NCBI RefSeq assembly: GCF_006345805.1
Contig: NW_021833053.1
Coordinates: 1-64,000 of the forward strand
Direction of reading: 5' to 3'
From: Octopus sinensis
Lineage: Eukaryota
Length of the DNA: 64,000 bases
The translations under genes were made by a program, and so were the position numbers. The stretch's first letter is position 1, and every line of letters begins with the position of its first letter. Shown here piece after piece: positions 1 to 64,000 of this stretch. The notes below the pieces were generated by a model, which was given only the letters and a program-made list of their open reading frames with translations, ran no database searches and had not been told where the DNA came from.

Positions 1-490
1 GAGTATTCGCTGAGTAATCCTATCTACTGATGCAAGTTTATCACCAAAAGACTGCACGTAGTCATGCATCACTGCAAACTCAGGAGGCCGGTTTTTCATC
101 ATGTATGAAGCACTTATGTTGTGAAGGGAGTTGGTGACTCGGCTGATCAAACCTTGTCCTTTCTTTTTATGGGCATTGAATTCCTGAAATTTCAAACCAA
201 ATACATTAATGCAGAAGGCATATAGCATAGTGGTTAAATAACTTGGCTCTCAATAAGTTTGTGGGTTTAATTCTCAAACTGGGAGCTGCATTGTACTCTT
301 AAACAAGGCAATTTACTTCACTTGCTTCACCCCATGCAGCTGGTAAACAAATATCAAGACTAACAAAGCCCCTGGTTAGTGTCAAGTGAGTATAGCAGTG
401 TTAATAGATCAGTAACAGGACCAAAATTCTTCAGGCAGAAAAAAGGATACATCTAGTAGTACACTGCTATTTCCTCTCTTTACCCTTTAT

Positions 491-985
491 GGGTCTGCTT
501 AATCAAGATGTGACCTAGAGCTTTAACCATGGGTCTGCTTAATCAAGACGTGACCTAGAGCTTTAACCATGGGTCTGCTTAATCAAGACGTGACCTAGAG
601 CTTTAACCATGGGTCTGCTTAATCAAGACGTGACCTAGAGCTTTAACCATGGGTCTGCTTAATCAAGATGTGACCTAGAGCTTTAACCATGGGTCTGCTT
701 AATCAAAATGTGACCTAGAGCTTTAACCATGGGTCTGCTTAATCAAGATGTGACCTAGAGCTTTAACCATGGGTCTGCTTAATCAAGACGTGACCTAGAG
801 CTTTAACCATGGGTCTGCTTAATCAAGACGTGACCTAGAGCTTTAACCATGGGTCTGCTTAATCAAGACGTGACCTAGAGCTTTAACCATGGGTCTGCTT
901 AATCAAGACGTGACCTAGAGCTTTAACCATGGGTCTGCTTATCAAGACGTGACCTAGAGCTTTAACCATGGGTCTGCTTAATCAG
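491..985. repeat. 40-bp minisatellite, 12 units plus a partial unit (GGGTCTGCTTAATCAAGAYGTGACCTAGAGCTTTAACCAT)
   Basis: Exact 40-bp periodicity from 491. Only C/T variants and one 1-bp deletion (unit at 931). No spacers. Confidence 0.97.
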
Positions 986-1326
986 GGTGCACCCTGAAAC
1001 ACCACAAAATATTAATAATTACTCTATACTGACAGAATCTATATTACCTGTCTCTGTTATGGTCAGCATCTGAGATTTTAATTATCTCTCACCAAGACAG
1101 GACATAAAATTAAGTAAAACTCAGTTTATGAGTCCTTGACCCTGAATTAATTTTCATTGCATAATGTAATTTGTACTGACACAAACATATGCAGATGATG
1201 TGTCGGAGAAGCTGTAACCTATGGAACTGAATTTCCTGCAGACCAACAGTGGGATAAAATGTGACGAAGGTGACTCAAGATTTAAACTCAGTCATTAATC
1301 AATGAAATTAATCATTGCTCAGCACA

Positions 1327-1545
1327 AAGGTGGTGAGCTGGCAGAAACGTGAGCACGCCAGGCGAAATGCTTTGTGGTAATTCGCCCACCACTGCGTTCT
1401 GAGTTCAAATTCCGCCGAGGTTGACTTTGCCTTTCATCCTTTGGGGTCGATTAAATAAGTACCAGTTATGCATTGGGGTCGATGTAATTGACTTAATCTG
1501 TTTGTCCCCTCTGTGTTTAGCTCCTTGTGGGCAATAAAGAAATAG
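1327..1545 (+). mobile_element. tRNA-derived SINE, family A (GGTGAGCTGGCAGAA head)
   Basis: A-box/B-box-like head (GAGTTCAAATTCC), GCCTTTCATCCTTTGGGGTCGAT core and AAAGAAATAG tail. Many homologous copies in the window. Confidence 0.8.
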
Positions 1546-2361
1546 AAATTAATCATTGCTCAGCACATTACCATCTGCACTACAGACCTGACAATAATAT
1601 CACAATACCTTATATTAAGATATAATGGTTCCAAATTTTGGAACAAACTCACGAATTTTAGGGAGTAGGAGTCAGTTGCATGATTATATATTTGGTGACT
1701 TAAGTTTTTGAAATAAAGGATTGGAGTTAAAATGGTTTCATATGATATATAAACGGCAAAATGTCTGTGTGTGTGTGTGTGTCCTTTATACAAATCCACA
1801 ATTTTTCAGTTAGAGGGCTCGCACTTTCTATGGTCATTCCAAATCGTCCAAGGGTGGTCGTGCACATCTTTACATTTCCCCAGTCACCCTGCAAAGCCAT
1901 TAAAAAATCAATAGAAGTGACTTTTTTGTGAATTTTCTATCCAAAACCCAATCAAAATGCCCGAAACTTGATACGCCAATTGAATGCCAGCTAGCTGTAT
2001 GTGATTGGTCGGAGATTTGGACAGTACTCGCATGTAGTGTGCATGCATGCAGCTGTATATGCATGCACTAGCACTAGAAATATTTCCACATTGCAGCACA
2101 GCAAGCACGCTTGCTAGGGATGTATTTATACAATATTTTACAATTGCTTAAAACTTCTTAATTTGTTTGATGTAAGGAGAAAACAAAACTCACTTTATAT
2201 ACAACTTTCAGCAACCACAGATGCATATTAGGAAAAAATTCTGTGAATTGCACAACTGAGTTTGATTCAAAGTGTACAGAGTAGAGGACAAAAATGGGGA
2301 GAGGTAAAAAATAATGAGACAACTAGAGAGAGAGAGGGAGGGAGAAGGAAGGAAGTCTTAC

Positions 2362-2523
2362 CCAAGCTTTAGCAGTGAGAAATACATGAAAATGTTTATC
2401 AAAGGACAAGACTGGATGATCAGCGATTCGGGTGAGGAATTTCTGTAATGCTTGTTGTCGAACTCGTAGAAACTCAGAACTGAAACGGTCCAAACGCCGT
2501 AGGCTGTGTTTAGCAGGCAGAGG
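2362..2523 (-). CDS. SNX30: Sorting nexin SNX30/7-like, coding exon 4 (PX domain C-terminal half: [54 protein letters not shown])
   Basis: 162 nt, flanked by TTCAG acceptor and GTAAGA donor, phase 0/0. PX motifs PLPxK, RxxxLxxFL and HPVL. Confidence 0.93.
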
Positions 2524-3089
2524 CTGAAAATAAAACAAGATGTTGTCACATTTATTATACAAGTTCCAAGTTCGAGTTTGTGGTATGATTAAAAAGAAAT
2601 GTACAGTGATGAAAATATAATTATATATTTTACATTACTCTCATAACCCAAGATCATCAAATATTTATGAAAAAACAATTGAACAACTTAAGATGATGGA
2701 TTCTGTAATGACCAAAACATTTTTCGTATCTTGATCGTTATCTCTCATGTTTGTATTTTACGTACAACATACATATCTATTAGTTTAGAAGGTTCCGTCA
2801 CATTTTTGAAATGATCATTCTGAGGGTACATTTTCAATACTTACAGTAACACAAATATATTGTTCTTTCATAGCAGATTGTTTTATACCACAGTGGTTAA
2901 ATCTGTATTACTTTTACCCTTTAAAATTTGTTTAGATTAGATCTGTATCTGTCACTGCATGCTGTTTAAATTCAAAATGGACTCTTAAGCAATGGTAGTG
3001 ACAAGAAATATTCATTCTATCTATGGAAAAGAAATTTTAAGTGTTTGGATATACCAGCAATGGTATATTTTTACTCATAGATTTCCCTT

Positions 3090-3945
3090 GATCCAGATGA
3101 CCAATTTGCTAATATCAAGCTTCTGAAAATTGTAGTTGAAAATCCAATAAAAAAAACTGCTTAAGAATTGGCAAAACAACTGAAGTCAAGTCACACTTCA
3201 ATCAAAAGGATCTTCAGAAATATAGGAAAAGTGTCTAAATTTGTGGTCATCTGACTGCTCCTCAGCTTAAAGAGTTGCCCATGCTTAACATTGAAGAGTA
3301 GAAATGCTTCCGGACCTTTCCTAGAGAGAAATATCACAAGTGACGAAAAATAGGTTCTCTATAATCATAGTTAACACCCAACGAAAAAAGGAGAATCTAT
3401 CCTTAAATCAAGACTAAACGTGAAAGAAGTTATGCTCTGGGTTTCGTAGAATGTAAAAGGGGTCATCTATCATGAAGTGTGAAACAAAACAAAATGGTTA
3501 ATGGGAAGTATTATCACCAACTGGAAGAATTGCATAAAAAATTTCAGAAAAAGCATTCTTCATGAGTCAGTCATGAAAGAGTGTTGCTCTTACACAATAA
3601 CGCAAGACCATATATTGCCTAAGTCACTCAGGAAAAGATTATGGCACTAAATAATTATTCTCCTGACCTTGCTCCATCATATTTTCATTTTCTCAGATCA
3701 CTGCAACAATATTTAGAGACAAAACAGTTTATTAATTGTGAAGAGATTAAAAAAACATACTGATTGTTTCTTCGCTTTAAAAGCTGAAGAATTTTACATT
3801 TGAGGGATTAACAATTTCCAAATAAATGGGATTATGTTAACAATAATAAGGGGAAATATCTTGATATCAGTTAAGACCAAAGAATCATTACTTTCTTTTC
3901 TATTTTGAAATGCAACAAGACTTTTTTACCCACCTAACATACTAT
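3090..3945 (+). mobile_element. Degenerate mariner (Tc1/mariner) transposon relic
   Basis: Frameshifted remnants of the DEK-VLY, HxNARP and SPDLAPS-FH motifs. TIR-like end near 3908-3940 resembles the mariner TIR consensus. Confidence 0.7.
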
Positions 3946-4176
3946 ACATAAACATGCATGTTTATATTGTACGTACAACACACACATTTATATTGTATAT
4001 GCAACATACACATACTGTATATACACACATCTCTATAAGGTATGTATGGCATCCATGACTATATTGCATTTATAACACATGCCTATATTGTATGTATGAT
4101 TACATCAATATCTGATGTATGAAATGCTGATATTTTATGTATGTCTACGAAAAGTGAAGAAATGTTTTCTACTTAC

Positions 4177-4287
4177 AGGCACCAAATGTGTCGGATAACC
4201 ATCTTCCAATCTCTGACGTAACCATACAAAGTCATTGTATCTACGCCTCACACAGTATTCATGTGTATCAAATTCCTCCCTTGTAGT
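4177..4287 (-). CDS. SNX30: SNX30/7-like coding exon 3 (TTREEFDTHEYCVRRRYNDFVWLRQRLEDGYPTHLVP)
   Basis: 111 nt, TACAG acceptor, GTAAGT donor, phase 0/0. Classic PX VRRRYxDFxWL motif. Not in the ORF track because it has no start codon. Confidence 0.95.
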
Positions 4288-4704
4288 CTGTAAAGTAAAA
4301 ACATTGAAGTTATTATTCTGGCTACGACAATTATGAGTTGGATAATCATTAATAAAGGATAACTTGACAACAGGTTTGTTATTAAAGTTTTAATAATGAG
4401 AATCTATTTATTTATCTTTTCTTTTCCAGCACGGTTCAAAATAGTTTGGCATCCTGTGATCTAACCTCATTACTTCCTCCAACATCTTCCTTGGACATCC
4501 TATGCCACAGAAACTCTGTAGTAGCACCTCATATTCATTTTCCATCCATATTATAAATCTATGTCACAAATCATCTCACACCTCACTCCGGCAGAGTTTT
4601 CGATGAAACCTTTTAATGTTCAGCTGCTCCCTTCAGCTAACCTCAGCTGGGCTCCACTTTTCATCTAAGTTAAACATACAGCACACAGATCACATTCAAC
4701 TCAT

Positions 4705-5135
4705 CATCATCATTTAACGTCTGCTTTCCATGCTAGCATGGGTTGGACGATTTTGACTGAGGGCTGGCAAACCAGATGGCTGCACCAGGATCCAATCTTG
4801 ATCTGGCAGAGTTTCTACAGCTGGATGCCCTTCCTAACACCAACCACTCTGAGAGTGTAGTGGGTGCTTTTAAAGTGCCACTGGCATGAGGGCCAGTCAG
4901 GCAGTACTGGCAACGGCCACACTCGAAAATGGTGTTTTTTTACATGCCACCTGCACAGGAGTCAGTCCAGCAGCACTGGCAACGACCTCGCTCGAATGTT
5001 TTGCTCACATGCCAGTGAAGCGATGCTGACAACGATCACGCTCAAATGGTTCTCTTTACATGCCAGACAGCTGTTCTGGCAGTGACCCCACTTGGATGGA
5101 GCTGTTAGCGCTCCACTGGCATGGGTGCCAGACAT
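4705..5135 (-). mobile_element. RTE-LINE 3' UTR-derived repeat, family C, with (GAT)n tail
   Basis: Reverse complement of the GGAAGGGCATCCAGCTGTAGAAAC...CATGCTAGCATGGAAA...GATGATG module that follows the LINE ORF at 55260-55710. Confidence 0.8.
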
Positions 5136-6264
5136 TGAATTTGGTTCACTTTTCATTCTTTACTGCAGCTGTTTTATTCATGAGCTATAGACCTCAGATC
5201 ATTTGACTTGATCATAGGTTGTCCCTATCACAATGGAATATTGGCAATGAGGGAACTTCTATAGACACAAAACCTATTACAAATAACAGTCAAATCTCTC
5301 TCAAATCATATCTTATATGTCAGTGAGAACTTATGTACAGTTAGACAACAATAACTTCTTCAATAAATGCTTAAATTTGCAAAATTGATGAAAATGTGGA
5401 GACAAGAAAAAAAGGGAGGTTTGTTAGTGCAAATCGCAAAATGAAAACCATTAAACCAAATTAAAATTAATTTGGTTGAAAGTGAAAGGAAATCCATCTA
5501 AACATCCATATATTAATACAAAAGGTAAGGAAAACTAGTAGCAATTATTGTGGTGGTGGTGGTGGTGGCAATGATGTTGGCATTGGTAATGGTTGGTGAA
5601 TGGAGAAAGATATCTAGTGCCTTGCTGTACCCAAGAAGACCCGTCCATGACAACAGAACTGATATCCTAAAATGCTTGTCCATGAAGGGATATCTGCCCC
5701 ACCCCAACTCTCTGCTCTGTCAATCATTTACCACCCCCATACACACACACACACACATTCCATTCCCTAACACCCATCAATTCTCTATTACCTGAGAACA
5801 GAAGAGACGTTTATTGCATCTCCCAACTTTCTCATTTACCTTTCTTCCCCCACCTCAACCCACTTTCATTTCCTACTGTCTTCCCCCCCCACCACCACCA
5901 CCACCTGCCTCCACCAATCATCTTCCATGCCTCCCCTCCTCCATGCTGATTTCCATCATTAACACCTCAAACACCTCACTTACCTGCTATCATCCTCAAT
6001 ATTTACTGCAAACCCTGCCCCATGGCTTCTCTTATATTTCTTTCCATCATTTGCTACGTTCACCTCAATCCCGTCCACTCACCCAGTCCAAACCTATTCT
6101 CACTGTTCCCAATGTCCCTTCAGGGCATGTCTCAATACATCTTTACCATCATCTCTCTCACTATTGCTCTCTTTATCTTACTCTCTAACTCACTCTCCTT
6201 ACTTTTCCATCTGAGGTATCCATGTATTAACTCCACAGCAAGACACCTATCTGTCTATCTATAC

Positions 6265-6497
6265 CTATTTCTTTACTACCCACAAGGGGCTAAACAGAGG
6301 GAACAAACAAGGACAGACAATGGGATTAAGTCGATTATGTCGACCCCAGTGCGTAACTGGTACTTAATTTATCGACCCTGAAAGGATGAAAGACAAAGTC
6401 GACCTCAGCGGAATTTGAACTCAGAATGTAGTGGCAGACGAAATATCTCTGAGCATTTCGCCCGGCGTGCTAACATTTCTGCCAGCTTGCCACCTTC
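6265..6497 (-). mobile_element. SINE family A
   Basis: Reverse complement of the 1327-1545 element. Confidence 0.8.
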
Positions 6498-6589
6498 AGT
6501 CTCTCTATACCTTTAGACTCTCAGTTGGCACAAAGCCACACACCCTCAATACTAATCGCTCCTCCCAGTTGAAGGGTTTTTGCCTTGCA

Positions 6590-6780
6590 AAGTACTTGTT
6601 GACTGTCAGTGCTGGTGCCACTTAAAATGTATCCAGTACACTCTGTAAAGTGGATAGCTTTAGGAAGGGCATTCAGCCATCGGAACCATGCCAAAACAGA
6701 CAATGGAACCTGGTGCAGCTCTTGTCAAACCATCCAACCCATGTCAGAATGGGAAAACCATTAAACAATGACGATGATAT
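6590..6780 (+). mobile_element. Family C LINE 3' tail fragment
   Basis: TAGGAAGGGCATTCAGC...CCATCCAACCCATG...GATGAT. Confidence 0.65.
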
Positions 6781-9700
6781 ATATATTTTAAAATCTACCT
6801 TAACAGAAGCGTAACAGTTTTAAAAGCCGAGGGAAATAAACCTTTAATGCTATATGCATTAAAACATGTTCAATCAACAAATTCCATTTGAATAAGAAAA
6901 GAACAAAAACAAAAAATGATTGAGAGAATTTTACAGCCATGAATTCACTGTTGGTAACAAGCTATTGACATTTCATCCTCTATGGTTCTTTATAAACTAT
7001 TCAGTGTCATTAACCTTCACTGTTCTAATATAACAACTACGACTATCTGGTATAATATTTTCTCATTTGTAGATAATGACATGTTATACATATTGCTTGG
7101 AAACTTGCATCACCTCAGACAATTAGAGATCCATTATCTGATAAGAGTGATGGCACATATCCATGTACAAATAATAACACAGAACCATCCGCACTGACTC
7201 TTGGAGGTTACTCTAAGTGTTCTCTATGTAAATCTATATGCAATATAACAGTTCAATGAGCCTGATCAATAGGGAATACACTCATTGTGGGTATCTATCA
7301 ATTTGGAAAAGCAAATAGAATTTGGAAGAAGGAATTTGGTAAAATGGATACTTCCCCAAACCTTTTCACACAGAACCTCAATGTGGTCGCCTGGCCTGTG
7401 AGAAGTAGCATTCAAATTTCCTCACGTCAAATGTTACCATCTTAAAAAAGGATGGTACATTAGATGCAGTCATATACATGCTAAATAATAGGACAGGGAT
7501 GGTCATGGCCAGAATGTCTTAGATCAAAAGCCTGCTAGGTAAGAACTGGCCAAGAGATAAGCAACTTGTTTTAAAATCTATAGGCCTGATTTTTACAGCT
7601 GGATGTTCTGTTGCCAACCCTGAACTGCTTTACAAGTATGTGATATTTTATCTTAAAGGCCTTTAAAAGCACAGCATGACCTGTCATAACAGAATTTGTG
7701 GCACAGTGTTTTACTGATAAGGTTTTTCTTTAAAATCAATATTTATAAAGTTTTGTCTAGATAGTAAATTTAAAAAAAATTTTTTTTTTAAGGGATACAA
7801 CAGGGAAATGGTGGCATAACTGTAGCCAGTAGACAAGGAATTTTAGTATTTAGTTCTCTTGCATTTTGAGTTCAAATCACTAGGATTCACTGTTTATCAT
7901 CAAGCCACCAGAACCAACTAAAATAAATATCAGTCATATTACAGAAGCAGGGTCTACTAACAATACTCTAGCCTCCAACAAATAGGTGATCATGTGCACA
8001 TGTAAAGGAGTCAGTTTACAAACAACCGCCTGGAGAACCTCATTACCTAAATGAATTGTTTCAAGAGAGAAGGGCAATGTCCATGATGCTTTTTAGGGAC
8101 TCTGGGACTAGTGGGAAGGCAGGAAGGAACATATCTGTCCAGAACGCTCACAACAGAATGGAGTCCACTAAAGGTGCCCAAGAATCAGGTAGTAGTGTTA
8201 AACTGGGGGACAGATTAAGTCTATCACTAAAGTAAACTGTTGCAGGATTTGACATTAGAATGTAAAGAGATGGACTAAATACTAAAAGGCATCTAATGGC
8301 ACCGATCCACTGTGCTGGATTGATACTTTATCAACCCCAGAAAGATGAAAGAAAAGCCAAAGCTGACCATAACAGGAACTGGAACCAGAATGCACAAAGC
8401 CAAAATGAAGAATGCAAATGCCACATGAAACCATAACTAAATACTGTAGGTATCCGATGCTCTACCGATTCTGCAATTCCATTGTCTATAAATATTGTAT
8501 TCAAGAAAAGTACAGAAATTAAAAGGAAATTACTTCAATCAGAATTTGAAGTGTCTCACTCTCCGGATAAACATAAATTAAATGTAATCTAAAAAAAAAA
8601 AAAAAGGCTACTCAAACTCTGGCCCACATTCTTCACTGCCTCTTCTACTATGATCTCATACCACCTTCACACAGAACCATCCAGCTTACTTGTCACCTAT
8701 GTTGTGCTCACTATCTTATCTCAAGCTTTGTACTAATTACTCTACCCAGTCCTTCCTCTTCAGGATGTCATCCTTCTGGAATTATCTACCTTCCTCTCTG
8801 TCCATGTTTTCATGCACCAATCAGTTACTCGAGAAGAACAGTGTCAGCTGCATCACTCTCACCAATCTCAAAAGCCTATGAAGGCCATGAACACAACTGC
8901 TTCTTATAAAACAAAACAACAAATAAAAAAATAAGGAAACCCTGCCAAGATCCTTCCTATCTCTATTACTGTCCTTGCAGTACTTCCATATATCAAAATC
9001 AATATTAAAAACAAAAAGTCAATCAAGAGAGGTGAAATACAGGGTCACAAAATAAATACATTCTAATCATATTGAGTCAATGAGGATGCCATTACACAGT
9101 AATCTGATCAGCTAGAAATAGCACTCAAATTTCCATATCAGATAGACCATGTGTGAAAGAAAGAAAAAAATCTAGCCATAGTTGGAACATCTGATCATTC
9201 TGCCCAATCAGACCTGATATAGGCTTAAGAATCATGTCAGACGTGAAGTTGGATGCAAGGCCAACAACATTGAGCTACACATTTAAAAGTCATTAACAGT
9301 ACTGCTAATATGACTCATTTAACAATGTGATTATTGACACAAGACAATGATCAACTGAGCACAAGATTAGCAATAGAATACCCAGTTTGCAAGAAATGAT
9401 CAACTGATAAGCAGCTGATAATGGGGTACGCAACAAACAACTAAACTGCAGTTATGCAAATCAATACCAAACAAAGATCTGTACTGACAGCAATCAGACT
9501 TTATCAAGACACAAGATGATAGTTTATATCTCAAATATATAAAATTATTGTCAGTATATATAACCAGTTTGATACATGACTTATCTATCTCTCACTACAC
9601 ACAAATAACCACTCACTCTAAATACTAAGGGTTTGGATACCTATCTCTTATCAGTGATGCAAAGAGAGTGTCACAAGCCGGATTAACAACTTACTATCAC

Positions 9701-10469
9701 CAGTCTACAGTATATTAGTACTAATAATATATAAACAGTGGGTGTCTTCAGCATTCATTCTTAACGATCAATCACTCGCTTCACTGAACTATGACCTGAT
9801 ACAATGGTAAGGCACAGCACTGCCCTCTTGTAAGCAGAAAGCAGGAGCACGGTAGAACTGCAAAGTATTGAAAATCTTAAAATTTGCGATGAACAGGCAT
9901 TCCTACAGAGAAAAGACTGTTTTCTCTCAATGACTTAATACCAAACAAGGGATGAACACCATGACATCTCATCGACAGTGCCTCTTAGAGGGAGACAATA
10001 AACATGAATCTATGTTGGAAAATTCTGCTGCTATTAAAGTGTCGGGTAAAGTCACACCACAGCAACCTTTAATACCCGTAACACTTTATCTTACCGTTCA
10101 CTCGTTTCATTCATTGGACTGCGGCCATGCTAATGAACTACCCTGAAGGGTTTAATCAAACAAATCAACCTCAGTACTTATTTTTAGTGTCTGATATTTG
10201 CTCTATCAAGGATGTAACCAAACCAACACCAGTTATCAAACAGGAAGTGGGGTGGGGAAAAGCACAAACACAGTCACATTATTCATACACACACATGATG
10301 GGCTTCCGTGCAGACTCTGTCCAGTAAATTCACTCATGGAGTGTTGGTTAGCTAGGAGCAATAGTAAGAGACACTTGCCCAACATTGGTTAGCATTGTAG
10401 GACTAAACCTGAAACTGTGTGGTTGCAATGCAAGAATCTTAACAGCCATGGCTGTACCAATTTACGAAG

Positions 10470-10800
10470 CTCTAATTGTGGAGGATACCTGTGGAAGGGG
10501 AAGACCCAGGAAAATGTGGGACAAAATGGTGAGAAAGGATTTTCGGATGCTGGGCCTCACTGAGGAAATGACAAAGGACCTGGAGATGTGGCACTTTGCT
10601 GTACTTGTTAAGACATATATCAAGCTAAATAAAATCGCTGTCTTCCACACATACAAGATGTTAAGTGGCTGGCATTAGGAAGGGCATCCAGCCAGAGAAA
10701 CCATGCCACAACAGACGGAGCCTAGACAGCTCCCTGCTATCCAGCTCCTTGTCAAACCCTCCAACCCATGCCAGCATGGAAAGAGGACAATGATGATGAT
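10470..10800 (+). mobile_element. RTE LINE 3' fragment (VEDTCGRGRPRKMWDKMVRKD) plus tail
   Basis: GRGRPRKxW C-terminal RTE motif in ORF 10385-10678, followed by a family C-like tail ending in GATGATGAT. Confidence 0.75.
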
Positions 10801-10909
10801 CTCCTGAAGGTTCATAAAATGAAGCAGATGAAATAAATTTTCTGTTGGATGGGACCTTACTTTATCACAAGTAGCATTCTCAGACTGATCTGATAAGCCA
10901 TTCCAAATG

Positions 10910-12020
10910 ACTATCAAGCTGAGTAAAAAGTAAGCAATGTTTTGAAACATGAAATTCATCGCAATATATTTCAACAAAGCAGAAATATTAATCATCAAAA
11001 TAAGTACTACTACAGTCAACACATTTTGCCAACGAGTTACAGGTTTGTTCATTCCAGTAACATAAATATCCGGAGTTCTGGAGCGGATGAACACTTTGAA
11101 CACACTCTCAGCACTGGTTTGATTTCTGAACTCCTTCTCTCGCAGGAAACCATCAAGGTGCTTGAAAATGTGGTAGTTGGTAGGAGAAAGGTCTGGGAAA
11201 TAAGCTGGGTGGGGCAGAACCTCGTGGTCAAATTCCCTCAACTTCTGGAGAGTCATTAGTGAAACGTGTTGTTGAGCATTGTCATGAAGAATGATCGGCT
11301 TGCTTCTGTTTACCAGTCTGGGATGGAGGAGTAGCATTTTTTCATTCATTTTGGCAATTTCATGACAATATGTTTCTGCAGTGACGGTTTTTCCAGGTTT
11401 AAGTTATAGTGGATGAGTCCAGTAAACCACTAAACAGTCATCATAACCTTCTTTTTGAAGAGCTTAGGTTTAGGGAAGGTTTTTGGTGCTTCATTTTGGT
11501 CCAACCACTGAAGAACCATTTTTATTAGTGTACAGAATCCACTTTTCATTGCAAGTTAGAATATGGTCGAGAAATGGATCAGTCTGGTTATGGAGAAGAA
11601 GCAACGAGCAAATTTTACAACTGCACATTTTTTGATTTTCATTCAAACCATTTGTCAAGCTTCTTTGATTTTCTGATCAAATGGTTGCAAGCAGTTTTCT
11701 GGCTAACTTGAAGTTATTTTGCCAGTTCTCGAGAGGTTTTATGTGGATTTTTCTCAATAATGGTCTTTAATGGAACATTATCAATGACAGATGGGCATCC
11801 ACTATGTTCCCAATCTTCAAGATTGAGGTCTCTACTGCGAAATCGTTGAAACCATTTTTGAGCTGACCACTCACTGGTCATTTCCTCAAATGTTTCACTG
11901 ATATTGCGAGCAGTTTCAGCTGCTTTACATCCTTTTCTGAAGTTGAATAGCAAAGTCTATACATCATCAGACAATTGCAAAAAGATGTTTAAAAAAATTA
12001 AAAACTGCAAATTCTTCATG
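10910..12020 (-). mobile_element. Mariner transposon relic (SETMAR/Hsmar1-like transposase, fragmented)
   Basis: ORF 11714-11953 gives the HTH (AAETARNI...WFQRFRS). ORF 10675-11349 gives LHDNA..H and HPAYFPDLSPTNYHIFKHLD. TIR-like TATCAAGCTGAGTAAAAAGTAAGCAATGTTTT near 10912. Confidence 0.85.
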
Positions 12021-12639
12021 GTTCAAAATGTTGTTGAGTTTTAACTCAGCCTGATGGAACTCAAACCGAAGAGATGGCTGCTACGCAGTTGCTTGACCTG
12101 TAACAAAGAGCATCTAAACCTCCCTCAACTCATACGCTACCATCTTAAAGAACAAAAAATTCATTTCATTTGGTTCTTGATTCCCTGAGATGACTATGAC
12201 TGGAATGCCTTAGCTCATAGATATAGAGCTTAACAACAAATTAACTAAGGTCATGTAGAATTAAGTGTTCAGTCCAGAAACTCAATGAAATTACGAGAGG
12301 CTGGAGACACAAACATACACGCACTCACAAACACAGCATCAATTAATGTCCACTTTCTGTGCTGGCATGGGTTGAATGATTTGATAGGAGCTAGCAAGCC
12401 AGACAACGGCACTACACTCGACTGTCTGCTTTGTTAAGGACGTCGTTCCTAATGCCAATCACTTTATAGAGTTTATTGGATACTTTCCATGTGGTACCAG
12501 CACCAGTGAGGTCACCAAGGAGGTGACTTTGTACCAGTTGATGACTAGTTGAGACAGAGAAAGGAGTCTTGAAATAGAGGAGATACATGACTACCCTAAC
12601 TGATACATAGATATACATACATGTATATGTATATGTGTG

Positions 12640-13235
12640 TGTGTGTGTGTGTGTGCACACACACACACACACACACACAACGATAATGGCGCAAAACTAT
12701 TATGATGTCTTGGGCATTGACTGATGAAGAATTATCTACAAATTTTCCATGCGTTATGGTTTTGTCAAATTTTCCTTTTTGTTAAATTTTCTGGGTGTTA
12801 TATTTTTATAGAAATCCTTGAAATGTTATTTATGTAACACAATGCACTCTTTACACACACACACACACACACACACACCACACACACACACACTCACACT
12901 CACACACAATGGGCTTCTGTTTCAGTCTAACAAATCCATTCACAAGGCTTTGGTCAGCCTGAAACTTTAGAAGACACTTGCCTGAGGTGTTCAGTGGAAC
13001 TGAGCCCAGAACCAGGTGGTTGCGAAGCAAGCTTCTTACCACATAACTATGCCTGTACATACATCATTATATAAAGGAGGAGTGGTTGTGTGGTAAGTAG
13101 CTTGCTTACCAACCACATAGTTCTGGGTTCAGTCCCACTGTGTGGCACCTTAGGCAAGTGTCTTCTACTATAGCTTCAGGCCAACCAAAGTCTTGTGAGA
13201 GGATTTGGTAGACGGAAACTGAAAGAAGCCCGTCG

Positions 13236-13266
<31 letters not shown>

Positions 13267-13457
13267 TTGTCCCCCCCCCCCAACATCGCTTGACAACCAA
13301 TGCTGGTGTGTTTACGTCCTCGTAACATAGCAGTTCGGCAAAAGAGACTGCTAGAATAAGTACTAGGCTTACAAAGAATAAGTCCTGGGGTCGATTTGCT
13401 TGACGTAAAGGTGGTGCTCCAGCATGGCCACAGTCAAATGACAAACAAGTAAAAGAG

Positions 13458-13491
<34 letters not shown>

Positions 13492-13548
13492 ATATCTCAT
13501 TGTTTAACATCCACTTTCCATGCTAGCATGGTTTATATACATATATAC

Positions 13549-13581
<33 letters not shown>

Positions 13582-13862
13582 CAAATGGATGTTTATGCAC
13601 GCAATCATATACAAACCTATGAATACACAGTATACATTGTGTGTGTGTGTGTGTGGTGTGTGTGTGTGCACACACACACACACACACACACAACGATAAT
13701 GGCGCAAAACTATTATGATGTCTTGGGCATTGACTGATGAAGAATTATCTACAAATTTTCCATGCGTTATGGTTTTGTCAAATTTTCCTTTTTGTTAAAT
13801 TTTCTGGGTGTTATATTTTTATAGAAATCCTTGAAATGTTATTTATGTAACACAATGCACTC

Positions 13863-13893
<31 letters not shown>

Positions 13894-14250
13894 CACACAC
13901 ACACACACTCACACTCACACACAATGGGCTTCTGTTTCAGTCTAACAAATCCATTCACAAGGCTTTGGTCAGCCTGAAACTTTAGAAGACACTTGCCTGA
14001 GGTGTTCAGTGGAACTGAGCCCAGAACCAGGTGGTTGCGAAGCAAGCTTCTTACCACATAACTATGCCTGTACATACATCATTATATAAAGGAGGAGTGG
14101 TTGTGTGGTAAGTAGCTTGCTTACCAACCACATAGTTCTGGGTTCAGTCCCACTGTGTGGCACCTTAGGCAAGTGTCTTCTACTATAGCTTCAGGCCAAC
14201 CAAAGTCTTGTGAGAGGATTTGGTAGACGGAAACTGAAAGAAGCCCGTCG

Positions 14251-14285
<35 letters not shown>

Positions 14286-14475
14286 TTGTCCCCCCCCCCC
14301 AACATCGCTTGACAACCAATGCTGGTGTGTTTACGTCCTCGTAACATAGCAGTTCGGCAAAAGAGACTGCTAGAATAAGTACTAGGCTTACAAAGAATAA
14401 GTCCTGGGGTCGATTTGCTTGACGTAAAGGTGGTGCTCCAGCATGGCCACAGTCAAATGACAAACAAGTAAAAGA

Positions 14476-14516
<41 letters not shown>

Positions 14517-14554
14517 ATTGTTTAACATCCACTTTCCATGCTAGCATGGTTTAT

Positions 14555-14599
<45 letters not shown>

Positions 14600-14680
14600 C
14601 AAATGGATGTTTATGCACGCAATCATATACAAACCTATGAATACACAGTATACATTGTGTGTGTGTGTGTGTGTGTGTAA
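12640..14680. repeat. Direct tandem duplication of a ~1015-bp unit
   Basis: CGATAATGGC at 12681 and 13694. SINE ORFs start at matching positions 13106/14121. The copies differ almost only in microsatellite length. Confidence 0.92.
13076..13455 (+). mobile_element. tRNA-derived SINE, family B (GGCTGTGTGGTAAG head, CCTTGGGCAAGTGTC core, internal (TA/GT)n); duplicate at ~14091-14475
   Basis: tRNA-like head GGTTCAGTCCCAC and tail CAAATGACAAACAAGTAAAAGAG. Many copies in the window. Confidence 0.8.
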
Positions 14681-15059
14681 AATAAAGTAAGCATCTGTTT
14701 GGTAATCAATCGATTTGGCATCAGAATTTGATTAACTATATTATAATATTTATTACAGATTCCACTGATTTACAAGCCAACAAAATTTGCACCACCATTC
14801 TCCAACACCCAACACCACCAACAACACAATACAAACACCATAACATCAACAACAACTAACAGTTGTCTAGAAAAATCTATACATGTTCTTGTCTAAAATT
14901 ATTCAGATTTTTCCATCCTGTTGGCTTTAAGCCTGCAAAATGACCTCCTTCTTGAGTATCTCCCTGTTTGTTAAGCACAGCTTACAGGATGGAAGTCAGG
15001 TGATCAGGGACATTTTGTAATCAAACATCAAAAGAAACTTGAAATGTTTGTTGTTAATT

Positions 15060-15570
15060 TTTTTAATTTTTTTTTACAGAATGATAAAAAAATAAGACTA
15101 AATGAAATTCCTTTTCTCTGTAAATATCTTATATTGATTATTGAGAGGTGATGAGCAGTTAGAATGACTGTAGGGTGCGAGAGGATGAGAGAGTATGGGG
15201 TAAGAGAGATGAGAGTGGATACAGAAAGGGGAGAGTAAAAGAAAGAATAAAAGAGAAAGAAAAAACAAGAGATGAGGGAGTAAGAAAATGAGAAAAAAAA
15301 TAAACAAAAGCTGGGAAGAGAGATGAGAGAGAGAGAGAGAGAGAGAAGAATGAGAAACAAAACAGGAAAGAATAATAAATAGATTAAAGGAGAGAAGTGT
15401 GAGGGACAGAAAAATAGAGGGAAAAAGGAAAAGAAAGGACTTGGAGGGAGGGAGAGAGAGAGAGAAAGGGAGAAAGGGAGAGAGGAGAGTTTGGAAAAAG
15501 CGGGAAACAAAGGATGAAATGGAAATAGAGAAAAGTAAGAGAGAGAAAGAGCAATGAGATGAGAGACTCA
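15060..15570. repeat. Polypurine (GA-rich) low-complexity tract
   Basis: Mostly A/G on the + strand. The F/S/L-rich minus-strand ORFs are compositional artefacts. Confidence 0.85.
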
Positions 15571-15869
15571 TATCCTGCTAAAGGAAATGTATGTCTAAAC
15601 GGCAGTGGAATAAAGAACAACAATATGTCAGTGGAGGAACCACTTGTCACTATAAAGCAGTGGTAGCACTGTAAAGTTGATGAGTGTTTCAATTCTAGCC
15701 TCCAGAAAGAAATGTGTCTTATCCTGTTGATACTACAGAAACTATAAAAAAGAAAAAAGAACACCATCCTAGTGTACCATGCTCCAGTGGTCCATCTAAA
15801 GCAGTGCTTCTCAACCATGGTGGCGGTCCACAACAAAATAGTAAATTGAGGATCCACCTTGTGGGCGTA

Positions 15870-16235
15870 TGAGTGGCTATGTGGTAGGTAGCTTGCTTAC
15901 CAACCATATGGTTCCAGGTTCAGTCCTACTGCATGGCACCTTGGGCAAGCGTCTTCTACTAGAGCCTCGGGCCGACCAAAGCCTTGTGAGTGGATTTGGT
16001 AAACAGAACCTGAAAGAAGCTCTTTGTGTATATGTGTGTGTGTGTGTGTGTGTCCAACATCACTCGATAACTAATGCTGGTGTGTTTACGTTCCCGTAAC
16101 TTAGCAGTTCGGCAAAAGGGACCAATAGAATAAGTACTAGGCATCCAAAGAATAAGTCCTGGGGGTCGATTTGCTCAACTAAAGGCGGTGCTCCAGCATG
16201 GCCACAATCAAATGACTGAAACAAGTAAAAGAGTA
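15870..16235 (+). mobile_element. SINE family B
   Basis: Full-length match to the 13076 element. Confidence 0.8.
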
Positions 16236-16696
16236 TTGGTATATATTACAAGAAAAGGTTTGGTTTCTTTCTCTGATGCTTAAAATAGTTCAACCTACAA
16301 AAGTCAATGTGTTGAAAACAAAATAGGAATTTTAAAAGTGGGGGTCTGCCAGTATACAATAGCAATCTAAGGGGTCCATAGATATAAAAAATGGTTGAGA
16401 AACCCTGATCGAAAGGTATTCATTACTAGCTCATACTTGCTGCTAAAAGAAAGTAACAGAACTTGTTTCATTCTATTGAGAATCTCGGCAAAAAATATTG
16501 GCAACTTTGAACTCCAGTGATTCCTGTTTGAAACTCCACCATCCCGGAGAAAACTGAACTTCTCAAACTAAACTGAAGCATCCAGAATCATGCGCTTTGC
16601 CCACTGCCCAATAACATTGCTACAGGTGGTTTGTGGTCACTTTAACCTCCACTCTAGATTTTGCTTCATTGCTCAGGTTCTTTGTTAATTCTCATC

Positions 16697-17078
16697 TTTT
16701 ACTTGTTTCGGTCATTGGACTGTCGCCTTTCTGGAGCACTGCCTTAAAGGGCTTTACTCAAACAAATAAACCCTAGTAATTAGTTGTTTTGTTATTTTTT
16801 TAAAGTCTGGTACTTGTTCTATTATTCTCTTTTGCCAGACTGCTAAGTTACAAGGATGTAAGCAAACCAACACCAGCTATCAAGCAATGAGGCATGACAA
16901 ACAAACACAAAGACACACAAGATGGGCTTCCACACAGTTTCTGCCTATCAAATTCACTTACAAGGATTTGGTCAACCTGGGGGTACAGAAGATACATGTC
17001 CCAGGTACCGCACAGTGGGAATGAACCTGAAACCATGTGGTTGTAAAACGAGATTCTTAACACACAGCCATGCCTATG
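16697..17078 (-). mobile_element. SINE family B (diverged)
   Basis: Reverse-complement match to family B from head to tail. Confidence 0.7.
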
Positions 17079-18154
17079 CTGATATGGGCAACTTCTCACA
17101 TTTTTTTCTCTAAATTTTCCCTTGTCTAAAATAGCGGTCAACTCCTTTTCTTCTAGCAACTTATGTTACCTTCCCTTACATGAAGAAAAACTCACATGAA
17201 AGTATCCAAGTATTGCCTTCACTTTTTTCTATGAACCAACTAAATATGAAATTCCCTACCTGTATTTTGTAGAGGTGCATGGTTTAGTGGTTCGGGTGTT
17301 GGCACTCATGATAGTAAGATTGTGGGGGCAATTCCTGGACCAGGCAATACAAAACACTTCATTTCACATTGCTCCAGTCCACTAAGCTGACAAAAGTGAG
17401 TACTCCTTCAAGGGTCCAGCATCTTGTCCAGGGCCAAAATATATGCACTGCAGGAACCAGAAAACTGGTCCTAAGAGTCTGTAGGACTCAGAAAGGATCT
17501 ACCTGTATATGGAAAATAGCAACTGTGTCTAAAGTCCTACATTATGCCTTTTACTAAAGCTGGGAAGGTTATGCATACACTGATGAACAAATGTTGAAGC
17601 TTGACCCCTAAATTATCAATGTATACATATTTGTATATCCATATTGCTAGATCCCTGGATGCATCCAAAGTATACAGTTTTAGTCATTTTTATCATTTCT
17701 AAGATGTTTTCTCCAAACTTGTATGATTGTCTTCATCTTAGGTATCATCTCCAAAGGTATTAGACTTAATCAAAACAAACCATGTATTCTTCATTCTATA
17801 AGATGATAAAGCCTTTGGAATGCAGCTGTATAACACTAGAATATTTCCTACAGAACTTACTGTTAAAAGCAGGCTGATATACTTAACCTAGCAAGCCTAA
17901 AATAATTTTAGATGAATTAAAATGCTGATTAAATGACAATTCTTTTAAAGAAAGGGAAAGAACAGTGAAATGCAAATTGTATAATTTATGGAAATGGACA
18001 TGCAGTAGAGAATGAGTCTGATCTTGTTAAGTATGGCAAGCACTCTGCACATGATTCAGTCTTATAACGTTATGATAAATTTGGTCAAGTTGCTTTGAGA
18101 AATTAGAGACCAAAGATGAGAAAACTTGAAAAGATGAGATATTGTAAGAGAAAG

Positions 18155-18191
<37 letters not shown>

Positions 18192-18989
18192 TATGAAGTG
18201 CATGAGAATAGAGAAATTACCAAAATGGTGGTGGATTCTATGTTGGTCTCAACAACAAGAATTTCTACATATAACTGGCTGAGTATTCCATAGTGTTAAT
18301 GCAATTTTTAGACTGGATCAGTGGGACACAATGAAACAAAGTTGGCCATTTGAATTTTGGATAAAATACAGAAAGAAAGAGAGAGAAGAATTTTACCCAA
18401 GTAGTGGACTGATATTTTATCAACCCAAAAAGGATGAAAGGCCAAGTTAACCTTAGCAGAATTTTAACTCAGAATGCAAGGAGTAGAAATAAGTACTGCA
18501 AGGCATTGAATCTGATTCCATGAATATTCTATCAATTTGCTACCTCATGGGTTTATATGATGGGCTGATACATGTTGAAAGTGTCATGATATGTTGAATA
18601 CATGGGGGTATGCTAAATGTGAAACCACATGGTCTAGTGGTCAGGATGTCAGATTCACAATAGCAAGGATATGGGTTTGATTTCTGGACCTGGCAGCAGC
18701 ACATGTACTTTTGTGAAAAACACTTTATTTCACATTGGTCCAGTCCTTTCAGCTGAAAGTGAGTGCCACCAATAGCTGGGGGATTAACCTTGCAATGGAC
18801 TCATACTCTGTTCAGAGAACCATCTGGTTTTCTCAGTTGCTTAAATAACTGAAAAACCCGGATAAGTTCCAGCCTAAAGAATATGTAGGCTGATGACAAA
18901 CTTTTTTCTTTTTTTTGACAAAAGGTTAATGTTCCCAGATGAACCAATACACGACTGAAGCACACTGGTTTCAAATATCAGCACAAGGC

Positions 18990-19590
18990 CAGCAAATTGG
19001 GGAAAGGAGTAAGTCAATTACACCGACCCAGTGCCCAACTGGTACTTATTTTATCGACTCTGAAATGATGAAAGGCAATCATGGACCTCAGAGGTATTTG
19101 AACTCAGAAGGTGGCAAGCAGGCGGAAACATTAGCATGCCAGGCGAAATGCATAGCCGTATTTCGTCTGCCGTTATGTTCTGAGTTCAAATTCCACCGAG
19201 GTCGACTTGGCCTTTCATCCTTTCGGGGTCGATAAGTACCAGTTACGCACTGGGGTCAATGTAATCGACTTAATCCGTTTGTCTGTCCTTGTTTGTCCCC
19301 TTGTGGGTAGTAAAGAAATAGGTATTTCGTCTGCTGCTATGTTCTGAGTTCAAATTCCACCGAGGTCAACTTTGCCTTTCATCCTTTCGGGGTTGATTAA
19401 ATAAGTACCAGTTACGCACTGGGGTTGATGTAATCGACTTAATCCGTTTGTCTGTCCTTGTTTGTCCCCTCTGTGTTTAGCTCCTTGTGGGTAGTAAAGA
19501 AATAGGTATTTGAACTCAGAATGTAGACGAACAAAATGCCACTAAGCATTTTCCCCAGCCTGCTAATGATTCTGCCAGCTCGCCGCCTTA
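18990..19590. mobile_element. Nested family A SINEs: a + strand partial dimer (19110-19503) inside a - strand copy
   Basis: The minus-strand copy is split between ~18990-19109 and 19504-19590. The 18-bp direct repeat AGGTATTTGAACTCAGAA lies at 19092 and 19504. Confidence 0.75.
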
Positions 19591-20169
19591 AATTGAAGCA
19601 CATTGAAAGGTAATATATTGCAGACTACACATGCCAAACTTCAAACAAACCTTCAATCCCCAATATTCTATACTTTCAGATCTATTGTATAACTTGTACA
19701 CTCCGTTTTTCTCTTGTACCACTACTGCTTATCTGAATTCTATTTTTTTGTCTAACTCCTACTTAAAAATCACTTGGTGATCCAGTCTCTTTCCTACCAT
19801 AGAACCTATCATTTCTCTCATTCCTAAACTTCCTTGTACATTCCTAATCCTTTTCCTCCAGATTTAAAAACTCTGCAAACCACCATGTTTGATTTACACT
19901 ACCACTAACTTCTAGAAGTTTGAATTAACTTCACCCAGATATTACTAAACCACCATTAATGTCTAAAGATGACAGAGCATCTTTGTTTGACACTAGATAA
20001 TTAAAAAGTATGTATTGGCAATTATGATAACGAGAGGATGTTAGATATCTTAAGAGAGAGGGTGATGATGTTGGCAATGATACTGAAACATTATATTGGC
20101 AAAGATATCTATGGTAACACAGGCAATAATAATGATAATGTTGGTACAATACTGATGATGGCAATGACA

Positions 20170-21065
20170 GCAATGACAATAGTGTTGTCATTTTAGCAAT
20201 GATGATAGCGTTGACATGATAGCAATGATGATAATGCTGGCACGATAGCAATGACGATAGCGTTGACATGAGAGCAATGCTGATAGCGTTGACATGAGAG
20301 CAATGCTGATAGCATTGACATGAGAGCAATGATGATAGCATTGACATGATAGCAATGATGATAGCGTTGACATGATAGCAATGATGATAATGCTGGCACG
20401 ATAGCAATGATGATAGTGTTGACACGATAGCAATGATGATAGCGTTGACATGATAGCAATGATGATAGTGTTGACATGATAGCAATGATGATAGTGTTGA
20501 CATGATAGCAATGACGATAGCGTTGACATGATAGCAATGACGATAGTGTTGACATGATAGCAATGATGATAATGCTGGCACGATAGCAATGATGATAGCG
20601 TTGACATGATAGCAATGATGATAGCATTGACATGATAGCAATGATGATAGCGTTGACATGATAGCAATGATGATAATGCTGGCACGATAGCAATGATGAT
20701 AGCGTTGACATGATAGCAATGATGATAATGCTGGCACGATAGCAATGACGATAGCGTTGACATGAGAGCAATGCTGATAGCGTTGACATGAGAGCAATGC
20801 TGATAGCATTGACATGAGAGCAATGACGATAGCGTTGACATGAGAGCAATGACGATAGCGTTGACATGAGAGCAATGACGATAGCGTTGACATGAGAGCA
20901 ATGACGATAGCGTTGACATGAGAGCAATGACGATAGCGTTGACATGAGAGCAATGACGATAGCGTTGACATGAGAGCAATGACGATAGCGTTGGCATGAT
21001 AGCAATGACAATAGTGTTGGCATGATAGCAATGACAATAGTGTTGGCATGATAGCAATGACGATA
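20170..21065. repeat. 26-bp minisatellite, ~34 units (GCAATGATGATAGCGTTGACATGATA and variants)
   Basis: The 26-aa periodicity in three minus-strand ORFs equals 3 x 26 nt. At least three unit variants are interspersed. Confidence 0.95.
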
Positions 21066-21148
21066 TTGTTTGTATAACAGCAATGATAATGTTGGCAATG
21101 CTAGGAAGTATGAGAAAATCATGAATATCATTAAAAGAAAATGTTTAC

Positions 21149-21340
21149 TTTAGTGTTAATCCGGAATGTTATATAGGATTCCAAGGTACTTGTGTGTTTC
21201 TCGGGATTATCAACCATAACAAATAAATCCCTAGTTTCTGAATCAAAGTCATCATCCAATTTGAAGTTGGCTATTAGACTTGAACTACAAGACACAGTCA
21301 TTTCAGACTTTGACGACGTATCTAAATCCAGGCTTTCAAG
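21149..21340 (-). CDS. SNX30: SNX30/7-like coding exon 2 (LESLDLD...[39 protein letters not shown])
   Basis: 192 nt, TTTCAG acceptor, GTAAAC donor, phase 0/0. The ETRDLFVxVDxPxKH...ExYITxRI signature is recalled from SNX30. Confidence 0.95.
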
Positions 21341-21916
21341 CTGAAAGATCAAAAGAAAAAATTATTAATTACTTAAAGCCAATAATATTATAATATATTG
21401 GGAGGATCATGTTGCCAATAAATGTAAGCATACTGGTTGTGGGTCACTTCAGTTACAGTTATATTGTAAAAATATTTTTCAATATGTCAGATGCAGGTAT
21501 GGCTGTGTGGTTAAGAAATTTGCTCCACAGCTATGTGGTTTTAGGTTCAATCCCACCTTGAGCAAATATCTTCTACAAAAGTCCCAGGTTAAATATCATG
21601 CAAGTGAAACTGATAGATGGAAACTGAATAAAGTCCATCATGTATATGTGAAAGTGGGTGTGTGCATATACACACACACAGATATACACACATATATACC
21701 TATACATGTACTTATATATATACATTTATGCACATACACACACAGAGGCATAGGTGTGGCTGCATGTTAAGACGTTTGCTTCCCAAACATGATTCCAGGT
21801 TCAGTCCTACTGTTTCAAACATAGGGCAAGAGTCAACTATACCCGAGGCTGACCAAAGCCTTGTGAGTGGATTTGATGGATGGAAACTGAAAGAAGCCTG
21901 TCATGTCTGCTTGTGT

Positions 21917-21952
<36 letters not shown>

Positions 21953-22917
21953 ATGCGTGCATGCTAAAGTCTGTTTCAACAAATTATCTGCTAGCTCTTT
22001 GCCTTCGAAGGTAGATGATGTAATGGATCCCTGAAAGACATCCACCTGTAAAACACTGACTCAATAATATAGTTTTCATCTTACACATGCTAACATAGTA
22101 AAATGGACATAAAATGAACAAAGAAAACTGAAGTGAGCCACTACCAGCAGATGTATTTATTAGCAGTATGGCCCTCCAAAATAAAATGTTGGTTTCAATA
22201 TTGTTTCATATCAAAATTCTTGCAAAACAAATATAAAAATGAAATTTTATATTAATTATCTGAAACAAAAAATATATATGAATGAATTAACAGCAAAAAT
22301 TTTCAATGTATGCCACTGCAGAAAGACTTCCACATGTCCCCCCCCACACACACACACACATTTTCTCCCAAATTTCTTTATTTAAAAAAAATTTTTTTTT
22401 GCCAAAAACCCCCATTTTCGGATACAGAGGTTTCAAAAATCAGCACTGAAATCCCCCACCCCACCCCAAATTCTTCAATTTTAACTCTTTTCCCCAACAC
22501 TAACCCTAAGACCCTAACCGTAACTAGAGAAATGTTTTGAAATATTTGACCGAATCATAATGTCTGTATTTTTCTGCATATTTTGAAAAAGAAAATTCTT
22601 AAAAGAATTTTTCCCAAAAGGTTTGGAAATTTATTTTTCAGAATCATAATCCCCATATTTTTCTGCATATTTTGAAAAAAAATTTCTGAAAAAAGTACAA
22701 AAAAAAATTAAGGAAACGGCAGTAGGGGTGGTAATTTAAAAAAGCCGATTTTTGCCAATTTTTTGGCAGATTCATATTCCTTGTAGACGATAAGGAGGGG
22801 TTGTGTAAAAAAAAGAGTTTTTTTTAAACGGTGGTTTTTTGTGGAGGATGGGCAGAAGTCTTGCAGCCACTGCTGCTCTTTTCTATTTCACATTGGTCCT
22901 AGTAATATGTATAACTT

Positions 22918-23370
22918 TAGTAGAAAAGGTGTAGGTAGAAACTCCATAAGATGTACCCAGTGTGAGCTATGGACACATAAGAGGTGCAGCAATATCAAAG
23001 GAAGGCTAACTGGGAAGATAGTTTTTGCGTGTGGCAAATGTTCAGGGACAATAAACACTGAAAACATGCAGAAAACAGCTTCAGTCACATGCCAGGGAGA
23101 AAAACTAGAAGTAGTTGATAGCTTCCGCTACCTAGGTGACCAAGTCAATGCTCTGAAAGTGTAGCTGCTAGAATAAGAATAGCCTGGGCAAAGTTCAGAG
23201 AGCTCCTACCTCTGTTGGTGACAAAGGGCCTCTCGCTCAGAGTAAAAGGTAGACTGCATAATGCATGTGTAGGAACAGCCATGCTACATGGCAGTGAAAC
23301 ATGGGCTGTGATTGCTGAAGACATGCGTAAGCTTGCAAGGAATGAAGCTAGTATGATCAGCCGGATGTGT
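22918..23370 (+). mobile_element. 5'-truncated RTE-like LINE fragment (PHD-like finger plus RT C-terminus)
   Basis: RKGVGRNSIRCTQCELWTHKRCS...CGKC, VVDSFRYLGD and LHGSETW motifs. Confidence 0.85.
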
Positions 23371-24044
23371 GCTTACTCTGAGATATATATATATATATAT
23401 ATATATGGTGGCTGCCCCCTTGTTATCGAGTATGGCCATTGCACAAAGCTTAATCAATGTTGTTATCGTGCAATGCCTGTGCAAGAAGATTTTCTTTTAA
23501 AGTGAGGAAAGGCTGTGCACTGAGTCAATCCCACTCACTAAGCAACAGCAGCCATAATCCCAAAAGAAGAACAAGTCAACATCATCGGTAACCACTGAGC
23601 CACAGGTTTTATGTTAGAGTTATCCTAGTTACCTGAGCTACCTTCTCCTAGAAGGATGCCCTAACAAAGACTAGGAGTCCTTCACTCCCAATGGTTTAAC
23701 CACGCGATCGGGTATTCAGTCCGATTATTTCTATGTCCCCGTGCATGATACAGCTTTAGGACATTTATTGGATGGACAATTTTCAGAATAGAATGTCTTT
23801 GTTTCAATTTTTTTTTTTTTTTGTCTTCTTTGACAGACAGACTTGTTGATCAGGACATACTTCTGCATTATTTGAGGCAATTTATAATGTATCGATAAAC
23901 TAAGTTTTTGTTTTGCCATTTGTTTTGGTTTTCCATAAATGTATAGATTATTCTTAGCTCGTTGCTGATGCTTTGTGAAGGTCTTTTGACTGTCGCCCAA
24001 ATGAAATTGCTTACACATATGCATACACACAACATTAGAACAAG

Positions 24045-24084
<40 letters not shown>

Positions 24085-24710
24085 ATATATAGTGAGAGAG
24101 TGTGGTAAACATATATAGAGAGGGGGAAGTTTACAATGAGAAAACCATAAATGAAAGAGACAGACAAGTAGAAAGAGATAATTTCTTTTAAAGTCAGAGA
24201 TTTTGAAATTTTTTAATTAAGCGATAATTTTCCAATTTAGTATATTGATGTACTTTTTCATGCTGAATTCGATTTTGTGATTCATTTATTCCAGAAAAAA
24301 ATTTACAAAAATGTTACAAAGATTTAAAGTTTGATCATTTTTACCCAACTGGAAAACAGAATTTGGAAGCTAGCATTTTCTGTGTGATAGCTGACTATCA
24401 TAAATGAAAGCAAACATTATGATGATGAAATTTTAAACAAAATGAAAGCAATAATATGTCATATCAAGAGAGAGAGGGAGGAGAGCAGTATGTGTGAGAG
24501 ATCCATATACAAAGAGTGTGGTAAATATATATATAGAGAGAGAGAGCCTGGCGGAGACAAAGGGTGGTAGATTTGTCAATATGAAAGTTGTTATTTCTCA
24601 TAGCAAATTAAATTTTGATATAACCAGGAACCTTGTTGCTGGGATACAGATTTTGAAAATCAAATCCTTTTTCACAAGGATGCACTGTTACAGAGCCTTT
24701 CCATGACATA

Positions 24711-24785
<75 letters not shown>

Positions 24786-26552
24786 GCTTTTGGTAGTGTA
24801 GAAAATAGTATATTAATAAGGTTAGTCAGAAGAAATAAAGGAATTGTTCCTTACTTTAGCAGGCACCACCTTTTAGATGGTTACAAGGACTAAAGATTTA
24901 CAAAATAAAATAGAAATTAGTATATCATCAGTTATATCTTTTGATCACTGATAAGTGTCCTGTCCATAACCAAATACAAACAGATTATTTTTTTTTTTAA
25001 ATGTGTTTAATAATTGTGTTGTAACTGGTTTTAATACTCTATTTCTAAGAAAAAACACAACAGGGTCTCCATCGGACCCCACAACACCCACAAGGGATGG
25101 GACCTAGCATTCGGTTTAAAACCACTGCTTCACAGGCTGATACTGACAATAGTCAGTAATCTGAGGTATGAAGGGAAATGATGCTTCAATTCAATGATGA
25201 CTTGAGTTTGCTGCCAACTGACAGAGAGATATCACCTGTATTCAGATAATCCTCCATTTCCCCATGTATCATTTGAAAAATGGAAAGCCAAGATGATTTT
25301 TATTGCCTGACTTAAAACATCTATTATTTTCTACTTAGGTGATTAAAGAATACAGGATTCAAAATAAGAATGAATATATTCAATATATGCAGATGAGCAA
25401 ACAAATAATATACACCCAATAATATACAAGCAAATATACATACAAAACACACACGCAGCAATATCAATGTCTAAATCAGTTGTGTTTCTAGATATGCTAA
25501 GTTTGTAAAAATATATACTAAAAAAATTATACATTGCTGGAATAATTTTGATGATCAAGGTTTGCTCTATCTAAACTGACTTAGTGCTAAGCAACAGCAG
25601 CAAAAGAAGAAAAAAAACTAGGAAAACAAGACGATTAAGAGCTTGTGTTATGCCCATGGATAGCATAAGGTGCAGCAGGAGTAATAAGATATGTAACTCA
25701 TTCGTTAGAAGACACCCTAATGATTCAGCTGACAAGAACTACTGCATAAATTCATACAAGTAGAGATGGTTGAGACTGGTGGAGTGGATAGTATGTCTAG
25801 TTAATTATAGTAGAGATGGCTTAAATAGAAGAATAGTAAAACGGATGATACGTCCAGCTAATTATGGTAGAATGGTTGAGACTGAAGCATGATAAATGGA
25901 TGTTATGCCCAATTGGACAGTGTTTTAAATTCATATCTTAACGAAAGTTTTCTAATTATTACTTATGAAATTATGGTGTGGAAGAGCTTAGTGGAAGGTA
26001 GAAAGGAACGATGCCAGATGAAATGTCTGTGGGAATGTAGAGAAATAGAGCTTAAATCCTTCCAGAGTCAACTCGGCTGTTCATCTTTACAGGATTGTCA
26101 AAGTACCAATAATATATTGATGATGGGTTAAATTCAATCACATATATTCCTTCTCTACAACACATGGCATTTTGCTAGCAATAGATTTTGGAGTGAAGTG
26201 CAGAATAAGGAATTATGCCTAAAACAGCTAAAGTGGTTTGTGAGGAGTTGTGCCCCACCATCTTTATATATCACCATTATGTCCAACAGTAGAATGGAGA
26301 AAACAGTCATTCTATACTTCCAGCACAGAACCAAGATGGCTGCAGTCTCCACTGGAAGATTTATCTTAGAACAATTTGAATTTTTTAAAAATGACAAAAA
26401 AAAAAAAAACTACAACAGAGTGGCACTAATTTCAACCATTTAAATGTTTTAAAATCAAACCTTGACTTAGCAAGGATTTGTCTTTCTTCCATCTAAAATA
26501 AAGCTAAAATACATTGAAATCCATTGCATCAAATATATATCTCTTCCCTATT

Positions 26553-26942
26553 CTTTTATACGTTTCAGTTATTTGACTGTGGCAATGCTGGTGCACCATC
26601 TTAAAGGGTTTTAGTCTAAGAAATTGATCCCAGGACTTATGGTTTGTAAGCCTAGTACTTATTCTATCAGTCTCTTTTGTCAAACCACCAAGCTATGGGG
26701 ACATAAACACATCAACATTGGTTGTCAAGTGATGGTGGATGGACAAACACAGACAAAAAAACACCTGCATAAATATATGCCAGGCTTCTTTCAGTTTCCA
26801 TCTACTAAATCTACTCACAAGGTTTTGGTCAGCCCAAGGCTATAGTAGAAGACACGTGCCCAAGGTGTCATGCAGTGAGACTGAACTCAGAACCATGTGG
26901 TAGGGAAGCAAGCTTCTTACCACACAGCCACACCTGCACCTA
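26553..26942 (-). mobile_element. SINE family B
   Basis: Reverse-complement match to family B. Confidence 0.75.
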
Positions 26943-28442
26943 TGCCGATTTGTCTTTTGCATTTAGCTAAAGAGCTGTGAGAGGTTACATTCCTCAAAGA
27001 AAATATTTTTATATAGAATTTTTTTTTTATTTTCCTTTTGTAATATCTCTTCTCACTAATTTTCTCCTTCCCTCTCTTTCTCTCTAGAACATTCTAGAAT
27101 TTATGCTATAAATTCCCCATTGTCCTGTATTCATTTCAACTTTCAATAATGTCAACAGCCAGCCATTATTTTGGTCCTCTCCATCTTAATTCCTCTTTAC
27201 TTTCTGATTTTTTTCTAATTATGCCGATCAAGTCAGAAAATCCATCTCCGTCATTCTGAGTCACTTAAAAACCACTTTTCATTCTGCCAGTTGCAGAAGA
27301 ATTCTCCATTAAGTTAGTTACAGCCTTTATATGGAATTTGTTCCATTAACAAGAATTCGTGAATATAAATGAAAGCTATGCGTTTAGAAAAAACAGTAAA
27401 GACGGGAAAAAATGTAAAAAAAAAGATTAAGAGCGGAGGAGGTACAACAGGAAAAAATAAAACAAGTGTAATATGATAGCATAATTGGAGAATAAAGAAA
27501 GGATTGTGTTTTGTATTCTTGATTTAAATGCATTTTTTTAAAGATACATCAAGCTTTGTAGATATATTTAGACCATCAGCTGGCTAAGTCAATACTATGC
27601 ATTAGACCAGTGTTAGACCATCAACAGACTGAGTTGAGAGCATATTAGACCATCAGCCAGCTGATCTGACACAATGTTAGACTAGAAAACCAAGTGTTTA
27701 CTGTTTCGTATCTAGTTGTCTTTACAGTGACATATCTTTAACCCAAAGCAATTCTCTATGACTCAGTCTCCCTAGCTGTAAATGTAAACCACTAACAGGA
27801 ATAGAATTTTCTTTATTGTCAGGACTATGAAAAGCAGAACTTGCACAAAATAATTTATCTCAGACAACACTGAAACAGTATTCTTGATAGTAATTGCCTG
27901 CTATAATAGCTCTGACCTGATGAAGAGGACTGCCAGAATATCATATCTCTTCTCACAGCATACTACCTTAATCCATCGTGTTCTAGCCAAACAGGACAAC
28001 TAGACAATAAATATTCTTCACTAAGGGTACAATATGATGGTTTTCAGCAAGATAGCAGGGTTGTGCTATTAAAGGGCAGGATTTTCAGATTACAGCTTCA
28101 GTCCAATCGACGGACTTTTGCAGAATTTCTATCTTCCTTGTTTTACAAACTTGACAGGAACCCCAATTCATCATAAAAAAACACTTGCCCAACTTTCCAC
28201 ACAGTAGAATCAACCATGAAACCTCACAACTGAGGGCAGACTTCTTCACCACTGAGCTATCCGTCTTACATTACGGAGGTTTTAAACTATTAGTGATGCA
28301 CATTAGCCCTATGGTCATACCTACAGTTTTATAGAAAACTGACAATTGGTAACCCAAAGCCTAGTAATGTAGCTACTATGACAGTGTTGCATTAGATGAG
28401 AACAGATGAATGAAAACAAATTTTAATCAATTTTCAAGTGAA

Positions 28443-28650
28443 AGGTGAGCAAGCTGGCAAAATTATTAGTATGCTGGGCAAAATGCTTAGCAGCATTTCG
28501 TCTGTCTTTACATTGTGAGTTCTAATTCCACCAAGGCTGACTTTGCCCTTCATCCTTTCGGGGTCAAGAAAATAAGTACTAGTTGAACCCTGGGTTCAAT
28601 GTAATCAACTCAGCTCCTCCCTCAAACCTAGCCTTGTGCCAAAATTTGAA
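28443..28650 (+). mobile_element. SINE family A (diverged)
   Basis: AGGTGAGCAAGCTGGCAAAA...GCCCTTCATCCTTTCGGGGTC core. Confidence 0.7.
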
Positions 28651-30529
28651 ACCAATTTACTTTCATTAGGAAAACAAGGAGCTAAAGCTGATTATTGATT
28701 ATTAATTAATGATGAAACTTCAATATTAATGGCTCTGAACAAAAAACATGTTTGCTAAATAGTAACCACTTTATAAGGCAATTAGATCATGATGTGTGTC
28801 TTTATATACACACACACACATGCATATTCCTTTTCCCCCCAACACATCTTGGTTCTCTGTCTTCATTCATTCTGACACCATGCTCTTGCTACTACTTTTC
28901 AGCAACACATTCTGGTTCTGTCTTGGTCGTCATTATCTCCTGGGTTACATTGCTCGTTATCACTTCATCCCCCTTGCTCACATTACTTTGACTGTATACA
29001 TTTCAAAATACTATCCTGAACACTTATCCTTTTAGAACTTCTCACTACCATTCATGCATCTATCTGCCTGATACCTTATCTTTCTCATTCTGATTGGTGA
29101 GCAAGGAGACGGAGTCAAGAGGTCCCTTTGGTCTTGAGTACAATGAAAGCACCCAGTGCTCTCTAGAAAGTGACTGGAAAGAGGGACATCAAGCTGTAGA
29201 AACCAAGCTAAAAAATGTGCTGACTCAAAACCACATTTTTTTTTCCTTTCCTTAGTGTGTGTGGGGAGAAACAATAAATAAATAGCAGATAAGCAGTGGG
29301 TGGATATAACTAACAAGATATAACCCAAACAATGTGTGGCCTTGTGCCCATGTTAGAAACCTTCATGATTAAGATGTATAGTGCAGAATTAAATTCAACA
29401 TCCCTTGAGGATAAATTTTATATACATGTACATACATGTGTACACACACATGCCCAAACATACACATAGATGTAAATATATATGGACAAAGCTAATTAGG
29501 TTAGTTAAATCAGGTAGCCAATATGTGGCCTTGTGCCAGTACATGAAATCATTACTATTATCAGTAAAAACTCATCAATAAAATATTTTTTTTTTTAAAT
29601 CAACTTTGTTTTTCATCCTTCTGAGTTCAATAAAATAAAGTACCTGCAAAGTACTGAGATCGATAGCAATGTCTCAGGGTATTTTTCTCAGCTCTTTATG
29701 TTCTGAGTTGAAATCTCACCAATGTCAGCTCCCTCTGGGGTTGATAAAGAACCAATCAATTGCTTTGGTTGATTTAACTAACCTATCTCCTCAAACCTGC
29801 CAACCTTGGACCCGAATCAAAAACATTACTATTAGTGTTGGATTGGTAGAATAATTTGGGCATTAAACAAAAGGTTTTTTTTTTTTCAGTTCATTACATT
29901 CTAGGTTCAAATCCCACCAATCAACTTTGACTTTCATCCTTTCAAGGTCAATAAAATACCAGTAAAATATTGGAACTGATGTAATCAGCAAACCTCTCCT
30001 GCAAACATTGCCAACTATATTCCAAAATTTTAAAAAATAGATCTGTTATTGTTTTTATTGATTATAGTAAGATAAAATGATTTTAATTTCTAAATTCTGA
30101 ATTTAAATCCTGGATTAACAACTTTTCCTTTCATGTTTTCAACATTGATAAATCAAGAGAGCTTCAGTAAACACTTTTACAATTCATTAAAAAAATTCTC
30201 AGCCAAATTTTAAAATATCTAAAATCAAGTTGAGAATCCCCACCACATGCACACACAAATATCCAAAACTGCATGCAAATAAGAATGTCATATGGTTAAC
30301 TACCAGAGCCGTTCACCAACATACCACTACCACAAGTTGATAAATCCATTGTATTACCCTCTCCTATAACAATAGATTGCCCCCTCTTATTGCACTCTAC
30401 TCTGTCTTGCCATGCAAATCCTACATTAAACAATTTTTCTTCATCTTTCTACCCCAAACTTGGTCCACTTGGACCTCCTTTACCTAGATTTTTTTATGCA
30501 GATATTGACCTACCAATATTTAAAATGAA

Positions 30530-30815
30530 CGTAAAAAGCACCATCCGAACGTGGCCAATGCCAGCGCCGCCTTGACTGGCTTCTGTGCCGGTGGCACGTA
30601 AAAAGCACCAACCGATCATGGCCACTGCCAGCCTCCACTGGCACGTAAAAAGCACCCACTACACTCACGGAGTGGTTGGCGTTAGGAAGGGCATCCAGCT
30701 GTAGAAACACTGCCAAATCAGACTGGAGCCTGGTGCAGCCTCCTGGCTTCCCAGACCCCAGTCGAACCGTCCAACCCATGCTAGCATGGAAAATGGACGT
30801 TAAACGATGATGAAC
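30530..30815 (+). mobile_element. Family C LINE 3' UTR element
   Basis: Tandem GTGCCGGTGGCACGTAAAAAGCACC sub-repeats followed by the CATGCTAGCATGG...GATGATG tail. Confidence 0.8.
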
Positions 30816-32003
30816 ATCAATCACATCAAATGTCTGGTCTAAAATTGGCTGCAAAAGGTCATGAACACTGCCCTTCTTCCTTTGACTAACTTACATGAAA
30901 CAAAAACACACAAGTAGATTAGAGCTTGATGACCATTCTCTCCTCTTTTTAACAGGTTTCAAACTTCACAATCTTCCTAACCATATTTCTCTATTCTGTT
31001 TATTCTCTCCCTTTCCATCTGTTGGTGAAATAAGAAAAATCTAGACGGTCACAGGATAGAATATTAAAATTGCCATTCAAAACATTACATTTTCATCCTT
31101 CAATTGGCTGTTCTTAATATCAGCATTTGTGATAAAGTAGAACAATTTCATCAGAATTCATTAGGAATCCTTCAGCATAATATATAATCCAAACTTTTTA
31201 ACTGCTTTTATTATACAAGTCTGATTGTTTGTTACATAAATTTATAGCAATGAATGATATAAATATGTTATTTCTCTGCAAATTTTATGAGACTTAAGTT
31301 GGCTTTAGTCCTGATAATGATGAGTTATCAATTGCTTGGAAGATTTAGGAGACAAAATGGCTATTATGTCTATCAAACAACCACCAGAATTGCATCACCA
31401 GATGGTATTAATGACCACTGGGGAAATATAGTGAAAACTTATGGAAAGCTTTCCAACACAACATATATTTGTGATATAAATCTTTGCCAAACCTCTGCCC
31501 ACCCCCAACACAAAGCCATTCCAAGACTTACAACACAGATACACATTTTACCTTTTATTCGTTGTAGTCACTGAACTTCAGCAATGCTGAGATACCATTT
31601 TGAAGTCTGATACTTATTAGTCTCTTTGCCAAAGTGCTAAGTTACAGGGATGTAAACAAACCAACACTGTTTGCCAAGTAACGGAGTATGGTAGAGGTGA
31701 GATGGCTATTCAAAGGTACAGAAAGGAAGTGTACAGGGAGAATACTGTGGAGAAAAGAAGTGGGGAATGAGAATAAGGGATGGAAGATGGATTTTTTTGT
31801 AAGTAATATTACATTTAATTCATTAATAGCGAAACAATTGTCCCAAAATAATCTGTATTTTTGTTATTTTTTACTTGCCCTGTCCGTGTGAGCTAACAGT
31901 CGTACTGGCTTTCATGGGAAACATGTATTTTTCGTGGTTGAAACCTTTTGGATTAACTGGTGCTAGAGTGAGCAATATAGTGACCACTCTCTTATATTTA
32001 TTT

Positions 32004-32036
<33 letters not shown>

Positions 32037-32043
32037 GTTCCAC

Positions 32044-32075
<32 letters not shown>

Positions 32076-32359
32076 GGTTCCACATAAAAATATATATATA
32101 TATATATATATATATGGTTCCACATAAAAACACTGGTACTGATGGCACATAAAAAGCACCCAGTATACTCTGTAAAGTGGTTGGTATTATGAAGGGTGGG
32201 TGGTGAAATAAGTGAGAGGTTTGATGTGAAGGTGGGGTTAAGACAGGGTTGTGTGGTGTCTCTGTGGCTGTTGAATTTATATGTGGATGGTGTGGTGAGA
32301 GGGGCAAATGCTGAACCCTTGGTAGGGATGCCCAAATGATGGAAGAAAATAAGGAGAGA

Positions 32360-33190
32360 AATGGCAGGTGAGTCAGTTGATGTTAGCTGATGATACAGCA
32401 TTTGTGGCGGATTCAGAAGAGCAACTGAGGAGACTGGAGGTAGAGTTTGGAAGAGTGTGTGGGAGGAAGAAACTGAAAGTGAATGTAGCTAAGAGTAAGG
32501 TGAGATGTTCGAGAGATGGAATGGCTGGTAGGATGGATGTGAGTATAAATGGTGAGATGTTAGAGGAGGTGAGTGTTTTTAAAGCATCTGGGGTCACATG
32601 TGACAGCGGATGGGGGGGAATTGGGATACAGAGTGAGGGAGGGGAGTAAGATACTTGGAGTTGTGAAAAGTATACTGAGAGATAAAAGGTTTAGTATGAA
32701 AGCGAAAAGGTGTCTATGAGGGCGTGATTGTACTGACGATGTTACCTGGTGCAGAGATGTGGAGGTAGAGAGGAGGCTACTAGATGCGTTTGAGGTGAGA
32801 TGTCTGAAGAATATGACTGGTGTGACACAGATGGACAGGAGGAGGAGTGAGGTGTGAAGATGATCAAGGAATGAGAGAAAAACTAACAAATTGGATGGAT
32901 GAATGTTAAGGTGGTTTGGCCACATGGAAAGGATGGATGAGGAGCAGATGATAAGGAGGGTGATGAAGGCAGAAGTGGTAGGAAGCAGAACCAGAGACAG
33001 ACCTCGGTTTGTGTGGATGGATGGAATGAGGAAAGCTTTGGTGGTTAGAGGTGATGGAGTGAGAGAGGCAAGAGAGTTTATAAATGATAGGAAAGCTTGG
33101 AGAGTATTTGTGGATGGATGAGTGAATTTGATGTTGCTCAAAGGGGTATGGAAGCAGCATGATGCAGCGGGGGTAAACCAGGATATGCTG
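32360..33190 (+). mobile_element. Degenerate RTE-clade LINE RT 3' fragment (second, purine-rich family)
   Basis: LMLADDTA, LKVNVAKSKV and LRWFGHMERM...RTRDRPRFVWMD motifs in broken ORFs. Confidence 0.85.
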
Positions 33191-34149
33191 TCAGGCCCTG
33201 CTGCTGATATTGGGGGTTGTGTTCTATGCCTTGACCTGAGCATAGAACGGGGTTCACCCCTTTAAACTGGGAAATGAATGGAATGGTCGGTGTGTTTTGT
33301 TGTGGCTACCCACTTCTAAAAGAAATGGAGAATAGGTCTGGCTGTGTGTGTATATATATATATGAGTTTGGCTATTCTGCATTGATAAAGGGCAAATACC
33401 CTGAAACAAAGTTTGAATCCTGCCAAGGTCAAATTTACTTTTCATTCTTTCAAGGATTGATAAAGTACCAGTCAAGTGCTGAGGTCAATACAGTAAAAAA
33501 CTCCCTCATCCTAATTTTAACCTTGTGCCAAAATTTGGAAAATTATTATTATTTACATGAGTACAGTTCAATATATGTGTGTGTGTGTGTGTGTATGTGA
33601 GTATTACATGTAAAAAGCAAATTAAACATGTACTCTTCGTTTGAAATGAGATTAAGTGAAATACTTATCAACTAAGTGTTGCACTTAGTTGGCTAGGAAC
33701 TTACAACTTCCCATGGGTACCAATCTAGTTCGGCTCAGTAGAGTATTGATTCAATGCTAGAAATTCCACAGAGTACATACTTCTAGTAGATGAGAATGCT
33801 TCTTTTTTTTTTTCCCTCCTCCCTTATCACTTATAATACGTGATAACATGACCAGCCTAAGGGGAAAGTGAAAATGTAGGAATAAAGCTTTTATTATGAT
33901 TTATTAAATAGAGGCATATAGCATTAATTACATATTTATTATGTTTGCATTTTTTTTCTTTGCTAACTGGAAGACCCAAAACGCATGAAGTGATGCCTCT
34001 TACCACATGACCCCACCATGACTACCACCAGTAAGTATTGCCATTGCCAGTATGTTCAACCAGTCATGCTTGATAATGTGATTGGTGCTTCTTCAATCTT
34101 GCTTTGGGTAGGATTATTTTATCAATATTCAAAATTCAAAGTCGAAATC

Positions 34150-34597
34150 AAACTCGGTGACCGACATCCGTTGCTAGTGGAGCGCTAAGAGCGAGATCGT
34201 TGCCAGAGCAACAAGCTGGCCTTCGTGCCGATGGCACGTTAAACACACCATTCAAGCGTGATCATTAGCGCGTCGCCTTGCTAGCACTTGTGCTGGTGGC
34301 ACGTGAAACATTTGAGCGAGGTCATTGCCAGTGCCACTGGACTGGCTCCTGTGCAGGTGGCACATAAAAAGCACTATTAGAGTGTGGCCATTGCCAGTAC
34401 CACCAAACTGGCCCTCAAACCGATGGCACATAAAAGCACCCACTACACTCTCGGAATGGTTGATGTTAAGAAGGGCATCCAGCTGTAGAAACTCTGCCAG
34501 ATCAGGTTGGAGTCTGGTGCAGCCATCTGGTTCACCAGACCTCAGTCAAATCGTCCAACCCATGCTAGCATGGAAAGCGGACATTAAATGATGATGA
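34150..34597 (+). mobile_element. Family C LINE 3' UTR element (long form)
   Basis: Same module as at 30530 and 55390, ending GATGATGAT. Confidence 0.75.
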
Positions 34598-35522
34598 TTC
34601 AAGGTAGCAAAATGCTTAACGGCATTTCATCCATCTTTACATTCTGGGTTCAAACTCCAAGGTCCATTTTGCCTTTCATTCTTTCAGAGTTGATAAAATA
34701 AACACCAATTCAGCAGTGGGGTTGATGTAACTGACTTAACCCCTTACCCAAAATTACTGGTCTTCTGCTCAAATTTGAAACCATTATTTCATCAATATTC
34801 AGGGTGGGAGATGGTACATGCAGTATTTAGTAATTTGCTGCTTTACATTCAAAGTTCAATTCCTGTTGGAGAGAGTTCAAGATTGTTTTTTCCAATAGAT
34901 CAAATACTAGTAAGAGACTCAAGTTAGTTCATCATTCTCATCATTTTACACCTGTTCTTCCATGCTCGCATGGGTCTTCTGCAGCACACTATCTCATCAC
35001 TTGTTGCAGTCTTTTGTCATCACTTTCAAAAGGTACAGTTGACCAAGATTATCTTTCACCAGTTCTTCCCATGCCTTCTTTTGATTTTCCCCCTTTCACA
35101 AATTCCTTCACCTTGGATCACTTGGCACTTTTGAACCAACTGTCATCCTACACAGGCAACATATACCTGCACTGCCACAGCTTCTTCACAGATCCTCTAC
35201 ATCTGATTTCTCCTATACCAAATTTTTCTCTTTGTTCAATCACGTGACCTGGTGGTCTCGATACAGGAGGTAGTGGAGATTAATCCAAAAGGATGAAAGG
35301 CAAAGCCAACCTCAAATTCAAACTCAGATCATGAAGACTGACAAAATGCCACTAAGCATTTTGCCCAGCATGCTAACGATTCTGCCAGCTCACTGCCTTA
35401 ATAATAATAATGAGGATTTCAAATATTGGCACAAAGCCAGCAGTTTCGAGGAGGGGTTAAACTGATTACATCAACCCCAGTACATTATTTACATTATATG
35501 TGTCCTCATCTTGTTTGTTGCT

Positions 35523-35568
35523 ACCACAACATTTTGACTGATTAACTCTCCAGCCTTCATCAGGTGTC
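35523..35568 (-). ncRNA. Decayed minimal hammerhead-ribozyme-like motif (CUGAUGA core)
   Basis: Minus strand reads GACAC-CTGATGA-A-GGCTG(gagagttaat)CAGTC-AAAA-TG-T-T-GTGGT. Helix I/II topology is retained. The GAAA and CG positions appear CpG-decayed. Confidence 0.45.
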
Positions 35569-37619
35569 CTGGTAGGATTTTGAACCCAACCCTGGGTTCT
35601 CATTCCTAAGGTATTTTTTTGCTGATGCTATTATTATTATTATTCATTCAAGGCACTGCCTGGAATTGAACACGCAATCTTGAGGTTAGTAGACAAGATG
35701 GGGACACATATCCGTCTAATGTAAATAATTCCTCATCTCAAAAATATAGAACAGTATCAACCCCAGCACCCAACTGGTACTGATTTCATCTACCTTAAGT
35801 TGATGAAAGGCAAAGCCAAACTCAGGAGAATTTGAACCTATAAAGAAATGCTGCTGAGCATTTTGCCCAGCATGCTAATGATTCTGCCAGCTTGCCACTT
35901 TAATAAGAGTAATAAATACAATAGACACAGGAAGAATAAGAAAGGATGATTGGGTAGGTTGCAGGAGAGTGGAGAATTCAAAGTGAAAGAGGAGAGACAT
36001 ATAGTGATAGGATAAAGATGAATTGGTGGCTCAAGAGGATGATCAATGTAAAGTGTGGGTGGAGAGGACAGGACTGATGGATGAGAGAAATCATTCCAGG
36101 GGAGGTGGTAGTAAGAAAAACAAGTGTTATCAGGGAAAAGCCAGTGAAGTATGCATTTCCTGGCGAATTATGATTTTATTCAACATATTCTCCTCTTAAA
36201 TTCACACAGTGCTCTTTCAGTTTTTCTAAGCCCTGTAAAAGAACTCAGAAGGTTGGGTCTCCAACTAGGCCTTCTGCAATACACTTAAAGCCGAAAACTT
36301 TCCAGCACCTCCTCATACATGAAGTATACACACACATACATTTATAAGATGGTCATGCAATAAATATGGTCAATGCCCATTTTTTAAAATATACATACAT
36401 CTCAACAGAAGAAATGTAGAAGAAACTTTCCTATCCACACTTCCGCCAAATACAAACAGGTCTAATATAGTTATTTAGAACACAAAATCACATGCATTCA
36501 CAGAGGTCAGATACCCTACAGAAATGAATATTTCTTTCAAATTCAATGAGAAGGAGAATATAAACAGTCATTTCAAAATCCAGAGCTCCTCCAGCCAGTT
36601 TATAAATTTATATTGGCTATATATAAAGTACATGGCCGCAGCCTTTGGGCTAAAACATTTTTAAGGATTTACATGTTCAACTATTTTGTTACCATTATTT
36701 CTGCTGAGATGCTCTGTGTTTCTTTCAATTAATTTTAAATATAACAAAGAATTTAGTAAAATAGCTTAGTTATCATTAAGCTAGTGTTAAGGAACATAAA
36801 CTGTGACTAAGGTTTGGTGGAAGATTTTAATTCATAACTTATGAAAACAAGACATTTGTACTCAGAGCCAGAGGTGGTTTCAGGTGGGTTGGTATCAAAA
36901 GGGTTAACTAACAATTAGGAAAAAATGGGGTTTTCAATGAAAATGTGACCAGCTAATACATACTTCACAAATACAATCTGTATACACATGAATTTTTTTA
37001 AAGAGTTCAACTTGTAACATTTTTAGTTTTTAACAAAATTCCAGCAAGCTACATTTCAAAAGTCAATTCTTTGAAACTTCATTCTCTATAAAAAAAGTTT
37101 CAAATAATTAAAACAAAAAGCGAGGTCGTTGCCAGTACCGCCTGACTGGCCGCGTGCAGGTGGTATGTAAAAGCACCCACGACACTCTCGGAGTGGTTGG
37201 CGTTAGGAAGGGCATCCAACTTTCAAAGTAAGGTAATATTTCCCCCATAATCAGACAGAAGATTGAGAACAAAGACCACCGCTTGCATGACTGTGACATT
37301 CGTTTACAGCTGTCACGTGATGTCAAGGAAAAGAGACAGTAACACACGCACATATACATAATAGAATGGTTAAGTAAAATCTAGGCGATCGCCACAGTAG
37401 CACTTCTTGCAGAAACCTGGCTAGCGTAGTGTTCGAATAGTGACGAGCTTCCTTTCAGTTTCCAACTACTAAATCCACTCAAGGATTTGGTCGGCCTGGG
37501 GCTATAGAAGACACCTGCCCAAGGTGTCACGTATGTATAAATACACACATATTCTGAATAGAAGACTGAAACTAGTTACGTGTATAGTTATTACACATTA
37601 TATATATATATATATATAT

Positions 37620-37740
37620 TTATTATATAGAAGGAGCTTCTACAGGACTATACTGTTTCATTCAAGAGAAATCTTCAGAAGCCTGAAGATTTCTCTTGAT
37701 GAACAGTACTAGTCCTGTAGAAGCTCCTTCTATATAATAA
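37620..37740. repeat. ~59-bp-arm inverted repeat carrying a CUGAAGA...GAAAC...GUC hammerhead-like core (putative Penelope-like pLTR fold-back)
   Basis: TTATTATATAGAAGGAGCTTCTACAGGAC...TCTTCAG / CTGAAGA...GTCCTGTAGAAGCTCCTTCTATATAATAA, with a 4-nt loop and (TA)n on the flanks. Confidence 0.75.
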
Positions 37741-37800
37741 ATTAATTTTACTGCTATTATTGAGTACCTTACTTACTGTGGTTAGGATCAACCCGGGACC

Positions 37801-37860
<60 letters not shown>

Positions 37861-40407
37861 CAGAGAGAGAGATTATTAGTACGATTCAATAGAATCTAGG
37901 CGCGTGAACACGTAGGACGCCAGAACTGGCTAGGTACCATAACAGTGATGTAAAATAAACACGAGGTATCGTGTTGGTAGTATACATCACATATTCAGAA
38001 ATGTAAGTACCAAATCCAAATTAGACTGTAGATCCGACTCAGGGTTGGTTCTAGGCGCGGCGTAGGTATAGAAAGAACACGAATGAGATTTAATCATAAA
38101 CATAAATAAAGGAACGAAACTAGAAGAAGTTTTCAAAAATTCAGAGGTTCACATTAAAAGCAGAGTTCGGCGAGTTTGTACAGCCTATAGCATGTTATTA
38201 ACGTCGATTAATTAATGAGAAACACGTAAACTAAGTGGGCAGGTGGCTTTGCTCTAGTTGTGATTGGTTGCATTGCATTTTGAAAGGATGGTGATGTGTT
38301 ACTGCTGAATATAAGTCGACTTAGCGACTGTTGACAGATATAGTATAACGATAACAACCACTTCACAAGATCATATCGTCTTGTGTTCTAACAAACAATG
38401 GGAGCTCACAAGACGGCTCAATTATCTCAGGCTGCATTTCACGGTTTTTATATTGCTTCAGTGGTTTTGCCGAATAATCCGACTAAAATTACTAATCCGA
38501 CTTAAAATATGGCTTGAAAGGCAATATATATAAAACAGGTGAGTAGTGCATTAGAGAGAGGAGGGGGAGAAGGTGTAAATAGATAAAGAGAACGAGATAA
38601 AGACAGAGAGGTGTATGAAAGAACCCTCAAGAGAGTAAGAAAGAAACAAAGAGCGTAAGGGAAATCGAAGGACAGAAAGGGTGAAAAGCCGGAGAGAGAA
38701 TGAAAAACACGAGTGTTGCGAGCAATCATCCGAATGAAAAGTTGACAGCTTCCCAGCTAATTTAAATATTAAATTAGAAAAAAAAAAAAAAGTTGCTCAA
38801 TGGAAATAATGCTTTCTGTCTTAACTGTGCTGAGAAAAAAAAAGATAGAATTGGAGGTATAGAAAGGAAAGAGACATGAGAAAAAGAATCACCGAGTTAA
38901 TTACACGACACCTGCTAGCCTCGATGCGGTCGGTCGCCTGCTAGAAACAGCAGTCAAAATTTCCCTCAAATAACACGACCGTAAAAAAGAGAGACACGTT
39001 GGCTAATGTAGTCAAAGGTAGGCGAAGCCCGAGAAAAGGCCAGTATGTCATGGCTGGAACAGTTTGGATTGTAGGAGCATTTAGTCAGAGTGGACCCGAA
39101 TTCAAACAACTTGGTTTAAGCGAAACAGTTAAGAAAAACATTAAATTTTTTTTTTGTACAATAACACGTTTATTATAATTTATTTTTGCAAACTACAGCT
39201 TTATTGTGTGTGTGGGTAGGTGTATAAGCTTTTATTTACTGCAAAGGTAACACCGATGACAGTCACACAGTGTCCAGCATAGAATAATACAGCTAAATAA
39301 ATGGACAGGCAGAAGTAGACGTGTTGTATATATAATTATATTTATTCGACGTTGATGATTCAGCTTTGAATGAATAAACTCAACTACTTTTTCCCCTCTG
39401 TTTATACACTCAGGCGTATATAATATGTCTCAATGTCTCTTTCTAACGATTTCATTTCGACAAGACACGAGACTAAATTTTTTAATTGAAAAACTAGTAT
39501 ATTACTGGTACTCATTTTATCGACTCCAGAAAATGAAAGGTGGAAATCGACATCGAGGATGAAGAAGATTTGAGCAGAGAGCATAGAGGGAGGGGGGAGC
39601 AAATTAAATATATTCATTATGTGTGTGTGTGTGACACTATTTTTGATCATGAGTGTTAATAAATGCAATTTATAAGGTAAAGAAAAATACTTGATTCTCG
39701 ACTGACATTGCTCAGTGCGTGTATGATAAAAGGTGGGGGCGTGACTAGTTCCAAACAACAGCAAATTTGGACAGGTACACCTTATCACAGCAACACATTA
39801 TACATTTAGACAATGGTTATGTTGGAGGAAAATAACAAGAACCTAGACCTTCTATAAGAGTAGAGGTGAACATTAAAACACAATAAATACAAATTAAATT
39901 GTATGGGCATTGGAAAGAAGCTAAAACATTCACGCTTTGCTTTAAAACAAAAATCAAATGTTTTGTTGGGATTTGGGGCGGTGGGTTACAGAGCTGTTGT
40001 TTTCTTGCAATTTCCTTTTTCTTCTATTTTAACAGCTTACAGTGAACAGTGATTAGAGTGAACACTGACATAAAAAACGATTTTTTAATTGCAAGCTTAG
40101 AAGTATACCTAATACTAACCACACAAATTTGCAAACTAAATCACTGGAAAATGGCAACATGCAATTAAAACACCTTTCTTTTCACTAATTAATAGTGGAC
40201 CTTTCTGCTTAAAATTAATTACAACCTGTTTTCCCACAGAAACCTGGCTTCTTGCGAGTTAAAAATTTGAATAGTGGACAGAAAGACGGTGGCACACAGG
40301 GTTAAGTCTCGTAGATTCCAATAAAACATCCAAGACATGAATGGAATTATAATAGAATTTTCTTCATACATAGACATTCAGCAAAACAGGCCAACTAAAA
40401 AGCTCAC

Positions 40408-40530
40408 CTCATCTTCACTGTCTTTATCCAAAGCACTAGTTAATGGATCCTTGAAAGTTTCTTTTGTATTAGAATGAATGTCGGCAGTGTTATCTTTCCC
40501 AGACATACAACTATCCTGGGGAGCTGCCAT
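40408..40530 (-). CDS. SNX30: SNX30/7-like coding exon 1 (MAAPQDSCMSGKDNTADIHSNTKETFKDPLTSALDKDSEDE)
   Basis: ATG in GATATGG context, 123-nt open frame and GAG|GTGAGC donor. Phase 0 matches exon 2, and the exon is adjacent to the CCAAT cluster. Confidence 0.8.
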
Positions 40531-40876
40531 ATCTGTTGTTATTGATCGTCGCTTACATCCATCACTATATTATACACCCACAACATGTAACGTCGTCAAC
40601 GATTGGTCCGTTTTCCAACGAAGCAACCAATCGAATCACATCTGACGAATACCTCTTTGCGTTTAGATTAAGGAAATATATATTTCTTTTTACTAACATT
40701 CTATTTCATTGGTTCAATCGGAAATATTGTGAAAAATCGAGCCAATGAGAGAGGCTGTTATTTGGGTTTCTCTAGCGACGTACTTTCATTCAGTGATGTT
40801 ATCATTGTGGGTCGCCGCCTCATGCTTTGTAGTCACATTTTAAGTGATTTTCGCCGACCACCAGACCTTGGGGACG
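40531..40876. promoter_or_regulatory. Bidirectional promoter/5' UTR region shared by SNX30 and INIP
   Basis: 346 bp between divergent ATGs. CCAAT boxes at 40602-40606 (rev), 40627-40631, 40708-40712 (rev) and 40742-40746. Locally CpG-rich. Confidence 0.8.
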
Positions 40877-40901
40877 ATGTCTTTTCCAGGGCCAGGCCAT
40901 G
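40877..40901 (+). CDS. INIP: INIP/SOSS-C coding exon 1 (MSFPGPGH + G)
   Basis: GACGATGT start, 25 nt, G|GTAACG donor. Phase 1 joins exon 2 to give GAA (Glu). Confidence 0.75.
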
Positions 40902-43900
40902 GTAACGTGTATATATATTTATATATTCACATGCACACACTTATAGTTTATTGTCTTTGGAAAACTAATATTTATCTCTGCTTTCATTTGTCATTTAAGT
41001 ATTTTTTAAAATTTACATAGCTTTCTTTTAATTTCTCTCTCTGTTTTGTCAAGAATCTTTAAATTCTTCTCAAACCTTTTAATTTACTTGTGCATGCATG
41101 TCTTTCGCACCAAAACTTTGATTCTAAATTTAACGTTCCACTTTTTACAGACAAATGAACCTTCCTATATTCCTAATTTAATTCCTGGTAATTAGCTGCT
41201 GATAAAAATCCGTTTACTATAATTCTGTTCGACCTGTCAGTGGTCAATTCTTCGTCCTCTTTAAGACAAAAATAAAATAAAATAAACACTGGAAGTACAC
41301 GTTAGAAAACTTAAACCGAGATGCAATACGCTATGACTAGAAAAAGGATGGATATGGCCGGAATGCCTTTGATCGTAGGTCTTGCTGAATCGGAGCCGAC
41401 TTAGGTCCAAAAACAACAGCCTCCATAGTTCTTTGAAACTAGAATAATCCCAAGTATTTTGACTTTATGTTTTATCTGTAATACCGTTGTGAAGAAAAAA
41501 AAACTAACGAGTTATTTAAATTTGACAAATTCCCCCCTCATTTTCAGTAGTGTTGGTTTTATTTTTTAAAAATTATAGAAAGAGGGGACAGAGAAACGGT
41601 CTGTTACAGACTAGAGAAGGGACAAAAAGGCGAATATCGACCCGGTACTGACTTGAACTCAGAAGTAAAGCACCAAAAGAGATTCTGTTGTGCATCATTT
41701 TCCTAGTAGCTCTCAACTATCAACACTGCCAGAAACCATAACCAACAGAAAAGCTTCTTCCTGGTCGCACAACCTCCTAAAAATAGCAGCCGGATCTCCC
41801 TCAAACCAAAACGGACAATATTCTTCGCTTGAATACTTTTCATCATAGGTCTTCTCAATCAGGAGAAGCTAAACAACAGCTTTAATACTGCCACAACAAA
41901 GAAGTCTCTACCTGCAAGAAATAACAGCCAAATCTTCAAATTACGCCCTACGTCTTTAAAAGAAATGGACACGTTAGATTGTAGATGTAGACACTATGTC
42001 TGGAGAAAAGGAAACTAAAAAATAGGATAAGGTGGTCTTTGCTAAAAGGCCTTAGGTATTAGTCTGCTGAACCACATTCATAATTGTCATGATAAATAAT
42101 ATATATCAAAGAGATAAGGTCTCTCGATGATGAAATAGAAAGTTAGAATGGGTCCTAATAGTTGCATAAATAACTAATGATTTCTTAACTTTGGCACAGA
42201 GCCACATTCAGTGGAAGAAACATACAAACCGATGTGTGTGTGCGTAAAAACACACAAACACGTATGTATGTAGATATATGGTCTAGCAGTTTTAATAATA
42301 CAAGGCAAGCAAAACAATTTTTTTTTTAATTCAGAAAGTTTAAGAAATCCTAAATTGTTAAATCTTACGCACACACGTGTATGTGTAAAGTGAAGGGTTT
42401 TTTGGGTTTTTTTTTTTTTTTTCTCTGAATCAAGGACAGGAAATAACTAAATCAACCATTTCCGAGGGTTGAAAAAGTTGCTTATTCGATCTCTTAAATC
42501 ATTTTGATATTTTTTTGGTTTTTGAGTAAAAATAATCGTTGTGACATTCTAGTGAAACTCACTTCATTCCCAGTATTTTCATTGTCTTTAAATGCTGAAA
42601 ATTTCTCTCGGAAATATATCGTTTTTGTCTTTTTCTTTAATCTGTCCTGTTTTCTCCAGGGAATATTTCTATTCCCTTTTAAGTGCGTCTATTGATAATA
42701 TACTCTCCACGTTCTCTTAAAAATAATTACTTAGAAAGCACGGGCTTCTTTGGTTATTTTCTAATTTTGACACTGTGTAATCATTACTCTTAAGCGAAAA
42801 CTTAGATTTTTTTTCTTAATTTTGAAACCAACTAGAGATTTAAGGAATTTTATATATTTCTTTCTGTAATTATCTGCAAATGATAATAATAAAATCATTT
42901 CAAATTTTGCCACAAGGGCAGGGAAAACATGTGTGTGCTGTGGGAGGTGTAAAGGTTGTCAAAGATATCAAAATGTCAAACCACTTCCACTACAATATAT
43001 AAAAGGATAAACAAAACGTTGCGATGTTCGTATTTTATTGTAAATTAATAAAAATGCTACATCTATCCGAACTGTAATTTAAAGAGACAACGGAAAATAT
43101 GAAAACAGAGGCAAGCTTTATCAAATTTCATTACTTGCTAATTTTCTTTCTAGAAAGATGTCGACGTCCGAATTTCTCACTTTACTGTTATTAATAATAT
43201 TATTAACTTTTTTGTGATATTTTGTAAAAGTTCGTGTTTGGTACGGCAAATATATATACATATTTTTCGTCGTGAAAATTATTTTATTCTCAAATATAAG
43301 TTGCTTAAAAATATAATTTTCTACGTGGATTGATGATGAGAACAATGTACTTGTCAAAATCAAAATGCTCAATCCACTGACGTTTGCACTTAAGCAATTA
43401 CAGCATTTCATATTTTCGATTTGTTTCTATAACTTCCTATTTCGAAACTAGAAGAATGAGCTAGAATCTCGAAGCTAAAGTTTAACATGTCAAATATTAA
43501 AAAGTATAAAAGTGGGGGGGATAGAGGACAGTTTCTTTATCATATGCGAATAGCTAAGTAAAATGTTTTTGATAATTAGAAGCGTAGGATGTTAAACGAA
43601 ACAAAGTAACAGAATAGTGTAAGGATGTTGTTATTGTTTAACCCCAGATCAACTTCGAGCAGGCTTATGATCAAGGCATTCCACCGAGACCATCTCGAAA
43701 TTTGGAGTGTTATCGAGGACTATGTTATCTATTTTTAAAGCAGTGGGATTTGGTTGCCGTTTCTAGCAAATACAATGACCATGTCAAGGGTTTTCTCGTT
43801 TAATTGAGTAAACGGTATTTGTGAAACAGTTGTTAGCAATGGAGTTTCTGAAAGACAGTAACAGCTGGGGAAAGTAACCTTAATATGTAAGAAAAGGATA

Positions 43901-43951
43901 TATACGAATTCAAATGCTGTGTGTGTGTGTGTGCATATATATATTTCTATG

Positions 43952-43995
<44 letters not shown>

Positions 43996-45544
43996 AAAAT
44001 ACTATATATATATATATACACATACTAAAATACTATATATATATATATACATACTAAAATCATGAAGCATGTTATCTAATAACAGGTTAATCAGATATGT
44101 GATAGCAACAATTCAAAGTAAATAACTCTGAAAAAAGATTTTGTGCATTCACAGAAAATATTACCTCCAGCAGCGCTAATGTTGGTATATTCAAGAATAA
44201 TTCGCTAACCGAAATAAGTGGATCTATTATTTAGGAAAATACTATATACTTGTTTAAGCGTTGTACTGGATAAATTGCGAAAATAGTTCAAATAGGCAGG
44301 CTCAATTTGATTTGTATGAAATAATTTACAAACATGGATGGGTTATCTCCCTTGGCTTTATATATATATATATATATATATAAAGATCCCTTTCAGGAGC
44401 AAATGGGTTATTTCCTTTGGATGTTTAAAAATATTTGTTATATGTAGTAGATATAAGAATCCCTTCCAGGGGCCCTATTATTAGTTCTTTTTCAACAAAG
44501 TATGTCACTAGGTTTCCAGACAGGAGTTCTACTCACATGTTAAGTTTCATCAAAATCAATATAACAATGTAGGAGTTAGATAACGCCAAAGGCAAACACA
44601 CCCACAGATTTGCACATACATAGTACATGGTCATTCAGTCAATTCGAGAATGTCTTATCCTCGTCAGGGACAAAAATATCCAAAAATTTCACTGCTTTTA
44701 CCCACAATTCATTAAGGGAAGTATGAACAGTATGTATGGGATTTTATATATATATGTATGTATATATATATATATATACACACATACTAAAATACTATAT
44801 ATATATATATAATATGGCACGTACAAAGCACCATCCGATTGTGATCGAAGCCAGCTCCTCTGGCCCCTGTACCGGTGGCAAATAAAAAGCACCCACTATA
44901 CTCTCGGAGTGGTTGGCATTAGGAATGACATCCAGCTGTAGAAACACTGCCAGTGATGGTGATGATATATATTATATGTTAAATATATATATTATATATT
45001 ATACATATAAATATTGTAAATATATGAAGCATTATTACTGTTAAAAACAGTAATATATATGGGGTGGCTAGCAAGACTTCTACCTAAGCAGGTATAATAT
45101 GAAATATTTGAATAAAAGAAGGGTAAAGATACTGCTTGCCAAAGATGAAAGCGAAAGCTTCAAAAACCACCAATACTACAATAAATACACACACAAGCAA
45201 TGCAATGAATATTTTAAAAAATAGGCCTACTTTCAGGATGGAATCTGAAGGTCGTTTACATACCCCCAATATCAATTGATTTCATACTGTGCATGACAAA
45301 ACATGTTTTGCAATCATCAGTTGGTGACTCTATTTAGCATCTATTTCTATAATATTCATTACGTCAACTCGTATGCATTTCTAACTTTAAATGTCCTGCT
45401 CTGTTTAAAGAGAAAACTATCGTAAACAAAAAAAAAGTTAAAAAAAGTAGCATGGATGCCAGTCATTGAATTTTATTTCAATTTCGATCAGCTCAACAGG
45501 TCTTCCAAAGAAGGAAAAGGTACGCATAAGTAGGCTGGTTACAC

Positions 45545-46720
45545 CCCTGGCATAGGCCACAAGGTTATGGTCTCACTTGGCTTGCCAAGTCTTCTCAAGC
45601 ACAGCATATCTCCAAAGGTCCCGGTTATTATTCATTGCCTCAATGAGGCCCAATGTTCAAAGGTCATGCTTCACCACCTCATCCCAGGCCTTCCTGGGTC
45701 TACCTCTTCCACAGGTCCCCTCAACCGCTAGGGTGTGGCACTTTTTTACACAGCTATCCACATCCATTCTCGCCACATGGCCATACCAGCACAGTCGTCT
45801 CTCTTGCACACTACATCTGCTGCTTCTTAGGTCCAACTTTTCTCCCAAGGTACTTACACTCTGTCGAGTATGCACACTGACATTACACATCCATTGGAGC
45901 ATACTGGCTTCATTCCTTGCGAGCTTCCACGTGTCCTCAGCAATCATGGCCCATGTTTCACTGCCATGTTGCATGGCTGTTCCTACACATGCATCATACA
46001 GTCTACCTTTTACTCTGAGCGAGAGGCCCTTTGTCGCCAGCAGAGGTAAGAGCTCTCTGAACTTTGTCCAGACTATTCTTATTCTAGCAGCTACACTTTC
46101 AGCGCACCCACCTCTGCTATTGACTTGGTAACCTAGGTAACAGAAGCTATCAACTACTTCTCGTTTCTCTCCCTGGAATGTGGCAGAAGTTGTACTCTGC
46201 ACATTTTCAGTGTTTATTGCTCCTCAGCATCTGCCACATACAAAAACTATCTTCCTAGTTAGCCTGCCTTTGATATTGCTGCACCTCTTATGTGTCCATG
46301 GTTTACACTGGTTACATCTTATAGAGTTTCTACCTACGCCTTTTCTACAGATCGAGCAGGGCCAGCTACCTGAAGGGATTTGTGGTTTGCCTGCCTTCCT
46401 ACTTATCAGGACTTTGGTTTTGGCTAGGCCCTTCGATTCTAATCCTTGTTTCCACACTTGAAACTTCTCCTCTAGTTCTGATAGTGACTCAGCAATTAGA
46501 GCAAGGTCATCAGCATAGAGGACCTCCCAAGGGCATCCTGTCTTGAATTCCTCTGTTATTGCCTGGAGGACTATGATAAATAGGAGGGAGCCGAGGACTG
46601 AACCTTGGTGGACCCCTACCTCTACCCGGAATTCTTCAGTGTACTCATTGCCGACTCTCACCTTACTGACAGTGTCCCTGTACATGGCTTGCACAGCTCT
46701 CACTAACCCTAGTTTCCTCA
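45545..46720 (-). mobile_element. 5'-truncated RTE-like LINE (RT with embedded PHD-like finger, own 3' UTR)
   Basis: GVHQGSVLGSLLF, YADDLAL, CSIC..CNQC..H..C..CGRC, FCYLG and GRGRPRKAW in ORFs 46224-46721 and 45657-46202. Confidence 0.92.
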
Positions 46721-47224
46721 TCGTATATATATATGGTCACTATAAACCATATACTTTGGTAATTGTGGTGTAGCTGAGAAGTTAGTAAAGAGTCTAAACT
46801 TTATATATTCCAAATGTAGTGTAGTAGGAACAACTATTAATTACTTAGGTTGCTCTTTAATAAAGATTGATTCATTTAGAAATCTGTCACTTGGGTAACA
46901 CCACCACCTGTTCGTGGCTGCATTTTTCAGAGTATGATCTGTTGCAAGTTTTTGAACCTCCTGCCTGTCTTGGAGCTTGGGATAAATGTCATAAGTTGAA
47001 GGTTTCTTTTGAAAGGGCTACGTATAAAAAGTGTGTGCCATACTGTGAATGGCATGCATTATTTCCAGCAATGAAAGAGAGGATAATTTTAGCTGAGACT
47101 GATTGAAGGAACCTTGAGTGCCACTTGCATTTATCAAATGATTTCTCTCAGCTGCATCTCTTTGGCTCAGGAGAACGGTAATGCCAGTATGTCTATGAGA
47201 ATCAATTAAGTGTAAGGATGGTAC

Positions 47225-47528
47225 ATTTTACGTGCCACCTGTGCCACTGGCACGTAAAATGCACCATCCGAACGTGGCTAATGCCAGCGCCACCTTGACT
47301 GGCTTCCGTGCCGATGGCACATAAAAAGCACCAACTGATCATGGCCGTTGCCAGCCTCCCCTGGCATGTAAAAAGCACCCACTACACTCACAGAGTGGTT
47401 GGCATTAGGAAAGGCATCCAGCTGTAGAAACACTGCCAGATCAGACTGGAGCCTGGTGCAGCCTTCTGGCTTCCCAGACCCTGGTCAAACCGTCCAACCT
47501 ATGCTAGCATGGAAAACGGACGTTAAAT
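47225..47528 (+). mobile_element. Family C LINE 3' UTR element
   Basis: Matches 30530-30815. Confidence 0.8.
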
Positions 47529-47683
47529 GTTTACCAAGAAAGCTATACTCAAAAACCTTAATGGTAGCCACCCACCCCTAACCATTGCTAGGTCTGGTGG
47601 ATGATTGAGTTTACCCACTCTTGTAGACAGGTATTTTTCTTTTTGTCCTGCTGGTATGTCCATCCACCCTCCAGTCAAGACCC

Positions 47684-48140
47684 ATCATCATTTAACATCT
47701 GCTTTCCATGCTAGCATGAGTTGGACGATTTTGACTGAGGGCTGGCGAACCAGATTGCTGCACCAGGCTCCAATCTTGATCTGGCAAAGTTTCTACAGCT
47801 GGATGCCCTTCCTAACACCAACCACTCCAAGAGTGTAGTGGGTGCTTTTTATGTGCCACCGGCATGGGGGCCAGTCAGGCGGTACTGGCAATAACCTCGC
47901 TCACATCTTTTTACACGTGCCAGTGAAGCGACGTTGGTAACGATCACGCTCGAATGGTGCCCTTTTACGTGCCACGGGTACGGAAGCCAGTTGGCTGCTC
48001 TGACAATGATCACGCTCGGATGGTGCTCTTGGCACCCTACTAGCACATGCACAAGTGCCACTAAGGCGATGCTGGTAACGATCATTCTCGAATGGTGCCC
48101 TTTTATGTGCCACTGGCACGGAAGCCGGTTAGCCGCTCTG
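47684..48140 (-). mobile_element. Family C LINE 3' UTR element (long form)
   Basis: Reverse complement of the family C module, homologous to 4705-5135. Confidence 0.8.
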
Positions 48141-50979
48141 TCAACCCAAGAGCGGCATTTATTGTAGTTGCCAAGCACACCACCATGAAACAAGTAGTAC
48201 TGGTTTACATGATTACAATTAGTAGCTGTTGTCTCGTTATCTGACCTGACACCATTTGTTACTGTATAGCTGTGAAACATGGAGAGAAAAGGTATGAGCT
48301 AAGTATAGTTGATTGAATCAGCAAAGCTAATTTGTAACAATGGTTGAACACAGGTGAATTTAAAGAGCAAATGGACATTAAAGATATTCACACATGTATG
48401 CAGGTTGTGAAAATGTAAAAGCACTGGTGTAAGACCTGGAGAAAGTTCTTAAAATAGATTCACTTATTTTGGATATAGAAGCAAGATGTGCATTACAAGT
48501 TATATTGATTTATAAACCATCCTGTTTCATGTCGGCATGAAAAACAGGATGTTAGAGTAATTTTCTTATATAGGCACAAATTTTGACATTTTGGAGAGTG
48601 GGGTGGAGTATTTTGATGTTGAAGGGATGACAAAAGCAATAATAAAATTTATAGATTTGTCTCTCATCAGCTCAGTCATTGCTGATATTAAACAAACTTT
48701 GGTCCTTTGGATTTGTTTGATATGTAGAAGGATTGATTTTGAGATGTATAAGGGGATATTTTTAATAAAATAAAAAACTTTTTTTATGACTCAGTTGGAG
48801 GGAGAAGGGCAGCTCCCATGATACTTTGCTCGGCCTCAGATTCTGGTGGGAGTAAGTTATCCTCAGTCTGGAGCATTTGACTAAAATTATTTTAACAGAC
48901 TGTATTTTGCTAATGGCACCAGGGGGCCAAATTGTGAAAGTCAAACCTGCCTTTAATAGGTCAGAAAAATAAACGTTTGTTGATAGTATTAAACCTTCCT
49001 CAGGCAGTCAGTTTTCACAAGATCACAGTCCTTTGATTTTCTTTTGTGTTAAATTTCCCAAGATCTGATTCTGAGACAAAATCCTCATAATCATCTAGTG
49101 TCCATGTTCCATACTGGCGTCGGTTGGGCAGTTTTACAAGATCAGATGTGTCCAAGGATTACATTGGCATGGTTTCTACAGCTGGATGCCCTTCCTCCAA
49201 CCACTGTACACTGTGTACTGGGTGCTTTTTTTTTCATGCACCAATACATGAAAAGGTTGCTATGCAGTTCACAAGAGTACAAACCCCAAGGGAGGTTAGG
49301 GTCAGCCTTATGCTGGGGGTTGAGGAGATACAGTGTGAGAGAGGTTTATGTAGAGCTGCATGGTTACTCACATTTAGTAAGAGAAGGAAAGAATGGTCAG
49401 TAGGAGTTGTGAAGAAACAGATATTAGAGATGGAGTATCTAGGTGGCCCCTCAATTAGAAGTAGATGGGTGGGATGGGTTGCAGTTGGTGCTATATTGTA
49501 TAGGGAACAAGAGATGCGGGAATGGGGGTGGGGACAACCTGCAACTGTAAAAAGATTGGGGAATGTTTTATTATTCAGAAAAGATCAGAATAATACTAAA
49601 ACATGTCCAGAGTTATTCTCCATGGCTGGAAGTGAAAGGAAAGATGTTAGTATGTTGTGAAATTAAATGGAGAGGGAATAACTCCTAGATGAATGAGGTG
49701 GTTATTTAACCCCAGGCAAGCACTGTATGAACATATCCTATGATCATAGACACTCCAGCAATGGCCAGTCTGTCTTTATTTTAAGCAGTTCAACCTATAT
49801 TGTCTTTTTTTTAAGATAGTAGACTGATTTGAGGGGAATTTGATTGCTACTTCTTGCAGTTTAAGTAACCCCAGCTGTGACTTTGTCTCCCTGCTACCAT
49901 ATTATTCATTATTATCCTTTTCTTTTTTTAAACAGTACTGTTTGATTTGACTGTATTTACAGATATTTTTGTGTCTTTCCTTTTTTAAGACAACAGTGTG
50001 TAATATTAGATATTTGGCTGCTGTTTCCAACATGTTAAAGATTCCTTTTTTTTTTTTTTTTTTAGAGCGATTCAGCTGTTATTTATAGTGTGTGATTTGA
50101 GGAATATTTGCCCCTCCTCCACTTTCTCAGATACCTTTACTACCTCCTCCTCTTACTCTGCCTCCGCTACTGGCCTCCTTTCTGCACCTTCTCTCCTCAC
50201 TCTCTGTTGCTATCCATCATCAACTTCTCACTTATATGCCATCACCCTCAGCGCCTTCACATACCTACTGCAATCCCTGCCCCCCCCTCCTCGAGCCTTT
50301 CCTATATTTCTCTCCATCATTTGCTACAGTCACCTCTTCCCGTCCACTCAGCCAGCCTAAGCCCCTATATCACCTCACCTATTCTCACCACTCCCAATAT
50401 GTTCCTTGAGGGCATGTCCTTACACATCCCTGCCATCATCTCTCTCACTAGCATTCCCTTTATCTTACTCTCTTAACTCGCTCTCCTTTGTTTTCCAACT
50501 GGCACAAAGCCACACTCCTTCAGTTCTGCTCACCTCCCGCATCCCATTTGAAGGGTTCTTACAAGATAGTTGGTGATCCTGTCAGTGCTGGTGCCAAGTA
50601 AAAAGCATCATTCGAGTGTTGGGCTTCACAGAGGTAATGACAAATGACCAAGACCCTTAACGATTTGCCATGCTTGAGAAGATCCATCAAGCCAAGTGAA
50701 ATTGTAGTCATGGCAGATACTGGTGTCCCACAACTGGCACCTGTATTGGTGATATGTAAAAAACACCAATGCTGGTGCCTCGTAAAAAAGCACCATTAAG
50801 AAGGGCACCCAGCCATAGAAACCAAGCCAAAACAGACTCTGGAACCTGGCGCAGCACCTGGCCTTACCAGCTCCTGTCCACCCATGCCAGCATGGAAAAT
50901 AGACATTAAATGATGGTGATGATGATATTTGCATTGTGTGAACAACAGCATTGTTAGTTATTAAATTTTCGACAAGGGC

Positions 50980-51365
50980 AAGCATGGCTGTTGGAGTTGA
51001 GAAGTTTGCTTTCCAACCACATGGTTTCAGGTTCAGTCCCACTGCATGGCACCTTGGGCAAGCCTCTTGTACTATATCTCCAGGCCAACCAAAACTTTGT
51101 GAATGGATTTGATAGATCAAAACTGAAAGAGGCCCATCATATGTGTGTGTATATATGTGCGTGTGTCTGTGTTTGTCACCCATCACCACTTGACAACCAA
51201 AGTGGGTGTGTTTACATTGCTGTAACTTAGCTGTTTAGCATAAGAGACCGATAGAATAAGTACTGGACTTTAAAAAGTAAGTACTGGGGTCAATTTGTTC
51301 AAGTAAACCTTTCAGTGCAGTGCCCCAGCATGGGCTGCATTCCCAGTGGTAAGAGAGAGACAAGC
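50980..51365 (+). mobile_element. SINE family B (diverged)
   Basis: GGTTCAGTCCCACTGCATGGCACCTTGGGCAAG core and matching tail. Confidence 0.7.
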
Positions 51366-53090
51366 AAGTATCATTGTAACTTTAGCAGAATCAATACTTT
51401 GAGCTATTTTTGTTTGAAAAACACCAGTTTGCTGCCGTTCTTGCTGATATGTGTGTGCGTATATCTTTCATATGCTGTTTCTTGCCAGTCAAGTGACTGT
51501 ACCACAGCCCTTTTGTGAAGCTATTGTCTGTCTATGGGCTTTGCTGAAGTCAAGTGTATGAGTTTGTTTATGTGTGACTGGAGAACAAATTTCCAGTGGT
51601 TCTGGAAATGGAGGCATGGCTGTGTGATAAGAAGTTTGCTTCCAACTACATGGTTCCAGGTTCAGTTCCACTGCTTGGCACTTTGGGCATGTGCCTTCTA
51701 CGGTAGCCAAGGTTGATCAAAGCCTTGTCAGTAGGTTTGGTAGATGGAAACTGAAAGAAGCCCGTTGTGTGTGTGCGTTATTGTCTCTTTGTCTTGACAT
51801 CATGTGGTAGTTGTAAATGAGTCCCCATCATGCAAATAATGTCCCTTGTTTCCAATCTCCCTTGACTGGTCTTGGCAAAATATTAAGATTACATTACTTG
51901 GAAACAACATATGAAGGTGGGTAACAAGAAGAGCATTCAGCCTTAGAAAATAAACCCCTACAAAATTCCATGCAAGCTAAGCATGGAAAAATGGATGTGA
52001 AATCAATGATGATGATGATAATTGCATCATTATACACTTTTTCCTTATTTGACAATTTGGCTCATACTGATGATGCAGGCCATCACTAATAATTCTCCTG
52101 TCATTGTTTAAGATTTTGCTTTCACCTTTGATTCCTGTACAAAACTTTACACATCTCCAAAATGTTATTCCTTCAGCAGTTAATCTTGAGCCATGTGACA
52201 AATTGAAAATGAATGTATTTAATCTTATCCTGGTCCCATCAGACTTTCTTAATCCTTGCTCTTCACACTCTCTAATCCTTCCTCTCCACTTATGGTATTT
52301 TTTTTTTTTTTTTTACTCCACCGTTGCCCAATTCTCTCCTTTATTGTGGTTTACTTCTCTCTTTTCTGGGTTTTAGTTACTGAATCCCTGTGCTCTTTTT
52401 TTTCAATTTGGTACTTATATTATTGGTGTGTATTTGTTGAATCATAAATCACATGATGTAAAAGAACACTGCAATAAACATCCATGCTGGGCGAGACTTC
52501 TGAATGGCCTTCCTGGCGTCTCTTTCTCTGCTAAAGTGTTGAAGTTATATTGGTAATTCCTGACATGTCAATCACAAATAACATCTGTATTTGAAGTGAT
52601 GTCCAATAATTCTTTGAGTCAGTATTCAACATGTGAAGACCTTTCAAGCATATGTTGCCATTCCAGCTTTAGTTGGGTAGATATATGATTAAAGACATTC
52701 CATCCTTGGCCAGCTCTCTTTAACTTTTTATGCATAGTCCTGCCAAAACAGTCACAGATGTCTGGTGCAGGCTTTGGCCAAGCCAGCCCTTGTGGTACTG
52801 TTCCACCCATGCTAGTATGGAACACAGGCATTAAATGATGATGATACACACACACATTTTCCATTTACCAAATTAAACTATTGTTCGACTCCGGAGTAAT
52901 AGAAGAAGCACTTGCGCAAAGTGCTGCACGGTGAAAGTGAACTCAAAACCACACACCCATGACTAACATTTTATTTCCACTCCAATCCTGTGCTTATTGA
53001 GGGCCATCACAAGCTAATCATCATTTCTAATATTGTTCATCCTGAGAAAAAGTTCATTTATTGGAATCATTTCTCTTTTTGTCTTTCTAG

Positions 53091-53171
53091 AACGAGCTAA
53101 CCGGAAACAGCTATTAGAGCAATTAGAAGAGAAAAAGAAGCTACTTCGTATGCAGGCTCAACATAACCAAG

Positions 53172-53220
<49 letters not shown>

Positions 53221-53232
53221 CAGCAGCAGCAA
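53091..53232 (+). CDS. INIP: INIP/SOSS-C coding exon 2 (E-RANRKQLLEQLEEKKKLLRMQAQHNQG-S19)
   Basis: TTTCTAG acceptor and AA|GTAAGT donor (phase 1 to 2). Resembles the human SOSS-C segment NKNRVAILAELDKEKRKLLMQNQSS (recalled). Confidence 0.85.
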
Positions 53233-54180
53233 GTAAGTAATTACCATCTCATCACTTCTTTTAAATCTATCGACTAATTAAGGATTATCTGGTATTTAAG
53301 TGCATATATATATATGCATTTTTGTACTTAACAAGAAAAGGAAAAAAGACAAAATTTGTTACTCAGTCAGACTAGTTACTGTTTAATTAAACCTAATTAG
53401 TAAAGGTCCTAATCTATTATATCTATACTTCATAGTTGTACTTGTTTCAAAAATGATTTGATCTGCGGTTGTGCGTTAAAACTTAAAGTATATCTTATGC
53501 AAGAATCATGCAAATCATTTAAGTTTAGAAATGCTTCATCAGATTGATGAAGGCTGAACCTTCAAAGTCATTGCCACACTCTTATAAAAGTATAAAGGAG
53601 ATGTGCTCTACAAAAACTATTCAATAACTCTCAGTAATTCTTTAGTTTCATGTAAAATTGTTTTATTATTATAGGTCAGCATGTAATTGACTATCCAACT
53701 ATAAAATTTCAGGCCTTGTGCCTTTAGTAGAAAAGATTTTGTTATGTTTGCTCACTATTTATTTCCCAACGACAACTTATAGCGGACGCCACCAAAGAGG
53801 ATCAATATTATCGTTAAAGGCATCAAATTGCTGTGATCCTTTACATGATAACTGAAGAGGATTTGGCGACATTCTGTGTTTGTGTTGTCCATGTTTGTGC
53901 TTATATATTATGCGTGTATCCCCTACTTCTTCGCTCTCCTGTGTGACCCTTGTTTCTTTCTGCGTTCCTTTCTGTGGAAGAGCATAAAAGACTTTTTCAC
54001 TTCCTGAGCGTTATACTAATACATCTGTTTGCTTTCTACACCACCTGTCTTCGTTTTTTGGGGTTTTTTCGTGAATTCTCCCCTACATATATATATAAAT
54101 ATATATGCACACACACACACACATGTATATATATATATATACACACACACACACATGTAATATATATACACACACACATG

Positions 54181-54214
<34 letters not shown>

Positions 54215-54631
54215 TGTATATATATATATATACACGCATGTATATATGTATGTAACATATTATGTTTATAAAGGGTGGGGATAGTTTCCTGGATGAAAAC
54301 TGCAGCAGTTTGTCTTTCAGTAGTCAACATAGGTTAAGAATATAAAAAGATTTTAATCTAGAGCTGCTTTTATTGCATAATTTGAATGTGTGTGTATTTA
54401 TCTTATAAAGTGACAACAAAATTGGGTTTTTTGTTTCACTTTATAAGCAATGATCTCAAGAACTAAAACAGAAATGGATCATGCAGAATATGTGCTTGTA
54501 CGGTATTTGTGGTTATGACTGTTCCATAATGTTGGAGTTTAGTTACTGCTTCATTTACTCAGAGATACCTTATTTTTTCTAATATATAATACCTGTACAT
54601 CATCTACAAACCTAATATATATATATATAGC

Positions 54632-54679
54632 AAAAACTGTCCGACGAATGGCAACGTGAAGCTCAGAGTAACAGGTTTT
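54632..54679 (+). ncRNA. Minimal hammerhead-like motif, U4C family (copy with G15.1)
   Basis: AAAAACTGT-CCGACGA-ATG(GCAA)CGT-GAAG-CTCAGAG-T-A-ACAGGTTTT. Confidence 0.55.
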
Positions 54680-54721
54680 GTTGAATTTTCTGCTGCTTTA
54701 AATAAAGTATATATATATATG

Positions 54722-55710
54722 TGACCAAGTTAGTAGTGGAGGTGGATGCTCAGAGAGTATCACCACTAGAATACGAATAGCCTGGGCAAAGTTTAGAAAG
54801 CTCCTACCCCTACTGGCGACAAAGAGTCTCTTGCTCAGAGTGAAAGGTAGATTGTATGATGCATGTGTGCGAACTGCCATGCTTCACGGTAGTGAAACAT
54901 GGGCTGTGACTGCAGAGGACATGCGTAGACTTGAAAGAAATGAAGCTAACATGATCCGCTGGATGTGTAATGTCAGTGTGCACGCACGACAGTGTAAGCA
55001 CCCTGAGAGAAATGCTGGACATAAGAAGCATCAGATGTGGTGTGCAAGAGCGACGCTTGCGATGGTATGGTCATGTACTGTGGATGGATGAGGAGAGATG
55101 TGTGAAGAAATGCCGCTCCCAAACAATTGAAGGTATCGGGGAGAGGTAGACACAGGAAGACATGGGATGAGGTAATCAAGCATGACCTTAGAGCATTGGG
55201 CCTCACAGAGGCAATGACGAAAGACCGAGATCTCTGGAGATATGCTGTGACTGCAAAGACCCGGGCTGCTTCCTGCACCAGTTCCGCATAGCCCCTGTCC
55301 GTTCAAAGTACCTTGGATTTCAGAACAACCCGCTGTGCTTGAGGAGACCTATTGAGTCAAGTACACCAACATCAAAATAAATATCAATGGAAATAGTAGT
55401 TGTGATACCTGTGCCAGTGGCACGTAAAAAGCACCATCCGAACGTGGCCGATGCCAGCGCCGCCTTGACTGGCTTCCGTGCCGGTGGCATGTTAAAAGCA
55501 CCAACCGATTGTGGCCGCTGCCAGACTCACCTGGCACATAAAAAGCACCCCCTACACTCACGGAGTGGTTGGCGTTAGGAAGGGCATCCAGCTGTAGAAA
55601 CACTGCCAGATCAGACTGGAGCCTGGTGCAGCCTCCTGGCTTCCCAGACCCCGGTCGAACCGTCCAACCTGTGCTAGCGCGGAAATCGGACGTTAAACGA
55701 TGATGATGTG
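54722..55710 (+). mobile_element. 5'-truncated RTE-like LINE 3' end with contiguous family C 3' UTR and (GAT)n tail
   Basis: LRVKGRLYDACVRTAMLHGSETW, RWMCNV and WYGHV motifs run directly into the family C module. Confidence 0.9.
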
Positions 55711-57732
55711 TGTGTTTGTGTATTTATATATAAATGGGTGTGTGGTTGTTTAGCCGCAGATCAGACATGGCCAGATAGACGTATGTCCAAAGGTATTGAA
55801 ACTGTGAGTGTACCATCTTATATCATGGAGGACTACATTATCCAATTTTAAGATGGATTTATTATATGTAGATCAACATAAAGAAAAGGTGAAAAGATCA
55901 AGGGAAAACTAACAAATCCCTACAGCTGCTGTGGCAGAAAAAAGATTAAAGAATTATTCCCAGCTGAATGGACAGCGTATCGCATCTACTTCTATGGTTG
56001 CAACTGTTACTATTTCGCTCTCGTCCAGTTACTGCAGTATTTAGTGTATGTCCTACACTAGCAAGGGTGTAATTTGAAATTTTGGTTGTTATTTCTAACA
56101 TAGTACGACTAACGTAGATGCGCCTGTATTCTAGCGGTTAGTGAATTTATAACAAAGGACATAATTGTTGCGCGTTACTTCGTGTTTCAAATTTTCCTTT
56201 ATATAAGCTAGTGTAATGTTAAATGGCTATTAGGGCGATCGGGTGGAAGTAGTCCTGACAGTAATGTACACTGTAATGAGGGGAAGTAACTTTTGCAAGT
56301 TTCCTCAGATTTATTAATTTCTGTTTTATCTAATATGGAGGTAATTTGAAATTTGATTGCTATTTCTAGCTAATAGAGCGACCACGTAGAAACGCCGTGT
56401 AAACTCTAACAAGGGCAACAACTCTTGGAAGTTATTAATTCTGAAGACTATTTCCTCTATTAGCTTCGGTTGGCCCTCAATTTCCTGATGTTTTTGCTAA
56501 TAACATCAATGTAGTTGATTGACCTTCTTCCTTTATTAGGGTGCAGATGTGTCCAAAATATAGCATTGACCAGAGAAGCCTTCTCTGTGTTGAGAAACAG
56601 AAATATCATAGAAATGAAATTGTAGGGAAAAAAACTTCCGTTTTCAACCTATAAATGGACTATGGATTGAACATCTATGCAGTCGCTTGATCTGCAAAAA
56701 TCGCAACCAAATTCTCCCGAATCGTAGGGAGAATACATTAGACCAGCGTTTTCCAACATATTCCCCCAGACCTCGCTATAGCTTTCTAGAAAAATGAATG
56801 CCCCACCAGTAATTAATAAAAAATAACTTTATTTTAAATATTTTATCACAATTCGATTCCAGCATGGAAGACATGCTAAATGATGATGATGACTAAAGAA
56901 TCTACTGGTAACTCTTTTAAGTACTGAATACAAAAAAGAAAAGTATATTATTGACTAAGACAAAAGGCATACATCACTTTAACGAGAGCCTTGTACCTGG
57001 TGACTACGGCAGATTTCATTAGCTTCAGCTGTAAATCACCATTTTTTATAATTTCAAGTCTGCTTTCAACCAAATAAAAGACATGGGGAAATGAGACAGT
57101 ATTTGGTATTTCTTTTCAACTTCATCACATAGTCACATCTCGGTACCTTTCATTTCGAGCAAAGTATTCACTGGTTCATCACGTTGCAATTCTGATAGCT
57201 TATTTTGAAACTGCATTGGAACTTCAGAGATTTATACAAGCAGTGGTTGACTTAACCAAGAGGCTGTGGAAAAAGGATTTTCACAACTCCAGGTCCCACA
57301 GAAAAAAAAACTTTGGATCCCACACCCCATCACAAGTTTGTCAGGTCCCACTAATATAGTGATTCCCCACATTAGGAATTGCTATATAAGATAAATGAAA
57401 ATGTAGTCCTATATGCATTATGCATCAAGAAAGGCTGGGATAGCCATAGTTTCAAGGTCTTTCATCTAAAGTTTGCCAGATTAGGGCTAACCTGGAGTTG
57501 AACAATAAATACTCTAATATAATAACTAGAAAACTTGAGTTGTAATTTGGTTATATCCCAGTATAGTTACATGTATTAATTGTGCACTTTGAATATTAGT
57601 TGTATCTATATTATTTAATCTTTGAACTAACTCTACACTGCTTCTTACTTGATAATTTTGCTTTCCAAATTGAATTCTTGAAATCTGTTACCTGGGTTTT
57701 CCCCACCGTTTCATCTTTATTGTCTCCTTCAG

Positions 57733-57931
57733 TTCGTGTAATCCAGGAAGCACACTAACCATACCATCAGCACCCAGTACTCCAACAAACAATGGAAATG
57801 CTTCCACCAGCATACTACCTCCAGTTGTCAGTCCCACCATGCCTCCTACCCCAGTAAGCGTCTCCAGTGTGCCTGGAAGTGTTGGTCGGGAAGTCAATCG
57901 TGTCGTTGTGAACCCTTTAACAGCTTCTTCG
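57733..57931 (+). CDS. INIP: INIP coding exon 3, S/P/T-rich (N-SCNPGSTLTIPSAPSTPTNNG...VVVNPLTASS)
   Basis: Polypyrimidine tract plus CCTTCAG acceptor, 199-nt open frame and TCG|GTCAGT donor. Phases 2 to 0 bridge exons 2 and 4 exactly. Confidence 0.75.
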
Positions 57932-58719
57932 GTCAGTATATTCCTCAACATTTATGTAATTCATATATTTACAAATTTCACTGGTCTTAGTATTTTATGC
58001 TTTTTCACTTGATATAACTGCAGAAAACGCATCCTAGGTTCCTCCCTCCACTCCTCTCCTTACCAACTCATTCACTATATAACTCCTTAATTCACTCTAC
58101 TGCTCCCTAATTCATTGCTCTTCTACATTCTTCTATATATCTTGCCCACCTCTCATTCACTATTTCTATTCCTTTGTTTACTACCCCTATCTCTTCATTC
58201 ACTATTACTACCCCACATTCAGTAACTCTATCTGCATTCACCAACTTTGCCCCTGTTCTCTACCCTTCATTTACTATCCATTCACTACCTCTACACTTCA
58301 TTCATTTTATCTCTGTATTCATTCACTATATTATACCCCTTATTTATTTTACTCCATCTATATCTATTCCTTCACTATCTGTTCACTGTTTCCACTCCAT
58401 GTGTATCCCCTATTCACTTCCTCTACCCCTCACTCATTCCCCTTCTTTTATTCTCCCTCTTTTTCTCCATACTTCTTTATGCACCTTCTCTTTCTTCATA
58501 GACTTACCCATCTTATATATGATAGAACTCACAGCTGTAAGTAGAGGGCACGTTTTGTTATTCTTAAGAATCATTAGCTTTTGTGCAAAGTTCAAATTCT
58601 CTTTATGCTCTTGGAAAAGTCAACAAAAAAATAGTCCAGTGTCTACATTCAGGGTGTGGTACTTCCTCGAATGTAGAATTAACATTTACACCTAGCAGAG
58701 GGCATATTGCAATGTGTAT

Positions 58720-58732
58720 GTGTATGCATGTA

Positions 58733-58792
<60 letters not shown>

Positions 58793-58944
58793 CATATTTA
58801 TTTATATATATATATATACATACATACATATTTATTTATATATATATATATATACATACATACATATTATTTATTTATTATATATATATATACATACATA
58901 CATATTTATTTATTTATATATATATATATATACATACATACATA

Positions 58945-58976
<32 letters not shown>

Positions 58977-59002
58977 CATACATACATATATATTTATTTA
59001 TT

Positions 59003-59038
<36 letters not shown>

Positions 59039-59082
59039 ATATTTATTTATATAATATATATATATATACACACATACATACA

Positions 59083-59123
<41 letters not shown>

Positions 59124-59175
59124 ATACATATTTATTTATATATATATATATATATACATACATACATATTTATTT
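58720..59175. repeat. Compound (GT)n/(TA)n/CATA/TTTA microsatellite-minisatellite
   Basis: Recurrent CATACATATTTATTT(AT)n blocks. The I/Y-rich ORFs are artefacts. Confidence 0.95.
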
Positions 59176-59494
59176 ACTAGCAGTATCGCCCGGCGTTGCT
59201 CAGGTTTGTAAGGGAAATAACTATAAAGCATTTTTAGAGAGTTATAGCCAAAAAATAGCAAAAAAATGGAAAAAAATTATGGTAAATTTTTTTTTGAGAT
59301 TTAAAAAAGGTGGAGTTGCGTCCCCTAGACAGTTTGTGGTTCGTGTTTCCGATTCTCGACCCCATGTCGAATTTATCGATTTTTTTTAGAACTGGGGGAA
59401 CTTTTCGGTTGAAAGCCGTGGTCAGGGTGAGGGTACAAGCAAACAGACACACAGAAACACGCACAGACAAACTGCCGTTTATATAGAGAGAGAT
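59176..59494 (+). mobile_element. Non-autonomous Helentron/HINE-like element
   Basis: Starts ACTAGCAGTATCGCCCGGCGTTGC, has CAGACA-type repeats near the end, ends TTTATATAGAGAGAGAT, and sits between T residues. Confidence 0.55.
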
Positions 59495-59527
59495 TTATTT
59501 ATATATATATATACACATACAGACATT

Positions 59528-60785
59528 TTGAGAGCTTTGGGAGAGGGCTCCGACACCGATGTCATCTACCTTGATTTCAGTAAGGCCTTCGACAGGGTCG
59601 ATCACAAGATCCTATTGAAAAAACTATCCAACATTGGTGTCTCTGGAAAGTTACTGAAATGGATCAAGTGTTTCCTGACAGACAGATCTCAACATGTTGT
59701 AGTTGAAGGGGTAAAATCAAGCCCAGCCAAAGTCTGTAGTGGCATTCCGCAAGGCACTGTGCTGGGCCCACTTCTTTTCATCATCTACATTGACATTAAT
59801 GACATCATCAAGCACAGCAACATAAAAATCTTTGCAGATGATTCCAAGCTACAGAGGGTCATAAATGAGGCGAGTAACCGGACATGCCTTCAGTCAGATC
59901 TACTGGCTGTTATCCAATGGGCAGAAAAAAACAATATGCTGCTGAACGAGGATGAATTTGAGTTAATCCACTTTGGAAAAGAGGATGCCCTGAAACTCCC
60001 ATACTCCCTTCCTTCAGGTGAAACTCTCGCGGCGTCCAACAACATCAGAGACTTGGGAGTAATTGTGGACAACAACATAAGCTGGGCCACTCATATAAAC
60101 ACCAAAGTTGACATGGCCCGCAGAATGTGTTCCTGGATTCTCAGAACTTTCCAGTCGAGAGATATCCACACCATTATCCTTCTCTTCTCCACTTTTGCCC
60201 GACCCCACCTTGAATACTGTTGTCCACTGTGGTCTCCCCACACAATACAAGGTATCATAAAAGTTGAAGCACCTCAAAGGGCAATCACAAAAAAGATAGA
60301 TGGCATGACAGGCCTCGACTATTGGGGTCGACTAGAGAAGCTAAAACTCTATTCTCTCCAACATCGTCGTGAGCGCTACATCATCTGCATGATGTGGAAA
60401 ATATTCCATCAGCATTGCCCAAATGATGTTGGTATGACCTTTAAGGTACATCCAAGGCTTGGGCCCCGTGCCATCCGCCCAAAACAAAAATCGCACTCTC
60501 ATCTCATAACAACAATACGGCACAATTATTTCACCTCAATTGGCCCCGCTCTCTTTAACATTACACCAAAACACATTAAAACAGAAACTGACCCTATAGG
60601 GTTCAAGAAGTCTTTGGACAGATTCCTTCAAGAAATCTCGGATAAACCCCCTACACCCGGATATGTCTCTGTAAACAATAACTCTCTACTTGAGTGGGCC
60701 ATAGTGCCCAAATTCTGACTTGAAAGACTTCACCAGGTGGTGTTATTAAGTTAGACATGGCCGAAACCTATCAAAGTATCAAAGT
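59528..60785 (+). mobile_element. 5'-truncated CR1/L2-group LINE with an uninterrupted 396-aa RT C-terminal ORF
   Basis: YLDFSKAFDRVDH, GIPQGTVLGPLLF, FADDSKL, RDLGV and RPHLEYC motifs. Short 3' UTR ending in tandem TATCAAAG. Confidence 0.95.
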
Positions 60786-60807
60786 ATATATACATACATA
60801 TATATAT

Positions 60808-60869
<62 letters not shown>

Positions 60870-60870
60870 A

Positions 60871-61265
60871 AGGCGCAGGAGTGGCTGTGTGGTAAGTAGT
60901 TTGCTAACCAACCACATTATTCCGGGTTCAGTCCCACTGCGTGGCATCTTGGGCAAGTGTCTTCTGCTATAGCCCCGGGCCGACCAATGCCTTGTGAGTG
61001 GATTTGGTAGACGGAAACTGAAAGAAGCCTGTCGTATATATATATATGTGTGTGTGTGTATATGTTTGTGTGTCCGTGTTTGTCCCCCTGGCATTGCTTG
61101 ACAACCGATGCTGGTGTGTTTACGTCACTTAGCTGTTCGGCAAAAGAGACCGATAGAATAAGTACTGGGCTTACAAAGAATTAGTCCCGGGGTCGATTTG
61201 ATCGACTAAAGGTGGTGCTCCAGCATGGCCGCAGTCAAATGACTGAAACAAGTATAAGAGAGTAA
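60871..61265 (+). mobile_element. SINE family B (young, CpG-retaining copy)
   Basis: Full head to tail, flanked by (TA)n. Confidence 0.85.
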
Positions 61266-61340
61266 AGAGTATATATATATATATATACATACATACATAC
61301 ATATTTATATATATACATACATATATATATATATATATAT

Positions 61341-61614
61341 CACGTGACCGACCAGGCTATCAGATGTTGCTACACATCGCTGGTCACAATGCGCTTCGCA
61401 TTGTTTTAGCCACCCTGCTGGCTGAGCAAGCAGGCCAACAGAAGAAAGAGTGAGAGAAAGTTGTGGCGAAAGAGTACAGCAGGGATCGCCACCACCCCCT
61501 GCCGGAGCCTCATGGTGATTTAGGTGTTTTCGCTCAATAAACACTCACAACGGCTGGTCTGGGAATCAAAACCGCGAGTCTGCTGCCCTAACCATTGGGC
61601 CATTGCACCTCCAC
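61341..61614 (-). mobile_element. tRNA-derived SINE, family D
   Basis: Minus strand begins GTGGAGGTGCAATGGCCCAATGGTTAGGGCAGCAGACTCGCGG..TTGATTCCC, a tRNA-like head. Flanked by TA/CA repeats. Confidence 0.65.
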
Positions 61615-61687
61615 ATACACACACACATATATATATACATACACACACACACATATATACTTTATTTAAAGCAGCAGAAAATTCAAC

Positions 61688-61735
61688 AAAACCTGTTACT
61701 CTGAGTTTCCCGTTGCCGTTCATCGGACAGTTTTT
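61688..61735 (-). ncRNA. Minimal type I hammerhead-like motif, U4C family
   Basis: Minus strand reads AAAAACTGT-CCGATGA-ACG(GCAA)CGG-GAAA-CTCAGAG-T-A-ACAGGTTTT. GUA triplet, GNRA loop II, near-palindromic helix III. Confidence 0.6.
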
Positions 61736-61852
61736 GCTAGCAAAAAAAAAATAAAGCATATTACTCTACCACTGGTATTTGAGTACTCTTTTTTCCACCT
61801 TGTTTCACATTTATATGTTTACTCCGGTGTGTGTATATATATATATATATAT

Positions 61853-61885
<33 letters not shown>

Positions 61886-62195
61886 TGTGCAGGCATGGCT
61901 AAATAGTTCACTTCTCAAGTACATGGTTTCAGGTTCAATCCTTGGTCTTTTACTACAGCTCCATGACCTAGCAACAGACATTGTATAGTTTAACTTCAGT
62001 CAAAATTTCTGGTTGGAATGTGGCAGTGATGTTTGTTGACAACAAACTGTCCACTAGCTTTGTGCTTTTGAATATCTCTGGTGTAAAAGAAAAAAAAACT
62101 TGAAAAACTGGTTAGGGTTGGTGAATCTTGTCATAACAATTCTGCCTGAAATGCTAACACAGAAAAGCAGATATTGAATGAACAAATAAGTAAAA

Positions 62196-62257
<62 letters not shown>

Positions 62258-62337
62258 AATTGCAGCATGGAAGGTGTTTGTAAGCCATTTAAGAAACACA
62301 CAAAAGCCGTTCGATTCACTTCAACATTTAAGTTTAA

Positions 62338-62387
62338 TTTGTCAAAATATTTTCGTCGCTAAAATCCGCGACCTGTTCACTGACAAA
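62338..62387 (-). ncRNA. Minimal type I hammerhead-like motif, G3-C8 variant
   Basis: TTTGTCA-GTGAACA-G-GTCGC(ggatttta)GCGAC-GAAA-ATAT-T-T-TGACAAA. Confidence 0.65.
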
Positions 62388-62407
62388 AATCCGATGCAGC
62401 ACGGATT

Positions 62408-62457
62408 TTTGTCAGTGAACAGGTTGCAGATTTTAGCGACGAAAATATTTTGACAAA
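62408..62457 (+). ncRNA. Minimal type I hammerhead-like motif, G3-C8 variant
   Basis: TTTGTCA-GTGAACA-G-GTTGC(agatttta)GCGAC-GAAA-ATAT-T-T-TGACAAA. Confidence 0.65.
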
Positions 62458-63226
62458 TTAAACTTAAATGTTGAAGTGAATCGAACGGCTTTTGTGTGTT
62501 TCTTAAATGGCTTATAAACACCTTCCATGCTGCAATTGTTTTCGTTTTAGCACACGATCTCAGATCAAATCACTTGCTATGCGAGTACATCTCTGTAATA
62601 TATATATATACACACACACACATCATCATCATTTAATGTTCATGTTCCATGCTAGCATGGTTTGGACAGTTTGACAGGATCTGGTGGATCCAAGGACTAC
62701 ATATGGTTGATGATGATAATGATATTTTACTGCAACCAAATAAGTACCAATAGTAGACTGAATTCCATTCTGTCATACATGCATCCTTTCTTCCCAGAAC
62801 TAACTTTGTGAATTGTCAAAATGAAGAACTATAAAGAGATCAAAAATACATTTGAGCTACATGTAGGTACTGTGGTAAATATTTACCATGGAGAGCTGTA
62901 CCATGCCGAGAATGAAGTTTTTGATGGCATAACAAATTTGGCTGTACTCAAGTAGACTCGTCCACCACAGCAGAATTGATACCAGTGCTGGTGCCACATA
63001 AAGAGCATCCAGTACACTCTGTGGAATGGTTGGTCTTAGGAAGGGCATCCGACCATGCCAGAACAGACAATGGAGCCTGATGTGGCCCCTGGCCTTACCA
63101 GCTCCAGTCAAACCATCCAACTCATGCCAGCATTGGATAACTGACATTAAACAATGATGATGATGTTTGACCATAGCTATATTTTAAAACACTCAATAAT
63201 TGAGAGATATTTAATGAAATAACAAT

Positions 63227-63437
63227 CTTCGTGCTGCATCACGAAGTTTTGTCAGTGAACAGGTCACCGTCTCAAAGCGACGAAAATATTTTGACAAATT
63301 AAATTTAAATGTTGAAGTGAATCTAGCGATTTTTGTGTGTTTCTTAAATGGCTTATAAACACCTTCCATGCTGCAATTGTGTTCATTCCAGCACACGATC
63401 TCAGATCAAGTCACTCGCTATGCAAATACATCTCCAT
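63227..63437 (+). mobile_element. Second copy of the pLTR-like repeat, with a 5' hairpin and a G3-C8 hammerhead-like motif (63248-63298)
   Basis: High similarity to 62402-62597. Starts with the hairpin CTTCGTG-ctgcat-CACGAAG. Confidence 0.8.
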
Positions 63438-63521
63438 AATGACCTAATATTGTTTCAACTAAATTAAAATTTAAAACATGCATTTAACTTTGTTCTTTGT
63501 TTTCTCCTCCTCCTACAACAG

Positions 63522-63569
63522 AGCTATGATGCTGCTCCAATGACTCCCGCGCAGAGGGCTGCACTACAG
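63522..63569 (+). CDS. INIP: INIP coding exon 4 (SYDAAPMTPAQRAALQ)
   Basis: Long polypyrimidine tract plus AACAG acceptor and CAG|GTAAAT donor, phase 0/0. AQRAALQ matches the human SOSS-C QQKAALQ (recalled). Confidence 0.85.
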
Positions 63570-64000
63570 GTAAATTTCATTTGTTTTTATATCTTATTTT
63601 TCTTGTGCTAGCATAGGTTAAAATGATCGTATTATTGAGACATTGTTTAGCAACCAGAAGTCTTTCCCATTGCTTACCTTTACCTATTTGTCAAATAAGG
63701 AATGCATTATTCTACGTCTTTGAAGGTGCAAAGTTAGTGGATAATCTGTCGTAAGCACTCTTTGGGAAAATGCAAACGTGGACGAATGCACATGCACACA
63801 TACATATGCTATGGGCTTTTCCCAGGTTTCATCTACCAAATCCACTCACACGGCTTTGGTTGGCTTGAAGCTATAGTAGATTGCACATGTCCAAGATGTC
63901 ATGCAGTGGCGACAACCCACAACCATATGGACTAGGAAGCAGGCTTCTTAACTGCACAGATATTCTTGTGCCTATCTATATAAGGAATTATCAGTAAATG

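What the first reader, a model, noticed from the sequence alone, without database searches (positions are those of the whole stretch)
40408..40901. SNX30 and INIP head-to-head on a 346-bp CCAAT-rich bidirectional promoter, possibly ancient microsynteny with vertebrates
Seen: divergent ATGs at 40530 (-) and 40877 (+), with four CCAAT boxes in alternating orientation. Recalled: human INIP and SNX30 are also divergent neighbours on chromosome 9q32, though further apart. Established: NF-Y sites are enriched at bidirectional promoters. Retention of the pair would be notable because coleoid genomes are heavily rearranged.
Basis: partly seen in the sequence, partly recalled or inferred. Interest (0 to 1): 0.7.

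Follow-up and report, generated by a model that had tools for sequence, protein, structure and literature searches.

The report
SNX7/30–INIP head-to-head shared promoter
Two unrelated housekeeping genes, a sorting nexin (SNX7/30) and the DNA-repair subunit INIP, start 346 bases apart on opposite strands around a CpG-rich stretch with four NF-Y-type CCAAT boxes; a mussel and a fish have the same back-to-back arrangement, so it is a real but ordinary example of an anciently conserved gene pair.

Summary
On the minus strand, ATG 40530 opens exon 1 of an SNX7/30 orthologue (PX domain, E=4e-22; 75% identity to Lottia). On the plus strand, ATG 40877 opens a 25-nt first exon that splices in phase to 53091-53232 and gives an INIP/SOSS-C N-terminus (E=5e-6 over the whole six-frame window).

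The 346 bp between them hold four CCAAT boxes in -,+,-,+ order. All four fit RRCCAATSR, and the whole 64 kb has only seven such sites. The same 346 bp hold 19 CpGs (o/e 1.39, against 0.39 for the window).

The pair is also head-to-head in the teleost Menidia (about 1 kb apart) and in Mytilus edulis. In Mytilus I found an unannotated INIP 209 bp from the SNX7_30 ATG, with three CCAAT boxes between them. In human the two genes are neighbours about 31 kb apart. No INIP lies within 10 kb of SNX7/30 in Lottia, Bulinus, Capitella, Pollicipes or Adelges.

Best reading: an ancestral bilaterian head-to-head pair that keeps a compact, probably NF-Y-driven, bidirectional promoter. Transcription start sites and NF-Y binding are inferred, not shown. 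This is a new member of a known kind (about 600 such pairs are described). I could not verify that the window is coleoid.

The parts
40408..40530 (-). SNX7/30 coding exon 1 (ATG at 40530, 41 codons, phase 0, donor GT at 40407-40406)
   Evidence: The motif FKDPL-S-LD and the MAAP start are shared with Bulinus, Mytilus, Mya and the unannotated Lottia exon 1. It joins exon 2 in frame with no residues missing relative to orthologues.
40531..40876 (.). 346-bp intergenic region; inferred shared (bidirectional) promoter, CpG-island-like
   Evidence: 19 CpG, o/e 1.39, against 0.39 for the window. This is in the top 0.6% of 346-bp windows, and the CpG enrichment is confined to about 40540-40880.
40600..40608 (-). 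CCAAT box 1 (ggaCCAATcg), pointing toward SNX7/30, 72 bp from its ATG
   Evidence: fits RRCCAATSR. It forms an 8-nt perfect inverted repeat with box 2 (I6).
40625..40633 (+). CCAAT box 2 (caaCCAATcg), pointing toward INIP, 25 bp from box 1
40663..40696 (.). AT-rich palindromic centre (TTAGATTAAGGAAATAT/ATATTTCTTTTTACTAA) between the two box pairs
   Evidence: I2, I3. Its function is unknown. A TATA-like TATATAT sits here, but in the wrong place to serve either ATG together with upstream CCAAT boxes.
40706..40714 (-). CCAAT box 3 (gaaCCAATga), pointing toward SNX7/30
   Evidence: It is part of a 25-nt, 76% complementary inverted repeat with box 4 (I1).
40740..40748 (+). CCAAT box 4 (gagCCAATga), pointing toward INIP, 34 bp from box 3 and 135 bp from the INIP ATG
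40877..40901 (+). INIP/SOSS-C coding exon 1 (MSFPGPGH + G; 25 nt, phase 1, donor GTAACG)
   Evidence: The Menidia INIP exon 1 has the same 25-nt coding length and phase, and the Mytilus exon 1 has the same phase.
53091..53232 (+). INIP/SOSS-C exon 2 (ERANRKQLLEQLEEKKKLLRMQAQHNQG, then about 19 Ser); acceptor tttctag, donor gtaagt, ends in phase 2
   Evidence: (E=5.4e-6 over the whole six-frame window). The C-terminal exons are not in the window.
21149..21340 (-). SNX7/30 exon 2
4177..4287 (-). SNX7/30 exon 3 (start of the PX domain)
2362..2523 (-). SNX7/30 exon 4 (PX domain)
1..183 (-). SNX7/30 exon 5, which runs off the left end of the window

Best explanation
The locus is the shared 5' end of two unrelated, divergently transcribed genes. 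One is the single invertebrate orthologue of vertebrate SNX7/SNX30 (minus strand). The other is INIP/SOSS-C (plus strand).

Shown: the two start codons are 346 bp apart. The space between them is an unmethylated-looking CpG island with four NF-Y-type CCAAT boxes. The boxes form two back-to-back inverted pairs, spaced 25 and 34 bp, and in each pair one box points at each gene.

Inferred: NF-Y, which is universal in eukaryotes and works in either orientation, binds these boxes and opens a nucleosome-free region. Pol II then initiates in both directions. SNX7/30 transcription would start roughly 40535-40560 and INIP transcription roughly 40800-40830, which places the boxes at the usual -60 to -100. 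Because each gene's promoter elements lie inside or against the other's, a breakpoint between the genes would cripple at least one of them. That would explain why the pair has stayed head-to-head since the bilaterian ancestor in vertebrates and in at least two mollusc lineages, while it was lost in others.
For: Gene identities:
- SNX7/30: Pfam PX E=4.3e-22; 57 SNX30/SNX7 homologues, best Lottia at 75% identity.
- INIP: the invertebrate SOSS-C profile hits only 53018-53233(+), E=5.4e-6. Exon 1 adds 5.5-6.7 bits and aligns from profile position 1. The profile members are named SOSS complex subunit C in Lingula, Candidula, echinoderms and spiders.

Gene models:
- All splice sites are canonical and all phases are consistent.
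- INIP intron 1 is phase 1 in the window, Mytilus and Menidia; exon 1 is 25 nt in both the window and Menidia.

Promoter signature:
- 4 of the window's 7 RRCCAATSR sites fall within 145 bp here; 0 of 300 simulations reproduce this.
- 19 CpG, o/e 1.39 against 0.39, confined to the intergenic stretch.
- The boxes form inverted pairs.
- The 25 and 34 bp spacings are close to the 24-27 and 36 bp peaks reported for double CCAAT boxes in human NF-Y-bound regions (PMC4889920).
- An array of 4 CCAAT boxes bound by NF-Y drives the <200-bp Mrps12/Sarsm bidirectional promoter (PMC1802594).

Conservation:
- Menidia: SNX30(-) and INIP(+) about 1 kb apart.
- Mytilus edulis: INIP exons on the strand opposite to SNX7_30 and upstream of it, E=3.6e-19 for the C-terminal exon; 209 bp between the ATGs, with three CCAAT boxes, the nearest 68 bp from the SNX ATG (72 bp in the window).
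- Human: the genes are adjacent.
Against: - There are no transcript, CAGE, ATAC or ChIP data, so the TSS positions, co-expression and NF-Y occupancy are all inferred.
- Between the window and Mytilus the intergenic DNA shows no alignable conservation beyond motif content (local score 20 against shuffles at 18.7±2.5).
- The Menidia intergenic kilobase has no CCAAT at all. The CCAAT architecture is therefore not what is conserved across phyla.
- The linkage is absent within 10 kb in Lottia, Bulinus, Capitella, Pollicipes and Adelges, so the constraint can be broken.
- In human the gap is about 31 kb, too wide for a shared core promoter.
- A pyrimidine-rich AG at about 40864 could in principle be an acceptor for an upstream INIP 5'UTR exon.
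- The Pfam SOSSC model itself did not hit the 56-residue fragment.
Confidence: 0.75

Rival explanations
1. Two abutting but independent unidirectional promoters. The left CCAAT pair (40602/40627) would serve only SNX7/30 and the right pair (40708/40742) only INIP, separated by the AT-rich centre. The genes would then be close neighbours without shared regulation, and proximity would be retained simply because so little DNA lies between them to break.
For: The boxes fall into two separate pairs 81 bp apart, with an AT-rich palindrome between them. Each pair lies at a plausible distance from one ATG (72-97 bp and 135-169 bp). The human genes are about 31 kb apart and Menidia has no CCAAT between them, so the genes can work without a shared core.
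Against: Each pair contains one box pointing at each gene. NF-Y arrays are experimentally bidirectional in the closest precedent (PMC1802594). The same orientation survives across more than 500 My in three lineages. A 200-350 bp target is small, but the flanking 12-19 kb introns show this genome tolerates large insertions elsewhere and not here.
Confidence: 0.2
2. The true INIP first exon, or the TSS of either gene, lies elsewhere, so the 346-bp interval is not the promoter of both. One example is the formal candidate MSGAGFGQASPC at 52758-52794, 300 bp upstream of exon 2. Another is an unseen non-coding 5' exon.
For: 26 ATG-plus-phase-1-donor candidates exist between 40000 and 53090. The one at 52758 has a faint resemblance to MSGPGSGQ-type INIP N-termini. 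No RNA data are available.
Against: The 52758 candidate scores 2.7 bits lower, and its own residues are not aligned to the profile. Its donor is poor (GTACTG), it has C at -3, and no CpG enrichment surrounds it. The 40877 exon matches the MSF consensus, has the same 25-nt length and phase as the fish exon 1, and sits in the CpG island in the same head-to-head position as in mussel and fish.
Confidence: 0.07
3. The head-to-head arrangement arose independently in molluscs and vertebrates (convergence) rather than by descent from the bilaterian ancestor.
For: Five of the seven sampled invertebrate loci lack the linkage within 10 kb. Among protostomes only one phylum is positive.
Against: Convergence would need the same two unrelated genes, in the same 5'-5' orientation, with no gene between them, in teleost, human, mussel and this window. 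Loss of microsynteny in fast-evolving lineages is the documented norm (PMC3514665). Independent assembly of an identical pair is far less parsimonious.
Confidence: 0.05

Closest known systems
Mrps12/Sarsm (Sars2) bidirectional promoter of mouse and human (Zanotto, Shah & Jacobs 2007, PMC1802594)
   Same: Two unrelated housekeeping genes are transcribed divergently from a short shared region (<200 bp there, at most 346 bp here). That region carries an array of four CCAAT boxes, and there the boxes are shown to bind NF-Y and to drive both directions.
   Different: NF-Y binding and dual-reporter activity are demonstrated there and only inferred here. The genes differ. Here the boxes form two inverted back-to-back pairs, and the organism is a mollusc.
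Conserved ancestral microsyntenic pairs (CAMPs) of Irimia et al. 2012 (PMC3514665)
   Same: Unrelated genes kept adjacent across bilaterian phyla, preferentially in 5'-5' orientation with short intergenic regions. Coregulation through shared cis-elements is the proposed constraint, and lineage-specific losses occur.
   Different: I could not check whether INIP(C9orf80)-SNX30 is among their roughly 600 pairs, because the supplements are not held. No paper in the library links the two genes evolutionarily. Lottia, which keeps most CAMPs, has lost this one.
Human INIP-SNX30 locus on 9q32
   Same: The same two genes are immediate neighbours (PMC9345823). Their divergent orientation in human is from my memory of the annotation, not a tool result.
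   Different: About 31.5 kb separate them in human (hg19 coordinates), so they cannot share a core promoter. The teleost Menidia keeps them about 1 kb apart.

Membership tests
SNX7/SNX30 subfamily of SNX-BAR sorting nexins | PX (phox homology) domain | tested here: met
   PF00787, E=4.3e-22, residues 110-193 of the 257-aa partial product.
SNX7/SNX30 subfamily of SNX-BAR sorting nexins | C-terminal BAR (Vps5-type) domain | not testable with these tools
   The gene runs off the left end of the window after exon 5. Only the first residues after the PX domain are present. Orthologues carry PF09325.
SNX7/SNX30 subfamily of SNX-BAR sorting nexins | Closest relatives are SNX30/SNX7 proteins rather than other sorting nexins | tested here: met
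   All 57 hits are either named sorting nexin-30, -7 or SNX7_30, or are unnamed PX proteins. Lottia is 75% identical and vertebrate SNX30 55-57%. As an invertebrate gene it is co-orthologous to both vertebrate paralogues.
INIP / SOSS complex subunit C (Pfam SOSSC, PF15925) | N-terminal helix motif (Q)NRKILExLxxxKKxL preceded by a short MSF/MAF start | tested here: met
   A profile of 27 invertebrate members gives E=5.4e-6 over the six-frame window, and 29.6 bits with exon 1 included.
INIP / SOSS complex subunit C (Pfam SOSSC, PF15925) | C-terminal motif GYFITQDSSFGNLILPVLPR | not testable with these tools
   There is no plus-strand match anywhere in 53233-64000, so the exon must lie beyond the window. 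The same profile finds it at E about 1e-19 in the Menidia and Mytilus loci.
INIP / SOSS complex subunit C (Pfam SOSSC, PF15925) | Match to the curated Pfam model | tested here: not met
   PF15925 was not reported for the 56-aa exon 1+2 fragment at E<=1. Only about 36 informative residues are available, followed by a serine run, so this is a limit of the fragment rather than evidence against membership.
Bidirectional (head-to-head) promoter | Two genes on opposite strands with 5' ends less than 1 kb apart and no gene between them | tested here: met
   The ATGs are 346 bp apart, which bounds the TSS distance provided neither gene has an upstream non-coding exon.
Bidirectional (head-to-head) promoter | Mapped divergent TSSs and co-regulated transcription | not testable with these tools
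   No expression data of any kind are available for this sequence.
Bidirectional (head-to-head) promoter | CpG-island character and NF-Y-type CCAAT enrichment | tested here: met
   CpG o/e 1.39 against 0.39 for the window. Four of the window's seven RRCCAATSR sites lie here.
Conserved ancestral microsyntenic pair (CAMP) | The same two unrelated genes adjacent, in conserved orientation, in deeply diverged bilaterian lineages | tested here: met
   Vertebrates: Menidia and human adjacency. Molluscs: Mytilus and this window. Absent within 10 kb in Lottia, Bulinus, Capitella, Pollicipes and Adelges.

The most novel reading that the evidence does not exclude
INIP-SNX7/30 is a so far undescribed bilaterian-age head-to-head pair. 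In molluscs (a mussel and this window's organism) its promoter keeps a specific architecture: back-to-back NF-Y boxes, with the first box about 70 bp from the sorting-nexin ATG. Vertebrates kept the linkage but replaced the CCAAT logic. That would make it a compact, testable case of promoter turnover under constant gene-order constraint.
Probability: 0.45. Interest if true: 0.4.

Novelty: new member of a known kind. Interest (0 to 1): 0.3.

Why it matters
If it holds, this adds one clean, very compact example (209-346 bp in molluscs, about 1 kb in a teleost) to the class of ancient head-to-head gene pairs thought to be held together by shared promoters. It pairs an endosomal/autophagy sorting nexin with a DNA-damage-response and Integrator-associated subunit, with no obvious functional link between them. 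The contrast across lineages is informative: CCAAT-rich in molluscs, CCAAT-free in the fish, pulled 31 kb apart in human, and lost in gastropods. That gives a small natural experiment on what actually constrains such pairs. It does not open a new kind of biology. On the practical side, INIP is unannotated in the Mytilus edulis assembly examined, and the Lottia SNX7/30 model lacks its first exon.

Tried and rejected
It gave only a weak exon 2 hit at permissive settings.
- Pfam did not report SOSSC for the exon 1+2 fragment.
- The word-indexed homologue search rejected a 36-aa query and found nothing with 42 aa. The human INIP search listed only vertebrates. I reached the invertebrate members through the representative-library profile search.
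- Five contig look-ups returned nothing. The products were non-longest isoforms or not on record: Aplysia, Mya, Ptychodera, Antedon and Lineus. I therefore could not test any hemichordate, echinoderm or nemertean.
- Aligning the window's intergenic DNA to that of Mytilus showed no conservation above shuffles.
- Bare CCAAT clustering is not significant against a Markov null; only the extended consensus is.
- I examined an alternative INIP first exon at 52758-52794 and rejected it.
- Rfam found no RNA family in the window.
- The literature search found no paper linking INIP and SNX30 evolutionarily. The Schmidbaur 2022 supplements do not mention either gene, and the Irimia 2012 supplements are not held.
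- I could not determine the organism beyond 'mollusc-like with very long introns'. No cephalopod protein appeared among the hits.

Full report
**1. Observation**

- On the minus strand, an ATG at 40530 opens 41 codons (MAAPQDSCMSGKDNTADIHSNTKETFKDPLTSALDKDSEDE). They end at 40408, in front of a GTGAGC donor.
- On the plus strand, an ATG at 40877 opens MSFPGPGH plus one base. This ends at 40901, in front of GTAACG.
- Exactly 346 bases lie between the two ATGs.
- Both ATGs are preceded by in-frame stops (42 and 36 nt upstream) with no in-frame ATG in between. Both have A at -3.
- CCAAT occurs at 40602(-), 40627(+), 40708(-) and 40742(+).

**2. Is it more than chance?**

The pentamer alone is weak evidence.
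- The window holds 117 CCAAT where dinucleotide shuffles give 192.
- This is the only cluster of four or more within 145 bp in the real window. However, 232 of 300 Markov simulations contain such a cluster somewhere.

The flanks decide the matter.
- All four boxes fit the NF-Y consensus RRCCAATSR: ggaCCAATcg, caaCCAATcg, gaaCCAATga and gagCCAATga.
- The 64-kb window has only seven such sites, and four of them lie in these 145 bp.
- Poisson P is about 1e-7, and 0 of 300 simulations reproduce the cluster.

The same 346 bp carry 19 CpGs (o/e 1.39). The window average is o/e 0.39, with 4.8±4.0 CpGs per 346 bp. That places the interval in the top 0.6% of windows, and the CpG enrichment stops at both ATGs. 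This is the signature of an unmethylated promoter island in an otherwise CpG-depleted genome.

**3. The minus-strand gene**

Human SNX30 used as a probe finds four further exons on the minus strand. With canonical AG/GT boundaries the exons are:

| Exon | Coordinates |
|---|---|
| 1 | 40530-40408 |
| 2 | 21340-21149 |
| 3 | 4287-4177 |
| 4 | 2523-2362 |
| 5 | 183 to beyond the left end |

All five are in one frame.
- The 257-aa partial product has a PX domain (E=4.3e-22).
- Its 57 homologues are named sorting nexin-30, sorting nexin-7 or SNX7_30, or are unnamed PX proteins. The best are Lottia (75%), Aplysia (73%) and Mya (65%); vertebrate SNX30 is about 55-57%.
- It is therefore the single invertebrate co-orthologue of vertebrate SNX7 and SNX30, from a mollusc-like genome with very long introns (19 and 17 kb).
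- Exon 1 is genuine. Bulinus starts MAAPGIIKDNEKTKFKDPLLTGFDKDSDDDG|MESLDLEAS. Mytilus has KRAFKDPLISGLDITDDAD|MESLSLDAS. I also found the unannotated Lottia exon 1 (…VKFKDPLLSGFDRESDDDG) 450 bp upstream of the truncated Lottia model.
- No residues are missing across the exon 1/exon 2 junction.

**4. The plus-strand gene**

The 25-nt exon is too short to identify on its own.
- A permissive tblastn with human INIP picked out 53090-53218.
- The acceptor tttctag|AACGAG at 53091 is in the right phase. G + AA gives Glu, and the joined product reads MSFPGPGH-ERANRKQLLEQLEEKKKLLRMQAQHNQG followed by about 19 serines.
- A profile search of the 1.84-billion-protein representative library with vertebrate INIP returned short invertebrate proteins. 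Their N-termini include MAFQPPNTDRERQNRKILEQLEEQKKRLRMQ and MSVVNPSPGQERQNRKILEQLEEEKKRLRMQ. Where named, they are 'SOSS complex subunit C' of Lingula, Candidula, sea urchins, starfish and spiders.
- A profile of 27 of these hits exactly one piece of the six-frame window, 53018-53233(+), at E=5.4e-6.
- Adding exon 1 raises the score from 24.1 to 29.6 bits (16.6 to 23.3 without the serine run). The alignment then starts at profile position 1, on 'Msf'.
- The C-terminal hallmark GYFITQDSSFGNLILPVLPR is not in the window, so the gene continues past 64000.
- Among 26 formal alternatives for a phase-1 first exon between 40000 and 53090, only MSGAGFGQASPC at 52758 looks remotely similar. It scores 2.7 bits lower, and its own residues are not aligned to the profile. 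It also has a poor donor and no CpG enrichment.

**5. Promoter anatomy**

The four boxes form two inverted pairs.
- Pair 1: CGATTGGT/ACCAATCG, 8 nt perfect, boxes 25 bp apart.
- Pair 2: a 25-nt, 76% complementary repeat around TCATTGG/CCAATGA, boxes 34 bp apart.
- In each pair the left box reads toward SNX7/30 and the right box toward INIP.
- The pairs are 81 bp apart, around an AT-rich palindrome at 40663-40696.
- The outer boxes lie 72 bp from the SNX ATG and 135 bp from the INIP ATG.

If NF-Y boxes sit at their usual -60 to -100 (established knowledge of NF-Y promoters), the TSSs would fall near 40535-40560 (minus) and 40800-40830 (plus). That would give short 5'UTRs.

Double CCAAT boxes in human NF-Y-bound regions peak at 24-27 and 36 bp spacing (PMC4889920). 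The closest precedent is the <200-bp Mrps12/Sarsm promoter. There an array of four CCAAT boxes binds NF-Y and is needed for both directions (PMC1802594).

All functional statements here are inference. No expression or binding data exist for this sequence.

**6. Synteny test**

I fetched ±10 kb around orthologues and scanned all six frames with a combined INIP profile.

| Species (locus) | Result |
|---|---|
| Menidia menidia, teleost (L003/L004) | Annotated SNX30 (443 aa, minus) ends 1,015 bp from annotated INIP (plus): head-to-head. The profile recovers all INIP exons. |
| Mytilus edulis (L005) | Nothing annotated upstream of SNX7_30. The profile finds INIP exons on the opposite strand at 7961-7851 (E=1.4e-5), 6208-6140 and 5488-5363 (E=3.6e-19). 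|
| Lottia (L001) | No INIP within 10 kb, even after locating the true exon 1 at 9432. |
| Bulinus (L008) | No INIP within 10 kb. |
| Capitella (L002) | No INIP within 10 kb; an RWD-domain gene lies upstream instead. |
| Pollicipes (L006) | No INIP within 10 kb. |
| Adelges (L007) | No INIP within 10 kb. |

In Mytilus, a fitting first exon (ATGTCTATGGGACAAG|gtgacc, the same phase 1) lies at 9791-9776. That leaves 209 bp between the two ATGs. Those 209 bp carry three CCAAT boxes. The two nearest SNX point toward SNX and the third points toward INIP. The nearest is 68 bp from the SNX ATG, against 72 bp in the window.

In human, hg19 coordinates in a GWAS paper put INIP at chr9:115,448,790-115,480,387. 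SNX30 starts near 115,511,911, so the genes are neighbours about 31.5 kb apart (PMC9345823). Their divergent orientation in human is from my memory.

The most parsimonious reading is an ancestral bilaterian head-to-head pair. It was kept in vertebrates and in at least two mollusc lineages, and lost repeatedly elsewhere. This is the pattern documented for such pairs (PMC3514665).

**7. What is and is not conserved**

- Gene order, orientation, tight spacing and INIP intron phases are conserved. Intron 1 is phase 1 in the window, Mytilus and Menidia. Exon 2 ends in phase 2 in the window and Mytilus. The coding part of exon 1 is 25 nt in both the window and Menidia.
- The promoter sequence is not conserved. 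The window and Mytilus do not align above shuffled controls.
- The Menidia kilobase has no CCAAT at all.
- The CCAAT-rich design is therefore shared by the two mollusc loci only. It may be lineage-specific, or simply a common solution.

**8. Comparison with what is known, and novelty**

This belongs to a well-described class.
- About 600 conserved ancestral microsyntenic pairs are known. They are enriched for 5'-5' orientation and very short intergenic distances, and shared cis-regulation is the proposed constraint (PMC3514665).
- NF-Y enrichment at bidirectional promoters is established (Lin et al. 2007 and Häkkinen et al. 2011, cited in PMC4889920).
- I found no paper that connects INIP and SNX30 evolutionarily. 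I could not inspect the CAMP list itself.
Euprymna retains 275 ancient microsyntenies against 216 in scallop (PMC9023564). I also could not confirm that the window is coleoid.
- Verdict: a real feature, correctly read, and a new member of a known kind. Interest is modest.

Noticed in passing
window 19931-21049 (-): A 372-aa intronless ORF lies inside SNX7/30 intron 2, only 100 bp downstream of exon 2 and on the same strand. It matches the C-terminal domain of tubulin folding cofactor D (PF12612, E=1.8e-7) and sits in one of the few other CpG-rich patches of the window (20621-20731). It may be a partial TBCD retrocopy. A PDB sequence search found no match.
   Followed up: partly
window 59528-60718 (+) and 58583-59389 (+): A 396-aa ORF with a reverse-transcriptase domain (PF00078, E=2.3e-15) lies inside INIP intron 2, so it is a retroelement. 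The neighbouring 268-aa ORF has no Pfam hit.
   Followed up: partly
window 53166-53231 (+): INIP exon 2 ends in a run of about 19 serines encoded by an AGC/AGT trinucleotide array (TRF: period 3, 20 copies). Other INIP proteins have Ser-rich linkers here but no homopolymer. It looks like a lineage-specific repeat expansion inside the coding sequence.
   Followed up: partly
window 40547-40583 and 40774-40812: Three short motifs (AGCGACG, AGTGATG, TTGTGGGT) occur in sense orientation in both proximal promoter halves, each about 220-225 bp from its inverted partner. Their order relative to the two ATGs is reversed. About 3.6 inverted 7-mer matches are expected by chance in 346 bp, so this may be coincidence.
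   Followed up: no
L005 (Mytilus edulis GCA_905397895.1, CAJPWZ010000355.1) 5363-9791 (-): INIP/SOSS-C is present but not annotated in this assembly. Its intron 1 contains about three tandem copies of a roughly 200-bp element (8100-8600).
   Followed up: partly
L001 (Lottia gigantea KB200521.1) 9432-9556 (+): The Lottia SNX7/30 gene model (LOTGIDRAFT_212744, 402 aa) lacks its first coding exon, MADNQEIPSPDEQDNAKDKAEDDVKFKDPLLSGFDRESDDDG. That exon lies about 450 bp upstream of the annotated start. A perfect CRE (TGACGTCA) lies about 150 bp upstream of it, and there is no CCAAT cluster.
   Followed up: partly
proteins P0228 and P0236: Some arthropod gene models fuse an INIP-like N-terminal part to a METTL5-like methyltransferase. 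P0228 is named 'METTL5 (predicted)' in Pycnogonum, and P0236 carries an NPPF motif. This suggests INIP has a different close neighbour in arthropods.
   Followed up: no
whole window; also 47791-47911 and 55351-55441: CCAAT is strongly under-represented across the window (117 against 192±14 expected from dinucleotide shuffles). Two further CpG-rich patches lie at about 47.8 kb and 55.4 kb, in stretches of higher G+C; they may be young repeats.
   Followed up: no
L003/L004 (Menidia menidia) 14083-19383 (+): Directly downstream of the fish INIP lies a second PX-BAR gene of a different class (SH3-PX-BAR, SNX9/18/33-like). Two sorting-nexin genes therefore flank INIP in this teleost.
   Followed up: no
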